64,000 nt of DNA from an uncultured bacterium (GCA_964596185.1 CAZQUE010000014.1:5576-69575), one strand, 5' to 3'; positions 1 through 64,000 are shown, numbered from the stretch's first letter. Translations and numbers: made by a program. Notes: a model not told the origin generated them from the letters alone.

Positions 1-2195
1 AGCACGGTAAACCAGTTGGCAAGACTTTCACTGCAGCCCAGATCAGGGTTTTTGCTTAACAGCAGATGAATTTCAGCCAAAGGCTCGGTTTCTTTGGCAA
101 GTCTTTCTTCTTCGCCACATACAACCAGAAGGTCTTCTGCTCGCGTAAAGGCTACGTAGAGTTTGCGGCGGTCTTCGCTGCTGGCGGCAGTTTCATCTGC
201 TTCAACATACGAACAGAGAGCTTCAGAAAAACCTTTCCGCCCAGGCTGTTCGGGATCAGCGACCATCAGACCAAGCTCACGATCGAAGTAAATTTTGTCA
301 CTGGCTTTGTATGATCTCGATTTAAGAAAAGGGCAGATAACGACAGGGAATTCAAGCCCCTTGGATTTATGAATCGTCATGATCTTGAGAGCGTCGCCTT
401 CTTCCAGGCCAAGCCCGGCTTCTTCTTCGTCGATTCCCGAAAGTAAAATGCGCTCGATGAATCCGAGAAAATCACGCAGCGATGTGAAAATACCGCGTTG
501 CTCAAAATTGCGAACAATACCAAGGAATTTATTCAGGTTGTTTTCCATTCGCCGCCGCTTCAGTTCTGATTCTTGAGCAGCAGCATATTCAAAAAATCCA
601 GCCTGCTCAATTATGCTGTGGCACAATTCAATTAAGCCAGGTTTTGAACTGCGATTTTTAAGAAAAACATAGAGCTTTCTGAATTCAAGCACTTTAGCAG
701 GCAAAGCCGCTTCAGGCTGAGCCAACAGATGTGGCAGTAGCGAGGTTTTTTCGCTTCTTCCGGCTACTGCGAGTTCGGCAAGTTCGGAGTCTTTCAATCC
801 ATACAGCGGACCAGTAAGGATCTTGGCTGTTGAGTAATCGTCTTCTGGTTGAACCAGAAGCTTCAGAAAAGCAAGAATTTCTTCAATTTCGCTTCGAGCA
901 TAAAAACTGAACCCTCCGGAAAGCAAATATGGAATCTGTCTGGCGGCCAGACAATCTTCAAATTCATGGGGTAGGGCTTTTACACTGTTGAGTATGATTG
1001 CAATATCGCCATAGCGACAGGGGCGTTTTTCGCCACTATGCTTGTCGGTGATCGCCAATCCTGAGGTTACGATTCTTTGAATGAATCCGGTGAGTTCTTC
1101 GCATATTTGGCCCGGGGTCATATCTTTAGAGCTTGTAAAACAACAGACAGCAGGTTTAACCGGAGAGTTGCCTCTTCTTGCAGTTTGAGGGGCAGAAAGC
1201 GGTCCGGGTTCGCCGCCATTAAGCAGAAAAAGATCGGCAAGCTGGATAATTTCACTATATGACCTGAAATTTTCACGTAAAATAATGTCGGTGTCACTGT
1301 TGAATCGCCTGAATGTCTCGATGTCTGCTCCCTGGAACCTGTAAATGCTTTGCTTTTCGTCGCCGACAACGCTGATATGCCCATCATTATTGCGGCAAAA
1401 AAGATTTACGATTTCAAGTTGATCAGGGTTGTTATCTTGAAATTCGTCGATTAGAAAGACTCTGCTGCGGCTTTTTTCACCGCTGGCTGCCTGTTCTTTG
1501 ATCAATTCTCGACCACGAAGCAGAATCTCGTCAAAATCAAGCAAATTGCGGGTTTGCAGTTCTTCAATATAATAGGTGTAAAAACGAAAAAGCCATTCAA
1601 GACAGTTGCGTTCGAGCTCACTTGTTTCACGCTTTTTAAAACGGTCTCGGCTGAGTTGGTAAAACTCTGCGGGCTTGAGAAGATAGCGCCTGATGTTGCT
1701 GAGAGCATCGGGAAACTCCTTGATTAGCCTGGCTGCAATGTTTGCGCCAAGCTTTTCCTTGCCGGAAACTATTTCTTCGCCGTGTAGCTCTGCAAATTTA
1801 TCTCTCAGATCACTGAGAATGAGCTGGCGGTCATTTTCGGCAATAACTGCATCAGAGCGATCTATACCTGCACCAAATGGGTCCTTTTTCAAAAAATCAC
1901 CAATAAATGCATGGAAGGTGGAAACTTTCATGTCGCGCAGCAAAGTTGCCGGCAGGCGTCGTCGCTCGATCAGGCGAGCCTTCATTTCTGCCGCTGCTTT
2001 TTGGGTATAGGTTATGGCTACAAGTTCATCGGGGGCAATGTCGTTGTTAAGCATACTGACAATGCGCCGGGTTAAAACTTCGGTTTTGCCAGAGCCTGCT
2101 CCGGCGGCGATGCGCAGGCGGCCAGCGGGTGGACTGGCAACAGCTTTCTTCTGATCTTCGGTAAGGCCTTCAATAAGTTTGCTCAGATCACTCAT
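1..2195 (-). CDS. UvrD/REP-family ATP-dependent helicase, AdnB/AddA-like; C-terminus runs off the left edge (missing from ORF track)
   Basis: Hand translation of the reverse strand from ATG at 2195: MSDLSKLIEGLTEDQKKAV...IAAGAGSGKTEVLTRR (Walker A), AITYTQKAAAEM, IDEFQDNN (Walker B), VVGDEKQSIYRFQG, IMTIHKSKGLEFP, RRKLYVAFTRAED. Start overlaps the stop of the upstream gene (ATGAGTGA). Confidence 0.9.
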   Translation of the reverse strand, partial: MSDLSKLIEGLTEDQKKAVASPPAGRLRIAAGAGSGKTEVLTRRIVSMLNNDIAPDELVAITYTQKAAAEMKARLIERRRLPATLLRDMKVSTFHAFIGDFLKKDPFGAGIDRSDAVIAENDRQLILSDLRDKFAELHGEEIVSGKEKLGANIAARLIKEFPDALSNIRRYLLKPAEFYQLSRDRFKKRETSELERNCLEWLFRFYTYYIEELQTRNLLDFDEILLRGRELIKEQAASGEKSRSRVFLIDEFQDNNPDQLEIVNLFCRNNDGHISVVGDEKQSIYRFQGADIETFRRFNSDTDIILRENFRSYSEIIQLADLFLLNGGEPGPLSAPQTARRGNSPVKPAVCCFTSSKDMTPGQICEELTGFIQRIVTSGLAITDKHSGEKRPCRYGDIAIILNSVKALPHEFEDCLAARQIPYLLSGGFSFYARSEIEEILAFLKLLVQPEDDYSTAKILTGPLYGLKDSELAELAVAGRSEKTSLLPHLLAQPEAALPAKVLEFRKLYVFLKNRSSKPGLIELCHSIIEQAGFFEYAAAQESELKRRRMENNLNKFLGIVRNFEQRGIFTSLRDFLGFIERILLSGIDEEEAGLGLEEGDALKIMTIHKSKGLEFPVVICPFLKSRSYKASDKIYFDRELGLMVADPEQPGRKGFSEALCSYVEADETAASSEDRRKLYVAFTRAEDLLVVCGEEERLAKETEPLAEIHLLLSKNPDLGCSESLANWFTV

Positions 2196-5100
2196 TTTCA
2201 GACCTCACATTTTCAGGCCTCACATAACGCAGTTGCTCGAGGCGTTCCTGGCAGAAAGCGAAAAATTCACATTTTGGTTTGCGCTGACGATCGAATTGCA
2301 GGCATGACCGGGCATCGGAATGGCCCGAAGGACGACAGTCAAACTTCTGATTTAACCGGATTTCGTCGAGAATTTTGCGCATTTGATCTTCAAATCTGGC
2401 AAATGCATTTTCACTTACCTCTATGCCGAACTCAGGGCCGCAGCCAAGATTCAGGGCGCTGCCCCGCATGAACCCCGGTGCCATGTTTCCGGTCTGCCTT
2501 TTGTAAAGACCAAGGCGCACATAAAGCATGATTGCGCTGGCATTCTTCTTATACCCATGCCGGCAGGCAAGCAGATACAATGGCATCTGAATTTCTGCAG
2601 GCAGACCTTCTTCCGGAAAAGCCTGCTCGTAAATTTTGGCCGAGTTCTTGGGTTGATTAGTGGTTGTCTTATAGTCAACAACAAAAAGACCTGATTCAGT
2701 TTCGATCAATCGGTCAAATCTTCCTCTAAAACGGCAGCCATGGAAAGTGAAGCTGAAGTCAGATTCGACTCCCCTGGTAATTCGTGGTGGAACCTGAAAA
2801 TTCTGGTAAACCGCATTTATATAATCTGGAAGGGTCTCTTTTATGCTTTCTATTTCCTGATGACGTTGAAAAAAGTCAAGTTCGTGCAAAATCGGCAGGG
2901 CTTTTTCCTGCAAAAGATTGTCCTGGTCATCTGCATCAGGAAACTTGCCTTGCTCCCAGATACTGCCCGGTCGGTGAAGTTCTTCGAGAATAGCATGAAA
3001 TGCGTTTCCTGTTTGAAACCATGATTGTTTTGCCTGAAGAGGATCTTTTATTTTCAGCACATTCAGAAAGAAAAAGCGCCGGGGGCAATCGAGGTAGTTT
3101 TTAAGTGAACTGGCCGAAAAAACAAAATTTTCGGGCAGAGAAACCTCGTTTAGCTCAGCATTTATAAACTGTCTCGGCCTAACCCCGTAAACCGAGTTCT
3201 CGTCGCGAATAATCTTTTCGTAGTGCTGAATTTGCGGTTCAAGCTGTTGAAGTTTTTCTTTGCCGAGAAGCGCAAGTCTGGTTCGAAATTCGCTTAAATT
3301 AAGCGGTCTTGCTTCAATTTCTTCGCTTCTTGGCTGAAGCCCGATTTCTTTCAGGTATGGCGCGGGAATAGCCGGATCAGTACCAATTCTAAGCGGAAAC
3401 GATAGCAATAGTCCCTCTTTGGCGCGAGTCAGCGCAACGAAGAACAGCCTTCTTTCTTCTTCAAGATGGTCTTCGTGGCTGGTCGGATAAGGGTTGAAAA
3501 AATTTACGGGCCGGAGTTGAGAATTAAAAGATTTTTTTAAATTTTCGATTGTTGCCGTGCTTATCAACAGATTCTCGCGAAGTTTTACCGGAAATTGCCC
3601 TTCTGCCAATCCTGGGACAGCTACTACCGGAAATTCCAACCCTTTTGACTGATGAACGGTCATGATTCTGACGCCGTTGCTGGCAGTGGATTGTTCCTGT
3701 TCGAGGGTCGAAGCATAATAGGTTAGCCATTCGTCGAATTCGCCAATCAGGTCAGAGACGAGTGCTTCGCGATGATGTTGACGTTGAAAAAGTTCCGTAT
3801 AGTCGGCAATCATGTTGCGAAAATGCAGCGTATTTCTTGCTTCTGCCGAAGATGGATCCGACAGCAGGTCTGGCAAGGTTAGTAACAATCGGGCAAACAC
3901 CGCGTTAAGAGATTGCTCGGAGCATTGTTCAAGAAGATGTATGGTTTCTGCAAAATACTGGGCTCGCAAAATATTTTCTTCAGAGGCTTCGGGAAGTTCT
4001 GAATAATCCTGAGCGCTTATCTTTTCCAGAAACCAGGTTAAAGGTTTTGATGGATTTATTTCAGCAATGACAGCCTGAATCCATAACGGATCAATTTTGA
4101 AAAGCGGAGAAACAAAAGCTCTTTGTATTGCGGTTTCTCTGTCTGTTCCAGACAAGGCCGCTATTTTCAATAGCGAAGCCAGAACAATGATTTCTTCTGA
4201 CCTGAAAAACTTCATGTCACCGGCAATTTCAAAGGGAATATGCAATGCCTGCAAGTTCTCGGCAAGCAAATCAATCTGATAATTGTTGCGCACCAAAATC
4301 GCGATATCTTCAGGTTTATAGGTCCGTTTTTCGCCATAAATTAGTAGGGCTGCAATTTTACGGGTAAGAAATCTTGCCTCTTCAAGCTCATCACGAGCAT
4401 TAAATAGTTGAACAAAGCCAATTTCTTCACTCTTTGCCTCAAGTTGCGGATCATCTTTGCTTTTGTTTTTCCAGGCAAGTCGTGAGGCGACTTCAACTAT
4501 CTCTCTTGAACATCGATAATTCAATTGCAGAGGAAAAACCCTGGCTTTGAAATCCTGTTTGAACGGACCGGCCTTGGTCATCATGTCTGGGTCGGCACCG
4601 CGAAAGCGATAAATGCTCTGATGGGGGTCGCCGATAACTGCGATTCTGGCTTTCTCATCTTTGCCGCTGAGCAATGAAAGCAGCAGATACTGTGCCGGGT
4701 CGGTATCCTGAAATTCATCGACAAGAATTATCTTGAATTTTTCGCGATAAATTGCTGCCGCTTCGGGTATCTGCAAAACCTTTATGCTCAAAGAAATAAG
4801 GTCGCGAAAATCAAGATATCCACATTTTTTGCGCTCATTTTCATAAAAACGATAGAGGCTGGCGATTTCTTTAAGCCGGTTTCTGGTTCTGGTTGAGAGC
4901 TCGCTTTGTTTTTCGATGATTGCACTGAAATCATCATGACTGACCAGATTTGATTTGAGCAGTGAAATGAAGGTGAGTATCTCCTGCTGGAAACCTCTTT
5001 TTTGCAAAACCTTGCCGAATTCAAAAAATGCCTGCGCATCTTGTCGGGCACAGATGCCAGACATTAGCAAGGCTTCCTTGAAGCCGGTCAAAAGTTTGAA

Positions 5101-5427
5101 GTCGGGTTGAACGAAGATTCGATAGTATTGCTCGCGCAAAATACGTGCGCAAAAAGAATGAAATGTCGATATCCAGCATTGATCGAAGCTCTGCGGAAAG
5201 TATTCGAGAACACGTTCGCGTAGCTCATTGGCGGCTTTATCAGAGAAGGTCAATGCCAGTATTTCTTTCAGCCGCACGCCGGAGTGCAGTAGGTTGCCGA
5301 TCAGAACGGCAATGGTCCGGGTTTTTCCGGTGCCAGGACCGGCAACGATAAGCGACGGCCGGTTGAATTTTTTTATAACATCCGACTGTTGTTGATTCAG
5401 GCGGGCGAGATCTTCACTCAGGCTCAT
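2188..5427 (-). CDS. UvrD-type helicase fused to C-terminal PD-(D/E)XK (RecB-like) nuclease with putative Fe-S cysteines; AdnA/AddB-like
   Basis: AGPGTGKT, LTFSDKAA, STFHSF, VDEFQDTD, GDPHQSIYRFRGA, LQLNYR, MTVHQSKGLEFP, EERRLFFVALTRAK; nuclease motifs SASSLKNYLDCPRRF, GRFDRL, VVDYKT; C-terminal Cys cluster ending CEFFAFC. Confidence 0.9.
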   Translation of the reverse strand: MSLSEDLARLNQQQSDVIKKFNRPSLIVAGPGTGKTRTIAVLIGNLLHSGVRLKEILALTFSDKAANELRERVLEYFPQSFDQCWISTFHSFCARILREQYYRIFVQPDFKLLTGFKEALLMSGICARQDAQAFFEFGKVLQKRGFQQEILTFISLLKSNLVSHDDFSAIIEKQSELSTRTRNRLKEIASLYRFYENERKKCGYLDFRDLISLSIKVLQIPEAAAIYREKFKIILVDEFQDTDPAQYLLLSLLSGKDEKARIAVIGDPHQSIYRFRGADPDMMTKAGPFKQDFKARVFPLQLNYRCSREIVEVASRLAWKNKSKDDPQLEAKSEEIGFVQLFNARDELEEARFLTRKIAALLIYGEKRTYKPEDIAILVRNNYQIDLLAENLQALHIPFEIAGDMKFFRSEEIIVLASLLKIAALSGTDRETAIQRAFVSPLFKIDPLWIQAVIAEINPSKPLTWFLEKISAQDYSELPEASEENILRAQYFAETIHLLEQCSEQSLNAVFARLLLTLPDLLSDPSSAEARNTLHFRNMIADYTELFQRQHHREALVSDLIGEFDEWLTYYASTLEQEQSTASNGVRIMTVHQSKGLEFPVVAVPGLAEGQFPVKLRENLLISTATIENLKKSFNSQLRPVNFFNPYPTSHEDHLEEERRLFFVALTRAKEGLLLSFPLRIGTDPAIPAPYLKEIGLQPRSEEIEARPLNLSEFRTRLALLGKEKLQQLEPQIQHYEKIIRDENSVYGVRPRQFINAELNEVSLPENFVFSASSLKNYLDCPRRFFFLNVLKIKDPLQAKQSWFQTGNAFHAILEELHRPGSIWEQGKFPDADDQDNLLQEKALPILHELDFFQRHQEIESIKETLPDYINAVYQNFQVPPRITRGVESDFSFTFHGCRFRGRFDRLIETESGLFVVDYKTTTNQPKNSAKIYEQAFPEEGLPAEIQMPLYLLACRHGYKKNASAIMLYVRLGLYKRQTGNMAPGFMRGSALNLGCGPEFGIEVSENAFARFEDQMRKILDEIRLNQKFDCRPSGHSDARSCLQFDRQRKPKCEFFAFCQERLEQLRYVRPENVRSENE

Positions 5428-5828
5428 CAGTTAACCGGGTATACCAGATCGAAATCAGCTGATCCGGTGACGAAATAGAGTATGCTGTGATGAATGATGT
5501 CGGAAACCAAAAGGCTTGCCCCGATTACTATTGTTGAATCAGAGAATCTGGAGCGTCTGAAAGCCGGAAAAATGGCAACAAGAAGCAACATCAGCAGGCC
5601 GATGTAGCCATGATGAATGCGAATGCCAAAAGTCAGTTTCCCGACCGTCGAAGCGGTACTTTCGGTAGATTTCAGACCAAAACCAAAACGAAACAACAGG
5701 GTGATGGTTTCGATGACAAAAGTTAGAATGAAAGTCGCTTTCAATCTGTCTTTGCAAAAAGATTCCATTATTTCAGATAAAGTTTTCATATTGCCTGCAA
5801 TTTTATTATTATTGACCATTTGCTTCAA
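5427..5828 (-). CDS. Small integral membrane protein with two His-His motifs; start uncertain
   Basis: About three hydrophobic segments; IHHGYIG and IIHHSIL; stop overlaps helicase start (TGATG). Confidence 0.65.
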   Translation of the reverse strand: MKQMVNNNKIAGNMKTLSEIMESFCKDRLKATFILTFVIETITLLFRFGFGLKSTESTASTVGKLTFGIRIHHGYIGLLMLLLVAIFPAFRRSRFSDSTIVIGASLLVSDIIHHSILYFVTGSADFDLVYPVN

Positions 5829-5962
5829 CCAATTTTATCGCTGGATGATCGAACCGGAATTGTGTTAAAAATTAATTGAATAAAACTTGCCGAATTCTGC
5901 AACGAATTGACAGAATCAGACGTCTTTATTGAAAATGAGAAAAAATTGTCAGAGATGAGATC

Positions 5963-8041
5963 TTGATGAAATACCGAATAATAGTTGTTTCTCTGTTTTT
6001 CTGGGTTTTCTTTTTGTCGGTGTCTGCTATGGCTCAGCCAGGCAGAATTGTTGTTGTCGGCATTTATCAGAACCCGCCCAAGGTGTATGCCGATGAAAAC
6101 GGCAATGCCAAAGGCTTTTTTGTTGATCTTATCAGGGAAATCGCACGCCTGGAAGGCTGGGATCTTAGATTCAGTCTTGATTCCTGGACAAATAATCTGA
6201 AGAAACTCGAGAATGGCGAAATCGATCTGATGACCGACGTCGCCTATTCTGAGAGTCGTCTTGAAAAATTCGACTATAACAATGAAACCGTTGTTTCAGA
6301 CTGGTTTCAGGCCTACGCCGCTTCAGACGTAAAGATTAACAGCATTCTCGATCTTGATAAGATGCGAATAGCTGTTTTAGCCGATTCAATCCAGCTGGAT
6401 TATTTAAAAAGCTGGATAAAGAATCTTGGACAAAATTGTGAAGTTGTTGAACGTAACGACTACCAGCTCATTTTTCAGGCAGTAAAAAACGGTGAGGCTG
6501 ATGTACTGCTGACCAATCGCTTCGCCGGCAAACTTCTGGGTCCTAAATACGGTGTGAAAGAAACATCTCTGATTTTCAATCCGACCAGCTTGCATTTTGC
6601 TGCCGGCAAGGGTAAAAATGCCGATTTGCTTGCTCGGATAGATCGCCATCTCAAAAGCTGGAAACATGATTCCCAGTCGTTTTATTATCGTTGCCTTACC
6701 GGCAATCTCAGTGAAAAGACGGATTATAAAACACCGCGCTGGCTCATTAACCTGGTATCTTCACTGATAATTCTTATTCTTTCAGCGGTTCTGGTGGTTT
6801 ATTTTTTTCGCCTGAAGCTTAGCCAGCGTACTGCAGAGTTATCTTTGAGCAATCAAAGGTTGCAGCAGGCCCTTAAAGAATTGAAAGACGCTCATGAAAA
6901 GGCGGTAAACCAGGAGAGACTGAACGCATTGGGGCAAATGGCCAGTGGTATTGCCCATGATTTTAACAACATTCTGACTCCGGTGACCGGTTTTTCAGAA
7001 ATGCTGATCGATTCTCCAGATATGCTTGAAGACAAAGAGCAGTTGATTGATTATTTGAAATCAATCAGGGATGCCGGATATGACGGGGTCGAATTGGTAA
7101 AGAGAATGAAGAGCTTTTACCGCATGCAGGAAGTCAGTCAGGAAAAACAAAATACCGACCTCAATGAGCTTGTACACAAGGTTATTCAACTTACCCGGCC
7201 ACGTTGGAAAGAACAGACCCAGAAAGAAGGGCGTGCCGTTGAAATTGAATTCTTCGGTGAAGCTAAAGAAAAAATAGCTGTTTTTCCCAGTCTGGTCAGA
7301 GAAGTCCTTGTAAACATTCTTTTCAATGCCGTTGATGCCATGCCTGAAGGTGGCCGCATTTCAATTCGAACTTTTGACGAGAGTGAATATATTGGCGTTT
7401 CAATCAGGGATACCGGCCATGGAATGACCCCGGAAGTTCTAAATAATTGTTTTAAAGCTTTCTACACGACCAAGGGAGAACATGGCACCGGTATCGGCCT
7501 GAGCATGGTCAAAGAAATCTGTGAGCAGCATGATGCCAGACTTGAGGTCGAGTCTTCACCAGGCGTTGGCACTGAATTTCGGATTCTCTTTCCGTTAAAT
7601 GCAGGGGCCGCGAGAGTTAAAGCAGAAAAAACAGGTATTCTGATAAATCAGAGTTTGAAAGTTCTTGTGGTTGACGATGACGCCAGAGTTCTTAGGGTAA
7701 CTGAAGCGATGTTGAAAAACGAAGGACATCAACTTACGTGCTTTACTGATGCGACAAAGGCAATTTCAGAAGCTCTGGAAACAGATTTTGACTTGGTCAT
7801 CACTGATTTTTCAATGCCGGATTTTACCGGATTGCAGCTTATTAAGGAAATAAGAAGAAAAAAGCCATTGCAGAAGTGTTTGTTATTGTCGGGTTCTAAT
7901 ATCGAAGAGGCGATGTTTGAACTTCACGAGTTAGGCGTAAGGGTGATTGAAAAGCCTTTGCGAATAAATAACTTCAATGAATTCCTGATCGACGTTTTCC
8001 AAAAGAGTCTTGAGCCGCTAAGGAATAAGGGTTCAGTCTAA
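5963..8041 (+). CDS. Hybrid sensor histidine kinase: periplasmic substrate-binding (family 3-like) domain, TM, HisKA, HATPase, receiver
   Basis: Signal peptide; VGIYQNPP/GEIDLM/GEADV SBP-like motifs; H-box GIAHDFNNIL; N-box NILFNAVDAM; DTGHGM, FYTTK, GTGIGL; receiver VLVVDDD...DLVITDFSMP. Confidence 0.9.
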   Translation: MMKYRIIVVSLFFWVFFLSVSAMAQPGRIVVVGIYQNPPKVYADENGNAKGFFVDLIREIARLEGWDLRFSLDSWTNNLKKLENGEIDLMTDVAYSESRLEKFDYNNETVVSDWFQAYAASDVKINSILDLDKMRIAVLADSIQLDYLKSWIKNLGQNCEVVERNDYQLIFQAVKNGEADVLLTNRFAGKLLGPKYGVKETSLIFNPTSLHFAAGKGKNADLLARIDRHLKSWKHDSQSFYYRCLTGNLSEKTDYKTPRWLINLVSSLIILILSAVLVVYFFRLKLSQRTAELSLSNQRLQQALKELKDAHEKAVNQERLNALGQMASGIAHDFNNILTPVTGFSEMLIDSPDMLEDKEQLIDYLKSIRDAGYDGVELVKRMKSFYRMQEVSQEKQNTDLNELVHKVIQLTRPRWKEQTQKEGRAVEIEFFGEAKEKIAVFPSLVREVLVNILFNAVDAMPEGGRISIRTFDESEYIGVSIRDTGHGMTPEVLNNCFKAFYTTKGEHGTGIGLSMVKEICEQHDARLEVESSPGVGTEFRILFPLNAGAARVKAEKTGILINQSLKVLVVDDDARVLRVTEAMLKNEGHQLTCFTDATKAISEALETDFDLVITDFSMPDFTGLQLIKEIRRKKPLQKCLLLSGSNIEEAMFELHELGVRVIEKPLRINNFNEFLIDVFQKSLEPLRNKGSV

Positions 8042-8044
8042 TCA

Positions 8045-8073
8045 TTGCACTTGCCTGCATCTAAAGTTAGAAT
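8045..8073 (+). promoter_or_regulatory. Putative sigma70 promoter for the a2M-pbpC operon
   Basis: TTGCAC (8045-8050)-N17-TAGAAT (8068-8073); GAGGTG SD before ATG 8105. Confidence 0.55.
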
Positions 8074-8104
8074 GTCGGCAGAAAGAAATCAAGAGGTGCG
8101 GCAA

Positions 8105-11100
8105 ATGATTAGAAATCTCACTCTTCGTGCATTAACAGTCTGTTTTTTTCTGACTATCCTTGGGCTTGGCTATGTACAGGCTGCCGGCCTTGGCCTGACT
8201 TATCAGACCTCGGCAGCAGGTTCATTACAGCCGTCTAACTGGCAACTGCGACTCGAATTCGATCGGCCGGTTTCGATTATCGAATTGTCGAAACGGGTCG
8301 AATTGCAAACAAATGGCCGAAAAGCTGAGTTTAAAGTGGTTAACGCCACTGATTTGGGCGAACCTGAAGCCAGCAAGGCTCTTCCCTCAGAAAGATATGT
8401 TTTTGTTCTGAAACCGGCTAAAGAAAGTGAAGCTTCCGGCAGCTGCCGCATCATTATCGATGAAAAGCTTACTTCGGCCGACAAAAAGTCGCGCCTGAAC
8501 AAAAAGCATGAGATAATTTTCCAAACCGCAGTTGGCACGACACTGCTTGGAAGTGAACCCTATTTTAATTCCAAAAGTGATAAGGGTGTGCGCATTTATC
8601 TTTCTGACCGGGTAAAGGATTATGCCCTGAAAAAACAGCTTCGCATTTTTCCACCGGTCGGTCATTTTACCGTGGATCGACAGTATTCGCGAAATCGAAA
8701 CGAATACCATATTGCCGGCAAGTTCATTACCGGACAAAAATACAGTGTCGAAATTCTAGGCGGATCGACTGGCGAGAAAGAGCCGGTTCTCAATCCTTGT
8801 AAATTTGACTTCCTGTCATGCGGCCCGAAGCCAGAAATACGCTTTGCTGCTGATCGCAGCGTTCTCGAACTCAAAAGTCGGCAATTGGTGCCGCTGAGCT
8901 TTGCCAATGTCGGCAATTTTAGGGTGCAGCTGATGAAGGTGCCTGCATATTTTGCACCTTTATTCGATGCTCTGGCCATTTTTCCCGAAGTCGAAGAGAA
9001 GCGACCGACAGAAGTAACTTCTTATCGACTGGAAGGAGATGGCAAAAAAGCTGTTGAAGCTGCTGCCGCCGAACTGGACAATTTGATGCTTAGTTGCGTT
9101 AACCGCTTTGCCGAGCTTAAAAAGTTGCCAGATGTAGAAAAGATAGTTGGTTTGAGTGAATTTCTGGCTCCCGAATTTTCTTCATCCAGCGAAGGGTACA
9201 TGGGGTCTGAAGATTCTGATAATGAGTATTTTTTCTCGTTACCACTCGATTCCCGAACCGATCCGACCAAGGGCGGTGGCGTTATCATAAGAGTCAATGA
9301 GGCTGATGTTGAAAATGGTCAGCAGGCTTCAAGGCTTTTCCAATTAACCGATCTTTCCATTGCCTATAAATTCAGCCGCAACGAAATTCTTTTGTGGGTA
9401 ACCTCTATAGAAAGCGGTAAGCCGTTGCCTGGTATCAGCACGATGCTTTTGACAAAAGACGGCCTGAGTATTTTTCCGGGAAAAACCGATAAGGACGGTT
9501 TGCTAATAGTCAAACAGGATCAGGAGTATCCAACGATTTCCTGGAAAGAAAATACGCCAGAGGTTGCCAAAACAAGACCTGTAATAACCGACCTGCTCGT
9601 CGCTGCAGCTGCAAGCTCTGATGACAGCAGTTTTGTCCGCTTGAGCAGCAATCGTTTCATTCCCTCTTCCGTAAATATGGCATTTCCAGATCAGAAGTCA
9701 GAATTGGGCGCAAAGGGCCATGTTTTTACCGAACGCGGCGTTTACAAGCAGGGAGAAACCGTTTTCTGGAAGGCGACCCTACGCGAATACATCAATAAAA
9801 CCATTCAGCCGGTGAGTGGCGAAAAAGTTCTGGTGAGAATTTCTGACCCACGCGGCGAAGACATTTTTGATGAAGAACTTGAGCTGAGCCCATTCGGTAC
9901 CTGTAATGGCTCGCTCGATCTTAAAAGCTATGCACCTCTGGGCCAGTATAATCTGCGATTGTATCGATTGATCAAGACTGCAAAAACGAATCGTAAAGGC
10001 CTTGACCCCGCCTGGGATTTCCTGATGAATCGCCCACCCACCAAGGTAGAGGGAAAACCAGGGGAAAATACCGAGTCGGAAGAAGTCGAAGCGCTTTTGA
10101 CTTCAACCGGCTTTCAGGTTCAGGAGTTTGAGCCTCCGCGTCATTATGTTGAAATCAATACCCGCCTCGATACCAGAAAAGTTAAGGTTGTAGTAGGTCA
10201 GGAAACTGATCAGCCCTTCGTCGAGTGCCGCATCAAAGGTCTTTACTATACCGGAGGCCCGCTCAGACATGCTAAGGTTCAGTGGACCGCGCACCTGACC
10301 GAACGTGACAACAGCCAGAAAGATTTTCCGTTGTTTCAGTTCGGCTATAATGAACCATTCAAAGATTTGATTGAATCTGGTAACTCGGTTCTTGATAAAA
10401 ATGGTGAGCTGATCGTGGCGATTCCTGTTTCAAAAGAAGTTTTAAGCGGTTTGAACAGTATTGAAATCAGCGCAACCGTTCTTGATGTCGATGCCAGGCC
10501 TTCAACTGGAGTTGAAAGGTTTTCACATCAGCCGCAATTTAAAGTTGGAATCGGAAAGTTGCCCGGTTCATTGGCTCAGGGCCAGGAATTCCCTCTTCAG
10601 GTGCTGGTGCTGGATCAGAACAGTCGGAAAATAAATAGCGGCGAGATAAAACTTGAGATTATGCGCAAGAAATGGTTTTACACCCAGAAACGCGATGCCA
10701 ATGGCGGAATTTATTACCATTGGGCCAGCGGCTGGATGCGGAATCAGAGCGCAACAGCTCAGATAAAAGGCGATTTTGCCACCTTCGACCTAATTCTTGC
10801 TGAAGGCGGCGATTACATGGTTCAGGCTACTTACAAAAACGCCGATGCCGAATACAAATCGGCATATAGCTTTTATGTTGATTACTCATTCTCCAGCTTC
10901 GATGACCTGAATAACGTTTCAAGGGTTCGCAGCGACAATGAAATCATTCTTCTGGCAGATAAATCTGTGGCTGCGATTAATGAAAAAGTTAAGATAAGAT
11001 ATTCTCTGCCGGCGGTTTGTGAATTTGCACTGCTTACCGCTGAAACGGACGGAATTCTTCGTGCTCGTGTGGTCAAACTCGACAGGGCTCAGGGCGAGTT

Positions 11101-13684
11101 CGTCGAAACTATCGATGAAAACTGTCGCCCAAATGTTTTCTATTGTATGATCGCTCCGAATCGCCGCAATTCGTTTCCGGTTTACACAAGCCAGATCGAC
11201 AGCGATTATCCACGCACTTACTTTGGTTATACCAATATTAAAGTTCAAAATACTATCGATAGGCTCAATATTGCCATCGCTCCTGCAGAAGCGTCTGAAT
11301 TGTCTGCCAGACCCGGTGAAGAAACTGAAGTCAGCTTCAAGATAACTGATAAGAATGGCAGTCCGGCTGTTGCCGAAGTTGCAGTCTGTGTCGTTGACGA
11401 AGCGGTTTTGTCTTTGACTGGCTACGTTACTCCGGTTCTCGATGGACTGGCAGACTTCATGTTGCCGCTGACTGTATTTTCTGGTGATTTGCGCACTTCG
11501 TTGATCAGTCAGGAGCTTTTCCGGCTAATTTCTACCCGGGCTTTGACCGGTGGTGACGGTGGTGCCGGGAACATAAGCGCCGACCTCGATGTTCGAAAAG
11601 ATTTTCGACCGGTAGCTTTTTGGGCACCCGCTCTGAATCCCGACGCCAACGGAGAAATCAACATAAAATTCACATTGCCCGACAGTATGACTGCTTATCG
11701 CATTTATGCTGTGGCGGTCGATCGTGGTGCGGCATTTGCTTCTGCTCAGCGCCAACTTAAAGTTACCAAAGAATTTTATCTCGAACCGGGTTTGCCGAGG
11801 TTTCTTACTGCCGGTGATCAAGCCGTCTTTCCGGTTAATTTCTATAATAAGACTGACCAACAGGGTAACGCAACCTGGCAGGTTTTGCAGGCCGAAAACC
11901 TTTCAATGATGCCAATGCAGGGCGAAGTTGCCATGACCGGCTTTACCAATTCGCTTGCCAAGCTTGAGTTGCGTGCCGAAAACGGTGCCGGCGAAAGTAA
12001 GATTGTTCTTTCCGGTAAGTTCAATGGTTATACCGATGCAATCGAAAGAGTGCTGCCGGTTGAGCCGGCTGCCACGGTCATCAGCAGACTGATGTCGGGG
12101 CATTTCAAAAATTCTCATCAGTTCAAAGCGGAAATTCCCGAATACGTTGCTGGTTTAACAACCGCTCAGAAAGCCAAAACTCTTTCAGGTCGGCTGAATC
12201 TTTCTACCAGTAGATGGTCGCGCATTGTGCCGAGTTTGAATTATCTTCTTAGATATCCCTATGGTTGTCTGGAGCAGACCAGTTCAGCAATGATCCCTCT
12301 GGCGGCCATGCGTAACCTTATTAAAGAAGGAAAACTGCCGGGCGTAAGCCTTGAGCAGGTCGATGCATTCCTTGAAAAGGGAGTTAATCGGGTGTTGTCC
12401 ATGCAGCGTCCTTCAGGTGGTTTTGCATATTGGCCTGGCGAATACTATGAATCATGGTGGGCTACTCAGTATGCGGTTCTGGCTCTGACCATGACCAAAA
12501 AATCCGGATTCGCTTTTGATTATGCCACTCTAGATCGTGCTGTGAGTCATGTTCGTACCGGCCTGTTCTCTAGAAACTATGATGGTCGCTTTGACTACGG
12601 TGTCATGGCTATGGCGGTTGTCAATCTGGCAATGAACGGCAAAATAAAGCCTGCAGACCTTGACATTCTAAAAAATAGATTTGAATCTGTCGGTGGTGAG
12701 GCTTCGCCTTTATTGTTGCTTGCCGAGGCAATAAACGGACCGGTAGATAGCAAGGCTTTCAAAGCCAAACTGGCGAAGCTGAAAACTGAAAAGAAGTCGA
12801 TCGATCGAAGCTGGTATTATTCTTCGGTCAGGCAGAATGCTTTCGCTTTAATGGCTCTGGTCGACGGCAACGGCGATATGAAGCAGGCCGATGAATTTGC
12901 CGGTGAATTGCTTTCAACCCTTGGGCAAAAAGGTTACTGGAGTTCGACTGCCGATACTGGTATTGCCCTTCTGGCGCTGTCGCAATATTTCAATAAGTCT
13001 GATGTCGTTGAAAAAGACCAGATACAGATATCTTTGAAAACTGCTGCCGGTGAGAAAAATGTCGATGTCGACAAATACGGCTCGGTTGTCGAGCTTTCAG
13101 AAGCTGAGCTTTTTGAGAATATCGAGATTGCCTGCAAAGATAAGGTCTTACTCAACTGGAGCCTTGAATATACTTATCCCGACCAGGAAGATCGCAAAGA
13201 AAACCTGCAAAACGGCTTTTTGATCGAAAAAACTTTCAAGAATCTCAATGGCAGTGATGAAATTAGAGTGGGTGACCTGGTAAAGGTTTCTGTCGAATTT
13301 GAAGACAAGTTCCATAATGATGATAAATACTCGATTCTGCATTATCTTGCTCTTGAAGACCCGATTCCTGCAGGATTCATCGCCGTGAATTCTTCGTTGA
13401 AGAATGACAGTCTGCCGGCATCGGAACGGGACAATGAAGAAGCTTACTGCGGCTGGGAAAGAGGCGCCTGGAATTTCTATGCCGATCATCAGGAGATTCA
13501 AAACGATCGGCTTTTGGCCTTTAAAAACCGCTTCTGGTCAGGCCGTTTCCGACTGGTTTATTATTTGCGCGCCGTTTGTGAAGGAGAGTTCAAAATGAAG
13601 CCCACCCGTATTTCATTGATGTATGATCCTGAATTCAATGGCATGACGACCGCAGCCAAAATCCAGGTTTTACCGGTGAAATAA
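8105..13684 (+). CDS. Bacterial alpha-2-macroglobulin (YfhM/YfaS family)
   Basis: FTERGVYKQGETV (MG2), FQVQEF, AVCVVDEAVLSL, VRKDFRPVAFW, thioester motif YPYGCLEQ, ALEDPIPAGF, YYLRAVCEG; directly upstream of pbpC. Start placed at ATG 8105 from the SD. Confidence 0.92.
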   Translation: MIRNLTLRALTVCFFLTILGLGYVQAAGLGLTYQTSAAGSLQPSNWQLRLEFDRPVSIIELSKRVELQTNGRKAEFKVVNATDLGEPEASKALPSERYVFVLKPAKESEASGSCRIIIDEKLTSADKKSRLNKKHEIIFQTAVGTTLLGSEPYFNSKSDKGVRIYLSDRVKDYALKKQLRIFPPVGHFTVDRQYSRNRNEYHIAGKFITGQKYSVEILGGSTGEKEPVLNPCKFDFLSCGPKPEIRFAADRSVLELKSRQLVPLSFANVGNFRVQLMKVPAYFAPLFDALAIFPEVEEKRPTEVTSYRLEGDGKKAVEAAAAELDNLMLSCVNRFAELKKLPDVEKIVGLSEFLAPEFSSSSEGYMGSEDSDNEYFFSLPLDSRTDPTKGGGVIIRVNEADVENGQQASRLFQLTDLSIAYKFSRNEILLWVTSIESGKPLPGISTMLLTKDGLSIFPGKTDKDGLLIVKQDQEYPTISWKENTPEVAKTRPVITDLLVAAAASSDDSSFVRLSSNRFIPSSVNMAFPDQKSELGAKGHVFTERGVYKQGETVFWKATLREYINKTIQPVSGEKVLVRISDPRGEDIFDEELELSPFGTCNGSLDLKSYAPLGQYNLRLYRLIKTAKTNRKGLDPAWDFLMNRPPTKVEGKPGENTESEEVEALLTSTGFQVQEFEPPRHYVEINTRLDTRKVKVVVGQETDQPFVECRIKGLYYTGGPLRHAKVQWTAHLTERDNSQKDFPLFQFGYNEPFKDLIESGNSVLDKNGELIVAIPVSKEVLSGLNSIEISATVLDVDARPSTGVERFSHQPQFKVGIGKLPGSLAQGQEFPLQVLVLDQNSRKINSGEIKLEIMRKKWFYTQKRDANGGIYYHWASGWMRNQSATAQIKGDFATFDLILAEGGDYMVQATYKNADAEYKSAYSFYVDYSFSSFDDLNNVSRVRSDNEIILLADKSVAAINEKVKIRYSLPAVCEFALLTAETDGILRARVVKLDRAQGEFVETIDENCRPNVFYCMIAPNRRNSFPVYTSQIDSDYPRTYFGYTNIKVQNTIDRLNIAIAPAEASELSARPGEETEVSFKITDKNGSPAVAEVAVCVVDEAVLSLTGYVTPVLDGLADFMLPLTVFSGDLRTSLISQELFRLISTRALTGGDGGAGNISADLDVRKDFRPVAFWAPALNPDANGEINIKFTLPDSMTAYRIYAVAVDRGAAFASAQRQLKVTKEFYLEPGLPRFLTAGDQAVFPVNFYNKTDQQGNATWQVLQAENLSMMPMQGEVAMTGFTNSLAKLELRAENGAGESKIVLSGKFNGYTDAIERVLPVEPAATVISRLMSGHFKNSHQFKAEIPEYVAGLTTAQKAKTLSGRLNLSTSRWSRIVPSLNYLLRYPYGCLEQTSSAMIPLAAMRNLIKEGKLPGVSLEQVDAFLEKGVNRVLSMQRPSGGFAYWPGEYYESWWATQYAVLALTMTKKSGFAFDYATLDRAVSHVRTGLFSRNYDGRFDYGVMAMAVVNLAMNGKIKPADLDILKNRFESVGGEASPLLLLAEAINGPVDSKAFKAKLAKLKTEKKSIDRSWYYSSVRQNAFALMALVDGNGDMKQADEFAGELLSTLGQKGYWSSTADTGIALLALSQYFNKSDVVEKDQIQISLKTAAGEKNVDVDKYGSVVELSEAELFENIEIACKDKVLLNWSLEYTYPDQEDRKENLQNGFLIEKTFKNLNGSDEIRVGDLVKVSVEFEDKFHNDDKYSILHYLALEDPIPAGFIAVNSSLKNDSLPASERDNEEAYCGWERGAWNFYADHQEIQNDRLLAFKNRFWSGRFRLVYYLRAVCEGEFKMKPTRISLMYDPEFNGMTTAAKIQVLPVK

Positions 13685-13687
13685 GGT

Positions 13688-16054
13688 TTGTTGAAAAAGA
13701 GACTGCTCTGGATAGTTGTGGCAGCAGCCTTGTTCCTGTCTGGAACCTGGCTGCTGCGTTCTTTCTGGCTTCCGTGGCTGGTTGACGACCCGGGACCTCT
13801 ACTGACCAAACGCTTTTCTTCCGGCGGTGCCTGGCTCGACCGGCAAAAAAATCCTTTACGTCTTTATGCAGATGATAACGGCGATTTTTTTTGTTATTCA
13901 CCATTGGCGAGTCATTCGTCGAATATTTTCAATGCATTGTTAACTGCTGAAGATCGAGGTTTTTTCGAACACCCGGGTTTCGACACGGTTGCGATTGGCC
14001 GGGCATTTTGGCAAAACCTGACCAACCTGAAGGTTGTCTCGGGAGCCTCGACCATTTCTCAACAGCTGATCCGTATTTTAAAACCAAGACCCAGAACCGT
14101 TCCCAGTAAAATTGTTGAATTGTTCGAGGCTCTGCGGCTTGAAGATGCTTATTCCAAAAATGAGATTCTCGAGTTCTATGTTAACACAGTGCCGATGTTT
14201 GGGAATGTCAGAGGTTTTTATCTTGCTTCTTTGCTTCTTTTCAAAAAAACTCCGGACTTGCTGAGTCTGGCCGAGTCGGCAACTTTGGCTGCGCTGGTGC
14301 AGTCGCCGGGGCGTCTTTCACCATTCAACGCTGCCGGGAATAAAAGGCTGAGAAAGCGACGCGACTGGATTATCAGAGAAATGCTTGCTCTCGGTTTTTG
14401 TCGTGCAGATCAGGCACAGGAAGCGATCTCGACCAATATTCCTGAATATCGTTCACAATTTCCTTTCAAGGCCCCGCATTTTTGTGATCTGTTGACTCAG
14501 AGTAGGGGGAAGCCGCGAGGGAACCAGATTACGACTATTTCCCAGCCATTACAGGATTTGCTTCAGGATTCTTTGAAGGCCCATCTGCCAAGGCTGGCAC
14601 GATATGGAGCCAGACAGGCCTGCGGCATGATTGTCGACGCAAGAAAAATGGAAATTCTTGCGCTTGCCGGTTCTGTTGAATTTGGGCCAATTGCGGCAGG
14701 GTTCAATAATGGCTGTGTTGCGAGGCGTTCCGGGGGGTCTATTCTAAAACCTTTTCTTTATGCACTTGCGTTTGAGCAGGGCCTCTACCCATCTTTCGTC
14801 ATTGCCGATACCATGCAGCCTTTCAAAACGCCGCAGGGAGAATACTTGCCTTACAATGCCGATCGTCGCGACTATGGGCCGGTAACTATCAGAAACGCTC
14901 TTGGCAACAGCCTCAATGTTTCAGCGGTAAAAATGCTCAACATCGTGGGAATCAAAGACTTCTTTCATCTGCTTGTAGAACTTGAACTGCTTGATTCATT
15001 CAGTGGCGCAGCAGATTTTTTCGGTCTGGGCCTGGCTATCGGCAACCCGGAAATTCGAATGGTCGATCTGGTCAGGGCTTATGGCGTTCTGGTCAATGAA
15101 GGACGTCTTAGAAGTCTGTCTTTTCTTGCCAACGACAAGATCGTTGAAAAACAGGCGATAAGTCCGGGCAGTGCCTATTTGATTTTTGATATTCTTTCAG
15201 ACCCGGCAGCAAGGCTGCTGACTTTTGGTACTCCTGCCTTTTTCAAATTTTCTTCCCGCTGGGCTTTGAAAACAGGTACGAGCACGAATTATCGTGACAG
15301 CTGGCTTGTTGCCTGTAACAGGAGCTTCATCATTGCCTTATGGGTTGGAAATTTCGATGGAACACCGACTCGCAGCCTTTCTGGTGCCAGCGCCTGTGGC
15401 CCGGTTGTAAAAAACATTGTCAGTGCGCTGGAAGCCTCGGGAAATATTGAGCCGGTTCCGGTTCCAGCTGAAATCAGCAGAGTCAAAGTTTGTTCTATTT
15501 CCGGGCAAAAGCCTGGTTCTTTTTGTAGACTGACGGGTTTTGATCTGGTCGATGGAGATGCAGATTCTTTGCCAGAGTGCCAGTTTCATCGTTCTGAAAA
15601 ACTGGGTCATGAACTGCCTGCCGATTATGCGCGTTGGATTCAGCATCGTGCCAGAGTCAACGATGCTGACCCATTTCAGCTGCTGGGAAACCTTAGAAGT
15701 CCTGATGCCTGGCGAATATTTGGATTACCGTCAGAATCCGAACCGGTTGCTTTGGCTTCAGGCCCGATAGTTTTGCAAGGTGAACCGGAAAATGCCGGCT
15801 GGAACAACATTAAAATCGTGGCTCCCCATGATGGCGATCGATTTATTCTTGCAGCTTACGACAATTTTCTGCACTTAAGAGCAATACCTGAGCAGCCGGT
15901 TGAAGAGATTATATGGCTGGTCAACGGCAGTGAATTCATTCGTACTCCTCCCCCTTATGAGGCTTATTGGCCAATGCGCGAAGGCAAAATTCGCATAACT
16001 GCTTTGAGCTCAGGTGAGGCGGCGGCAGAGGTTGAAATTCTTATCGAGCGTTGA
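13688..16054 (+). CDS. pbpC: Penicillin-binding protein 1C
   Basis: Transglycosylase EDRGFFEHPG, GASTISQQL; transpeptidase SILK, SLN, KTGTS; C-terminal PBP1C-type domain; canonical pairing with a2M. Confidence 0.9.
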   Translation: MLKKRLLWIVVAAALFLSGTWLLRSFWLPWLVDDPGPLLTKRFSSGGAWLDRQKNPLRLYADDNGDFFCYSPLASHSSNIFNALLTAEDRGFFEHPGFDTVAIGRAFWQNLTNLKVVSGASTISQQLIRILKPRPRTVPSKIVELFEALRLEDAYSKNEILEFYVNTVPMFGNVRGFYLASLLLFKKTPDLLSLAESATLAALVQSPGRLSPFNAAGNKRLRKRRDWIIREMLALGFCRADQAQEAISTNIPEYRSQFPFKAPHFCDLLTQSRGKPRGNQITTISQPLQDLLQDSLKAHLPRLARYGARQACGMIVDARKMEILALAGSVEFGPIAAGFNNGCVARRSGGSILKPFLYALAFEQGLYPSFVIADTMQPFKTPQGEYLPYNADRRDYGPVTIRNALGNSLNVSAVKMLNIVGIKDFFHLLVELELLDSFSGAADFFGLGLAIGNPEIRMVDLVRAYGVLVNEGRLRSLSFLANDKIVEKQAISPGSAYLIFDILSDPAARLLTFGTPAFFKFSSRWALKTGTSTNYRDSWLVACNRSFIIALWVGNFDGTPTRSLSGASACGPVVKNIVSALEASGNIEPVPVPAEISRVKVCSISGQKPGSFCRLTGFDLVDGDADSLPECQFHRSEKLGHELPADYARWIQHRARVNDADPFQLLGNLRSPDAWRIFGLPSESEPVALASGPIVLQGEPENAGWNNIKIVAPHDGDRFILAAYDNFLHLRAIPEQPVEEIIWLVNGSEFIRTPPPYEAYWPMREGKIRITALSSGEAAAEVEILIER

Positions 16055-16055
16055 G

Positions 16056-17306
16056 CTAGAGGGCTTCCCAGGCCTGTTGATATTTGCTTTTTTCAGCTGA
16101 GCCAACGGTTAAGCCAAGCGATGAAAGCTCTTTCGCAATAACTTCTGATATGGTGCGCACATCCTCTAGAAAAAACTGTTTCGTTTTTTTCAATCTTTCT
16201 GTTTCAGCCTCATTTTTACTTTGACTTAGCAGATATGAAATTGCCGATTCGATGTTGCGTTCAAGCTCGAATTCGGCTTCGGTAAAATGCGCCATCGGCT
16301 TAAGCTCATTCTTCAGGCGTTTTCGAAGTCTTGGCGTGAGAGAATTGCAACTGATCGCCATTCTCGATTGGAGATATGTGTTGAGAAAATCGCTCGCATT
16401 ATATATTTCAGAACTGTCAAGGGTTGTCAGGATTACCTGGTCTGCGTTAACTGCTGAGCCAAAGCCCTTTTGAGCAGAAATCATGCCGAACTCGTTTTTC
16501 AGGCCGAGATGAACCCTCCTTCTTGTGGTAACCACAACCAGAGAAGGTTTGAGGCTTATATCTTCACTTATTTGCAGCTTTGTCTGGAGATGCCTGGCAT
16601 ATTCATGGGTGGTCATGACGTTGTGCTGGCGAAAAACACCGGTTATCGCAGGTTTAATATATTCCTCGAATGGCCATGGCGGTGGCGGGCATGAATTATC
16701 GGCTTTAAAAGGGAAAGATTCGTTTCGGTATTCGAATCTTGTTTCAAGGCAATTGTTGAAAGAATCTTTCCAGGCCTCGGTATAGATTTTCAGTTGATAT
16801 TCGCAACGGTGCGGAAAATCCGCGGGATTTTCGCTGCCGAGTAGATAACGAAAAAGTGCTGACCTTGAATGCCAACGGTAGCGAACACGATAAGATATTC
16901 CATTATGGTAATTCAGGCCCTGTTCATTATCGAGATAGATGTCGAGAAAACAGAACGTACCCATGCCAACCTTCATCAGGTAGTAATTGGAATCGGTAAT
17001 CTGCGGAGCCTGCCAAAGCAGATCGTTGTTCAGTCCCCTGGCAATGGCACTTTTTATTTTGGCGATTAGATAGGAGTTTTTACCAAGAAGATATGCCGAG
17101 CCTAAAACCGGTCTCTTAAATTCGTTTTCTTCGCGTGGCGGAGTGCCTTCGGGCAGTTTTTCAAGAATTTCAGAAATCCTGACTTTTGCCGCAAAATCAT
17201 GGTAATCAATTGAGTCTGCAAAAGAGAAAAATGGTATATTGAAGAACATGAACGCAAGAATCATGACAAATTCAAATCTGCTTTTGTTTCTGCTGATGCT
17301 ATTCAT
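16056..17306 (-). CDS. CYTH / triphosphate-tunnel metalloenzyme-like protein with probable signal peptide (start could be 17264 or 17249)
   Basis: ENEFK (ExExK), DIYLD...SYRVRYR, TTRRRV, EAEFELE, C-terminal KSKY; hydrophobic N-terminus ending SFA-D. Confidence 0.6.
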   Translation of the reverse strand: MNSISRNKSRFEFVMILAFMFFNIPFFSFADSIDYHDFAAKVRISEILEKLPEGTPPREENEFKRPVLGSAYLLGKNSYLIAKIKSAIARGLNNDLLWQAPQITDSNYYLMKVGMGTFCFLDIYLDNEQGLNYHNGISYRVRYRWHSRSALFRYLLGSENPADFPHRCEYQLKIYTEAWKDSFNNCLETRFEYRNESFPFKADNSCPPPPWPFEEYIKPAITGVFRQHNVMTTHEYARHLQTKLQISEDISLKPSLVVVTTRRRVHLGLKNEFGMISAQKGFGSAVNADQVILTTLDSSEIYNASDFLNTYLQSRMAISCNSLTPRLRKRLKNELKPMAHFTEAEFELERNIESAISYLLSQSKNEAETERLKKTKQFFLEDVRTISEVIAKELSSLGLTVGSAEKSKYQQAWEAL

Positions 17307-17841
17307 GGCGAACCTTTCTTTTGCGGGCGATCTAAAACAGGATCTAGAGTATTACCAGGAACAACTTCGGCAGAACCCGAAAGATCCCAACGTCAATTAT
17401 AACATGGGGCAGGTTTATTTCTTCATGGGCAAAACTGATGAAGCGATCCGCTATCTCGAGCGAGCTATTTACCTCAACGATAAAGACAATGAAGCCATGC
17501 TCAAACTTGCTTCCATTTACCGAAAAATCGGCCATCTATCCGAGGCTTTGCGGTTGTTGAAAAATGCTGCCCGGATCGATGATTCAAATAGTGAAATCTG
17601 GTATGAAACCGGGGTCGTGTATTCTGATCTGGCTGATTATCAGGCTGGCATAGAAGCCTTTCAAAAAGCTTTGCATTTAAGTCGTTCCGAGGAACAGAAA
17701 TTCCTGATAATCTATTATACTGGTCTGCTGCATCTAAGTAATCGTGACTGGGAAAACTATTCCGATTGTCTGCGGCGCTTGCGGCCGGCTCCAAGCTATT
17801 ACAGTGAACTTGAAAAACTTGGGCGACTTTGGAAAAATTGA
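17239..17841 (+). CDS. Exported tetratricopeptide-repeat protein (start could be 17248, 17263 or 17296)
   Basis: Repeated TPR patterns (NPKDPNVNYNMGQVYF, AMLKLASIY, IWYETGVVY...AGIEAFQKAL); signal-like N-terminus ending SFA-G. Confidence 0.8.
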   Translation: MKNMNARIMTNSNLLLFLLMLFMANLSFAGDLKQDLEYYQEQLRQNPKDPNVNYNMGQVYFFMGKTDEAIRYLERAIYLNDKDNEAMLKLASIYRKIGHLSEALRLLKNAARIDDSNSEIWYETGVVYSDLADYQAGIEAFQKALHLSRSEEQKFLIIYYTGLLHLSNRDWENYSDCLRRLRPAPSYYSELEKLGRLWKN

Positions 17842-18503
17842 TGCTGAATTGCCGTTGCGTATTTTGAATAGCTGATCTGCTCAATTTGCAAGTTTTGTAA
17901 TAACTGAATTATTGATTGAGGAATTCCTGTATAGGATTTTATTTCGAAGATTATCGGCTGCTTTTGCATCATTGAAATTGCCGACATGTTTATGCTGGCG
18001 AGATCATTGAGTAGTTGCGGTGAAAAGCTTGCAAAACCCTGATCAAATGTAAGTCTAAACCCGAAATTTTCCGGGCTCATCCAGGCTTTTCTCCGGTAAA
18101 AAACGGTTGTTGTTGGCTTCAGCAGCAACTTGAATTGTTTTAAGCGCTCGTTTAAGTCTAGGTTTGTGGCGAAATTTTCTATCTCAGATAAGTTGAGAGT
18201 AGAGCTGGTTTTGCTAACCAGGTTGCCATTTCTTTCTTTCTGCTCAAGTGTCGGGGAATGCCAGCTCCCCTCGCCGGGCCGGTAAGCTCGCAGCCTTATT
18301 TTCCTTTTGCTGAATTCGCCATTGATTTTGTCGTGATAAAATTTAAGATGTGGAGTGTCGAAGTATATACTAAGAATATCGTAAGCCCCGGCAATGCCAT
18401 TTTTGTCCGGGATACAAAACTGGCTGATCGATTTTTCCAATTCAATCATTTGTTTTAAGGTGATAAAAAATTTTAACTCGTAATAGGGTTTGATTCGACT
18501 CAT
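17799..18503 (-). CDS. VTC (polyphosphate polymerase) domain protein
   Basis: YELKF, SIYFDTP, KRKIRLRAY, LEQK, FYRRKAW, RLTFD, FEIK, YSKY. Start set at ATG 18503, overlapping the CotH stop (ATGA). Confidence 0.85.
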   Translation of the reverse strand: MSRIKPYYELKFFITLKQMIELEKSISQFCIPDKNGIAGAYDILSIYFDTPHLKFYHDKINGEFSKRKIRLRAYRPGEGSWHSPTLEQKERNGNLVSKTSSTLNLSEIENFATNLDLNERLKQFKLLLKPTTTVFYRRKAWMSPENFGFRLTFDQGFASFSPQLLNDLASINMSAISMMQKQPIIFEIKSYTGIPQSIIQLLQNLQIEQISYSKYATAIQHQFFQSRPSFSSSL

Positions 18504-20233
18504 TTCTTGAGGTCCTGCCATGGATGGATTACCTTTGCGCAAGGTAAGGCTGAATATTCATCTGTTGGATTGTCTACTTTTACTTCTATTGCCGAACCAG
18601 TAACGGCATTTCGGCAACTCCTGGTAAAGCTCTGCAAGAAATCTTCCAGTCTGCTTTCTTCAACTCCGATGACGTAGGTCTGATAATCAGGTTCCAGTAT
18701 GAAATTGCAGTATCGTCTTTCAAGAAGCAGCCAATGGGGAACCTGGTGAACGCTTTCTTTCAATCCCGGATGCAGGATTAAAGAAGAAAAAAAGGTTTTT
18801 TCAACCTTATCCAATTCTCCGTCAAAGTCCAGGTCTGGCAGAATATCTGACGAGTAATCGCCAAGTTCGCACAGTGTTGCGCATTGTCCGGCAGTTCTAA
18901 TTAAAACATGGCGGAATTTTCTATTCTCAATATTGCTGAAAGAATTGGTGACCATAATATGGGTTTCGTTTCGATCGAGCTCTGCTAGCAGAAATTCCCT
19001 GCGTTCATTCATGAAACTTAGCAGTCTTTTGCCGTCTGTTATCTGTGTTTGCGGTGAAACCGGTATTTTTCGTGAAAACAGAACCAACGGTATGTTTATT
19101 AAGGCGCTGGCGTAGGGCTCTTTGAAATACAGTGGTTTGAGAATCTTGAGATATTCTTCGACCAGAGAAGCGAGTTTTTCCGGAGCCAGTTCATTTTGCA
19201 GCAATTTGTAAAGCTCCAGGTTTCTTTTGTGCTGAAATTGCGGAATCCGAAAAAGAGCGTTTTGTAATGGTGTCAGGAATTCATTGACGGGTACTTCGAC
19301 ATCTATTTTTTCATGCTGGCCGGCCATGGCGGTGATGACGCCAAAGCCAGTCGAGTCGGCGATAGCGGGGAAGGCTTTTCCAGAATCATGATCAAAAATC
19401 AACAGGTTGCCGAGAAAATCATTGGTATGAATGCTGGCAATGGCGGTCATAAGAGCAGACCACCTGGCAAAAAAGACGTAATCGACCACTTGTTCGAGGT
19501 CTCGGACTCGAGTTAGTTCAACTGGGGTTGAAACCGATTCAAGTATTGTTTGAAGAGCTTTTTGCGCTTCTTTCTGTTTTTGTGGATCAGCGCTTTCTAT
19601 TTCCCAGAGGTCGTGTTGATGCCACATTCGCAGATTTCTAAGATTTCCTTCGATTATGCTATGGTTTTTAAATCCCTGATTGTTCAATGTTGCCAGGTTG
19701 ATCGGTTCAGCCTGATGATAAAGGCCTTTATAATCGCCGTTTAGTGTAATCGTGCAGATGCGGGTTCTTGGCGAGGGTAAGCCCTTGTCGTTGGCGATGT
19801 TGTCAGCTAATAGATTGGCAAGCATCGAGGCATCATCTGGATTTATGAAATCTACGATAAGATTGTTGGTGATTTTTAAATTTTCAGGTAATCTCAACCT
19901 CATTGAAGGTTTTCTGAAATCCCAATTCCAGGCATGTGTGCCTCTTATTCGTAGTGATGCACGCTTTTTGACTGGTAGTCTGTTAACCGTGAATTCAGCA
20001 TTCACAAAGGTATAGAGGCTGTGAGGTCTGTCAGAAAACCAGAAAGAAAAGTCTTCAAGGGTTACGCCTATGGTAAAGTGGTCGCAAGCAAATGGCTGGT
20101 AATGACCTTCAGAGATCTTTTCGGGTCGGGATGGATCAAGCTTCTCTGGCAGTAAAAAGTAGAGCAGAACGACCAAAAATCCTGCCAGTAAAAGCCTGAA
20201 CTGCAGGCTACGGTGATCGGCAAAACCCTTCAT
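18500..20233 (-). CDS. CotH-family kinase-like protein with N-terminal membrane anchor
   Basis: IRGTHAW...KPSMRL, YKGLYHQAEPI, HTNDFLGN; lies between DUF4956 and VTC genes, the known context of CotH homologues. Confidence 0.7.
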   Translation of the reverse strand: MKGFADHRSLQFRLLLAGFLVVLLYFLLPEKLDPSRPEKISEGHYQPFACDHFTIGVTLEDFSFWFSDRPHSLYTFVNAEFTVNRLPVKKRASLRIRGTHAWNWDFRKPSMRLRLPENLKITNNLIVDFINPDDASMLANLLADNIANDKGLPSPRTRICTITLNGDYKGLYHQAEPINLATLNNQGFKNHSIIEGNLRNLRMWHQHDLWEIESADPQKQKEAQKALQTILESVSTPVELTRVRDLEQVVDYVFFARWSALMTAIASIHTNDFLGNLLIFDHDSGKAFPAIADSTGFGVITAMAGQHEKIDVEVPVNEFLTPLQNALFRIPQFQHKRNLELYKLLQNELAPEKLASLVEEYLKILKPLYFKEPYASALINIPLVLFSRKIPVSPQTQITDGKRLLSFMNERREFLLAELDRNETHIMVTNSFSNIENRKFRHVLIRTAGQCATLCELGDYSSDILPDLDFDGELDKVEKTFFSSLILHPGLKESVHQVPHWLLLERRYCNFILEPDYQTYVIGVEESRLEDFLQSFTRSCRNAVTGSAIEVKVDNPTDEYSALPCAKVIHPWQDLKK

Positions 20234-20907
20234 CAGCTTTGATCTAATAGTATTTGAATGATGATTTCCGGGTTGATTTCTTTGCTGGCTTTGATCAGGT
20301 CAGCAGATTGATTCTCGCCGGAAAAAATTGCTTCGATAATTATTTCCGTTTTATCTGAATCGCAGCTTTGTCTGCTTAGAACCTGATGAGTTTCGGTAAG
20401 GCTGTCAATTTTTTCCATGAGCTTAAGATTTATTTCATCATTATTTGGGATGATTGCCTTAATCATCGATATCCCAGAGCTGTTGCTCTGGCTGAAAAAT
20501 CTTTCCAGAAATACGGAAAACATGATGAACAGACCGGTCGCTCCGGCAGCAATTGCCAGATATCCGCTGCCACAGGCCATGCCAACCGAAATCGCCATGA
20601 AAAGGTAGGCTAACTCATTGCTGCTTTTTATTGCAGTTCTGAACCTTATCAGGCTCAAAGCTCCGATTGCTCCGAAAGCACGGGCAAGGCTGTTGCCAAT
20701 TACTGCCATAATCAAGCTTACAACCGTGGCCAAAAGAACCATGGTTCGATAATGTTTAGGATCGGCGGCCTGGTGGCGGGCGGCTTTCTTCAGGACCAGG
20801 CTCAGAATTAATGAGAGAATGAAGGCCGTTACCATTCCTGCAAATACATCGGTGGCGCTAAGATCGATCATTTTTAATAAGGGCTGTGAAAGCTGTTTTT
20901 CTGGCAA
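20233..20907 (-). CDS. DUF4956-family membrane protein
   Basis: IGNSLARAFGAIGALSLIRFRTAIK...LAYLFMAISVGMACGSG signature; several TM helices plus C-terminal ACT-like region. Confidence 0.85.
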   Translation of the reverse strand: MPEKQLSQPLLKMIDLSATDVFAGMVTAFILSLILSLVLKKAARHQAADPKHYRTMVLLATVVSLIMAVIGNSLARAFGAIGALSLIRFRTAIKSSNELAYLFMAISVGMACGSGYLAIAAGATGLFIMFSVFLERFFSQSNSSGISMIKAIIPNNDEINLKLMEKIDSLTETHQVLSRQSCDSDKTEIIIEAIFSGENQSADLIKASKEINPEIIIQILLDQS

Positions 20908-21030
20908 AATGAGGCTCCTGAAAGTTATTCAACTCAGATGAATTATAATCCCTGTGCTGGAAAATTTACAGATGCTTTTTCAAAAAATTGATTGCCTGTT
21001 AGTTTTACCTTATTCTCTGCTGAAAAAGTA

Positions 21031-21039
21031 TGCTAGAAT
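21031..21039 (+). promoter_or_regulatory. Putative extended -10 promoter (TGn-TAGAAT)
   Basis: TGCTAGAAT ending 6 nt before ATG 21046; no SD visible. Confidence 0.4.
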
Positions 21040-21045
21040 AGAATT

Positions 21046-21765
21046 ATGAAACACTTGAGAACTCTTCTGGCCTTGCTTGTTTTGCTCGTTTTGATGAGTA
21101 ATTGTCCTGCCAAGGGATGTAGCCTGGCAATTCACGACTGGAAACTGGTATTTTTTGTTAAAATTCCGGTTACAGCTCCGGTTTTTCCATTGGCCGAAGT
21201 CAATTTCTTAAATGCCAATTTTAAGAAACCGCCGGTTGATTCCGTTTACTGGTTATCAGGCCATAATTGGGTCTCATATTCCTTGTCCGGTTTTATTAAG
21301 GCTTTGCCGGGCTGGCCATCGAAGTTGACCTGGAACCTTGTCGATCGATCCAGTTCTGTTTTGAAAATGGGCCAGGATTTTCTTGCCAAAGGCCAGAATA
21401 ATCTCATTCTTGGCAGTGACAAGAATTTTCTGAAAGTCGCATTCTTCAGCGATGCCAATTCGGATTACAATTGCCATCAGCTGGTGATTATGCAAAATAG
21501 CAGAATCAGAGGGGTTCATGTCGACAAGGAAAAACCATGGGCCCAGGAATTGAACGGCATGTCCTGGGTGTCGCTGATCTTTTTTCAATTGCCTTACCCG
21601 GATCGGGTTCTTTCTCTTTCTGTGTTTCCCCATAATTTTACCAGAATCAGTCTTTTCGAAGATCATGATTATGTTGAATCCTTATTGTCTCAAAAGCTGT
21701 TAAGACGTAGACCTGATCTTGAGGTTGATCCATTCGTGTTTGATTTTCCGGAGTTACCAGATTAA
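21046..21765 (+). CDS. Exported hypothetical protein
   Basis: Signal-like N-terminus; stop overlaps the next start (TAATG). Confidence 0.7.
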   Translation: MKHLRTLLALLVLLVLMSNCPAKGCSLAIHDWKLVFFVKIPVTAPVFPLAEVNFLNANFKKPPVDSVYWLSGHNWVSYSLSGFIKALPGWPSKLTWNLVDRSSSVLKMGQDFLAKGQNNLILGSDKNFLKVAFFSDANSDYNCHQLVIMQNSRIRGVHVDKEKPWAQELNGMSWVSLIFFQLPYPDRVLSLSVFPHNFTRISLFEDHDYVESLLSQKLLRRRPDLEVDPFVFDFPELPD

Positions 21766-22421
21766 TGTGTAAAAAAATTTTTCACCTGTTAACATTTTTT
21801 GCTCTTGTGGCTTCTTCGTCTTTGTTGGCGCAAAGCTTCAGTTCTGCTGATTTTGAACGTTTGATCAACAAACACCCGATGATGAAAAACTATGACCCTG
21901 AATCGGGCCGGTTTAAAAACACGCCAAGTCAGGTAGTTCCAGTTGAATCTGTTCGAAATCAGATCGCTTCCGCTCAGCAGGAGATAGAAACTTTCGGTCG
22001 ACAGCGTGAAGAAATCCTCGCCAGTTCGTTGAACTCGGAAAATGCCGATGAAAACAAGGTCTGGGAAGAACTTTCATCGCTAAATGAAGAGATTTTCAAA
22101 AGAAAGCGGTTGTTGCTCGATCTTGGCGAACTTGAGGCTGCTAACGGCATACCGCCGGTATCAAGAGTTCTTTCTATTGCCCGTTCAATGATTCTTGATG
22201 TTAGAGAAGAGTTTCAAGATTCAGACGTGGTTCTGAATACTCTTCCAAGGTATTTTGCAGCTCCGCCTCAATTTATGCGCAACCCTTTGCAGGAATTTTT
22301 CTTTAACCCTGACAGTAAAATTACATTGCTAAAATATCTTCGCGAAAACCACAGGGTTGGGTTGCTGTTTCCGGCCGTTGTTCAGCCAATCCTTATCGGG
22401 GAAAGGAAAAAAACTAAATGA
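21765..22421 (+). CDS. Exported coiled-coil protein, divergent Skp/OmpH-like paralogue 1
   Basis: Signal peptide; ADFERLINKHPMMKNYD, coiled coil, DVVLN, matching motifs in 22418 and 25319. Confidence 0.6.
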   Translation: MCKKIFHLLTFFALVASSSLLAQSFSSADFERLINKHPMMKNYDPESGRFKNTPSQVVPVESVRNQIASAQQEIETFGRQREEILASSLNSENADENKVWEELSSLNEEIFKRKRLLLDLGELEAANGIPPVSRVLSIARSMILDVREEFQDSDVVLNTLPRYFAAPPQFMRNPLQEFFFNPDSKITLLKYLRENHRVGLLFPAVVQPILIGERKKTK

Positions 22422-23359
22422 ATTTTGGAAAAAGACTGTTTTTGTCGATGATTGTCTTTGTTTTGTTAAACTGCTCATCGGCTTTTGCTGAAATTCGTAT
22501 TGCTAAGGTCGACCTGGGGTTGGTTGCAAGTGTTCATCCGCAAATGGCCCTGTTCGATTTTGACCGGATGGGTTTTTACAAAGTTGCTCCAGGTTTGACG
22601 CAAGTTCAGTTCGAGACAGAAGTTAACAAGCTCAGATCAAGTGCGCCAACCCAGGACTGGACAAAAATGTCGGCCAAACTCAGAGCGAATATCGAAGCTC
22701 TTGAAAAGCAGAAAGCTGGCCTGCTCGAACGTTTGAACGGTGCAGATATGAACACCGGCAAACAGGTCGAGAAAAAGCTTGAAGAAATCGCCAGAGAAGA
22801 AGAGAAAATACGTGGGCAGCTTTACGATATCGAATATCAGCAAAATTGTCCTGATCTGACTTCCCCGGATGAGACCAGAAAAACTCTAAACGCCATTGAG
22901 AGCGAGTTGATGCTTGAATTAAAGGCTTTGGCAGATGAAATGAAATATGATCTGGTGCTTAATTCTTCTATAACCGTGCCGTTTAACTACCCACAACGCT
23001 ATAAATCCGGTTCCCAATACGGCCTCGGAATCCCAGGAATCGATTTCAGCCTTTTTTACTCGTTTCTGGCAAATCGCGAGCACGTGTTGGATTCAGATGA
23101 AAACCCAAATTCCAGGAATCTGATCAACTGGCTTGAGTTGGTCAGATATCCGGATGCCATGAATCTTTTGCCTTTGAAGCCTTACCCGGTAGTTCTTAAG
23201 GGCGGCGATGACATTTCATCGGCCCTTGTTGAAAGAATTTATAAAAAACATCAGGTTTCCGCGAAGGTAATCGAGTCGGTTCATTCAATCCTGGCAATTG
23301 TGAAAGATCATGACAGGAGATTTGACTCTGACCTCGAAAGTCTGGTCGTCCCCAAGTAG
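22418..23359 (+). CDS. Exported Skp/OmpH-like protein, paralogue 2
   Basis: IAKVDLGLVASVHPQM; long coiled coil; LKALADEMKYDLVLN; GGDDISSALVERI, resembling Skp N- and C-terminal strands. Confidence 0.65.
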   Translation: MNFGKRLFLSMIVFVLLNCSSAFAEIRIAKVDLGLVASVHPQMALFDFDRMGFYKVAPGLTQVQFETEVNKLRSSAPTQDWTKMSAKLRANIEALEKQKAGLLERLNGADMNTGKQVEKKLEEIAREEEKIRGQLYDIEYQQNCPDLTSPDETRKTLNAIESELMLELKALADEMKYDLVLNSSITVPFNYPQRYKSGSQYGLGIPGIDFSLFYSFLANREHVLDSDENPNSRNLINWLELVRYPDAMNLLPLKPYPVVLKGGDDISSALVERIYKKHQVSAKVIESVHSILAIVKDHDRRFDSDLESLVVPK

Positions 23360-23369
23360 GGTACAGACA

Positions 23370-23387
23370 TTGGCATCAAATTTGCTT
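23370..23387 (+). promoter_or_regulatory. Putative sigma54 (RpoN) -24/-12 promoter
   Basis: TTGGCATCAAATTTGCTT: GG (23372-73)-N10-GC (23384-85), followed by AGGGAG SD and ATG 23409. Confidence 0.7.
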
Positions 23388-23408
23388 AACTATACTTAGG
23401 GAGATAAT

Positions 23409-24218
23409 ATGTACAATACCGGTAAACGTTTCAAAGGATTTACACTCGTCGAAATTCTGATTGCGGCGAGCATTTTATCAATGTTCATTGCCGGCGTTTT
23501 CTCTTTTTATCGCATGGGTAGCCGCATGTTCACAGCGGGATCCTGGCGGTTGCAAAAGCAGAAAGAAGCAGAACGTTTTCTGAATCTGCTCAAAGAAAGA
23601 ATCGAACAGGCTTCCAATGCCTCCGGAATCAACCCAGCTGGAACTCCACAGGTGGTTGTATCCGATAGCACCTTTGTTACCGTCAAAAACAATACAGAAG
23701 TTGCAAGCCTGACTGCCGATACCAGGCTGTTGCTCTTCAGTGTTTGTAAACCGGACATGTCGGTTTTTGGCGCAAATGTCGGTCCTGGCACCGGCCCCGG
23801 TTTGATTATGTATCATTGTCTTCTCGCCCGACCCAACGAAAAAAATCTTTACACTCTATATTTGCATGCTGACACCACAAAAAATGCCCATAATGGTATA
23901 GATTATTTCAATTCTACTGCTGATTTTGAACCGGATTTAACCAAGTTCAGTTCGCCCCTTGGCAATTTCAATGCCGCTCCCGCCGACTTTTCGCTGATAC
24001 GCGCACCCTATACCGCCAAATTAAGCGATGTGCTGACCGCAAGTTTCAGTGTTGAAATTGCCTCTGGAACCGATGGTATGACGGAAACAGAGAAAGTAAT
24101 CGGTTTGAGCATTACCATGCAGCACCCGAAATATCCCGGAACCACTGTGAATCAAGGAATCAAGGCAAAAATCGACTTCTCGGTCAAGGTAAATGAGCTC
24201 GATCTGGGAGGGTTTTAA
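23409..24218 (+). CDS. Type IV pilin/pseudopilin-like protein (PilW/GspJ-like)
   Basis: Class III signal KRFKG^FTLVEILIA with Glu+5 and hydrophobic helix. Confidence 0.85.
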   Translation: MYNTGKRFKGFTLVEILIAASILSMFIAGVFSFYRMGSRMFTAGSWRLQKQKEAERFLNLLKERIEQASNASGINPAGTPQVVVSDSTFVTVKNNTEVASLTADTRLLLFSVCKPDMSVFGANVGPGTGPGLIMYHCLLARPNEKNLYTLYLHADTTKNAHNGIDYFNSTADFEPDLTKFSSPLGNFNAAPADFSLIRAPYTAKLSDVLTASFSVEIASGTDGMTETEKVIGLSITMQHPKYPGTTVNQGIKAKIDFSVKVNELDLGGF

Positions 24219-24219
24219 T

Positions 24220-24816
24220 ATGAGGAAAATTTTATCCAGATTGAATCGACGGCGTGCGATGAGTTTGACAGAAATTATTCTGGCGATGGCTTTGCTGGCT
24301 ACCGCTTTTATTCCTATCATTGGAGTTATGGGCACGTCGATCAAGGCCACAGACAAAGACGATCGAACCATAAAAGCGGTTAACCTCTGTCAGGAAAAGC
24401 TAAATCAGGCTTTGCAGTTTCCCTTCGGCATACTCGAGCCCGCTGCCAACCAAAGCAAATCCTATGGTTCATCAGCACTCGAGACTTTAAAATCAAGCTC
24501 CGATGCGAATGGAATTATTCTTCGAGTTGGCCCGGATAGCATTCTTGATCCTGAAACTGGAAACAAATTTGAATTCAAGGCTGAGTTGACCGTGACTGAT
24601 CGGCCAGGCTCATTTAAAGTCCCAATGTATGACCCATTTGAAAAGGCAAACAATTCGGGAGATCCCTCGAAATGGGGCTGGAGTGAACAGGATAAGGCCT
24701 ACGAAGGTATGATTTACGAATATTCCATGAAGATTACCTGGCAGGATAAAGGTGAAGATCGGGAAAAATTCTATACTCTCTCTACTTTCAAATCGAAAGT
24801 GAGGGATACCAAATGA
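24220..24816 (+). CDS. Type IV pilin/pseudopilin-like protein (PilV/GspI-like)
   Basis: RRRA^MSLTEIILAMALL with Glu+5; SD GGGAGG before ATG 24220. Confidence 0.75.
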   Translation: MRKILSRLNRRRAMSLTEIILAMALLATAFIPIIGVMGTSIKATDKDDRTIKAVNLCQEKLNQALQFPFGILEPAANQSKSYGSSALETLKSSSDANGIILRVGPDSILDPETGNKFEFKAELTVTDRPGSFKVPMYDPFEKANNSGDPSKWGWSEQDKAYEGMIYEYSMKITWQDKGEDREKFYTLSTFKSKVRDTK

Positions 24817-25316
24817 AAAAGTTTAACCGAAGAAAAGGCATGGCTTTGATTCTTGCTCTTGTTTTTGCCGTAGTTCTGCTGCAGATGGCAATTGCCTATA
24901 GCGGCATGACGCGCGGAACCAAAAACCAGACGGTTCAGATCGATGAGAGAATCAAACTCGATTATCTTGCTCATGGCTTGACTGAGCTTGCGTTGCTGAA
25001 ATTTCAGCTTTATCCGGGTGACTTTTACGCCTGCTGGGAAGCACACAAACTCGGTGATTCATCATATCTGCAGACTTTTACTACTTCAGCCAACACCAAT
25101 GAATTCAGAATACTCAATTTTGACAAATCGGTTTCAAGTTTCAACGATCAGAAGATCAATGTTGTTCTGGCCAGCATGTCGATATTCACTGACAACAAGT
25201 GGAATACTGAAGCTCTTTTCATTCAGGCTGAAGCAAATTATCAGGATCAGTTTGGCCGAATCATTTCCAAAGACGCGATTAGAATAGTTTCCGTAGAAAG
25301 GATCACCAAGAACTAA
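24813..25316 (+). CDS. Pilin-like protein lacking Glu+5 (PilX/GspK-like)
   Basis: RRKG^MALILALVFAVVLL; loss of E5 is the hallmark of PilX/GspK; ATGA overlap with the previous gene. Confidence 0.7.
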   Translation: MKKFNRRKGMALILALVFAVVLLQMAIAYSGMTRGTKNQTVQIDERIKLDYLAHGLTELALLKFQLYPGDFYACWEAHKLGDSSYLQTFTTSANTNEFRILNFDKSVSSFNDQKINVVLASMSIFTDNKWNTEALFIQAEANYQDQFGRIISKDAIRIVSVERITKN

Positions 25317-25318
25317 AC

Positions 25319-26296
25319 ATGGGTAAAGGGATGAACAGACAAAACAAAAAAATGGTGTTTTACCTGGTAATCGGCTTGCTACTGAGCCTGGGCTCATGCA
25401 TTGAAAGCCATGCCGCCGCAAAAGTGCTGATCGGAAAAGTTGATCTCAAAGCATTGGTGCTTCTGCATCCTGGAATGCGCTCCTACAACCCCTATCTGCA
25501 GGCTTTTCGCGTCGACCCGGCAAAGGTTTCCGCCAGCGTCGCCAACCAGAAGTCAGAAGAGCAGCGCCGGGAAATCGATGAGCTTAATGCCCGAATCAGA
25601 TTGCTTGAAGGTCGAATTCATGAGACTCGCAGAAACTACAATCGTGAAATGGAAAGAATTGCCAAGCAATATCTCGACAAGATCGATACTTTGGCTACCG
25701 GGCCAAGAGCATTGAAAAGAAAAGAATATGATATAGCCCAGAATCGCACTGATGCTTCTTTCAACGCCAAATTACAGTCTTACTCGGCCCAGCTTGAACA
25801 GGCCGAAGATCGCCGTAGTAAACTGGAAAAAGTGGCCTATCATGTCGGCTACACCGACCCTGAAGCTACACAGAAACAGTTCGCGGCAATAATCAACGAA
25901 ATTCGCCAGTATACGCGACAAATAGCTACCAACAAGGGCATTGAAGTTGTACTGAACTCGAAAAGCCGCGAATTGAAAGCGACTCTTCAGGCACAATCGC
26001 AGGTTCTCGCCCCTGAGCTGAATTATGATAAGCTGTTTGCAATTCCTTTCCCCAACGAAATTCGCAACGATTCCGCCGCTATAAATGGTTATTACCAAAA
26101 CATCACCAGTCTCGCCGCCAATTGGCTGGCACATGGTACGAGTATTCTCGAACCATTCTCCACCCAAATGCTCGACAATGACATTTTTATCGGTGGCGTC
26201 GACTTGACCGTCGAAGTTCTCGCAGCTATTTTCCGTTCGTATAAAATCGACAATAATATCGGCAATGCCGTTATTCAGTCCATATATAGTAATTAA
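25319..26296 (+). CDS. Exported Skp/OmpH-like protein, paralogue 3 (start may be 25331)
   Basis: IGKVDLKALVLLHPGM; long coiled coil; RQIATNKGIEVVLN; GGVDLTVEVLAAI. Confidence 0.65.
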   Translation: MGKGMNRQNKKMVFYLVIGLLLSLGSCIESHAAAKVLIGKVDLKALVLLHPGMRSYNPYLQAFRVDPAKVSASVANQKSEEQRREIDELNARIRLLEGRIHETRRNYNREMERIAKQYLDKIDTLATGPRALKRKEYDIAQNRTDASFNAKLQSYSAQLEQAEDRRSKLEKVAYHVGYTDPEATQKQFAAIINEIRQYTRQIATNKGIEVVLNSKSRELKATLQAQSQVLAPELNYDKLFAIPFPNEIRNDSAAINGYYQNITSLAANWLAHGTSILEPFSTQMLDNDIFIGGVDLTVEVLAAIFRSYKIDNNIGNAVIQSIYSN

Positions 26297-26327
26297 TGCT
26301 TTTTCAGGTGTATGAAGGAGGGAGTAT

Positions 26328-29300
26328 ATGAGATCAGTCAGGCTTAAGAGGTTTATTCTGCTGCTATTGCTCGGCTTTGTCTGTGTTTCGGCCTTTGCGG
26401 CTTTGAAACCTGAATACCGCCGTAATGGTGAGTGCTATCTGTTGATCGGTGAAGGGCCCGTTTCAATGCGTGGTATTTATCGTCTCAACAATCCCGAGGC
26501 CAACAAATATTTCGATCCGCCGAAGTATTTGTTCAAGCCTGACAGTTCAATCGGTTTTTCAGTCGACCTCGATCGTAAGATCTATACTTTCTCTGAAAAG
26601 GTCGTTCCCGGTTACGTTCTCCTGGGAGAACCCCTGAAACGCCAGGTTCTCGATTCGGGCAGCACTGACCTGGCCGACTACGGTTACCACCAGTATGTTC
26701 ACTATGACCACCGTTCCTGGGGTAAGAACACCGATATTTATCGAACCGGTCCGGTTGGCCGCGGAATAAGAAGAAGCGGTGGCTCTACCTGGCCTTACTT
26801 CAAGTCAGCTGGTCCTGGTAAAGCTATTGCTGCCCCCTCCGGAAACCCTCTTCCTGACGTGCCTTCTATCCCTCTGGGCATTTATTCCGGAAAAAGCTGG
26901 TATGAAATTCCCAATGGCGCATGGTTCTCGAGCTGGCGCACCAAACCTTGCCAATCGAGTCGCCCTGGGCCTGCCGGTTACTTTTACGTCGTTTATGGTG
27001 ACAAGGTTGAAGGCCAACCCCATAACTGGACTCTCTATACTTATACTCCAGACAACGTTGCCGCCGACGCGCCCAACTACACTTCAGCCGCCGGACAGGT
27101 CGTAGCGGTTTCCTATGATAAAAAAATCAGCCGCCAGATCTTTGCAGGTTGTATCGATGGTTGTGGTGGTGCAAGTGGCTCGGGTGGCGGTGTTGCCGAT
27201 CCGATGATCACTGACCTTGCTTTCATGCCTCCGATCAAATCACAACCTTCGCGAACCTATTTCTACTCTCGCCCGGTAGGGGATATCAACTATACCGTTA
27301 CCAAAAACAAAAATATTTATGCTCCACCGAATCCAACCGGTAATCCGATTATCGGAACTCCTGCAAGTCAGGATACTTATTGGATCGGGGTTTCAATGCG
27401 TGACGTAAGTTCTGATTACGTTTACTGTATCGGAACCAACGACATAAAAAACTGGTATAAACAAGCTACGACGTCAACTGCTCCAAGTATGAGTATCTCG
27501 GCAGTTGCGGTTTCGAACCAGTGGAACCAGAAGGGTGGTATCATTTTTGCCTATGATAAACCCGCAAAAATGGTCTACAAATTCATCCGCTATGAAAATG
27601 ATCCCAATGAACCGCCGATTTCAAAAACCAGATATGAAGGTATTGACGTTTCGGATCTGGTCAACTTGATTCAGGCCGAAGCGAACAGCGAAATCGACGA
27701 TATCAAGGCCGATGGTTTCGGCAGTCTGTTCTTCGCGATGACCTATCCTTCAAAAAATGTCGCTACCTATGATCCTCGTAGCAACTTCAAGTTGAATGAT
27801 ACGATCAGACTATATTATGACCCAAATCAGGATCCTGCAGAAACAGAATGGTCTGGATGGCTGATTTATCGGCAACAATATGGTAAAGCGGTTTTTGAAC
27901 GCAGTATCTACAGCTCGACTCCCCAGGAAATCGGTCGCAAGGTTTTTGCCGAAAGATATTACAACCTTAATATCCGCATGGCACCAGAAGGTTTGGCCCA
28001 GCTCGCAATATCTGGCCCATTCCCAAATGGCAATGTTGAGCCTATTCTCGCTTCCTGGTCTGCCAAAATCGGTAATGGCGACGCTGTTTTGACGGCTTCA
28101 GATTTTTCTTACGGCAGCCTGGGCCTTTATTATGAATACAACTATGGTGATCCCGGCCGGGCAAAACTTGCAGTTATCAATGTGCCCACGCCACCAGAAG
28201 TCATAAGTCTTGCAGGTAAAAAATCGTTCCTGGATATCTGCGGTCCATACACAGACATTCCAATTTCGACTGACATTAACAGCACCATGCAAAATCAGAA
28301 CCTGATCAAACCCGCACCAAGTATTCTTGACGGTGATCAGATCTATTATTTCATGGTTGAAAACTATCCGCTTACCACAGGGGCCTGGAACCCCAATGAC
28401 CAGCCCGACTGGGACGGCGACAGCCGCCAGGGTGGTTTCATCACTTCGATCAGTGACACCAACTCCTCGACCAATGGTGGTAGCGTGGCTTATCGCTGGC
28501 GCACCTGGATGGTCGAAGACATGTTCCAAAGACCTGTATTCCCGCCAGAACCCTATCCGGCAACTCCGTCTCCGCGTGACGGTTCAGATACCGGCCAGGA
28601 AAATTTCACCTTCTTCTATACTCCGGTTGGTGGAAAATACATCATCACTTGCCAGGTTATATATGACTGGTATGATTACGATCTTTTGAACTTTGGTGAT
28701 ACTATCGATGACCTGCCGGCGATCTTCAGGCCTAATGTCAAGGCTGTGCCGGCTGCCGCCGGCGCATCGGTTCTGCAGTCTGCCTCAAGTCAGCTTTCCA
28801 GCATAATGACCACGAATCCTTTCAAATTCATGCAGGCTTCGGCCACCCAGTATATCGATTACATCACTGAGAAAGTTGAAAGTGGTATTGACGATCCTTA
28901 TTATGCCTGTTACCCGATCGTTGCTGCTGGTATCGCTACTCCGCCCACATATACCTACCAGTTTATCGCCAACATCGACAGATGCGATGGCTGGTTTCCA
29001 AATGACAAAGACGATGCCTCGCATTGGGTATTTCACGACAAAAACTGGCCGGAGGCCGATCATGGTCTTGAAGCCGGAAAACAGTATTTCTGGCGCACCT
29101 GTCTGGCCTCGCAGTCAGCGTTTTTTGCGGATATCAGCAAGACCACCGGCGCTGGTGTTCCGTATCGCAATTTCATTGTCGATATGATGCAGAATCCTCA
29201 CAAAGATTCAAAGGGACGTAACAATCCTCTTTTTGTTAATGATCGAGATAACATCAAATTTGACAACAAGGGCGATGACCTTCGCTGGCTTGAAAAAGAC

Positions 29301-31157
29301 AACGCCGATAACGCCATCCGTTTGAATGCTTATCTTGAGTATCAGGTTCCTGACGTGAACGGCGACCCGAAAATGGTTAAATTGCAACTTCTCGCATCTG
29401 GTTCAAATGCTCTCCCGCTAAGCTTCCCAATTAATGCTTCTACTTCAATGGATCTTCCGCCTACAGATCCATTCATCGCGACTCTCACCATCGAAATGAG
29501 TCGCTGGATATCTTACGATATGTGGGTTAAAAATAAAAATGGCGTGGATATGTTCCCGGTGCGAAATCTTCCTAAAGAATTTAAGGTTTCTGGTAAGACC
29601 AACGTTTTGATCGTCGATCGCCAGGCACCCAAGATTCTTTACGATTTCACCAATCCGGTCAATCTGTTTGCCGATGCCGGATTCCCATTGGCACAGGGTG
29701 TTGGCCCCAATGGCGGCAATCCTGCTTCGATAACCTTCAGACTATCCGACAATAACCCCTGGGAAGCGGTTGACTCCGTTTGCGGTATTACCAACAACAG
29801 TTTGTGGGCTCAGAACTTTACGCACAACAATACTGCGCCGACAAAGGCACCAACCGCAACGTTCAACTACAAGCCGGTTTTCGCCAAAGCTTTGAAGCGC
29901 AGGGTTTCTCTGTCATTTGACCGTGCCTGTCGTCTGGATTCCGGCAAAGTAATGTTCTTCCCGCCTGATCAGTCTGCTTTGCTCAGTCCGGGCCAGTATA
30001 GAGACTTTGCCGACAGTTTCGGCGAACTCTATGTTCACAAATACGTTCTTTCCGGCACCAGTGCCGTGCCATCTGAAAACCGCTTGCAGAAAGACTTCCA
30101 GTCAACGAAGGAAACGGTTGGCTTGAGCACCAAGTATTTTGCAACCATCGGTTTCAGGATGCCTCTGAGTTTCATCATGCCAAATTCGTATGCTTCAACC
30201 GACGCAGCGAGAAGGCGATTGCCCAAGGGATACGCCAACAATACCCCAGGTTATGACGATGGCGGCAAGATCAGGCCCTACAAGTTCTATCTGTCGGCCA
30301 CCGACTCTTCAGGTAATGCCTTGTCAAACAAAATGTTGAATATTGCATTGCATCCCCGCGACGTTCATAAACCTGAACCACATGGTTTCTTTACTGAATT
30401 CAAGGGCAACACAACTACCTACTTCCCGATCTGGGCAGTGGCCACAGACAGTCTCGACCCGGACAATTCAACCAGAGAAATTTCAGGAACGACCTTGAGC
30501 GAAACTTTCTTTGACAGCAACGACTGGCTTCCTGGTGCGGACGGTAAAATCAACAGCAAAGATGCAACTAATCACGTGGCATTCTCTTACAAATCATTGC
30601 CGAAGCTGTCTGATGACATTGTTACCGATTATAATAGTTCCCATGCCGATTATGCTGCTCTCGTCGCAACTAAATTGCCGCCAATGGCTATCGAAGATAA
30701 CGTTGAATTTTCGATTGGATGCGGCGTCAGCGACAATGCCGGCCTGGCAACGGCTACTCTGACCTTTAAATACTTCGACAACAAGGAGAACGAGGTCAGC
30801 AGATCGGTTGTTTCTCGCTACACCAGTGCAATGGAAGTCGCACCGGCAAATACCTCTACAATCAAGATTGCCTCAACCACTTTCGAGGTTCGAGGTTTGT
30901 TCCGCGGCAAAGCAGAACAGTTCCCGATGTCGATTCCGGTTACCATTATTGCCCGCGATAACGCCCGCGATTGGGATTACTACACTGGAAAAGGCGGAAC
31001 CCTGGTTGATGTCAACAATCCCTGGAGCGACTGGAAGTGGGGCTCTTTCCACAAAGGTGGCGATAAAAACAACGTCAGGAATTTTGAAACAAGTATTCCG
31101 GTATTTGGCAGCAGTCTTATCATTCGAACTATCGATAAGGGTGTGCGCAACAAATAG
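26328..31157 (+). CDS. 1609-aa secreted beta-rich protein, putative pilus-tip adhesin (PilY1 position)
   Basis: Strong SD AAGGAGG; signal peptide ending AFA-A; rich in P/G/S/T/Y/W/D; propeller-blade-like and Ig-like motifs; last gene before a terminator. Confidence 0.75.
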   Translation: MRSVRLKRFILLLLLGFVCVSAFAALKPEYRRNGECYLLIGEGPVSMRGIYRLNNPEANKYFDPPKYLFKPDSSIGFSVDLDRKIYTFSEKVVPGYVLLGEPLKRQVLDSGSTDLADYGYHQYVHYDHRSWGKNTDIYRTGPVGRGIRRSGGSTWPYFKSAGPGKAIAAPSGNPLPDVPSIPLGIYSGKSWYEIPNGAWFSSWRTKPCQSSRPGPAGYFYVVYGDKVEGQPHNWTLYTYTPDNVAADAPNYTSAAGQVVAVSYDKKISRQIFAGCIDGCGGASGSGGGVADPMITDLAFMPPIKSQPSRTYFYSRPVGDINYTVTKNKNIYAPPNPTGNPIIGTPASQDTYWIGVSMRDVSSDYVYCIGTNDIKNWYKQATTSTAPSMSISAVAVSNQWNQKGGIIFAYDKPAKMVYKFIRYENDPNEPPISKTRYEGIDVSDLVNLIQAEANSEIDDIKADGFGSLFFAMTYPSKNVATYDPRSNFKLNDTIRLYYDPNQDPAETEWSGWLIYRQQYGKAVFERSIYSSTPQEIGRKVFAERYYNLNIRMAPEGLAQLAISGPFPNGNVEPILASWSAKIGNGDAVLTASDFSYGSLGLYYEYNYGDPGRAKLAVINVPTPPEVISLAGKKSFLDICGPYTDIPISTDINSTMQNQNLIKPAPSILDGDQIYYFMVENYPLTTGAWNPNDQPDWDGDSRQGGFITSISDTNSSTNGGSVAYRWRTWMVEDMFQRPVFPPEPYPATPSPRDGSDTGQENFTFFYTPVGGKYIITCQVIYDWYDYDLLNFGDTIDDLPAIFRPNVKAVPAAAGASVLQSASSQLSSIMTTNPFKFMQASATQYIDYITEKVESGIDDPYYACYPIVAAGIATPPTYTYQFIANIDRCDGWFPNDKDDASHWVFHDKNWPEADHGLEAGKQYFWRTCLASQSAFFADISKTTGAGVPYRNFIVDMMQNPHKDSKGRNNPLFVNDRDNIKFDNKGDDLRWLEKDNADNAIRLNAYLEYQVPDVNGDPKMVKLQLLASGSNALPLSFPINASTSMDLPPTDPFIATLTIEMSRWISYDMWVKNKNGVDMFPVRNLPKEFKVSGKTNVLIVDRQAPKILYDFTNPVNLFADAGFPLAQGVGPNGGNPASITFRLSDNNPWEAVDSVCGITNNSLWAQNFTHNNTAPTKAPTATFNYKPVFAKALKRRVSLSFDRACRLDSGKVMFFPPDQSALLSPGQYRDFADSFGELYVHKYVLSGTSAVPSENRLQKDFQSTKETVGLSTKYFATIGFRMPLSFIMPNSYASTDAARRRLPKGYANNTPGYDDGGKIRPYKFYLSATDSSGNALSNKMLNIALHPRDVHKPEPHGFFTEFKGNTTTYFPIWAVATDSLDPDNSTREISGTTLSETFFDSNDWLPGADGKINSKDATNHVAFSYKSLPKLSDDIVTDYNSSHADYAALVATKLPPMAIEDNVEFSIGCGVSDNAGLATATLTFKYFDNKENEVSRSVVSRYTSAMEVAPANTSTIKIASTTFEVRGLFRGKAEQFPMSIPVTIIARDNARDWDYYTGKGGTLVDVNNPWSDWKWGSFHKGGDKNNVRNFETSIPVFGSSLIIRTIDKGVRNK

Positions 31158-31177
31158 CTGAAACTGCACAAAAACAT

Positions 31178-31210
31178 GGGGCTGTCTCGAATGAGGCAGC
31201 CCCTTTTTTT
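31178..31210 (+). terminator. Rho-independent terminator
   Basis: GGGGCTGTCTC-GAAT-GAGGCAGCCCC then T7. Confidence 0.85.
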
Positions 31211-31230
31211 AATGCTTCTTTATATTGGTT

Positions 31231-32280
31231 TTATTTTGTCTTTGCGTCCTGCAAGTAGGCCAGCAACAATTTGCAGGTTGCTTCAAGACCTTTTAAATGT
31301 GTGCGTTCGTTCCCATGTGACGCGGAGACGCCGGGCCCAATCAAGCCTACTTTGGCATCGAGTCCGGCGCGAAGGGCTGCTGATCCGTCAGATCCGTAGA
31401 AGGGAAAAACATCGAGCTTGTAATTGACCTTATATTTTTCAGCAAGTTTGACCAGGCGCTTGCGCAAGTTCAGATCGTAAGGGCCGGTAGAATCTTTTAC
31501 GCATACAGAAACCGAAAATTCATCGCCGGCCACTCCGTCTCCTACCACTCCCATATCGACAACCAGCAATTCTTCGATTGAAGCAGGCAAGCCGGCACAG
31601 GCACCATGTCCAACTTCTTCATAATTTGAAAAGAAAAAAACGACTGGTAAATTATTCAGAACTTTAGCGCCAAGCTTTAGAAAAGCTTCGATCATGCAGG
31701 CGCAGCCTGCCTTGTCATCAAGAAAATGGCTTTTGACAAAGCCGGTATCGGTATATTCAAAGCCGGAATCAAAAGCGATAAAATCACCAATGGCAATGCC
31801 GAGCTTCTGGGTTTGTTGCTGATTGGTAACTTCCGCATCGAGGCGAATATGCATCGTATTTTCATTTCTTGGGCTTTCTTCGGCTTTTCTGTTCACGTGC
31901 ACTGCGGGATTGTCCAAGATCAAACTGCCGGAAAAAATCTGACCGTTTTCGGCAAAAACCCTGACCGTATGCCCTTCAAAAGCCTGCAAAAGAGGCCCAC
32001 CTATCCTGGTGAAGCCGAGAGTGCCGTTACTTTTGATTTCTTTAACCATCAGGCCTAGAGTATCGACATGGCCGGCAACTGCAATTTTGGGATCAGGGTG
32101 ATTGCCGACGAGCAGAGCTCCTTTATTGGTAAAGCGTGTTTTTATGCCGGATTTTGCGGCAAGTTTTTCAATGTGCCGCAAGGCAGCTTCGGTCATTCCC
32201 GAAGGCGAATAAATCAGGGAAAGGTCGCGTAAAATAGATATCACTTGAGGAGTTTGCGTCTTTTTAGTCGATTTGGGCAT
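31231..32280 (-). CDS. M42-family metallo-aminopeptidase
   Basis: GHVDTLG, LDDKAG, YEEVG, VDMG, SHGNER metal-ligand motifs. Confidence 0.9.
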   Translation of the reverse strand: MPKSTKKTQTPQVISILRDLSLIYSPSGMTEAALRHIEKLAAKSGIKTRFTNKGALLVGNHPDPKIAVAGHVDTLGLMVKEIKSNGTLGFTRIGGPLLQAFEGHTVRVFAENGQIFSGSLILDNPAVHVNRKAEESPRNENTMHIRLDAEVTNQQQTQKLGIAIGDFIAFDSGFEYTDTGFVKSHFLDDKAGCACMIEAFLKLGAKVLNNLPVVFFFSNYEEVGHGACAGLPASIEELLVVDMGVVGDGVAGDEFSVSVCVKDSTGPYDLNLRKRLVKLAEKYKVNYKLDVFPFYGSDGSAALRAGLDAKVGLIGPGVSASHGNERTHLKGLEATCKLLLAYLQDAKTK

Positions 32281-32424
32281 GGGTTATTCCTTTCTATTGA
32301 ACAGATGCAAAAATACCAGATCAGCAAGCTTAAATCAATGTCATCAACAGGCAAAACCTGCAGTGCTTGCAGAGCTTTGTTTTCTGGGATAACATGTTTT
32401 TATGCAAAGCAGCGGAGGAATCAC

Positions 32425-33720
32425 ATGTTAAAATTTCCGAAGTTTTTTTTGGCCATGCTTCTCATGGTCGGCAACATTTTGGGTGCGCAGCAGACACAAC
32501 AGGTGCAACAGGGTTTGCAGGTGTCTCCTCCCGGTGATACAGAATTGATTACCCCGGTAAATTTGCAGCCTCTCGATCTTGAAGAATTGGCGAGGCGAAA
32601 GGGTATCAACAACCAGAGTCCGGCAAGAAACATCGTCATTCTTTCCGGTTTCGGTTTTATTGAAGACGCGGCGGCCATTTTCCGATCTACAGGAATCAGG
32701 AAACTCCAGATTGACGAGATGGAAAATTTTGCCCTGGTTTTACCCAGATTTGTAAGTGAAAGTGAACATGCCCAGGTTGTCAGGCTTGCTGATCTCCTGG
32801 TCGGCGATGGTCGGGCAGTTGGCCTGGTTTCGGATAGTAACTTCAAATGTGCTTCCGCTTGCGAGTTCATGAAGATTCAAACGGAAAAATTGTTTGAAAA
32901 TGCCCGTATGGCGTTGACGCTTGGTAGCTTTTCCACTGAAGAAGATCGAGATGAAACGGTTAGAAAGTTTTGTCGTCGTAACATTGAGTATGCGAGAAAT
33001 CGCAAAGATTTAAACCGTCTTTTTTCAGCGAAAGCAGAAAAGATCGTCGGTGCTTTTGATCGAAATATTAATCTGGTCAAGGAAGATCAGACTCAGCCAT
33101 TTTTCGATGAACTGGTAACGGCTTGTCTTAGCCGTCTTCCGGTTGCAGGAGATGGTTTTGTTTTGTTAATCGGAGCAGGAGCTGCCGAGCAGGCGGCGGC
33201 TGAAGGTCGCTATTTTGATATGCTCGAGCACCTGCGAGTTCAGGAAAAGGTTTTGCATCAGATCAATTATTTTGTATCAGGTCGCAAAGATACTTTGGTG
33301 CTGTTGATTCAGGACTCAGGAAAAATGCGCTGGAAATATGGGAAAGATTTCAAGCTTTCAAGTTTCATCGCAGACTTGTCTTTGCTGGAAAGTGCAATGA
33401 AGGCTGAAGATATAAGCAAATATTTGTTTGAAAGTCCCCGGAATTACAGCCAGTTGCTGAAAAATGTCGACGCAGGACGGATCAATGAATTAATCGCGGC
33501 AAAGGATAAATTGGCTCTTTATAAATATTTACAGGACAGCTTGAAGCTCAGTTATGATTTTCGTGCCGAGGTTGCCGGCAGTGAAACCAGATTGCCAGGA
33601 TTTGCGGTGTTTTCGCGTGGTCTTGGAACTCAACTTTTTAGAGGAATGATCACTTTTGAAGATTTTGTCAATTATCTGTCATTGATTTCAGGTGTGAGCA
33701 GCAAATCAGATCAGGAGTAG
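32425..33720 (+). CDS. Exported alkaline-phosphatase-fold protein with degenerate active site
   Basis: GGAGG SD before ATG 32425; ARNIVILSGFG, GRAVGLVSD, GFVLLIGAG, DTLVLLIQD, VFSRGLGTQLFRG follow the order of PhoA-family motifs, but the ligands are substituted. Confidence 0.55.
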   Translation: MLKFPKFFLAMLLMVGNILGAQQTQQVQQGLQVSPPGDTELITPVNLQPLDLEELARRKGINNQSPARNIVILSGFGFIEDAAAIFRSTGIRKLQIDEMENFALVLPRFVSESEHAQVVRLADLLVGDGRAVGLVSDSNFKCASACEFMKIQTEKLFENARMALTLGSFSTEEDRDETVRKFCRRNIEYARNRKDLNRLFSAKAEKIVGAFDRNINLVKEDQTQPFFDELVTACLSRLPVAGDGFVLLIGAGAAEQAAAEGRYFDMLEHLRVQEKVLHQINYFVSGRKDTLVLLIQDSGKMRWKYGKDFKLSSFIADLSLLESAMKAEDISKYLFESPRNYSQLLKNVDAGRINELIAAKDKLALYKYLQDSLKLSYDFRAEVAGSETRLPGFAVFSRGLGTQLFRGMITFEDFVNYLSLISGVSSKSDQE

Positions 33721-33724
33721 GGTT

Positions 33725-35614
33725 ATGCCAATGTTTGTTTTACTTGAAAACTCCGCGTTTGAAGAAGGGGCCAGGGCGGTAGAGGTAACCAAGGTTCCCG
33801 AGATGCTGAAAAAGTTCCCCGAGGGACTTTTGCGCTCAACTTATCTGCTTGAAACTGACCAGGTTGAGGCTTTTGCTTCTGGTCGCAAAGAAAAACTGTA
33901 CGGCCCCTTTTGCCTGAATTTTTCAGTTAGAAGGGCTCGCGATTTACTCAGTGAGGGCTGCAATTATCAGGGAATCAGCATCGAGATTGAGAATAACGGG
34001 AGAAAATTGCCGCAGTTGCCGGCAGCTTCCGAATTAGAAAGAATCTTGACCAGTGAAACCTGTTTGATTTATGTGAACGGGTCGCCTTTCAAGCCTTCAA
34101 CTGAAGTTTTTACCTTTCAACAGGTTTATGATGATTCAGTCAGATGCATCGATGTTTTGAAGAAAATGGGTATCCCCCAGGAAACCATTGCTATTTACGC
34201 GACACCTGAAGACATCAGCATCGAAGTGCATCCGGGGGTTCTTGGGCTTGAAGGCCGCGAAAATCTCGATGCCCTTTATTACCGAGTTCTTTGCCAATTA
34301 GCCGAGATACGTGAGATTGATGGAAAGGTTACCAAAACTGAAATCAAGACAATCGTTTTAGACAGTTGTCGGCCAGAATCGCGAATTCTCGTGCCAGGAA
34401 GCACTCACCAAACTTTGCATCGAACCAAAGTCAGTGTTGGCCCATCTCATTTCGCCTACGGCGTTGCCGCGTTTTCCGACTTTTGTGCCAAGAAGCGTAG
34501 TGTTCAGGAATGCATCCAGGAGAGCCTTAACTGGCTTAAGTTCTTGCAGACACAACTGCCGCCAATTGCCGGGTTTGCCGATAAAATTCAGGCACTTCCG
34601 GATCTTCCGATTCCTGGGCTCGGCAGTAACTCGGGAGCAAAGCTCAGCAAGGCTTCCAGCGGCAGGTTCCAGCCTTTGGCTCAGGAATTGGTCGGAGCCG
34701 GTGAATGTTATCAGGAATTGATGCCGGCATTTGCGACTCCATTTGCAACACTCGATAAGTCTCTTGGCGGTGGTTGGCTCAAGGGTGGACTGCATCTGTT
34801 GGTTGGGCCAAGAGGTGGTGGCAAGGGTGCATTGCTGATTCAGCAGGCCTTGAAGGCGCAGAAGGACAGCTCAGTGCTTTTTGTTTCATTCGAACAGGAT
34901 GTGCGTGAATTTTCAATCAGATCAGCTTTTTCTGGGGGCAATACAAGTCTGATCGAACTTTGCGGACAGTTAGCCAACCCAGATGGAACTGGACTGGAAG
35001 CTCGAAAATTGCTTGCAGCTGGGGTTGAAAAATTTAGGGGCAGTCTCTCGGAAAACCTTTTTTTCAGCGGTATTGGCAATTCGCATAGCACCTTTGATGT
35101 TGATGAAATACTTGAGTTAACGAGAATGTTGCCAGATTCTGGACCCCGTCTGGTCATTCTGGAATCGCTGGATGAACAGTTGCTGGAAGAAAATTTTGCC
35201 GAGAAGTTGCAGGCTTTGCGAAGGTTGGCGATTTCGGAGCGGGCAACCTTTTTGCTTTCTATTCACGAGGAGTTTGAATGTGGCAAAAGGCCACATTTTA
35301 TAGAGGGAACCGACCAGGCTCTGCTGGCAAAATACCAGCGGCATTGTGATTCGCTGATAGTTTGTATGAGCGAGAAGTTGAATTTGCGCCGATTTGTGGC
35401 CATGGTCAAAGGTCAGATCGATGCCCAGCTGATTGGCAAGCTTGAGCAAAAGGCTTTGCAGTTAGCCGGGGGGCGTAGATGCAAAAATGATTCTTATACA
35501 AATCTTCGTTTGATTCATTCGCGTCTAGGAAGAAAAGAGCTCATACTCTGTCTTTATCAGCCTGATTATGTAAGGTTTTTTGAAATAGCCAGTTTGCCGA
35601 TTTCGAGGCCCTGA
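33725..35614 (+). CDS. Fusion of an AEP-primase-like N-terminus and a RecA/DnaB-like P-loop domain, both degenerate
   Basis: LYGPFCLNFS, IAIYATPEDISIEV, RILVPGSTHQTLHRTK; TPFATLDKSLGGGWLKGGLHLLVGPRGGGKG, VLFVSFEQ, LVILESLD. Confidence 0.55.
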   Translation: MPMFVLLENSAFEEGARAVEVTKVPEMLKKFPEGLLRSTYLLETDQVEAFASGRKEKLYGPFCLNFSVRRARDLLSEGCNYQGISIEIENNGRKLPQLPAASELERILTSETCLIYVNGSPFKPSTEVFTFQQVYDDSVRCIDVLKKMGIPQETIAIYATPEDISIEVHPGVLGLEGRENLDALYYRVLCQLAEIREIDGKVTKTEIKTIVLDSCRPESRILVPGSTHQTLHRTKVSVGPSHFAYGVAAFSDFCAKKRSVQECIQESLNWLKFLQTQLPPIAGFADKIQALPDLPIPGLGSNSGAKLSKASSGRFQPLAQELVGAGECYQELMPAFATPFATLDKSLGGGWLKGGLHLLVGPRGGGKGALLIQQALKAQKDSSVLFVSFEQDVREFSIRSAFSGGNTSLIELCGQLANPDGTGLEARKLLAAGVEKFRGSLSENLFFSGIGNSHSTFDVDEILELTRMLPDSGPRLVILESLDEQLLEENFAEKLQALRRLAISERATFLLSIHEEFECGKRPHFIEGTDQALLAKYQRHCDSLIVCMSEKLNLRRFVAMVKGQIDAQLIGKLEQKALQLAGGRRCKNDSYTNLRLIHSRLGRKELILCLYQPDYVRFFEIASLPISRP

Positions 35615-35616
35615 TT

Positions 35617-35904
35617 ATGGATAGGTATCTGTTGCATCGATTCAAGGTGCATGGAAGAGTGCAGGGTGTCGGATTTCGTCGTTTTGTGTTGAAGCTTGGG
35701 CAGCAACAGAATATTGGCGGTTGGGTCAGAAACAATGTCGACGGAACGGTATCGGTCGAGGCTTGCGGCAAAGAAGATGAAGTAAAAAACTTTGTCGAGA
35801 TGGTCAGGCGTGGCTCGTTTTTTTCCCGGGTCGACGAAATCGAAGATCTTTTAAGGGAAAACGTTGATCAGGAATTAGAGCGAGTATTTGAAATCAGATT
35901 TTGA
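35617..35904 (+). CDS. acyP: Acylphosphatase
   Basis: VHGRVQGVGFR and GWVRNNVDGTV signatures. Confidence 0.95.
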   Translation: MDRYLLHRFKVHGRVQGVGFRRFVLKLGQQQNIGGWVRNNVDGTVSVEACGKEDEVKNFVEMVRRGSFFSRVDEIEDLLRENVDQELERVFEIRF

Positions 35905-35905
35905 T

Positions 35906-36169
35906 TCAGTTCAAAAAAGTTCGCTTGGCTATTTTTTTGAGTGATTTTTCAATTTCACTTTTTACTCGATAATCCGGATCGTCCTTGTGCAGAAGTAAAA
36001 GTCTTTCGGCTTCTGCGGTTGCCACGTCTGCAAGTTTCCTGGCAGCCTTTATTCGCGTTTCAACATCTTCTGATTTAAGCTGTTTGGCGCACTCAGCTTC
36101 AACAGCTTTGCCAAAACACCCGGTCAAAAGCAGGCAAAGGACCATGAATAAAACAACAAACTTTTTCAT
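35906..36169 (-). CDS. Small HEAT-repeat lipoprotein
   Basis: Lipobox LLTG-C; VETRIKAARKL and DPDYRVKSEI HEAT-like motifs. Confidence 0.7.
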   Translation of the reverse strand: MKKFVVLFMVLCLLLTGCFGKAVEAECAKQLKSEDVETRIKAARKLADVATAEAERLLLLHKDDPDYRVKSEIEKSLKKIAKRTFLN

Positions 36170-36183
36170 CGGTATCCTCCCGG

Positions 36184-36891
36184 TTAAATACTGTCCATAA
36201 TGGCGGTTTCAATCGACTGCGCATCAGCCTCTTTTTGCAGAAGTCGTGAAAACTCGTCGAGAATTTTCTGAAGTTGGTCGTGGTCGGTAAGGTTGGCGGA
36301 AGTATAAATAAAAACGATTACGTTTCTGGTTTCGGCAAACACTTTTGTTGCCTGCGAGTCTTTTACCGGACTTCCGATGGCGGAACGGTCTTCGCCATGC
36401 CTTGCTACGACGAGCAATTTTTTCAGTGACAGAACTTGCCCTTCGCGGTTGAAAACATATTCTTCGTTTTCGAGTCCTACTCTCAGGCAGAGGCTATTTC
36501 CTGCCTTGTCCAAGTCAAGGACACTTATCGGCAGATGATATTTTAAAGAAAGGTGGTTATTGATGTCGACCACGTTGTTGATAGAGTTGAATTCGCGGCG
36601 ATTCTGGAGGTCTTTAAAGAGAAATTCCGATGCCGGGCGGTTTCTTCCTGAAGGATGAAAACCAAAATTTTTCAACAACCCGCGAATTCCTTTTTGAAGG
36701 TGATCAGGATAGACAAAGGTTTCCTCGAGCAAAGGAGCAACTTCTTTGGCAATCTGTTGCAGATAGTTTTCTGAACTGGGTTTGACTTTTATATTGAAGG
36801 CTTCGACAATTCCCAGACGTAAATGACTGGGAGGCAGCGATAGTGTGACTTTTGCCGTCATAGATTCACCTGAAGAATAAGAGTTACTCAT
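36184..36891 (-). CDS. Stand-alone B3/B4 (PheT-like tRNA-editing) domain protein; start may be 36861
   Basis: PSGRNRPASEFL, INNVVDINN, LPISVLDLD, GSPVKDS. Confidence 0.8.
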   Translation of the reverse strand: MSNSYSSGESMTAKVTLSLPPSHLRLGIVEAFNIKVKPSSENYLQQIAKEVAPLLEETFVYPDHLQKGIRGLLKNFGFHPSGRNRPASEFLFKDLQNRREFNSINNVVDINNHLSLKYHLPISVLDLDKAGNSLCLRVGLENEEYVFNREGQVLSLKKLLVVARHGEDRSAIGSPVKDSQATKVFAETRNVIVFIYTSANLTDHDQLQKILDEFSRLLQKEADAQSIETAIMDSI

Positions 36892-36906
36892 AAGAATAAC
36901 ATATCT

Positions 36907-38283
36907 TCAGGCTGCCTGCTGCTTTTTACACTCAGGAATTCTATTTAGGATTTTTTTACAGATTTGATTGATGTCGCGCGCGCCCATTACCAGAACCATG
37001 TCGCCACTTTGAGCTTCACAGGCAATTCTTTCCGTAAGTTGATCCCGGTCAGAAATGTGCCAGGCATTTGGGAAACGCTGGCGAACCTCGGCAATGATGT
37101 CGGCTGATGAAATGTTCTTGTTGGCAGTGCCGCCGCCATAAAAAATATCATCGAGAAAGAGATATTCATCATTTTGCAATTTGCTGAAAACTTCGACAAG
37201 TTCGTTGCGGGTAAAACTTGTGGGACCATAGCCGTGTGGCTGGTATACAATGAATCTTCGGTGCGATGATTTGCGGGCAGTCTTAATTGCAGCTTCAATC
37301 TCAACCGGATTATGGGCAAAATCGTCGATTATGGTCACCCCAGCCACATTTCCTACCAATTCAAACCTTCTTTTCATTCCTGGAAAAGATTTGACCGCTT
37401 CGGCAATTTCGCTGAGCTGCAAGCCGGCATTTTCGGCTATGACAATTGCTGCAAGAGTATTGAGAACGTTATGTTCGCCCGGTAGTCTGATTTCAAATTC
37501 AGTGCCGGCATAGGTAAAGCGTGCCAGATTGTGATCTATTCTGACATTTTCTGCGAAATAGTCACAGTCTGATGAAAGGCCGTAGGTTTTCACTTCGTGC
37601 GGACATTTCTGCTTCAGGAGCATACAGTTCAAGTCGTTGCCGCAAACGAGCCTGAATGAATCGGTATTGTTCAGGAAGCTGGCGAAAAGGTCGAATAATT
37701 CATCGAGGTCTTTATGATCGCGAGATATGTTGGTTACTACGGAAATAGAGGGCTTGTATTTGACGATCGATCCGTCTGACTCATCGGCCTCGATGATGAA
37801 ATGTGGCCCGATACCTTTGAAAGCGTTGGTCTCAAGCCCGGAAATTATTCCGCCCACCGCACATGATGGTTCTTTCCCGGCATATTTGAATATCCAGGCT
37901 ACCAGGCCTGTAGTAGTTGTTTTGCCGGCAGTGCCGCCTATCGCTATGCCCTGTTTGGCGTTGAACATCATTGCCAGTAAATCTGAACGCATGATTTGTT
38001 CAAGGCCGAGCTCCTGTGCGGCCAAAATATCGGGCACATGGTCTTCAACTGCTGTTGATTTAACAATCTTGAATTCTGAAGGTTTCAAAACGGCGTCTTT
38101 GCAGAACGCAGCCGGTCCGCTTCCGTCCTGAGGATAAATTTTGACCCCGATTTCAATCAGTCTGCGGCAATAGTCTCCGTCAAGATTTCGATCCGACCCG
38201 GCAACTTTGAAGCCAGAATTGTGCAGAATTTTGGCCAGCCCACTCATGCCCATGCCGCCGATTCCGACGAAAAATGCGTTCAT
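36907..38283 (-). CDS. murC: UDP-N-acetylmuramate--L-alanine ligase
   Basis: FVGIGGMGMSGLA, GGTAGKTTTT, EADESDGS, TNISRDH, GEHNVLN, GMKRRFE, DDFAHNP, YQPH; GGAGG SD. Confidence 0.88.
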   Translation of the reverse strand: MNAFFVGIGGMGMSGLAKILHNSGFKVAGSDRNLDGDYCRRLIEIGVKIYPQDGSGPAAFCKDAVLKPSEFKIVKSTAVEDHVPDILAAQELGLEQIMRSDLLAMMFNAKQGIAIGGTAGKTTTTGLVAWIFKYAGKEPSCAVGGIISGLETNAFKGIGPHFIIEADESDGSIVKYKPSISVVTNISRDHKDLDELFDLFASFLNNTDSFRLVCGNDLNCMLLKQKCPHEVKTYGLSSDCDYFAENVRIDHNLARFTYAGTEFEIRLPGEHNVLNTLAAIVIAENAGLQLSEIAEAVKSFPGMKRRFELVGNVAGVTIIDDFAHNPVEIEAAIKTARKSSHRRFIVYQPHGYGPTSFTRNELVEVFSKLQNDEYLFLDDIFYGGGTANKNISSADIIAEVRQRFPNAWHISDRDQLTERIACEAQSGDMVLVMGARDINQICKKILNRIPECKKQQAA

Positions 38284-38373
38284 TTTAATGCCTCCAGTAG
38301 ATAGGGGAAAATTTTGTTTCTTTAATAGTTATCGTCAGAAAGCTTGTATGTTCTTAATTTTGGCAGATTTACG

Positions 38374-39885
38374 CTATTTCTCGTTCTTTTGGCAAAGCAT
38401 CCAGGACGTGTCGGCATTTATCGGAAACTCCTTTATTGGCCTGTAATCAATGCCATGAATGTTGACCGATCCTTTGTGCCGGCGATAACCAAGGGCATAG
38501 ATGTTGAAACTGTCTTCAATAAAGTATTGCGGGGCAATTTTTTGCCAAAGATCTTTAAGCTTCACATCATTGGGGTTGTTGAAAGGTTCACCGTTCTCCT
38601 TTATAAGAAGTGCGACCTGGCGATGCGGCAGGCCGTACTTGTAATCAAAAACCTTTCTTTGCCCATAATAAGTCAGGCAGCCGATCCTTCTCGTAGCAAT
38701 GACTGAATTCGCGGGAACATTCTGGGCAATCCATTGTGCTGGTTTTACCAGAGGTAATGAATTGGCAACGTAATGAGGATACATTTTCGCTGTTTCAGGT
38801 CTAAGCAGAAAAATGCTTTCTGCAGCCGAAATTGTCGCAAGCAGAGCAATAATTGTCAGTAGAAATTTTTGGGTTGTTTTGAATGAAAATTTAAACAGGC
38901 AGATAACCTGGTGAATGCCTTCAATAAGCAGCCAGTAACAGAATGGTAAATATGGGGCAAAATATCTGGCGTTTCCGGTCCAGTCTGCTCGGGCATATAC
39001 CGCAAAAAAAAATGCGGTAATGGCAATGCTCAGGCACAGAGCTGCATCTTTTTGCCTGTTTTGTCGCCAGAGACGATAAAAACCCGCGATAACCAGGCCA
39101 ATTGCCGGAAATCCGGCAAAGATAAAGTAAACATTTTTGGTTTGCCCTAATCCAGTTAACAATGAGGCTAAACTATGCCAAAAGGCCCGTAAACTACCGG
39201 GTTTGGCGACAAATGTGTTTGGCACCAGGGCGTCGAAATACCAGAAACGCAAGAGTTGTTGCAAAACGATCAGAATTGCCAGCCAAGAGATTGTTTTTCC
39301 CACCTGCTTTAAATCGATTAACCGGCCCGCAAGAAGGAACAGCAAAAACAAGGGAAGAACAATAATAGTCTCTGGCCTTACCGAAAAGACCAACGCTGCC
39401 AGTATTGCAGCAATGGAAAGACTTTTTCGGTTGCTAAAATAAATTATTGCAGCTAGAAGCGTGAAACAAAGGCTGGTTTCCATTCCGGTAAACGAATAGT
39501 AAAGAAACTCAAATGAACAAAGGCTGCAGATTATAATTCCCGAAACAATTATCTTTTGGCTGTCTTCTCTGCAGGCTCTGTGAATAGAGATCCACAAAAG
39601 GTAAAGACCTACGGGTACCAGAACAAAGCCAGAAAGTTTGGCGGCAAAGGTCGGCGAAGTTAAAAATGCCAGAGGCATTAGAAAAACAAGCCAACCGATA
39701 TTGGTAACGCACTCAACCTGCTCGCCGGCATTTAAAAAGAAACCCCGGCCATCAATAAAATTTCGCAAACATGAAAAACCGATGTAGGCATCGTCGACAA
39801 AACTGTCTCGAACCAGCCAGAAAAATATGCCGAACCAGAGTCCGGCCAAAATCAATACGAGAAATTGGATGCGGGAAATAGGCAT
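38374..39885 (-). CDS. Polytopic membrane glycosyltransferase-like protein (GT-C fold)
   Basis: DDAYIGF...RNFIDGRG...GEQVE first-loop motif; GMETSL; RPE; ARYFAPYLP; many TM helices. Confidence 0.7.
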   Translation of the reverse strand: MPISRIQFLVLILAGLWFGIFFWLVRDSFVDDAYIGFSCLRNFIDGRGFFLNAGEQVECVTNIGWLVFLMPLAFLTSPTFAAKLSGFVLVPVGLYLLWISIHRACREDSQKIIVSGIIICSLCSFEFLYYSFTGMETSLCFTLLAAIIYFSNRKSLSIAAILAALVFSVRPETIIVLPLFLLFLLAGRLIDLKQVGKTISWLAILIVLQQLLRFWYFDALVPNTFVAKPGSLRAFWHSLASLLTGLGQTKNVYFIFAGFPAIGLVIAGFYRLWRQNRQKDAALCLSIAITAFFFAVYARADWTGNARYFAPYLPFCYWLLIEGIHQVICLFKFSFKTTQKFLLTIIALLATISAAESIFLLRPETAKMYPHYVANSLPLVKPAQWIAQNVPANSVIATRRIGCLTYYGQRKVFDYKYGLPHRQVALLIKENGEPFNNPNDVKLKDLWQKIAPQYFIEDSFNIYALGYRRHKGSVNIHGIDYRPIKEFPINADTSWMLCQKNEK

Positions 39886-39931
39886 AATTAAGATATGCTA
39901 ACTGCAAAGGGGCGAAAAAGTAAAATTCTGA

Positions 39932-40546
39932 TCAGGGCTCTGTCGTAAAGGCAAAATCACGACTCAGGCTGATGGTCGAATCCAGGCTGTAGCGACTGGC
40001 AGCAATGCGAAAATGATAAGTGGTGGCTGGTTGCAAATCATACAACTGAATGCGATGACTGGTTTTCAATTCAGTGTCAGCGTAACTCGCCATGCCGTAA
40101 ACTTCACTTGTCCCGTATTCTACGTGCCCGTCCGATTCGATGTCGGTTTCCCATTCAATTATTGCTGAATCAGCATAAATCATTGGCACGGAAACAGATG
40201 TTACGCGGGGGATCGGAATCATGTCAACGTCAGTAACCACCAGGGTAAGGTTGTTTTCTATCAATAATTCTCGTTTGATAACGATCAGCTCGCCTTTACT
40301 ATTTTGCATGAGAAGCTGATAACGACCTGCCGGCAAATTTGCCGAAAACCTGCCGGAAGCATCGGCGTTAACGGCAGTTTCCCCGCTAGAGCCTCTGAGG
40401 ATAAAAGAAGCATTTGCGAACTGTGGAAGTTCGGCAGCGACCATGCCACCATTGATCTCTGACTCTGAACTGTTCAGGCATCCGGAAAAGGCCGCCATAC
40501 CAATCAGGCAAATCATTATCATTATGAATTTTTTTTCTGTTCTCAT
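39932..40546 (-). CDS. Lipoprotein with carboxypeptidase-regulatory-like and FN3 domains
   Basis: Lipobox FSG-C; DASGRFSANLPAGRY; SAIIEWETD...VEYG...LQPATTYHFRI. Confidence 0.75.
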   Translation of the reverse strand: MRTEKKFIMIMICLIGMAAFSGCLNSSESEINGGMVAAELPQFANASFILRGSSGETAVNADASGRFSANLPAGRYQLLMQNSKGELIVIKRELLIENNLTLVVTDVDMIPIPRVTSVSVPMIYADSAIIEWETDIESDGHVEYGTSEVYGMASYADTELKTSHRIQLYDLQPATTYHFRIAASRYSLDSTISLSRDFAFTTEP

Positions 40547-42204
40547 CAGAATTGCTCACCTGCTGCTTTAACTGTAACTTTGGTCGCGGTAATTTCTCCG
40601 AAACCATTTTTGGAAAATTTAAGATCATATTCGCCCGGAGGAACGTTGTAAAACCTGTATTCACCCATTGAGTCGGTAGTTGTGGTGAAACGGGTTCCCT
40701 GTATCGTCACCCGGGCACCGGAAATTGGAGAACTGGTGCGCTCATCGACGACTCTGCCGCTTAGCAGACCCATGCGCAGGTCGATTGCTACCTTCAATCG
40801 TGCGAAAAATAAACCGGAAACCTTGCTCGACAAACGCCAGTAACCATCTTCCCAGGCAATGGTGAAGATGTCGCTGCCACGATCTTCGTAACGGTAGTTC
40901 CAGTTTGCGGTAAGGGCAGAAAGGCGGTAGTTGAGATGAATTTTTATCTTCCCATCTTGAAACTCATATCTGAAAGGATGAAGAGATAGTCTGACATCCC
41001 GGTAACGACGTAGATTGTCTTCAGACATTTTCAGAAAATCGAAATAGGTATTGCCGAGCCAGTCTTGATAGTCTCGAGAAACGTGATCGCGTAACCAGAC
41101 ATGATCGCGGCGATTCATCGCTTGAACCATTTCGGCGCAATACTTTCGGGCTATTTCTTTGCGACTTCGCTGATTATGAACCGTGAACCCAGCCTTGAAA
41201 ATTCTGACCTTGCGGCCAAGAGAGTCTACTGAATGAATTGCACAGAGAAAACCAGGAATCGACGGAACGGGAAAAACGACTTCATGATAGCCTTCGGCTC
41301 CTTCCCGAACTGCATAAGCCAGGTTTTTGCCAAGATAAAATTCGAATCTATCGTGTGGACCCGGATAAGGAGTGATTTTGAACTGCAGATGAATAGTGTT
41401 TACCATTTTCTCCTGTCCGGAATCGACTTCATAATAACCTTTTTCGTTGACCCGGAGATTGCTGATGAACTGATCGTTTATTTTTACCTGGTCGATGGCA
41501 AAGGGAATTTCCAGAGAAGTCTGAGCATGCAGATCGCTGAAGCGATTCAGCCAGCTGGAAAACCTTCTGAAAGAATGATATTCCGACTGCGGATCAAACA
41601 TTGCCAGGGGTTTTTCGCTGCCATCGGCAAGAATTTCGAGAAAGTAGCTCTCGGGTACAACCTGGGCTTCTGAATTGCCGCTTAGTCGGCAGGCTGCCTG
41701 ACCTTTGACTGCCTTGATTATTTCGTGATTGTCATTGCTTTGAATAGATGTTTCACCGTGATTCACCACTGTGTTGCTGTGTTTGCCTTCAATTTCTATC
41801 AGGCCCGAATCTCTGGCTGAAATCATCAATGTTGCCTTGAAGAGTTGCAGACTTAGTTGTGGCAGCTGTTGCGGATGAACCGTAAATCTGATGCCGGATT
41901 TAGGTTTTACCATGATCAGATTGTCTGCTGACCAGGCTAGCACCGCGTAACCATGGTTGCCGGTTCGCAGAGAATCTCCGTGTAAAAGTGTCTGATGCTG
42001 CTCGACACGATGCCAGGCGTTTTCGTTAAAGCTGCGATAATAGACTGGGCCATCACAAAAAATAACCGTAAGCTGTTGTTCGACATAGCCGTGCTGTGAC
42101 AGGCGTGCCAGGCGGTTTGTATCTTCTTTTGCCAGCAAAGTGCAGTTGAAATTCAAAAATACGCTGAACAAAATAAAGAAGGTTGTCAGAAATGTCTTTT
42201 TCAT
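40546..42204 (-). CDS. Exported multidomain protein: FecR-like, NTF2-like and carboxypeptidase-regulatory-like domains
   Basis: LLHGDSLRTGNHGYAVL (FecR-like); AMNRRDH...WEDGYWRL (NTF2-like); GRVVDERTSSPISGARV...TTTDSMGEYRFYNVPPGEY. Confidence 0.7.
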   Translation of the reverse strand: MKKTFLTTFFILFSVFLNFNCTLLAKEDTNRLARLSQHGYVEQQLTVIFCDGPVYYRSFNENAWHRVEQHQTLLHGDSLRTGNHGYAVLAWSADNLIMVKPKSGIRFTVHPQQLPQLSLQLFKATLMISARDSGLIEIEGKHSNTVVNHGETSIQSNDNHEIIKAVKGQAACRLSGNSEAQVVPESYFLEILADGSEKPLAMFDPQSEYHSFRRFSSWLNRFSDLHAQTSLEIPFAIDQVKINDQFISNLRVNEKGYYEVDSGQEKMVNTIHLQFKITPYPGPHDRFEFYLGKNLAYAVREGAEGYHEVVFPVPSIPGFLCAIHSVDSLGRKVRIFKAGFTVHNQRSRKEIARKYCAEMVQAMNRRDHVWLRDHVSRDYQDWLGNTYFDFLKMSEDNLRRYRDVRLSLHPFRYEFQDGKIKIHLNYRLSALTANWNYRYEDRGSDIFTIAWEDGYWRLSSKVSGLFFARLKVAIDLRMGLLSGRVVDERTSSPISGARVTIQGTRFTTTTDSMGEYRFYNVPPGEYDLKFSKNGFGEITATKVTVKAAGEQF

Positions 42205-44075
42205 TAGAAAGCCCTCAAATACCGCAGTCTTGCGGTATAATCGTCATAATCAAGGTTTGCATTACCAAAACTGCTGCGATTACCTTCAAGATCCAGCGTC
42301 AGTCGTGCTGAATGGCTATACTCGCGGGTAATGAACATGTTAACCCGGTCATGTTTCGAATCAAGGCCGACCATGGTCGGATCGATTTCTTCTCGTTGGT
42401 AGTCGAGACCGACGAAAATATCGTTGTGGAATCTGGAACGTCCGCCAAACCCGAATATTGCCGTCTGATCCATGCCGCCAGCCCTTTTATAGCTGAGTTT
42501 CTCCAGACTGTATGAACTGTAGACCCGGCGGAATCTGTCGTATTCCCAGGTCAGGCTGAAGTCAAACTTCTGAATATCCCGGTCATTTAAGACGTTCACG
42601 TCGTCTTTGTCGATGGTCTGGCTTAAATTGGCCTGATAATGCATTTGACCGGCCCGATGATTGATTTCTACCCACATCAGGTCGACGAAGCGATCCATGA
42701 AACCTGAATTTTCCGAATATTCATGCAATGGTTGATAAAAGAAGTCTATGCGCAAATCCTTGTAATATTCGCTTGGTTTGAAGGTAACCTGTAGCTCTGG
42801 CTGATCTCTGACGATTGTCGAACGCTGGTAATTGGCAATATTATCGCGGGAATTGCGTTGGCTGAACCTGGTGCTGATATACTGATTCAGCTCATAATAA
42901 AAGCGCGCGAAATAGGCTCTTTCGTCACGAGGCGACTGGCCTAGAGGAGAAATGAAAGCAGTGTCTGCGCTTTCAATTCCGGCTTCGAAGCGAGCGTTCT
43001 CCCGTTCATAACCTGCTTTCAATCGATAAGCATCGCCTTTTTGCTCGCCCTGGTTGTCGGATTTGTCGAAGTCGGTGTCGCTTTGAGCGATTTCGGTATC
43101 TATATAGATGTTTTCGGTTGGTTTGATTCTGATATCCATTGAATAAACACGGTTAGCCATTGCCGGCAGATCAAAATTCGCCGCGGCATTGTCGCGTTCA
43201 TCTTCGGTGCCTACCAGATTCAATCCGATTCGCAGTGATTCATCGCGGGAATGTTCGAGGCGCACGCCGCCAACATAGCGCGGATTTTTCAGATCATCTT
43301 TTTCAAGAGCATAGTAACCGGCGAAACCGCTAAGCTTTGTGTATTCGTATTCCTGAACGCCATAAAGACCAAGCATGCTCTGGGTCATTGAAAAATCAGA
43401 CATTTCCGGAAAAGCATGCCCGGCTACCAGTCTTGATCTCTGAGTCCGTGAATCAACGGTGATCTGGTTCAAGGTAAAACCGTTGCGATATGGTCTCCGG
43501 TCATTGGTATAGGTTGTGTCGAGGTTAAGGGCTATCGAATCGCCGTCCTGGCGAGAGGAAAAAAGCTCATAGCGAAGGTTTTCTTCGTAGAATTCACCCT
43601 GATCACGGGAAGACATCGCTTCGTTACCATCGACTCTGGTGACATAAAAGCTTGTGTCGGTATAAAGGTTAGAACTGAAAAGGCGATCTTCTTCCCATTC
43701 GTTCATGTCATATCGGTGCTCAGGTCTGGTATCGATTATGGGTATGCTCTGGCTGACCGGCGGCGGGCGCTGCTCGGAAGCGGGTACAAATACCTGGCGA
43801 TGCGGATTCATGTTGGCTACGAATCTTGGGTCTTCTGCGGTTGCGACGGCAATTGGCACGGCTACGGCAGGATAATGGCCGGTTGGAGAAAGTTCAGGAA
43901 TTGCCAGAGGATTGAAATAGGCAATATCATTGCTGGAAGAAAGACTTGCCGAACGCTGTCCAAGTTGCTGGCGGCGTTCGGTTTCATTTTGCTTTTTGCT
44001 GGCGGTAAACCCGTTTCCGATCAGAATCAGAAACGCCGCCAGAATCAGCAGTGTTGTTCTGGCGGAGCGGTTCAT
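42204..44075 (-). CDS. Putative outer-membrane beta-barrel protein
   Basis: Signal peptide, Pro-rich linker, amphipathic strand patterns, C-terminal YTARLRYLRAF ending in Phe. Confidence 0.7.
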   Translation of the reverse strand: MNRSARTTLLILAAFLILIGNGFTASKKQNETERRQQLGQRSASLSSSNDIAYFNPLAIPELSPTGHYPAVAVPIAVATAEDPRFVANMNPHRQVFVPASEQRPPPVSQSIPIIDTRPEHRYDMNEWEEDRLFSSNLYTDTSFYVTRVDGNEAMSSRDQGEFYEENLRYELFSSRQDGDSIALNLDTTYTNDRRPYRNGFTLNQITVDSRTQRSRLVAGHAFPEMSDFSMTQSMLGLYGVQEYEYTKLSGFAGYYALEKDDLKNPRYVGGVRLEHSRDESLRIGLNLVGTEDERDNAAANFDLPAMANRVYSMDIRIKPTENIYIDTEIAQSDTDFDKSDNQGEQKGDAYRLKAGYERENARFEAGIESADTAFISPLGQSPRDERAYFARFYYELNQYISTRFSQRNSRDNIANYQRSTIVRDQPELQVTFKPSEYYKDLRIDFFYQPLHEYSENSGFMDRFVDLMWVEINHRAGQMHYQANLSQTIDKDDVNVLNDRDIQKFDFSLTWEYDRFRRVYSSYSLEKLSYKRAGGMDQTAIFGFGGRSRFHNDIFVGLDYQREEIDPTMVGLDSKHDRVNMFITREYSHSARLTLDLEGNRSSFGNANLDYDDYTARLRYLRAF

Positions 44076-44113
44076 CTATGCCTTTTCTTGATCAATGGCT
44101 TTTCCTGTAAAAA

Positions 44114-45937
44114 CTAGTTCAGGTAAGTAAGGGGATTCAAGGTTTTCCCATTTTTCCTCACTTCGAAGTGCAGATGATTGCCTGTAGCAACTCCAGTGGC
44201 ACCTACTCTGGCGACCAGTTGGCCCTGTTTGACCTGCTGGCCTTTTTTGACCAGAATTGAACTGCAGTGGGCATATCTGGTGGAATATCCGTTGCTGTGA
44301 CTTATGATTACCAGTTTGCCATAGCCAGAGCGCCGACCGGCATAGATCACCTTGCCACTCATGGCAGCTTTGATTGGTGAGCCTTTGGGAGCGGCGATGT
44401 CGATTCCGGCATGGAAGAGTCTTTTGCGGTAGACCGGGTGATTGCGCCAGCCATAACGATCTGAAAGTCGGCCTCTTGCCGGCATTTTCATAAATTTGCT
44501 ACTTCTGGATGAGGCTTTGGCAATTGAATACTGCTTTTTATCTGCAGGAACCTTGAGGGTCTGCCCGGCTTTAACCAGAGTGCTTTCGAGGTCGTTTTCG
44601 GTAATGATTGCTTTGATAGTGGTGCGATATTTTCTGGCGATTACTGAAAGAGATTCGCCTTTTCTAACTTTATGGCTGACAATGGTAATTTCTTTGTCTG
44701 ATTTTTGTGAAGGGGCCTGAACTACTCGGTAGAGCTTCTTGTCAGGGCTTATTTTCAGCTGCTCGCCGACTTTGAGCAGGTTAGAATTCAGCTTGTTTTC
44801 AGTTTTGATCTGGGCAACGGTGGTGTTGTAGCGGTGGGCTATCTTGAGCAGATTGTCGCCTTTTTTAACTGTATAAACCAGAGATTCAACTTTTTCATCT
44901 TTAGATTCTGCAGTGATTTTCTTCTCTTCAACGGCTGTTGAAGAGGCCGACAATTTGGTCTGTTCAGCTTTAGCAGGTTCAGAAACCTGAGCTGTCTTTA
45001 CCGAAGCTTTTACCGGTTCTACTTTTACATTGGCTGCGGCAACCTGGGTTGTCTTTGTCTGCGAAGACTTGGCACTGATCGTTGGTGGAGCCTTGAGCAG
45101 TTCTTTTTCGATGAATTTAATATCAGGTTTTACTGCCGGGGCCTGGGCCATCTGGATGCGATTCATTTTTACCGTTTCAAATCTGGGTTTGCTGGCAACC
45201 AGGGCTGGTTTTTCGTCGTCGATTTTGCTGAGGCGCTGTTCGACTTTCTTAATTGTTTCCCGGTTGCTGATCAGCTTGAGTTCGCGATCGATCTTTTTGA
45301 CCGGAATGCGCAACTGCTGGTCGGCCTTGAGAACATGAGATTTCAAAGAGTTGTGGGCGATCAGATTGGACAGAGGGACTCTGAATTTACTGGCAATTTT
45401 GGAAAGAGAATCGCCGGATTTTACCCGATAGGTCATTTCGCTGTTTGGCAGGGGGACCTTAATGGTTTCGCCGGCTTTAATCACATGCTTGCTTTCAAGC
45501 TCATTAACTTTTCTGATTACATCGGTTTCAGCGCCAAAGAGAGTTGCAATATGTGAAAGAGAGTCGCCCGGCTGAATTGCGTATTCGATGAATACTTTTT
45601 CTGACTTGCCTGAGGCGGCAACGAAAGGAGCGGCAACTTCATTTTCGACCTTTTCGATCTTTTTGATTTCAGGAGCAGGAATCGCGGCAAGTTTTTGAGA
45701 AATAGCCGGTGTGGATTTTTCGGCCATTTTAAGAGCGGCTGGAACTTTTTTGCAGCTGGCTTCAGCCACTTTAAAGGTCTGGATGAATGAATTATTTTGA
45801 AATGGGCTTTCAATTGCAAAAGCGGTGTCGCTTTCACGATTGATGAATCTGTCGATAGCGATGGCTGAAGTTTCCAAAGCCACGATCGTCAGCAGTATCA
45901 GGACTGAATAATGCCTTGCTCTTAGATTATTCCACAC
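44114..45937 (-). CDS. LysM-repeat (four) M23-family peptidoglycan endopeptidase
   Basis: Four Y/HxV(K/Q)xGDxLxxIA-type repeats; HAGIDIAA and HLHFE zinc motifs; GTG start after AAGGAG. Confidence 0.92.
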   Translation of the reverse strand: MWNNLRARHYSVLILLTIVALETSAIAIDRFINRESDTAFAIESPFQNNSFIQTFKVAEASCKKVPAALKMAEKSTPAISQKLAAIPAPEIKKIEKVENEVAAPFVAASGKSEKVFIEYAIQPGDSLSHIATLFGAETDVIRKVNELESKHVIKAGETIKVPLPNSEMTYRVKSGDSLSKIASKFRVPLSNLIAHNSLKSHVLKADQQLRIPVKKIDRELKLISNRETIKKVEQRLSKIDDEKPALVASKPRFETVKMNRIQMAQAPAVKPDIKFIEKELLKAPPTISAKSSQTKTTQVAAANVKVEPVKASVKTAQVSEPAKAEQTKLSASSTAVEEKKITAESKDEKVESLVYTVKKGDNLLKIAHRYNTTVAQIKTENKLNSNLLKVGEQLKISPDKKLYRVVQAPSQKSDKEITIVSHKVRKGESLSVIARKYRTTIKAIITENDLESTLVKAGQTLKVPADKKQYSIAKASSRSSKFMKMPARGRLSDRYGWRNHPVYRKRLFHAGIDIAAPKGSPIKAAMSGKVIYAGRRSGYGKLVIISHSNGYSTRYAHCSSILVKKGQQVKQGQLVARVGATGVATGNHLHFEVRKNGKTLNPLTYLN

Positions 45938-46028
45938 ATTGCGCTCCTTGCATTTTCCGTCAGACCGGAGGTTGTTTTATTTGCCGGAAAAATCATCCAT
46001 GATCTTTCGCTTTAATTCCGTAGTAAGT

Positions 46029-46057
46029 AAATCGACAATTACGAGCGCTCAGTTTAG
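46029..46057 (-). promoter_or_regulatory. Putative sigma28 promoter for the LysM-M23 gene
   Basis: CTAAA-N16-GTCGATTT on the minus strand. Confidence 0.4.
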
Positions 46058-46182
46058 TGAAAAGATAAAAAAAGAAGTTTTTTTGAAATTGTTAATGGAC
46101 TGGTCAAGGCAATTATGATATTGTTTGAACCTGAGCTGCACTGTAATAGCAGGCAGTACAACTTTTATCGGAGAGATTAACC

Positions 46183-46638
46183 TTGAGTAAGAAGCCACCC
46201 GAACTCACCTGGCAGGATAAGGCAATTCTTATTGCCATACCGATAGTCGTTTTCACCATATTCATTCTGGCCAATTATTTCAGTCAGGATCTTACGGTAA
46301 TGAGTGCTTTTGAACAGCAGTTACCCAAAGCACAGGTTCGCGACGGCGGTCACATTGTAAAGATTTATCCGCAGACCGCAACTGATACGGTTAGTTGCCG
46401 CCTTAAAAGTCGCGAAGCCAATTTTGAATATGATTTCGTCTACAATGTTACCGGTTCTGAGACTATGCGCTTAGAACTTGGCCGTCTGGTGCAGTTTTTT
46501 GGTGAATACACTTATGACCAGAAGGGTGGCAAGGTTGATGCGCCGTTCAAAGGCAAATCAGGCCGTCTTACCGGCTGGGCGATATATGAAAACCATCGTT
46601 TTACTCCGAAAGAAGAGGAAGATCAGGGCGGACTCTGA
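46183..46638 (+). CDS. Membrane-anchored DUF3465-like (OB-fold-like) protein
   Basis: N-terminal TM; LVQFFGEYTYDQKGGKV and terminal GWAIYENHRF resemble DUF3465 motifs; GGAG SD with TTG start. Confidence 0.55.
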   Translation: MSKKPPELTWQDKAILIAIPIVVFTIFILANYFSQDLTVMSAFEQQLPKAQVRDGGHIVKIYPQTATDTVSCRLKSREANFEYDFVYNVTGSETMRLELGRLVQFFGEYTYDQKGGKVDAPFKGKSGRLTGWAIYENHRFTPKEEEDQGGL

Positions 46639-46639
46639 T

Positions 46640-47035
46640 TCATGGTCCTGAAACTATTTCAAGACTGACCTGAGCCAGCCCCGCGGTTTTCATGCCAAGT
46701 TCATCGGCGGCTCTCTCGGAAAGGTCGATGATTCTTCCCTCAACAAAGGGGCCTCGGTCGTTTATTTTTACTCTTACCTTGCGCCCATTTTCGAGGTTGG
46801 TAACTTCGACCCAGGTTTGAAAAGCAAGTTCTCGATGTGCCGCAGTCATGGCGTTACGATCGAATGGTTCGCCTGAGGCTGTAGGTTTTCCCTGATACTC
46901 AGCCCCATACCAGGAAGCAATTCCGGTTTGAAATGAGCCTACTGGTGCATTAACCTGTGAGTCTCCTGAGCCTGAAGAACAGCCGCTGACAAAAAGGGAT
47001 AGGATTACTATTATTAGCAGAGTTGTCTTTTTCAT
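46640..47035 (-). CDS. rlpA: Septal ring lytic transglycosylase RlpA-family lipoprotein
   Basis: Lipobox VSG-C; GIASWYG, TASGEPFD, TAAH, VKINDRGPF, RIIDLS. Confidence 0.92.
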   Translation of the reverse strand: MKKTTLLIIVILSLFVSGCSSGSGDSQVNAPVGSFQTGIASWYGAEYQGKPTASGEPFDRNAMTAAHRELAFQTWVEVTNLENGRKVRVKINDRGPFVEGRIIDLSERAADELGMKTAGLAQVSLEIVSGP

Positions 47036-47043
47036 GGCTGCTG

Positions 47044-47070
47044 GTATCGACAGCTTGCCGATCTTTGTTA
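47044..47070 (-). promoter_or_regulatory. Putative sigma28 promoter for rlpA
   Basis: TAAC-N15-GTCGATAC on the minus strand, ending 8 nt before the ATG. Confidence 0.4.
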
Positions 47071-47097
47071 AGCAAACCAGTCGAGTTTGCTTTTTTT
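47070..47097 (+). terminator. Terminator-like hairpin on the plus strand
   Basis: AAGCAAAC-cagtcga-GTTTGCTT followed by a T run. Confidence 0.55.
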
Positions 47098-47155
47098 ACT
47101 TATCACATGTTTGTTTTTTTGAAATCTCAAACAATTATTGAGTCTTTCAATTCCG

Positions 47156-47184
47156 TTGACAAAAAATGTACCATTCAGTAAGAT
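47156..47184 (+). promoter_or_regulatory. Putative sigma70 promoter
   Basis: TTGACA-N17-TAAGAT; GGAGG SD before the start at 47226. Confidence 0.65.
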
Positions 47185-47225
47185 ACTAGGATAAAACGAT
47201 TTCTGCCTTACAGGAGGCTTTAGCT

Positions 47226-47852
47226 TTGAGTCAGCGAAAGAATTATTTCATTTCGAAAGGAATGCAGAGCAAGTTCGCCGGAACTATTCTGCTTTTAGCT
47301 TTTCTCGTTGCAGTAATTACTGCCTGCAATATTTACGTGCTTGGGTCATTTTTTGTGTCGACCAAGACCACCCTTGCTGAAGCCAGCGGTGTTACCAACA
47401 TAATGCAGCATTTTTTCACTGAATTCTGGCCTCGTCTGTTGATGTTGATTTTCGTTAATGTCATTATCATTTTCATTGTCAGTATCATGTATTCGCATCA
47501 GACCGCAGGTCCGGCTTACAAGCTTGAAAAAAGTATCAAGCGGATCACTGAGGGTGACCTTACTTTTGAAGTCAGTCTGCGCAGAAATGACAACCTTAAA
47601 GAACTTGCGGTTGCTTTGAATGAACTGCTCAAGAAATTCAGGGTTACTTTGGCTCAGGCAAAAACCCTTAGCGTCGATCTTTCAGCAAAACTTGAAGGTC
47701 TTGAATCTGATGCAAAATTCAAGCAACTTGCTGATAATTCTGCCGAGCTCACTCGACTGATCAATCAGTTTAAAATCGAAGGCAATGCAGAACAAAAGCC
47801 GGTTGATGGCATCGACATCGATCTCGATGAAGAAGAATCGGAACAAGCCTGA
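47226..47852 (+). CDS. Two-TM HAMP-domain protein without a signalling output domain
   Basis: Two TM helices; SHQTAGPAYKL...EGDLTFEVSLRRNDNLKELAVALNEL HAMP pattern; acidic tail. Confidence 0.75.
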   Translation: MSQRKNYFISKGMQSKFAGTILLLAFLVAVITACNIYVLGSFFVSTKTTLAEASGVTNIMQHFFTEFWPRLLMLIFVNVIIIFIVSIMYSHQTAGPAYKLEKSIKRITEGDLTFEVSLRRNDNLKELAVALNELLKKFRVTLAQAKTLSVDLSAKLEGLESDAKFKQLADNSAELTRLINQFKIEGNAEQKPVDGIDIDLDEEESEQA

Positions 47853-47877
47853 TTTAAAAAATTTAAACGAATAATTG

Positions 47878-47906
47878 AAAAAGCCCCGCAAACGCGGGGC
47901 TTTTTT
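47878..47906. terminator. Bidirectional Rho-independent terminator
   Basis: AAAAAGCCCCGC-AAAC-GCGGGGCTTTTTT between convergent genes. Confidence 0.9.
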
Positions 47907-47936
47907 CTGGCCAATTTGTATTCGCAGAGCTTCTGC

Positions 47937-48770
47937 CTATTCGGGAACCAGCGCTTCTTTGATTCGGCTTAGCCGGCCGCGCAAACGTAATATTGCTTTC
48001 GTATGCAGCTGAGAAACTCGCGAATCCGAAACCCCAAGGATTTTTCCGATTTCTTTGGAAGTGAGTTCTTCGTAGTAGTAAAGGGTTATCACCATGCGTT
48101 CGCGGTCAGAAAGTTTTGAGATTGCGTCGGCAAGAATCTTTTTCGCTTCTGCTTCTTCTATTTTCAGTTGCGGATTATCGCTTTTCTGGTCTTCAACGAA
48201 GTCAAAGCGTGAAGAGCCTTCTTCATCGTCATAAAAGATTTCATCCAGAGAAAGCAGCAGTGATTTTTTGGTTTCGTCGAAAAGCTTATGAAGTTCTGAA
48301 ATATCGATGTTGAGATATTCTGCAATTTCTTCGTCCTTGGCGTCCCGACCGAGCTTGCCTTCGAGTTTTGCATAGGCTTTTTCGAGTTTGCGGGCCTTTT
48401 GCCTTATTGAGCGTGGTGTCCAGTCAAGAACACGCAATTCGTCAAAAATCGCGCCTCTGATGCGTGTTTTTGCATAGGTTTTAAATTTGACGTTTCTTTC
48501 GGGGTCGTATTTATCGATTGCATCGATTAGCCCGAGTATGCCATAGCTGACCAAATCGTCAAATTCAACATTGCTGGGAAGATTGACAGCAATTCGACCG
48601 GCAACATATTTGACAAAGGAAGCGTACTTCATGATCAGAGCATCTTTGATGCGTTGGTCATGATTCGTTTTATACTGTTCCCAGAGTTTCTGGTCTTCTT
48701 CGTCTTGAAGACGGTTTTTCAATTTAGGATCGGTAATTTCCTGCTCGTCTACCAGAAGTTCTTTATTCAC
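47937..48770 (-). CDS. fliA: RNA polymerase sigma28 factor (FliA/WhiG/SigD family)
   Basis: DDLVSYGILGLIDAIDKYD, FKTYAKTRIRGAIFDELR, LYYYEELTSKEIGKILGVSDSRVSQLH. Confidence 0.95.
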   Translation of the reverse strand: MNKELLVDEQEITDPKLKNRLQDEEDQKLWEQYKTNHDQRIKDALIMKYASFVKYVAGRIAVNLPSNVEFDDLVSYGILGLIDAIDKYDPERNVKFKTYAKTRIRGAIFDELRVLDWTPRSIRQKARKLEKAYAKLEGKLGRDAKDEEIAEYLNIDISELHKLFDETKKSLLLSLDEIFYDDEEGSSRFDFVEDQKSDNPQLKIEEAEAKKILADAISKLSDRERMVITLYYYEELTSKEIGKILGVSDSRVSQLHTKAILRLRGRLSRIKEALVPE

Positions 48771-49174
48771 TTCATCCCTCCGTGTCTGGCTGCCTTATGA
48801 GACTCATTGCCAATTCCGATTATTTCTGGAATTGGCGTAGACTCATCGGTAGGGGTGCCAAAGGTTTCGTATCTGATACTTGAATTATTTTCATCATCAT
48901 CAAGAAGATCGCCCAATTCTTTTCTGAGTTGTTCGTCTTCAAGAAGAATTTCGTCTTTGAGTTTCTCGGTTTCTTTCTCGGTGGTTGCCGGCATCAGAAC
49001 CACTTCAAGAAAGCTGCCGAGAATTGTGCCAAGCATTCCAAAAATGAAAAATACCACCAGGCCGCGGAAGATAATCGTGGTTGCGCCAACTTCGGCCATT
49101 GCCGCCATCAGCATCACCACGCTGGTGATGGTCACGGCGAGAAATAGACCCATAAGTAGCGAAAGTCTCGACAT
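48767..49174 (-). CDS. Hypothetical two-TM membrane protein with acidic tail
   Basis: Two hydrophobic helices; overlaps the fliA start (ATGA/GTGA-type coupling). Confidence 0.7.
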   Translation of the reverse strand: MSRLSLLMGLFLAVTITSVVMLMAAMAEVGATTIIFRGLVVFFIFGMLGTILGSFLEVVLMPATTEKETEKLKDEILLEDEQLRKELGDLLDDDENNSSIRYETFGTPTDESTPIPEIIGIGNESHKAARHGGMK

Positions 49175-49177
49175 CTA

Positions 49178-49663
49178 TTAAAGTTCCTTTGTTTCCTGAC
49201 CAAGAATTGAAAGTTTTACAACTCCGGTTTCAAGGTCAAATTCTATTGAGCGGCCGCGGGAGCCGCCGGTGTCTTCAGCTTCAATCGGGATCTGCAGGCT
49301 TTGCAGAGCTCGCTTAACCGCTTCGACATTTTCTTTGCCAATGTTGCTGGAAAAATCTTCGGTTGGCGGAAACATTTCGGCGCCACCGATGAGCTTTGCA
49401 ACCAGCATACTTTTTAATGCTCCTTCTTCCCCCATTTTCTGATAGAGGAGTGGAACCGCAGTATCGGCAAATTTGGCCGGATTAAGCTTTTCTTTGTCGA
49501 TCCCGCTGGAGTCCGGCAGCATGACGTGCGAAAATCCGCCAATCTTGTTTTTTTTGTCGTACAGCACCAGAATCACGCATGAACCTATGCCGTAAACCAC
49601 CAGACTTGAAGGATGTCTGGCAATTTTAAGCTCTCCCATGCCTACCGGGATAAAGTCTGACAT
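49178..49663 (-). CDS. cheD: Chemoreceptor glutamine deamidase
   Basis: GIGSCV, GFSHVMLP, KFADTA, AKLIGGAEMF, IGKENV, EDTGGSRGR. Confidence 0.93.
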   Translation of the reverse strand: MSDFIPVGMGELKIARHPSSLVVYGIGSCVILVLYDKKNKIGGFSHVMLPDSSGIDKEKLNPAKFADTAVPLLYQKMGEEGALKSMLVAKLIGGAEMFPPTEDFSSNIGKENVEAVKRALQSLQIPIEAEDTGGSRGRSIEFDLETGVVKLSILGQETKEL

Positions 49664-49668
49664 TTTGT

Positions 49669-50286
49669 TTAAGCAACTCCGATAGATTTAAGTAATTTTT
49701 GCAGTGAATCCGGGTCTGGAAGCAGAAAAATGTGAATTCGCAGATCTTCTTCTTCTTCGATGAAAGAGGTTTCGATCATCAGCACCTTGTCACTTACGGC
49801 GACCATGTCAGCTACCACGTAATTGATCAACGAACCTGAAAGATCGAAGGCCATCGATGGCAGAGAATTGAGCATCGGTGTCTGGGTCAATGTCGAAAGA
49901 GCGTTCAAAAAGGCACCGGCAAGAATGTTTCCGACTTCTCGCATGCACGAGCTTTCCATTTCGCCCATGTTGAGTGGAGAGTCTATATCACAGCCCGGGA
50001 TAAGGGTGTGAAGCAGGCGCAGCGAAGTGTTCTCGGGAATCAGCAGTAAAAAACGCCCGGAAATGTTTCCCATGACTTTGAGAAAAATCCCCATTACCGA
50101 CTGAGCGGGGCCGCCAACCAATTCAGGAATTTCTTTGAAATCGAGAATTTTGGCAGAGGGAACTGCCATGTCGATTTTGCGGTTCAGAAATTGCGCCAGG
50201 GCACTGGCAGCATTTCCCGATCCGATATTGCCGATCTCGCGAAGGGCGTCAAGCTGTGTTCTAGTTAGATTCGTGACGTCTTCCAT
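49669..50286 (-). CDS. cheC: Chemotaxis phosphatase CheC
   Basis: DALREIGNIGSGNAASAL and SCMREVGNILAGAFLNAL (two E-x2-N motifs). Confidence 0.93.
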   Translation of the reverse strand: MEDVTNLTRTQLDALREIGNIGSGNAASALAQFLNRKIDMAVPSAKILDFKEIPELVGGPAQSVMGIFLKVMGNISGRFLLLIPENTSLRLLHTLIPGCDIDSPLNMGEMESSCMREVGNILAGAFLNALSTLTQTPMLNSLPSMAFDLSGSLINYVVADMVAVSDKVLMIETSFIEEEEDLRIHIFLLPDPDSLQKLLKSIGVA

Positions 50287-50317
50287 TCATAACCTCTGAC
50301 AGATACAATTCAAAGCC

Positions 50318-50346
50318 ATTATAAAGTAGCAGTCGTCAGATTGCAA
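50318..50346 (-). promoter_or_regulatory. Putative sigma70 promoter for cheC-cheD-X-fliA
   Basis: TTGCAA-N17-TATAAT on the minus strand. Confidence 0.65.
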
Positions 50347-50352
50347 GACCTG

Positions 50353-50961
50353 TCAGTTTTTTTCAGGGTTTTCATCCGGGCAAGCGAAATCGATGCCGTT
50401 AAAGCTCGTCATGGCTTTGTTTCCCATTCCCATCAGCCAGAGTGCGGCAAGCTCCGGAATGGCCCGGTTTATCTTCTCGAATATTTGCGTTTCGCTTGCA
50501 CTGATCGAGCCGAGTACATGGTCGACAAGCTGGGAATGCTGCGACTGACCGGGTTCAACTGGTTGCCCAACACCAATGCGCAGTCGCCAAAAGCCTTTGC
50601 CAATATGATTGATAATTGATTTTAAGCCATTGTGGCCGCCATCACTTCCTGAGGCTCTTAAACGAACTCTACCGGTTGGCAGATTGATATCATCTGTTAT
50701 CACCAGGAGCTGCTCTGGTGTGGTTTCTGTGTCGAGCATGATGGCAGAAATAGCTTCTCCGGAAAGATTCATATAGGTCTGTGGCTTTACCAGAAAATGC
50801 CTTGCACCATGAAACTGAAAATCACAGATCAAAGCCTGGAAGGCTTTTTTAGAAAAAAAGCCATGAAATTTGCCCGCGATGGCGTCTGCTGCCCAGAAGC
50901 CCGCGTTATGGCGGGTGTTTTCGTACTCTTTGCCAGGATTTCCAAGGCCTGCGATTATCAT
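50353..50961 (-). CDS. pth: Peptidyl-tRNA hydrolase
   Basis: IAGLGNPG, TRHNAGF, KPQTYMNLSG, DDINLP, GGHNGLKSI, RLRIGVG. Confidence 0.96.
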   Translation of the reverse strand: MIIAGLGNPGKEYENTRHNAGFWAADAIAGKFHGFFSKKAFQALICDFQFHGARHFLVKPQTYMNLSGEAISAIMLDTETTPEQLLVITDDINLPTGRVRLRASGSDGGHNGLKSIINHIGKGFWRLRIGVGQPVEPGQSQHSQLVDHVLGSISASETQIFEKINRAIPELAALWLMGMGNKAMTSFNGIDFACPDENPEKN

Positions 50962-51034
50962 AATGGTTGATTATTAGCAAAGCCTGACTTATAAGTCAAC
51001 GAAATCGTTGCAATAGCGGCGTTTGGCGAAAGAT

Positions 51035-51064
51035 TTGACATCTTCGGCAAAAGCCGGGTATAAT
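51035..51064 (+). promoter_or_regulatory. Putative sigma70 promoter for gpmI-gmk
   Basis: TTGACA-N18-TATAAT; implies the true start is ATG 51116. Confidence 0.7.
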
Positions 51065-51115
51065 CCGCCAAACCTCGAGGTAACAACCTCAAATTTTCAA
51101 GGTTTTAGCAAAATT

Positions 51116-52654
51116 ATGGAACCAAAAACAAAAGTACTCTTGATCGTTCTCGATGGCTTCGGTGTTTCTGAAAAATCTGACGGCAATGCAATCAAAGCCG
51201 CCAATCCTGAATTTATTGACAAGCTTTTTCAGGAGCGTCCATGCACTCGACTGGCTGCATCTGGATTAGCAGTTGGTTTGCCCGAAGGACAGATGGGGAA
51301 TTCTGAAGTCGGCCACCTGAATATTGGTGCCGGCCGCGTCGTTTATCAGGATATTACCCGGATAAACCGTTCAATCGAAGATGGTTCCTTTTTTGAAAAT
51401 GAAACCATGAATAATTTGATGGACAAAGTTCTGGCAGACGGCAAAGCCCTGCATTTGTATGGCCTGGTCTCCAACGGTGGAGTTCACAGCCATATCAATC
51501 ATATTTCGGCAATTTTAAAACTTGCTGCAAAAAAAGGCCTTGAGCGAGTTTTTCTGCACGCTTTCACTGATGGCCGCGACACTTCACCGACCAGTGGGGT
51601 TCATTTCATTCGCGAGCTTGTCGAAGAAACTGAAAAAATAGGAGTCGGGCGTATCGCTACGATCTCTGGCCGTTATTATGCAATGGATCGCGATAATCGC
51701 TGGGATAGGGTTGAAAAAGCTTATCTGGCACTTGTTCATGGAGTTGGAAATCGCGCAGCCGATCCGGTGGTCGCTATGGAAGCCTCGTATAAAGTAAATG
51801 TTACCGATGAATTCGTCGTTCCGGTCGTTATTGAAGAAGACGGACAACCGATTGCCACCATCGACGACGGTGATGCAATTCTGGCCTTCAACTTCAGGGC
51901 TGATCGCATGCGCCAGATCTCAAGGGTTTTTACCGACGAAAGCTTTGATTTGTTCAAGCGCAAGGAAATGACCGTTAATTACACGTCTTTTACCAGATAT
52001 TCGGCGGATTTCGATTTTCCGGTCGTTTTTCCGCCACAGGTGCTTGACGATGTTCTCGGCGAAGTGCTTGCCAGAAACCAGATTCCGCAACTCAGACTTG
52101 CCGAAACCGAAAAATATGCCCATGTAACCTATTTCACCAATGGCGGTAATGAAACTCCGTTTGCCCTTGAAGAAAGGCAGATGATCTCTTCGCCAAAGGT
52201 TAAAACCTATGATTTGAAACCTGAAATGGCAGCTTTTGAAGTTTGCGATTTCCTTATTGAAAAGATCAGGACTCAGAAGTTTCCATTCATTATGGTAAAT
52301 TTTGCCAACTGTGACATGGTCGGACACACTGGTTTCATGGAAGCTGCGATTAAGGCCGTTTCAACTGTAGATACCGTTTTGTCAAAGGCTATACCGGTTG
52401 CCTATGAACTTGGCTATGATTGTATAATCACTGCGGATCATGGAAATGCCGAGCAAATGGTTGATTTTGAAACCGGCGAAGCTTTCACCGAGCATACGGT
52501 TAATCCGGTGCCATTTTGCCTGTTGTCACGGGAAACCTACGAATTGAAGAGTGAAGGCAAGCTTTGCGACATTGCCCCCACGATTCTTGACCTGATGAGT
52601 ATTTCTCAACCGGCGGCAATGACCGGTCAATCGCTTATCAATCGAAAAAAGTAA
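51116..52654 (+). CDS. gpmI: 2,3-bisphosphoglycerate-independent phosphoglycerate mutase
   Basis: LIVLDGFG, GQMGNSEVGH, GRYYAMDRD, NFRADR, ETEKYAHVT, NCDMVGHTG, TADHGNAE. Confidence 0.96.
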   Translation: MEPKTKVLLIVLDGFGVSEKSDGNAIKAANPEFIDKLFQERPCTRLAASGLAVGLPEGQMGNSEVGHLNIGAGRVVYQDITRINRSIEDGSFFENETMNNLMDKVLADGKALHLYGLVSNGGVHSHINHISAILKLAAKKGLERVFLHAFTDGRDTSPTSGVHFIRELVEETEKIGVGRIATISGRYYAMDRDNRWDRVEKAYLALVHGVGNRAADPVVAMEASYKVNVTDEFVVPVVIEEDGQPIATIDDGDAILAFNFRADRMRQISRVFTDESFDLFKRKEMTVNYTSFTRYSADFDFPVVFPPQVLDDVLGEVLARNQIPQLRLAETEKYAHVTYFTNGGNETPFALEERQMISSPKVKTYDLKPEMAAFEVCDFLIEKIRTQKFPFIMVNFANCDMVGHTGFMEAAIKAVSTVDTVLSKAIPVAYELGYDCIITADHGNAEQMVDFETGEAFTEHTVNPVPFCLLSRETYELKSEGKLCDIAPTILDLMSISQPAAMTGQSLINRKK

Positions 52655-52676
52655 CTGAAAGTAACTGGTTGAGCTT

Positions 52677-53249
52677 ATGAATAAGCCTGAAAAGGGATTT
52701 CTATTTATCGTTTCCGGCCCTTCAGGGGTTGGCAAAACGGTTTTATGCAATGAAATCGTCAAACGCTACGCTCCCAACGTGGTTTACTCGATTTCAGCCA
52801 CATCTAGGGCTCCGCGTGGTGGTGAAACTAATGGTCAGGAATACTATTTTTACAGCAATGAAGAGTTTGAGGCGGCGATAGAACGTGATGAATTCGCTGA
52901 ATGGGCTTACGTACACGGCAACTATTATGGTACTCCAAGGCGGTTTCTTGAAGAAAACCTGGCGGCCGGGAAGCATGTAATTCTCAATATCGATGTACAA
53001 GGTGCCATGAAAATTCGCGAAAATTATCCCGATGCCGTTATGGTATTCATTTCACCACCTTCCTTCGCCGAGCTTGAAACGAGAATTCGTAAGCGCAACA
53101 TGGACAGTGAAGCTTCTCTGCGACATCGCCTGGAAAATGCCCGTAAAGAGCTTGACTACAAAGACCAGTATCGTTATTCGATCATAAATGATAATCTACC
53201 TGAAGCTATTTCTGAGCTTAACGAAATTTTTGTCGATTATATCGGCTGA
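52677..53249 (+). CDS. gmk: Guanylate kinase
   Basis: SGPSGVGK, SATSRAPR, GQEYYF, GNYYGT, IDVQGA. Confidence 0.96.
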   Translation: MNKPEKGFLFIVSGPSGVGKTVLCNEIVKRYAPNVVYSISATSRAPRGGETNGQEYYFYSNEEFEAAIERDEFAEWAYVHGNYYGTPRRFLEENLAAGKHVILNIDVQGAMKIRENYPDAVMVFISPPSFAELETRIRKRNMDSEASLRHRLENARKELDYKDQYRYSIINDNLPEAISELNEIFVDYIG

Positions 53250-53296
53250 TCGTCGAAATTATTCCTGATTTCCCATTATTGGCGAGTTTCACTACC

Positions 53297-53325
53297 TTGA
53301 CACATTCTAATGCGATTCTTATAAT
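53297..53325 (+). promoter_or_regulatory. Perfect-consensus sigma70 promoter
   Basis: TTGACA-N17-TATAAT; AGGAGG SD before ATG 53370. Confidence 0.8.
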
Positions 53326-53369
53326 TTAAGAAAATTCTCTCATTATTGTCTATCAGGAGGCTATTTACC

Positions 53370-54116
53370 ATGAAACGCACTGCTCTGTGCTTCCTAACCA
53401 TTTGTCTTTTAGTTTTTTCAGTTTCGGCATGGGCTGCTGAAACTGAAACGCAGCGACTTGTCAAACTCGATGCAAGTCTTGAAATAATCAGTGGCCAGGT
53501 TAAATTAACCAGAGTCGGCAGTACAAAAACAGACGTTATCAGTAAAAGTGTCGAGTTGTATGCCGGTGATTTGCTTGAAACTTTGCGTGAATCAAAAGCG
53601 GTATTGAATTATTCAGATGGAACGGTCATGAGAATCAAGCCGCGAACTCTTGTAGAAGTCCAGCCTCTCAGCATAAAGGTTTTCAAAGGTAAGACCTGGT
53701 ATAAATTTACCAAGCGTGGAAGCGAATTCAGAATCGAAACTCCGACTCTCGTGGCCGGAATTCGTGGTACAGAATTCGAAGTTGCGGTAACTTCAAGAAA
53801 GAAAGCTTCAGTTTCAGTAATGGAAGGCGCAGTTGCCGTTCAGAGCAAAGAAGGCAACAAAGCTCAGGTACTCAAGCCTGGTTTTGCAACTCATTGTGAA
53901 CCGGGCGAAGATCTGGTTACTCCGTATAAATTCAGCATCGATAGAAAGAATGCCGAATGGAAAGCCGAAGAATGGGGAGCCGGAAATGCTTCAACCGATA
54001 TAAATAAGCTTTTCATCAACTATCTTAACCTGAAATACGAATACGGTGAACAGGATCCAAGAGCTGTGGAAGCTCTAAAGAACCTTGAAAACGCCAAGAA
54101 AAAAATTAAAAAGTAA
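53370..54116 (+). CDS. Exported FecR-domain protein
   Basis: Signal peptide ending AWA-A; LYAGDLLET, DGTVMRI, IETPTLVAGIRGTEFEV, SVMEGAVAV. Confidence 0.8.
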   Translation: MKRTALCFLTICLLVFSVSAWAAETETQRLVKLDASLEIISGQVKLTRVGSTKTDVISKSVELYAGDLLETLRESKAVLNYSDGTVMRIKPRTLVEVQPLSIKVFKGKTWYKFTKRGSEFRIETPTLVAGIRGTEFEVAVTSRKKASVSVMEGAVAVQSKEGNKAQVLKPGFATHCEPGEDLVTPYKFSIDRKNAEWKAEEWGAGNASTDINKLFINYLNLKYEYGEQDPRAVEALKNLENAKKKIKK

Positions 54117-54135
54117 CTATTTGTAAGTAAAAGCG

Positions 54136-54171
54136 AAGAGGCTGTCTCTAAACTGAGGCAGCCTCTTTTTT
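54136..54171 (+). terminator. Rho-independent terminator
   Basis: AAGAGGCTGTCTC-TAAACT-GAGGCAGCCTCTT plus T run. Confidence 0.85.
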
Positions 54172-54607
54172 AATCTTCGTCAAAGTCAATTGGTTTGCGG
54201 CGTTGAGCTTTCTTGCTGCTGCGTTGCTTCTTACCAGATAATCGTTTTTCTTTGGCGGCACGGCTTGGAGCCGTTGGTTTGCGAATCTTTGGAGGCTTAA
54301 GGGCCTTGATGATCATCATTTTCAGCTTGTCATAGGCGTCGAGCAGGTTTCGATACTGTTCTCGATATTTCTGACTGGTAACGATAATGTTGCCTTTTGC
54401 ATCGAGGCGGTTTCTGGCGGTTTCGAGCAATCGCTGTACCGCAGCCTCTGGCAACGAGTCGCAAAGGCACGGGTTAAAGCGTAATTCAATGCAGGTGGCA
54501 ACCTTGTTAACGTTCTGGCCGCCCGGACCAGAAGAACGAACGGCACTCACCTGAATCAATTCTGCAGGAATTATCAGGTTTTCGTTTATCTGTAAGGGTA
54601 AATTCAT
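54170..54607 (-). CDS. arfB: Alternative ribosome-rescue factor B
   Basis: RSSGPGGQNVNK (GGQ), SQKYREQYRN, basic C-terminal tail. Confidence 0.93.
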   Translation of the reverse strand: MNLPLQINENLIIPAELIQVSAVRSSGPGGQNVNKVATCIELRFNPCLCDSLPEAAVQRLLETARNRLDAKGNIIVTSQKYREQYRNLLDAYDKLKMMIIKALKPPKIRKPTAPSRAAKEKRLSGKKQRSSKKAQRRKPIDFDED

Positions 54608-55587
54608 GAATTTATTTGTTCCTTGATCCAGTTTTCGGCAAGATGTAAATCAATGTTTTTCATGCAGGGTCTGATCGGACAATTCTGACATTTTCCGAAA
54701 CAATGATCAGCTTCGGGCAAAAGAACCAGTTTTTTTGCACAAACCGGGCCCCAGCGTTTCGGAGTCATGGCGCGAACTGGCGGGAAAAAGGCGAGCACCG
54801 GCAAGTCTAATGCTGCGGCAAGATGCATTGGTCCAGTTGAACCTCCGATAAAGGCAGCGCATTCTCTGATTACTCCGGCAAGAATTTCCAGGTCAGGCAC
54901 GTTTTTGATAAAAGCCAGACCGGGTTTTGCGGCAAAATGCTCGGCAAGATGCTCTTCACCAGGGCCAAGGCTAACTGCGACCTGAATTCCTGCAGCGACA
55001 AGGTTTTCAGCAATTTGCGCATATTGCGCCGGCGAAAGGTTGTAAGCTGAGCCACCATGGCCAGGGTGGATTAAAACGGGCTTTAATAGAGACTCCTGTT
55101 CGATTAATTTGCGGGCAATCTGTAGAGTTTCCTGTTTTATTGATAGTTCTGGCGGCGAGTCGTCAATTTGCTCTACTATCCCTTCAAGTAACTGCAGGTT
55201 ATAGCGATATTCATGCATTTCATTTCGGGAACGCTTTTGCACTCGACGATCATTTAGCAGAAATTGCCATATATTTGAAGCTCTACCGGTTCTTGAGGGA
55301 ATTCTAGCCAGAAAGGCAGCCTGTAAAACCCTGGCTGCGGGGTGAACAACAATGATACGTTCAACCTGGCAATCAATGAATTTTTTGGTCAGACTCAGCA
55401 TTGCCGGGTAATCCTCGTCGATAATAACCTCGTCGACCCATGGGCAGAGCTTTAGAACCGGAGCGGTATATTTGCGTACATGGGCGATAACATGCACTTT
55501 GGGAAAATTTTTGCGAATCTCTCTAAAGACTGGAGTTGTCAGAATCAGATCCCCTGCGCGATCGGTTCTGGAAATAATTACTCTCAT
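54604..55587 (-). CDS. Glycosyltransferase family 9 (LPS heptosyltransferase-like)
   Basis: DRAGDLILTTP, IHPG, GGSTGPMHLAAAL. Confidence 0.88.
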   Translation of the reverse strand: MRVIISRTDRAGDLILTTPVFREIRKNFPKVHVIAHVRKYTAPVLKLCPWVDEVIIDEDYPAMLSLTKKFIDCQVERIIVVHPAARVLQAAFLARIPSRTGRASNIWQFLLNDRRVQKRSRNEMHEYRYNLQLLEGIVEQIDDSPPELSIKQETLQIARKLIEQESLLKPVLIHPGHGGSAYNLSPAQYAQIAENLVAAGIQVAVSLGPGEEHLAEHFAAKPGLAFIKNVPDLEILAGVIRECAAFIGGSTGPMHLAAALDLPVLAFFPPVRAMTPKRWGPVCAKKLVLLPEADHCFGKCQNCPIRPCMKNIDLHLAENWIKEQINS

Positions 55588-56588
55588 TGGCCGCCGTCTC
55601 CGAGTTTGCTGATGGCCTTGAAAATTTCGACCGGGTCAATGCTTTGCATGCAGATATGATCTTTTCTTGGACAGACTTTAAGGCGGCAGGGAGCTTGGGG
55701 GCAGCTCTCGCTTCCGTAAAAATACTGGACTTTTTCTGATAGGGAACCGGTTCTGGTCATGTCGGTCGGGCCGACCGGAACCATGGTTGGTGTGGCAAAC
55801 ATGGCTGCCAGATGCATGGTTCCTGAATCGTTCGCTACCATTGCCTTTGCTTGGCTCAATAGGATCGCCAACTTTTCAAGGCTTGTTTTTCCGGCAATGG
55901 AAGTTGAATTGTCTCCGGCAGCAGCTACTTTTTCGGCTATATCGGCTTCATTTCCGCTTCCAGTAACGAGAATCTTCAATTCTGGCTTTTTCTGATAGAG
56001 CAATTGCGCAAGTTTGGCAAACTTCTCGGCTGGCCAGCGCTTCGCCGCACCAAAAGCCGCACCCGGCGCAAAAATCAAATAGGGCTGATTTTTCGCCATG
56101 CCGAATTCATCAAGAGTTTGCGCTATTTTTTCCGGGGTAAAGGAAAATCTCGGCAGGGGCATGAAATCATGTGCCAGACCTGCTTCCCTTACCAGGGCAA
56201 AATGGAGCCTGGATTCATGAATACTTTTAAAGTTTTCAGGTTTTTCCAGGGTTCGGGAAAGAAACATTTTTCGCCCCTGAGTGTTGTAACCAAGGCTGGA
56301 AGCACGGCAAAGCCAGGCAATAATGGCAGCACGTAACGAATCGGGCAGAACTATTATTTGATCGAAATTCTCTGATTTCAATTGCCGCAATCGCGGCAGG
56401 CTTGCCAGCATGAGGCCGTTAGTGGGAATTTCGTGAATTGCGGCAAAGGCTTCTGTGAAGCGGTATATCTGCGCAAGATGAGGTCGGGTAAGGATATGTA
56501 CCTCATGTTTTTTTGCGGTTGCCAGAATCGCCGGCAAAGACATGACGACATCGCCGAGCCAGTTCAGGCCTATGAAGAGAACTTTCAT
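55584..56588 (-). CDS. waaF: LPS heptosyltransferase II-like (GT9)
   Basis: NWLGDVVMSLP, FAPGAAFGAAKRWP, GKTSL, NDSGTMHLAA. Confidence 0.8.
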   Translation of the reverse strand: MKVLFIGLNWLGDVVMSLPAILATAKKHEVHILTRPHLAQIYRFTEAFAAIHEIPTNGLMLASLPRLRQLKSENFDQIIVLPDSLRAAIIAWLCRASSLGYNTQGRKMFLSRTLEKPENFKSIHESRLHFALVREAGLAHDFMPLPRFSFTPEKIAQTLDEFGMAKNQPYLIFAPGAAFGAAKRWPAEKFAKLAQLLYQKKPELKILVTGSGNEADIAEKVAAAGDNSTSIAGKTSLEKLAILLSQAKAMVANDSGTMHLAAMFATPTMVPVGPTDMTRTGSLSEKVQYFYGSESCPQAPCRLKVCPRKDHICMQSIDPVEIFKAISKLGDGGQ

Positions 56589-57559
56589 GAATTGTTCCTG
56601 AAAAAATCGATTATTTCGCTTGCGGTTTTGGCAAAATCAAAGTCGCGACAGGCAAAGGAATTTTTCGGACAAACCTCTCGTTGCCCATGCAGGCTGCATG
56701 GTTTGCATGGTAACTCATTGGAAATAACCATTACCTTTGGTCCTGGAACCGGTGCAAAACCAAGCGAGGGCGAAGTCTGCAGGAAGATTCCAACTAATGG
56801 CAGATTAACAGCTCTTCCAAGATGCATTGGGCCAGAGTCGGAAGATATCAGTCCCGCAGCCATTTTAAGAAAACCAGGAAGTTGGCGCAGGCTAAGCTGA
56901 TTGCGCAGATCCAGCAGATCGTTGCCATTTTCGACAGGGCTGGTGCCTGTACCAATGAGAACGAGTTGTTTTTGAGATTGGCGGCGAAGCTCGTTTATCA
57001 ACTCGATTGGCAAAACCTTGCCGGGTTTTGATGCATCGGCATGAACAGCAAAGAATTCACGTTCGGCAAGATTGTAATTGTTCAAAAGTTCATTTGATTG
57101 TTGCAGATACTCATGCGAAAAAGAGATTGCCGGGTCAGGCTTTTCAATGCTGATCCTGCAGCTTTCGGCATACTTTTGCCAGACAGGGCGTTGGTCAGAA
57201 AACTTGAGTGGGAAGTTTCCCTTGAGGGCTGAAAATTGCTCAGAAAGTTGTCTTTTGATGTATCTGGTTTTGATTGGAGCTTTCAGAATAAGACTGATCG
57301 CGATGGTTGCCAGTTTTCCCTGAAGGTCATGAATCGAGGCGAACTCATGTTTCTGTAATTTTTTGATCAAGGTGGGCATTGTCGTGGCACCTTTGAACAG
57401 ATGAACGGTGGCCGGTAGAAATTCGCTGAGTTCATGCCAGCGTTGATGTATCAGCAGATGGACTTCGGTGTCTTTCTGCTGCATAGCACGAATGGTTGGG
57501 ATGGCCAACAAAATGTCGCCCATGGCATTCAGCCTTAATAGAAGTTCTTTCGGTCGCAT
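56585..57559 (-). CDS. Glycosyltransferase family 9
   Basis: NAMGDILLAIP, DLQG, DSGPMHLG. Confidence 0.85.
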   Translation of the reverse strand: MRPKELLLRLNAMGDILLAIPTIRAMQQKDTEVHLLIHQRWHELSEFLPATVHLFKGATTMPTLIKKLQKHEFASIHDLQGKLATIAISLILKAPIKTRYIKRQLSEQFSALKGNFPLKFSDQRPVWQKYAESCRISIEKPDPAISFSHEYLQQSNELLNNYNLAEREFFAVHADASKPGKVLPIELINELRRQSQKQLVLIGTGTSPVENGNDLLDLRNQLSLRQLPGFLKMAAGLISSDSGPMHLGRAVNLPLVGIFLQTSPSLGFAPVPGPKVMVISNELPCKPCSLHGQREVCPKNSFACRDFDFAKTASEIIDFFRNNS

Positions 57560-57565
57560 TGTTTT

Positions 57566-58825
57566 TCAGGGAAGCAGGTGGAGTCGTTGCAGATGATTGA
57601 TGGTTCGCTCACTTGCCCCGGCCATTGCATCGAGCACGGCCCTGGCTTTCTGGCCAGTCCGGGCAAATTCGTCAGGATGGTTGAGCCATTCTTGCAGAGC
57701 CTGACGCAGTTCTTCGGCATTTTTTACGGTTACAGCTGCTTTTGCCCGGTTAAGTGCCATCATTTCATAGCGAAAATTGAAGGTTTCCGGTCCAGTAAGG
57801 ATCGGCACTGAAAAGGCTGCGGGTTCCATGAGATTGTGCCCGCCTCTTTTGATAAGACTGCCGCCAACAAAAGCCAGGCTGGAAATGGCGTAGAAATTTC
57901 TCAATTCGCCGAGAGTATCGACGAGAATTACATGGGGTGCAACAGGTTTGGGGGCAGAAGCTCTTGAAAAATCGAGATTTTTCTTTTTGAGCAGCTCGAT
58001 GACCTCATCGGCTCTCTTAACATGTCTGGGGGCAATGATAACCGTTGCTTTCAGGCTTGGCCAGAGAGGTTCAAGGGCATCTAGTATGGCGGTTTCTTCG
58101 CCGGGATGTGTACTGCCAAAGCAGATTACCCGACGATTTTCCGGTAGTCCAAAGCGTTTTCTGATCAGGGCGGGGTCTGGTATTTCGTCAGCAAAATCGT
58201 ATTTGAAGCAGCCAAGCGTCGAAATTTTTTCAGATTCTACTCCAAGAATTTTGAATCTTCTCTGATAGTGCTTTTCTTGTGGCAAAACAAATGAAAAATT
58301 CTCGACGGCATTTTCAAAGAGGGGCCACAAAATGCGCATCATGCGCACGGATTTTTCATTGATGCGCCCGTTGATTATGCCGTATGGGATGTTTTTTCGT
58401 GCCAGCGTCGACAGCAGTAGCGGCCAGATTTCTGTTTCGCTGATGAGCATAACTCTGGGCTTTATTTTATCTATAAAAGGCAGGGTAAAGGCGGGTAGTT
58501 CAATCGGTAAGAGGGTCGACAGGCCGCAAATCTCTTCTTTACGCAGGTGCCGCAATCCATCCATCGTTGTAGAAGTACAGACAAGGCATTCTTTGCCATA
58601 TAATTGCGCAAGTTTTTTGATGAAAGGTTTCAGGGTGATAAATTCGCCCAACGAAGCGCCATGGATCCAGATAGTTCCTTGTTCCGGGGCACGGTAGTCT
58701 TCCGGCAGATTGCCCTTTCGTAAAGAGAATTCTTCTTTTTCAATTTTTCTGGGCGGAAAAATATCGAGCAGCTCGACAACTGCCCGCAGCAACCATTGAT
58801 ATGCTCTGAGATGAATTCTGCTCAT
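57566..58825 (-). CDS. waaA: 3-deoxy-D-manno-octulosonic acid transferase
   Basis: WIHGASLGE, ETEIWP, NGRI, GSTHPGEE, APRH, DTLGEL, GGHNLMEPA. Confidence 0.93.
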   Translation of the reverse strand: MSRIHLRAYQWLLRAVVELLDIFPPRKIEKEEFSLRKGNLPEDYRAPEQGTIWIHGASLGEFITLKPFIKKLAQLYGKECLVCTSTTMDGLRHLRKEEICGLSTLLPIELPAFTLPFIDKIKPRVMLISETEIWPLLLSTLARKNIPYGIINGRINEKSVRMMRILWPLFENAVENFSFVLPQEKHYQRRFKILGVESEKISTLGCFKYDFADEIPDPALIRKRFGLPENRRVICFGSTHPGEETAILDALEPLWPSLKATVIIAPRHVKRADEVIELLKKKNLDFSRASAPKPVAPHVILVDTLGELRNFYAISSLAFVGGSLIKRGGHNLMEPAAFSVPILTGPETFNFRYEMMALNRAKAAVTVKNAEELRQALQEWLNHPDEFARTGQKARAVLDAMAGASERTINHLQRLHLLP

Positions 58826-58880
58826 AAATCCCTGAACCCGTCGTGTGTACTCTATTTCTAACTTGGAATATACCGCAATG

Positions 58881-59825
58881 TCAAAGAAGATTTAAAAATT
58901 TGACCGATTCATTTTCGGGGGCGTCGGCAGGTTGGGTTTTCCAGCGACGATGCAGCCAGAACCATTGTTCGGGCAAATTTCTAACCATTTCTTCGACGAA
59001 TCTACTGTAAGCAGCGGTTAATTTCTGCTGGCCTTCGATTGAATCATTGAAATTTTCCGGGAAAATCGGCTCCCAGATTTTTAGCTGATGTCGGCCGTTA
59101 TAATCTGGAAAAAGTGCCAGGGGAACGATTGGCGCGCCGGTTCGCAATGAAATCGCCGCTGGCCCGGTTGGCGCCGAAGCCCATTTATCAAGGAAGTTGA
59201 CGAAAATTCCCTGTTTGCCGTTGTCCTGGTCGACCATCAGTGCGAGAATATGGCCTTTTCGCAGTGATTTGAGAATCTCGCGCATGCCGTAACCTGAATC
59301 AGTAGTGAGTGGGCCCAGACGCTGGCGCATGTCTTCCATCCAACGATCGACTTCAGGATTGTTCTGACGTCTGACCACGACGGTGACAGGAAAACCGTTC
59401 TGGACCAGCCAGGGCGGCACTAGTTCCCATAAGCCAAAATGCCCGGAAATGATTATCGCACCCTTTTTTCGACTTAACGCCTGCTCAAGATTTGCCAGAT
59501 CGCGACATTCTATCTTTTGCCTGAGTTCGTTGGCGCTCATGAACTTGAGGCCTGCCATTTCACAGGCATTGAGCACAAAGTTAAAGTAGACTTTCCTGGC
59601 AAGTCTTGTGGCTGCGTTTTCTTCCAGGGCAAGTCGCTCTTCAAGTGTTTTTACGACGTAACTGCGCCTGATTTTGAGAAAGTCGAAGGTTAATCGAGCA
59701 AGAAGACTGGCCAGCCGGCAGCGCGTCTTGAACCGCATTTTTAACGATCTGGCCGCCAGCTGGTCGAGTAAAAAGCACTGAATCTGGTAACCGAGTCGGC
59801 GAAAAATATTGATGTCTTTTTTCAT
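58881..59825 (-). CDS. Lipid A late acyltransferase (LpxL/HtrB family)
   Basis: GHFGLWE, LMVDQD, PEQWFWLHRRWK. Confidence 0.9.
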   Translation of the reverse strand: MKKDINIFRRLGYQIQCFLLDQLAARSLKMRFKTRCRLASLLARLTFDFLKIRRSYVVKTLEERLALEENAATRLARKVYFNFVLNACEMAGLKFMSANELRQKIECRDLANLEQALSRKKGAIIISGHFGLWELVPPWLVQNGFPVTVVVRRQNNPEVDRWMEDMRQRLGPLTTDSGYGMREILKSLRKGHILALMVDQDNGKQGIFVNFLDKWASAPTGPAAISLRTGAPIVPLALFPDYNGRHQLKIWEPIFPENFNDSIEGQQKLTAAYSRFVEEMVRNLPEQWFWLHRRWKTQPADAPENESVKFLNLL

Positions 59826-60991
59826 TTTTTACTTTTAAACACTCTTTTAAGTTGTCTTATTTTAAAGGCAAGCTGTAATAAAGGACTTTTGTCAGCTATT
59901 ATCGCATCTACCGGACATACTTCCATACAGCAGAAGCAGGAAATGCAAAGATTGCGATCGAAAATCGCTCCTGTTTCAGTAATGCTTATCGCATTCACCG
60001 GACAAATTTCAGCGCAGCGTCCGCATCTGATGCAAAGGCCTTCTTTTAACTGCGGGCCGGCCCATACAAGAGTTTTGAGTGCATCGAGAAGACGATCAGG
60101 CAGATAATCCTGGGGTGTCATTCCCGGAACCTTGAAACTGCTGAGCCTGAATTGAGCGATAGAATCGCCCAATGTTTCAATCCCGGCAAAAGAAGCTGGC
60201 CCCCAATTGAGTTCATTCGCCCGTTTCAGACTTGTAACCTTGTTTTCATCGATGCCGCAGATATTGCAGAAAGTTCGGTCGATTGCTACCGGACAAGTTG
60301 AAGCCATGAGAAGACCCGGGAAAACTCTGGTTCCGCCGGCGGGACCCTGTCCCTCCATGCCCTCGATGGCATCCATGATGGTAAGGTGGGTTGGCAGATT
60401 ATAAGCCAGGTCAGTAACAAAATTCCCAAATTCAAACGACTTGGTAAAGACCTTGTGCCAGATCGCTTTCTGCAGACCTGGAACCAGTCCAAAAAGATTT
60501 TTCACTGCTCCGGTAATCCTTGTCAGATTGTGGGTTTTCAACTTCGGCAGATTTACGACCAGATCAGCCTCGAAATAGGCGCTGGTGATATGAACCTGGC
60601 GAATTTTTCCGTTACAGCTGAATTCTATTGCTTTTTTTGGCTGGGTTTCGAAGCAGACCAGCTCTGCTCCGCTTTTTTTGGCAGCATCGGCGAATCCGGT
60701 CGTTTCCCAGAATTTTTCAGTGCGTCCAAATACCGCCGGTGGACTGTCACCAATAAAAACTTTCAGCCCGTTTTTGACGAACCATTCCGCCACTGCCTGA
60801 ACAAGGGTCGGATGAGTCGTTGCTGCATGATCAGGCGTTTTGCAGGAGAGCATATTTGGCTTTAGTAATACTTTGCCGTTTTTGGGGGGCAGCGGTAATT
60901 TTGGGGAAAAATGTTCGAGTATCGTGGAAACCTTTTGATAGACGATACTGTAATCGTAATTGTCACATTTTTGGAGAAGAACCTGCGTCAT
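59822..60991 (-). CDS. DUF362 protein with C-terminal 2x[4Fe-4S] ferredoxin domain
   Basis: LLKPNML, TTHP, NLPKLKTH, TGAVKN, GQGPAGG; CIRCGRCAEICP and CISCFCCMEVCP. Confidence 0.9.
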   Translation of the reverse strand: MTQVLLQKCDNYDYSIVYQKVSTILEHFSPKLPLPPKNGKVLLKPNMLSCKTPDHAATTHPTLVQAVAEWFVKNGLKVFIGDSPPAVFGRTEKFWETTGFADAAKKSGAELVCFETQPKKAIEFSCNGKIRQVHITSAYFEADLVVNLPKLKTHNLTRITGAVKNLFGLVPGLQKAIWHKVFTKSFEFGNFVTDLAYNLPTHLTIMDAIEGMEGQGPAGGTRVFPGLLMASTCPVAIDRTFCNICGIDENKVTSLKRANELNWGPASFAGIETLGDSIAQFRLSSFKVPGMTPQDYLPDRLLDALKTLVWAGPQLKEGLCIRCGRCAEICPVNAISITETGAIFDRNLCISCFCCMEVCPVDAIIADKSPLLQLAFKIRQLKRVFKSKK

Positions 60992-60995
60992 GTTT

Positions 60996-61982
60996 TTATG
61001 GGTTTTGTTGAACCAACGGATGATTGTAAAGGTGTTCGGGTATTACTGGCGGTGGGGCGGGACCAAAGCCACTCTGAGGTTCAAATGGCAGGGCTTTGAT
61101 AAGCGGAAGGTCAGGCCATGGGCCTTTTTGCAAAATCTTTCGCGGCCATGGTGATATTTCCAGGCCATTTTCACGTTCGATGACTATGCACTGATTCAAA
61201 TAAACAATTTTGCTGAGTATCTGGCAAAAAGGCAAATCTCTAAAAGAGCAGTAGACGGGAAAGTGCAAATCTCGAGGAAACTGAATCGGAGTTTTACTGC
61301 CCAGGGCAATTTTTTTCAGGACGAATTGAATGTCGTCGCCACGCGAAAAGAGAATGCCCGAATCATTCAAACCCGGATACCTTATTGAAAGCAGTTCAGG
61401 TTTGCTTTTCTGCATTCTTTGCAAAACTTCCGTCCATTCTTCGCCAGCCGGTTTTAATGGCATTACCATCAGAACCGGCCCAGCCAGTGCAAAGCGATGG
61501 TGTGGCGGCATGATTTTTTGTAGAAGTCGGCTGATGCTACCTCCGTGATTTCCTGGCACGACAGCCCCGCCGGCTTGAAAATGCATGATTGCCTGATAGC
61601 CGAAACCATGAGCCAGCAATTCAATCGCCTCCCATAGGGAAATTGGGTGTCCAAAAAAGCTCCAGCCACGGTGAAATCGGGTTTTTTTCGGTGGATTCAA
61701 ATAGATTTCGGCAAAGGAACGGGTTGATGTTTTTTTGAAAAGAATGCTTGAATGTCTGATTTCATCGACCAGCCATTCATCGTCGAGGCGCATCTTTTCG
61801 CATACGTGGAATTTCTGCTGGTTGTACAGCAAGAAGGCGCGCGGGTTGTCTTTGTGGTAGAGAATGGCTTTAATGACCGGCTCATCGCCACGCCGCTGCT
61901 GATAGTGAGCATGCAGGGATTCTCTGGCAAAAAGCATCAGAAAAAGAAGCGCAAGCAAATATAGCGAAAGGGATCTTTGCAT
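60996..61982 (-). CDS. Exported protein with PilP/GspC-like domain followed by two STN/secretin-N0-like domains
   Basis: KAILYHKDNPRAFL...LVDEIRHSSILF; ISLWEAIELLAHGFG; IQFVLKKIA...SFRDLPFCQILSKI...ERENGLEI. Confidence 0.5.
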   Translation of the reverse strand: MQRSLSLYLLALLFLMLFARESLHAHYQQRRGDEPVIKAILYHKDNPRAFLLYNQQKFHVCEKMRLDDEWLVDEIRHSSILFKKTSTRSFAEIYLNPPKKTRFHRGWSFFGHPISLWEAIELLAHGFGYQAIMHFQAGGAVVPGNHGGSISRLLQKIMPPHHRFALAGPVLMVMPLKPAGEEWTEVLQRMQKSKPELLSIRYPGLNDSGILFSRGDDIQFVLKKIALGSKTPIQFPRDLHFPVYCSFRDLPFCQILSKIVYLNQCIVIERENGLEISPWPRKILQKGPWPDLPLIKALPFEPQSGFGPAPPPVIPEHLYNHPLVQQNP

Positions 61983-62710
61983 CAGTCTTCAAGCTCACTT
62001 TCTTCAGCGGCTTTTTGTTTAGATTCAATAAAGAAGGATTTGAAGCGGCTGGTCGGTTTATAAAACTGCCGCGCCGGTTCCTGCTTTTTTATTGTTCTGG
62101 CCTTTGGTGGCACTAATTTTTGCTGTGAGGGTCGGCCGAAAATCAGTTGCTGCAGCTGCATCGCCTGGTTAAAGTCGCTTTCGCTCAGCTGCGAGAGCTG
62201 CCCGGCAAGGTTGCCTTTTTCGCTGTTAATAAGTTGAAGCAGCTGGGCCGCGGCGTTGATCTTTTTGTCGAGCAACTCTTTTTCTTCGCTCAAACGCTCT
62301 TTTTCAACCGGGTCGGTAATTGTTTTCAGCAGATTCTGAAGATCATCACGGTTTTTAACTAGCCTGTCGCGGTTTTTTGCTGAGAATTCAATGCTGTGTT
62401 GCAGACTCAGAGTGTCAGAGGCTCGCTTCTCTGTGGTCGATTTAATCGCTTTTTCGCGCAGTTTACTGAAGTCAGGCAATTTCGGTTTTTTAAACTTTTG
62501 TGAAGTTTTAGAGCTTTCAATGGTCGCGGCCGAGCCGGTTTCAGGGTCTATCGGCGCCATCGGGCCATTCAGTTGAAACTCTGATGAAGAACTCGATTTA
62601 AATTCAACTTCATCCATCCAGGCTGGGAAATCCTCGGCATAAGCCATGCTACCAGCCATGTATAACAGGCCGGCAAAGGTTAACAATATTTTGCATTTTC
62701 CAGCACGCAT
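61982..62710 (-). CDS. Exported coiled-coil hypothetical protein
   Basis: Signal peptide ending AYA-E; K/E/L/Q-rich helical region; TGATG coupling to the next gene. Confidence 0.7.
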   Translation of the reverse strand: MRAGKCKILLTFAGLLYMAGSMAYAEDFPAWMDEVEFKSSSSSEFQLNGPMAPIDPETGSAATIESSKTSQKFKKPKLPDFSKLREKAIKSTTEKRASDTLSLQHSIEFSAKNRDRLVKNRDDLQNLLKTITDPVEKERLSEEKELLDKKINAAAQLLQLINSEKGNLAGQLSQLSESDFNQAMQLQQLIFGRPSQQKLVPPKARTIKKQEPARQFYKPTSRFKSFFIESKQKAAEESELED

Positions 62711-62860
62711 TGGCCAATTTGTACCATAACTGCAGCCAATGTGGCAAATTTAAATAAGGTGAAGCAAATTTATAACCATTTGCTGTGCGAAAACATGCCG
62801 GCTTAAAAAAAAATCAGTATAATGAAAAGAAATTCAAAATGTACAAGTCAGGAACACATT

Positions 62861-64000
62861 ATGAACAGGCTGCGTATTGCGGTTTTAATTATAGGTTTGA
62901 TGCTGGTTTGCACCGGCTCTGTGCTCGAAGCCAAAGACACCGAATTTGAATTTTATTACCAGGCCATCGAAAAAGTGGTGCAGATAAATAATCCAAACCC
63001 TCAAGGCCCATGGGAAACCGCCAAAAGTTTGCTCAAATCCGGAATAAATTCGGGGTTAAGATTTTGGGAAAGAGCCTTTGGTCGCAGCTTGTTTACCGGC
63101 GAGGGCTCCAAAAGGTGGTATTCGCGAGAGAATAGCTGCATTGCCTATGATGTCCGGCGGGTTAAGGTGAGAAGTGAAGCGCATTTGCTTCAACTTATGG
63201 GCGCTGAAACCGAATCAGATCTTTCCGATGGTCAGAAAGCCATGTTGGCAGTATATCGCCACTCGCGTTCGCAGGCAATTAATGAACGCCATCAATATGG
63301 ATACATTTCCAAGGTAAAAGTTATTCTTTCTGACACCAGCGGCTTTGAAGACCAAGGCAAATATCCGCATGTTCGTCGAGATTTCTGGCCATTTTCTCAG
63401 GGATCGCTCATAATGATGTCAACGAATTTTTTTAGTTACCCGGGATCTGAAGATAATGCCAGATCCACTTTTGTGCATGAATATTCTCACTCAATGGACA
63501 GAACAATAAAAGAGTTCATTAGCCCCTATGGGAAGGATGGCACTCATTACACTAATGAACTGACCAAGCCACGATCCGCTTTCGTTGAGGGTTGGGCTGA
63601 GTTTAATGAAATGCTGGATTCTGAATATGAAGTCAAGGCAATGAAAAGTTCAATAAAAAATGTTCGCATCGAAAGCAAGACCATTGCCGGTGATTACCAG
63701 ATGGTTTCTGCCGACAACCCGGATCTTTCGGGAGCGGATTTACTCAGCGTCGAAGGCATAAATGCAATGATTCTTTATCGCCTTGCAAATGAAGTTCCCG
63801 ATGGCCGAAAAAAGATCTTTGAGACCTTCAGTAAAACGAATTGGAAAATTTTCCGCTCTCTTAGCACTTTTTCCAGGGATTTTGCCCGACGTTACCCCGA
63901 AGATGCCGCAAAACTTGCGGAAATAATCGATTCTGAGAGCAAGGGGCGTTTTTCAGAGACAGAGTTGATCGAGTATGCCGGCGACTCAGCAGGGATGCGC
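62861..64000 (+). CDS. Secreted zinc metallopeptidase-like protein, partial (runs off the right edge; missing from ORF track)
   Basis: Hand translation MNRLRIAVLIIGLMLVCTGSVLEA-K...; in-frame HEYSH (63476) and downstream AFVEGWAEF (63578), a gluzincin-like arrangement. Confidence 0.7.
   Translation, partial: MNRLRIAVLIIGLMLVCTGSVLEAKDTEFEFYYQAIEKVVQINNPNPQGPWETAKSLLKSGINSGLRFWERAFGRSLFTGEGSKRWYSRENSCIAYDVRRVKVRSEAHLLQLMGAETESDLSDGQKAMLAVYRHSRSQAINERHQYGYISKVKVILSDTSGFEDQGKYPHVRRDFWPFSQGSLIMMSTNFFSYPGSEDNARSTFVHEYSHSMDRTIKEFISPYGKDGTHYTNELTKPRSAFVEGWAEFNEMLDSEYEVKAMKSSIKNVRIESKTIAGDYQMVSADNPDLSGADLLSVEGINAMILYRLANEVPDGRKKIFETFSKTNWKIFRSLSTFSRDFARRYPEDAAKLAEIIDSESKGRFSETELIEYAGDSAGMR

Follow-up and report, generated by a model that had tools for sequence, protein, structure and literature searches.

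The window analysed here (64,000 nucleotides, or 64 kb, of DNA from an uncultured wastewater bacterium of the phylum Riflebacteria) contains one translationally coupled operon of eight genes, A to H, which is closed by a strong terminator (Table 1). Neighbouring genes overlap by 1-4 nt or are separated by gaps of 1-49 nt. The initial annotation had described seven ORFs in this interval with a strong terminator at their end; both were borne out, and gene A is the additional, eighth gene. The cluster lies between VTC/CotH genes on one side and an M42 peptidase gene on the other, and neither bamA nor lpxD was found near it. Since LPS core and lipid A genes are present in the window, the host was regarded as a diderm bacterium with a periplasm. 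As for RNA, two short perfect-match contigs from one metatranscriptome cover the locus, which are too few to claim transcription as an operon.

Table 1. Features of the eight-gene operon (positions are counted from the first letter of the window; a slash marks the processing site of a signal)
Feature	Position	Strand	Description
Operon	21046-31213	+	Genes A-H with the terminator
Gene A	21046-21765	+	239 aa; exported; signal peptide followed by invariant Cys25 (xACSLAxHDW)
Gene B	21765-22421	+	218 aa; shortest and most degenerate Skp-like paralogue; signal peptide; HP-x-M motif
Gene C	22418-23359	+	313 aa; Skp/OmpH-like; HP-x-M motif; insertion ahead of the C-terminal strand; signal peptide AFA/EI
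Gene D	23409-24218	+	269 aa; prepilin-type minor pilin, KG/FTLVE; largest of the three, PilW/GspJ-sized
Gene E	24220-24816	+	~198 aa; ORF open from 24193; prepilin-type minor pilin, RRRA/MSLTE; PilV/GspI-sized
Gene F	24813-25316	+	167 aa; pilin-like, RRKG/MALILALVF, no Glu5; assigned by motif and context
Gene G	25319-26296	+	325 aa; Skp/OmpH-like, directly upstream of H; basic Skp-like part and acidic insertion of ~75 aa
Gene H	26328-31157	+	1609 aa, mature ~176 kDa; Sec-exported, beta-rich, multi-domain
Terminator, intrinsic	31178-31213	+	Stem of 11 bp (8 G-C pairs), loop of 4 nt, then TTTTTTT; operon end

Genes D, E and F had been read as three consecutive proteins with class III signals. 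The motifs FTLVE, MSLTE and MALIL (the last without Glu5) were found as described and are kept in 30-40 orthologues each, F being pilin-like by its motif alone. D matched Pfam N_methyl (PF07963; 29.4 bits, cut-off 21.2) and TIGR02532 (20.5 bits, cut-off 16.3), and its orthologues keep G-1, F+1 and E+5. The start of E is most likely the ATG at 24220, which matches the starts of the orthologues. Residue -1 of E is Ala here and Gly in most orthologues, and its Glu5 is invariant among 22 orthologues. The matches of E to N_methyl (14.1 bits, sub-threshold) and to the GspI, XpsI and ComGE models were all weak; with hhalign, the E family aligned with the D family across the N-terminal helix (90% probability). 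F had no match in Pfam or NCBIfam, including the pilin, GspK and PilX models, and its profile had no similarity to that of E. Among the F orthologues (23-37 sequences), Gly-1 is conserved in at least 90%, Ala+2 is invariant and Glu5 occurs in none, and F takes the third position of the D-E-F block in all locus arrangements. From this motif and context we propose that F is a cap pilin of the PilX/GspK type. Searches of PDB sequences with D, E and F, as single proteins and as family profiles, returned pilin N-terminal helices or coiled-coil noise.

B, C and G each begin with a recognisable signal peptide; from these Sec signals and the diderm host, the three proteins are predicted to be periplasmic. 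By profile comparison they are paralogues: with hhalign, the G family aligned with the C family at 99.9% probability (E 1.7e-31) and the B family with the C family at 98% probability (E 2.9e-13, 201 columns), and an iterative HMM search united all three in a single 114-member set. The commonest family match for the C and G families was by far OmpH. Against Pfam OmpH (PF03938), 25 of the 26 members of the C family matched (best, 8.7e-9), as did 21 of the 30 members of the G family (best, 3.1e-6) and none of the 22 members of the B family. C itself gave E 0.0023 and 18.6 bits, which is below the cut-off of 32.4, and B and G of the window gave no match to this model. The HP-x-M motif is invariant in the Skp-like proteins; canonical Skp has neither this motif nor the ~75 aa insertion.

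The AlphaFold2 monomer model of G (pLDDT 85.4) has strands at residues 37-41 and 62-64, hairpin helices at 72-119 and 127-171, a helix at 181-205 and a strand at 208-213, followed by inserted helices (216-284) and then a strand and a helix (290-307). The model suggests that G has the Skp topology (strand, strand, long helical hairpin, helix, strand) plus an insertion, which is an agreement of topology and not a scored match. In the Foldseek search of this model against PDB nothing was significant: the best Skp was 1sg2 (E 0.54, TM 0.31), and Skp, SkpA of the type 9 secretion system (8gl8) and a Caulobacter OmpH-like protein appeared at E 0.5-1.3 amid many coiled coils. The C family was aligned by hhalign with an E. 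coli Skp sequence at 6% probability, the aligned part being the helix-strand segment before the insertion. By eye, IGKVDL (in the N-terminal strand), VVLNS (in the strand after the third helix) and the C-terminal GG-x-DLT-x-EVL resemble IAIVNM, LVVDAN and KDITADVL, which we take to be the corresponding segments of E. coli Skp. PDB sequence searches with C and G, as single proteins and as family profiles, gave coiled-coil noise at most. Thus, where the initial annotation spoke of three Skp-like paralogues, the mutual homology, the OmpH matches of the C and G families and the topology of G speak for it, and the claim is weakened in that B never matches OmpH and the Foldseek comparison with solved Skp is non-significant. 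The hhalign paralogy, the OmpH matches and the order of elements in the G model together argue for a Skp fold rather than for its absence. In comparison with canonical Skp/OmpH (PF03938; 1sg2), the proteins share the signal peptide, the element order (in the G model) and the family-level OmpH matches; unlike it, those of the window are about twice as long, score below the Pfam threshold, have no significant Foldseek or hhalign match and are encoded outside the bamA-skp-lpxD context. The charge also differs: C and B are acidic, not basic. With G basic and H mildly acidic, charge complementarity is inconsistent.

H, the last gene before the terminator, encodes the giant secreted protein noted in the initial annotation, and its N-terminus (MRSVRLKRFILLLLLGFVCVSAFA/A) is a type I (Sec) signal peptide. 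We found 78 full-length homologues (26-82% identity), with conservation spanning the whole length; those named by source are mainly from Riflebacteria/Ozemobacteraceae MAGs, and a few records are labelled otherwise. H had no match in Pfam, NCBIfam (E<=1) or PDB sequences, and 15 of its homologues likewise had none in Pfam. The AlphaFold2 model of residues 1-1200 (pLDDT 85.4) is almost all beta, and its Foldseek matches in PDB and BFVD were of low probability, with TM of 0.11 at most (propellers, macroglobulins and phage tail proteins), from which we draw no propeller assignment. The PilY1 domain (PF05567) was not found in H by sequence, and PilY1 was absent among the top 50 Foldseek matches of residues 1-1200; residues 1201-1609 were compared by sequence alone. 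No enzymatic domain was detectable with Pfam in H and these 15 homologues or with Foldseek in residues 1-1200. H is therefore a protein without known sequence or fold relatives, the fold comparison covering residues 1-1200. A profile of residues 25-620 collected 119 representatives, among them distant giants as well as shorter proteins (~550 aa), and an N-terminal RNGE module just past the signal peptide is conserved in H and the distant giants.

In A, the invariant Cys directly follows the signal peptide, so that A is a probable lipoprotein. Across 23 aligned orthologues, the residues C25, L27, H30, W32, D136, Q145, R155, E168 and P235 do not vary. Neither A nor any of its orthologues matched Pfam or NCBIfam. 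A accompanies B and C in all locus arrangements.

Members of the A-H families, 26-90% identical, were found at 41 genome loci of Riflebacteria, where they form three movable blocks, [A-B-C], [D-E-F] and [G-H], which are together in nearly all of these loci and occur in four orders. The order is D-E-F-G-H or G-H-D-E-F in most loci, and G is immediately upstream of H in every complete locus. With these families found together at almost every one of the 41 independent genome loci, the association is far beyond chance; the linkage of Skp-like genes to pilins and a giant ORF, first noticed at the present locus, is kept phylum-wide. The blocks are also together in the deep paralogous cassettes L046 and L053, and the paralogous cassettes are ancient. 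Several genomes have more than one cassette (L001 with three giants; one MAG with L033, L036 and L041; one MAG with P0090 and P0117), and one H copy, in L033, stands alone. In the neighbourhoods, the Skp-like genes are divided between the G-H pair and the independently moving A-B-C block, and some cassettes have only one or two of them (the second cassette of L001, L046, L048, L054 and L055). An obligate B:C:G heterotrimer was rejected, since the number of Skp-like genes per cassette is 1-3 and the A-B-C block moves apart from G-H. For the very distant giants of L048, L054 and L055 (the last a Wallbacteria locus), a Skp-like gene precedes the giant and there are no pilins nearby. Because these most distant relatives keep the pair alone, the Skp-like/giant pair is the core of the cassette and the link to pilins, which are added to the pair in many cassettes, is secondary. 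A conserved extra gene in the flanks was considered and rejected: apart from antisense artefacts, the clusters of flank ORFs reflect local synteny between closely related genomes (M42 peptidase, AddAB, PBP).

This distribution also bears on whether B, C and G are simply the general Skp chaperones of the cell for outer-membrane proteins, placed beside the pilins and the giant by chance. The OmpH-family affinity of the C and G families and the diderm host with its LPS genes would agree with such a role. We nevertheless consider it highly improbable, because the cluster is away from bamA/lpxD, between the VTC/CotH genes and the M42 peptidase gene, because these genes co-occur with the giant in the 41 loci, in rearranged orders and with multiple paralogous cassettes per genome, and because each has diverged far from canonical Skp (sub-threshold OmpH scores and the insertion).

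PilX and GspK, which lack Glu5, are placed at the tip, in contact with PilY1 or the substrate; PilY1 carries a type I signal peptide; and Myxococcus xanthus has three minor-pilin/PilY1 clusters (PMC7541494). The present cassette resembles the type IVa minor-pilin/PilY1 priming and tip complex (fimU-pilVWXY1E of Pseudomonas; Myxococcus) in being a stand-alone operon apart from the machine genes, in encoding several prepilin-type proteins, the final one without Glu5, in the multiple paralogous sets per genome, and in the large protein, which bears a signal peptide of type I and is encoded near the minor pilins, after the Glu5-less one. The sizes of D, E and F are near those of PilW, PilV and PilX. 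Unlike the type IVa complex, the cassette has three pilins instead of four, H has no PilY1/PilC beta-propeller (by Pfam) and no fold match for residues 1-1200, and three Skp/OmpH-like genes and a probable lipoprotein gene are integrated.

From these features, our best explanation is that D, E and F form a minor-pilin tip complex and that H, kept or docked in the periplasm by Skp-like proteins dedicated to it, is a tip protein or cargo analogous to PilY1; we judge this reading about equally likely to be right or wrong. The physical interactions, stoichiometry, tip location, export and machine used are what we infer in the following scheme. The cassette would be an accessory module peculiar to this lineage, serving a type IV filament machine (a pilus or a pseudopilus related to it) whose genes lie elsewhere in the genome. 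After processing by prepilin peptidase, D, E and F would assemble into a small complex of minor pilins, topped by the Glu5-less F like PilX and GspK. H would be taken across the inner membrane by Sec and would have the role of PilY1 in classical type IVa pili, where a large protein other than a pilin rides on the minor-pilin tip or is pushed out by it. In the periplasm, H may be bound by the Skp/OmpH-derived proteins, G above all; these would be holdases maintaining the beta-rich, 176-kDa protein in an assembly-competent state, or else a fixed scaffold for docking, the part that SkpA has for SprA in the type 9 translocon. A-B-C would be a second, separately movable block, in which A may serve as an anchor or pilot for the complex at the outer membrane. 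Several points speak against this reading: there are three pilins only, against four plus a major pilin; F is pilin-like by its motif alone; H shows no PilY1 domain by sequence; some Skp-like/giant pairs have no pilins nearby; G has no significant Foldseek match to Skp; and no pilus or secretion machine gene was found among the window ORFs scanned or recurs in related flanks.

The same genes could be read in terms of type 2 secretion. D, E and F would then be a short pseudopilus tip, H a released substrate (an enzyme, an S-layer protein or a matrix protein) that is pushed through a secretin and is not retained on a filament, and the Skp-like proteins substrate-specific periplasmic chaperones. 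GspK, GspI and GspJ form a minor pseudopilin trimer in which the Glu5-less member caps the filament and is proposed to contact the substrate, and PilY1 has been termed an analogue of type 2 substrates (PMC7541494). The present set likewise consists of three pilins, one of them Glu5-less, E weakly matches the GspI and XpsI models, a Secretin_N gene adjoins the distant cassette L048, and H is conserved over its full length with no variable adhesive end. However, the usual place of minor pseudopilin genes is within a gsp operon, together with those for GspC-M. Among most ORFs of at least 150 aa in the 64-kb window, we found no pilus or secretion machine genes (including GspC-M, GspD and GspE), and no such gene is recurrent in the flanking DNA of 45 related loci. 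Moreover, the cassette lacks an equivalent of GspH or GspG, there is no significant match to the GspJ or GspK models, H has no detectable enzymatic domain, and stand-alone minor pilins with a large protein are the pattern of type IVa pili. Within its trimer GspK is the largest member, whereas F is shorter than both D and E. We thus regard secretion of this type as rather unlikely here.

Another reading is that of a stand-alone envelope complex, in which structural Skp-like proteins and the lipoprotein A would hold H at or under the outer membrane, and the pilin-like proteins would be inner-membrane anchors or an adaptor only, with no extended filament. SkpA, a Skp homologue in the Extended Translocon of type 9 secretion, clamps the N-terminus of the giant SprA (PMC10994853), which the RNGE module of H and the distant giants recalls. 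In favour of the reading, the pairing of Skp-like protein and giant is the oldest and tightest link and is pilin-free in L048, L054 and L055, and the HP-x-M motif with the ~75 aa insertion suggests a fixed partner rather than promiscuous clients. But conserved class III signal peptides with Glu5, together with a Glu5-less partner, are hallmarks of filament subunits, and the monomer model has the N-terminal module of H packed into the first domain (pLDDT ~88) with no free tail. H also lacks the features of an outer-membrane beta-barrel; its identification as a SprA-like barrel was rejected, since the model has three long hairpins and there is no C-terminal aromatic beta-signal. We likewise regard such a complex as rather unlikely. 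Because of the Skp-like/giant pairs without pilins (L048, L054 and L055) and the lone H of L033, the giant may not need a pilin trio of its own.

SkpA of Flavobacterium (PDB 8gl8; PMC10994853) is like the present proteins in being a Skp homologue longer than E. coli Skp and dedicated to export, and it binds a defined segment of SprA structurally. It belongs to another secretion system and another phylum and is a homotrimer encoded in the housekeeping skp operon, away from its partner gene; in the present case, a cassette has as many as three diverged paralogues, which carry the HP-x-M motif and the ~75 aa insertion. With the type 9 SkpA as the first, the cassette would be the second instance in which an export apparatus has recruited a Skp scaffold. 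It is possible, though we hold it with less than even confidence, that Riflebacteria, and partly Wallbacteria, turned Skp into dedicated partners of giant exported proteins, with up to three paralogues and a lipoprotein handing the 176-kDa H to a three-pilin tip.

Among known cassettes, we also considered the Verru_Chthon cassette of Verrucomicrobia (TIGR02596, TIGR02598, TIGR02599 and TIGR02600), which we take to comprise three prepilin-type proteins and a protein of >1400 aa. It is similar in that a small prepilin-type set is encoded with one giant, and D weakly matches TIGR02599 via the pilin N-terminus (17 bits, cut-off 256.5). H did not match TIGR02600 at E<=1, and to our knowledge the Verru_Chthon cassette has no Skp-like genes. 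Membership of the A-H cassette was rejected, the models of the Verru_Chthon cassette being unmatched above their cut-offs. No relevant paper came up in literature searches on the Verru_Chthon cassette or on Skp/OmpH in combination with minor pilins or PilY1.

The periplasmic upkeep of large non-pilin proteins such as PilY1 and their loading onto minor pilins are poorly understood, and we know of no dedicated periplasmic chaperone of this kind described for PilY1-like proteins. If the Skp paralogues do hand H over to a three-pilin tip, type IV filaments would here be loaded with the help of chaperones, a step for which no counterpart has been described. As it ties Skp-derived proteins to a giant and a pilin trio, it is a natural system for dissecting that step. 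New protein families were defined in this analysis (A, H and the HP-x-M Skp-like clade); they are envelope components characteristic of an uncultured phylum common in anaerobic digesters and wastewater. An A-like gene, with the motif FACNDSLHNW, is found at the end of the distant cassette L053.

Eight open reading frames, A to H, follow one another on the same strand, with junctions of 1-4 nt overlap or 1-49 nt gap, and a terminator-like hairpin (11-bp G+C-rich stem, then a T-run) stands 3' of H. The giant secreted protein ending at a strong terminator, as described in the initial annotation, was recovered as H with its Sec signal peptide and this hairpin. Full-length homologues of H (n = 78) shared 26-82% identity, and those with a named source came mostly from Candidatus Riflebacteria/Ozemobacteraceae MAGs; sludge and wastewater metagenomes held near-identical DNA. 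For the locus scan, one genome per species was kept, which gave 41 loci; taxon names on these records, where given, were nearly all Riflebacteria, Rifleibacteriota or Ozemobacter. ORFs were called in every locus and sorted with family HMMs. The expected co-conservation of pilins, HP-M Skp-like proteins and a giant ORF was borne out, all eight families being present in nearly every complete Riflebacteria locus, as three blocks. The order was ABC-DEF-GH in most loci, ABC-GH-DEF in L017, L018, L023 and L027, and DEF-GH-ABC in L031 and L034, while L030, L035 and L042 had DEF-GH and, on the other strand, C-B-A; G was directly 5' of H in all complete cassettes. We regard the module as nearly certain to be real, its parts being linked in function.

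Features of the cassette, its surroundings and related loci (window positions unless a locus, L, is named)
Feature	Position	Strand	Length or content
Cassette A-H	21046-31213	+	eight ORFs
A, probable lipoprotein		+	239 aa
B, Skp-like		+	218 aa
C, Skp-like		+	313 aa
D, prepilin-type		+	269 aa
E, prepilin-type		+	listed 207 aa; probably 198 aa from ATG 24220
F, prepilin-type		+	167 aa
G, Skp-like		+	325 aa
H, giant protein		+	1609 aa
Loop of H, residues 694-704	28407-28439
Hairpin 3' of H	31178-31213
Metatranscriptome contig, G/H junction	26314-26567		254 nt
Metatranscriptome contig, inside H	29753-29904		152 nt
Macroglobulin and penicillin-binding protein	8045-16054	+
DUF4956-CotH-VTC trio	17799-20907, with 16056-17306	- (17799-20907)	directly 5' of cassette
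Two downstream genes	32245-35614	+	491 aa, 629 aa
Heptosyl-, Kdo- and lipid A acyl-transferases	54.6-59.8 kb
Tandem giants	L001:10001-25187
ComGC_C-like protein	L003:5571-7403 / L004:2242-4074	-	610 aa
Solitary H homologue	L033:9959-14851		1630 aa
H N-terminal domain alone	L052:8001-9671, L047:726-2378		~550 aa
Secretin_N-domain protein	L048:6483-7490	-	335 aa
Skp-like/giant pair	L055:6884-13460

Copy number varied, with up to three loci from a single MAG. On one Riflebacteria contig (L001), a full cassette is followed by a G-H-D-E-F set and then by the start of a giant of ~1789 aa, that is, three giants in tandem. The H homologue of L033 is solitary, with an ornithine carbamoyltransferase gene on one side and the EF-Tu/NusG/L11/L1 genes on the other; Skp-like and pilin genes are absent within 10 kb. 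Its MAG carries two cassettes, full or partial, at other loci (L036, L041). Divergent from the main family's most distant full cassette, on its upstream side, lies a gene whose product has a faint match to ComGC_C (pilin-related).

The three consecutive class III signals reported for D, E and F are present and conserved in orthologues. D (KG|FTLVE) was matched by Pfam N_methyl and by TIGR02532, each above its curated cut-off. In E (RRRA|MSLTE), the -1 residue is mostly Gly in orthologues and Glu5 is invariant; profile alignment to D gave 90% along the N-terminal helix. Orthologues of F (RRKG|MALILALVF) keep Gly-1 and Ala+2 and never have Glu5. Since F had no match to pilin models and no profile similarity to E, it is assigned as a pilin by motif and position. 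The globular parts of D, E and F matched no solved structure. Two Glu5 pilins with one Glu5-less subunit is the composition of GspI/J/K and PilV/W/X, in which the subunit that lacks Glu5 forms the cap and touches PilY1 or the substrate (PMC7541494). The proposed W/V/X- or J/I/K-like set agrees with the cassette in its Glu5/Glu5/no-Glu5 pattern.

Iterative HMM searches seeded with B, C or G converged on a single set of 114 ORFs, and profile-profile comparison gave 99.9% for G vs C (E 1.7e-31) and 98% for B vs C (E 2.9e-13). Among the window's own three proteins, C alone matched Pfam OmpH, below threshold; across orthologues, OmpH was matched by 25/26 of C (best 8.7e-9) and 21/30 of G (best 3.1e-6), with no other family recurring comparably, and never by B family members. 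In its AlphaFold2 model (30-sequence alignment, pLDDT 85.4), G begins with two short strands, after which come two 45-residue helices that form a hairpin, one more helix and another strand; the elements of Skp have this order. An insertion of ~75 helical residues follows, and a strand-helix (GG-x-DLT-x-EVL) comes last. Foldseek of this model against solved Skp was not significant (E 0.54), its match list being dominated by long coiled coils, and hhalign of the C family against the E. coli Skp sequence was uninformative at 6%. An HP-x-M motif just past the first strand is invariant in all three families; we know of no such motif in canonical Skp. OmpH-superfamily membership is drawn from family-level evidence and topology, not from curated thresholds. 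The paralogy proposed in the initial annotation for the three Skp-like proteins stood. In our reading, C and G belong to the OmpH superfamily as diverged members, very probably derived from Skp, and B is a further degenerate paralogue.

In H, the residues Ser, Gly, Pro, Asp and Asn are abundant and Glu and Gln are scarce; the mature protein has 13 Cys. Conservation of H spans the full length, large indels being absent. Neither singly nor as a profile did it match Pfam, NCBIfam or PDB sequences. The model of residues 1-1200 (65-sequence alignment) is confident (pLDDT 85.4) and consists almost wholly of beta structure, which includes three pairs of very long strands. Foldseek of this part against PDB and BFVD gave no convincing relative, the best-probability matches being generic propellers with TM ~0.1, and PilY1 was absent from the top 50. 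H is not a detectable PilY1 homologue, yet it occupies PilY1's genomic place. The loop D-W-D-G-D-x-x-x-G-G-F of H (D694, D696, D698, G703, F704) is almost invariant and looks, in sequence, like a DxDxD calcium-binding loop. Gene A matched no family; its signal peptide ends in G/A/S before an invariant Cys (xACSLAxHDW), and H30, W32, D136, Q145, R155 and E168 are also invariant. From this motif A is probably a lipoprotein, the alternative being SPase I cleavage that would leave an N-terminal Cys.

When 1.8 billion representatives were searched with a profile built from residues 25-620 of H, 119 proteins matched. They include distant giants (1340-1800 aa) and one group (P0152-P0172) corresponding to the H N-terminal domain alone (profile positions ~11-590), whose neighbours include no Skp-like or pilin genes. 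In L053 (Riflebacteria), the order is signal-peptide protein, two Skp-likes, giant, pilins resembling E, F and D, and lastly an A-like protein; in L046, pilins E, F and D come before two Skp-likes and the giant. L048 has two Skp-likes and a giant, with pilins absent within 10 kb; a Secretin_N-domain protein is encoded just upstream. In L054, two Skp-likes accompany a 1747-aa giant, matching H most strongly in the N-terminal RNGE module and more weakly in two internal stretches. In L055, a MAG of Candidatus Wallbacteria (a separate candidate phylum per NCBI), one HP-x-M Skp-like gene lies directly 5' of an 1819-aa giant whose similarity to H is in the RNGE module and in a few stretches inside the protein, with no pilins nearby. 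Because these five distant contexts keep the pair, the Skp-like/giant association is the oldest and tightest; in the main family, as in some old paralogues, it is accompanied by A and the three pilins.

The nearest known layout is the minor-pilin/PilY1 operon of type IVa pili, from which the cassette differs in that no PilY1 domain was found in H, and the second is the GspIJK tip of type II secretion, whose operons differ in their machine genes: no filament machine gene and no pilus or type II secretion machine domain was found in the window ORFs scanned (most ORFs of at least 150 aa). No model of the Verru_Chthon cassette was matched above its cut-off. The logic of pilins joined to a giant is already known. 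New here are a Skp-like set as an integral part, the probable lipoprotein, and a giant that is an orphan in fold; a literature search found no paper joining Skp or OmpH with minor pilins or PilY1.

The best-supported reading is an accessory module of a type IV filament. D, E and F would build a minor-pilin complex, with F as cap, that may display or expel H, a large Sec-exported protein in the role of PilY1 or of a substrate; we hold the chances of such a tip or cargo mechanism to be even. The Skp-derived proteins would bind H in the periplasm, conceivably as a holdase for a very large beta-rich client, or conceivably as a fixed clamp on a defined segment, by analogy with the type 9 Extended Translocon, where a SkpA trimer clamps the SprA N-terminus (PMC10994853). 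Several features favour a specific partner over promiscuous chaperoning: the family-specific HP-x-M, the inserted segment, the unbroken rule that G lies next to H, and an N-terminal module conserved among the giants. A heterotrimer is conceivable, as the main cassettes have three paralogues each; it is not required by cassettes that have one or two.

The host is a diderm, as its genes for heptosyl-, Kdo- and lipid A acyl-transferases show. Two short contigs from one wastewater metatranscriptome had no differences from the window, which is compatible with transcription, short of proof. On the 5' side, the DUF4956-CotH-VTC cluster, which recurs in bacteria, lies on the opposite strand, and a 416-aa exported protein comes after it. 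Farther off are a 1879-aa bacterial alpha-2-macroglobulin and, next after it, a class A penicillin-binding protein with a BiPBP_C (PBP C-terminal) domain, the classical A2M-PBP1c pair; macroglobulins were among the weak Foldseek matches to H, which is unrelated to them by sequence. Downstream of the cassette are an M42 aminopeptidase gene and genes for two proteins, the shorter with a sub-threshold alkaline phosphatase match and the longer with weak KaiC/AAA_25 matches.
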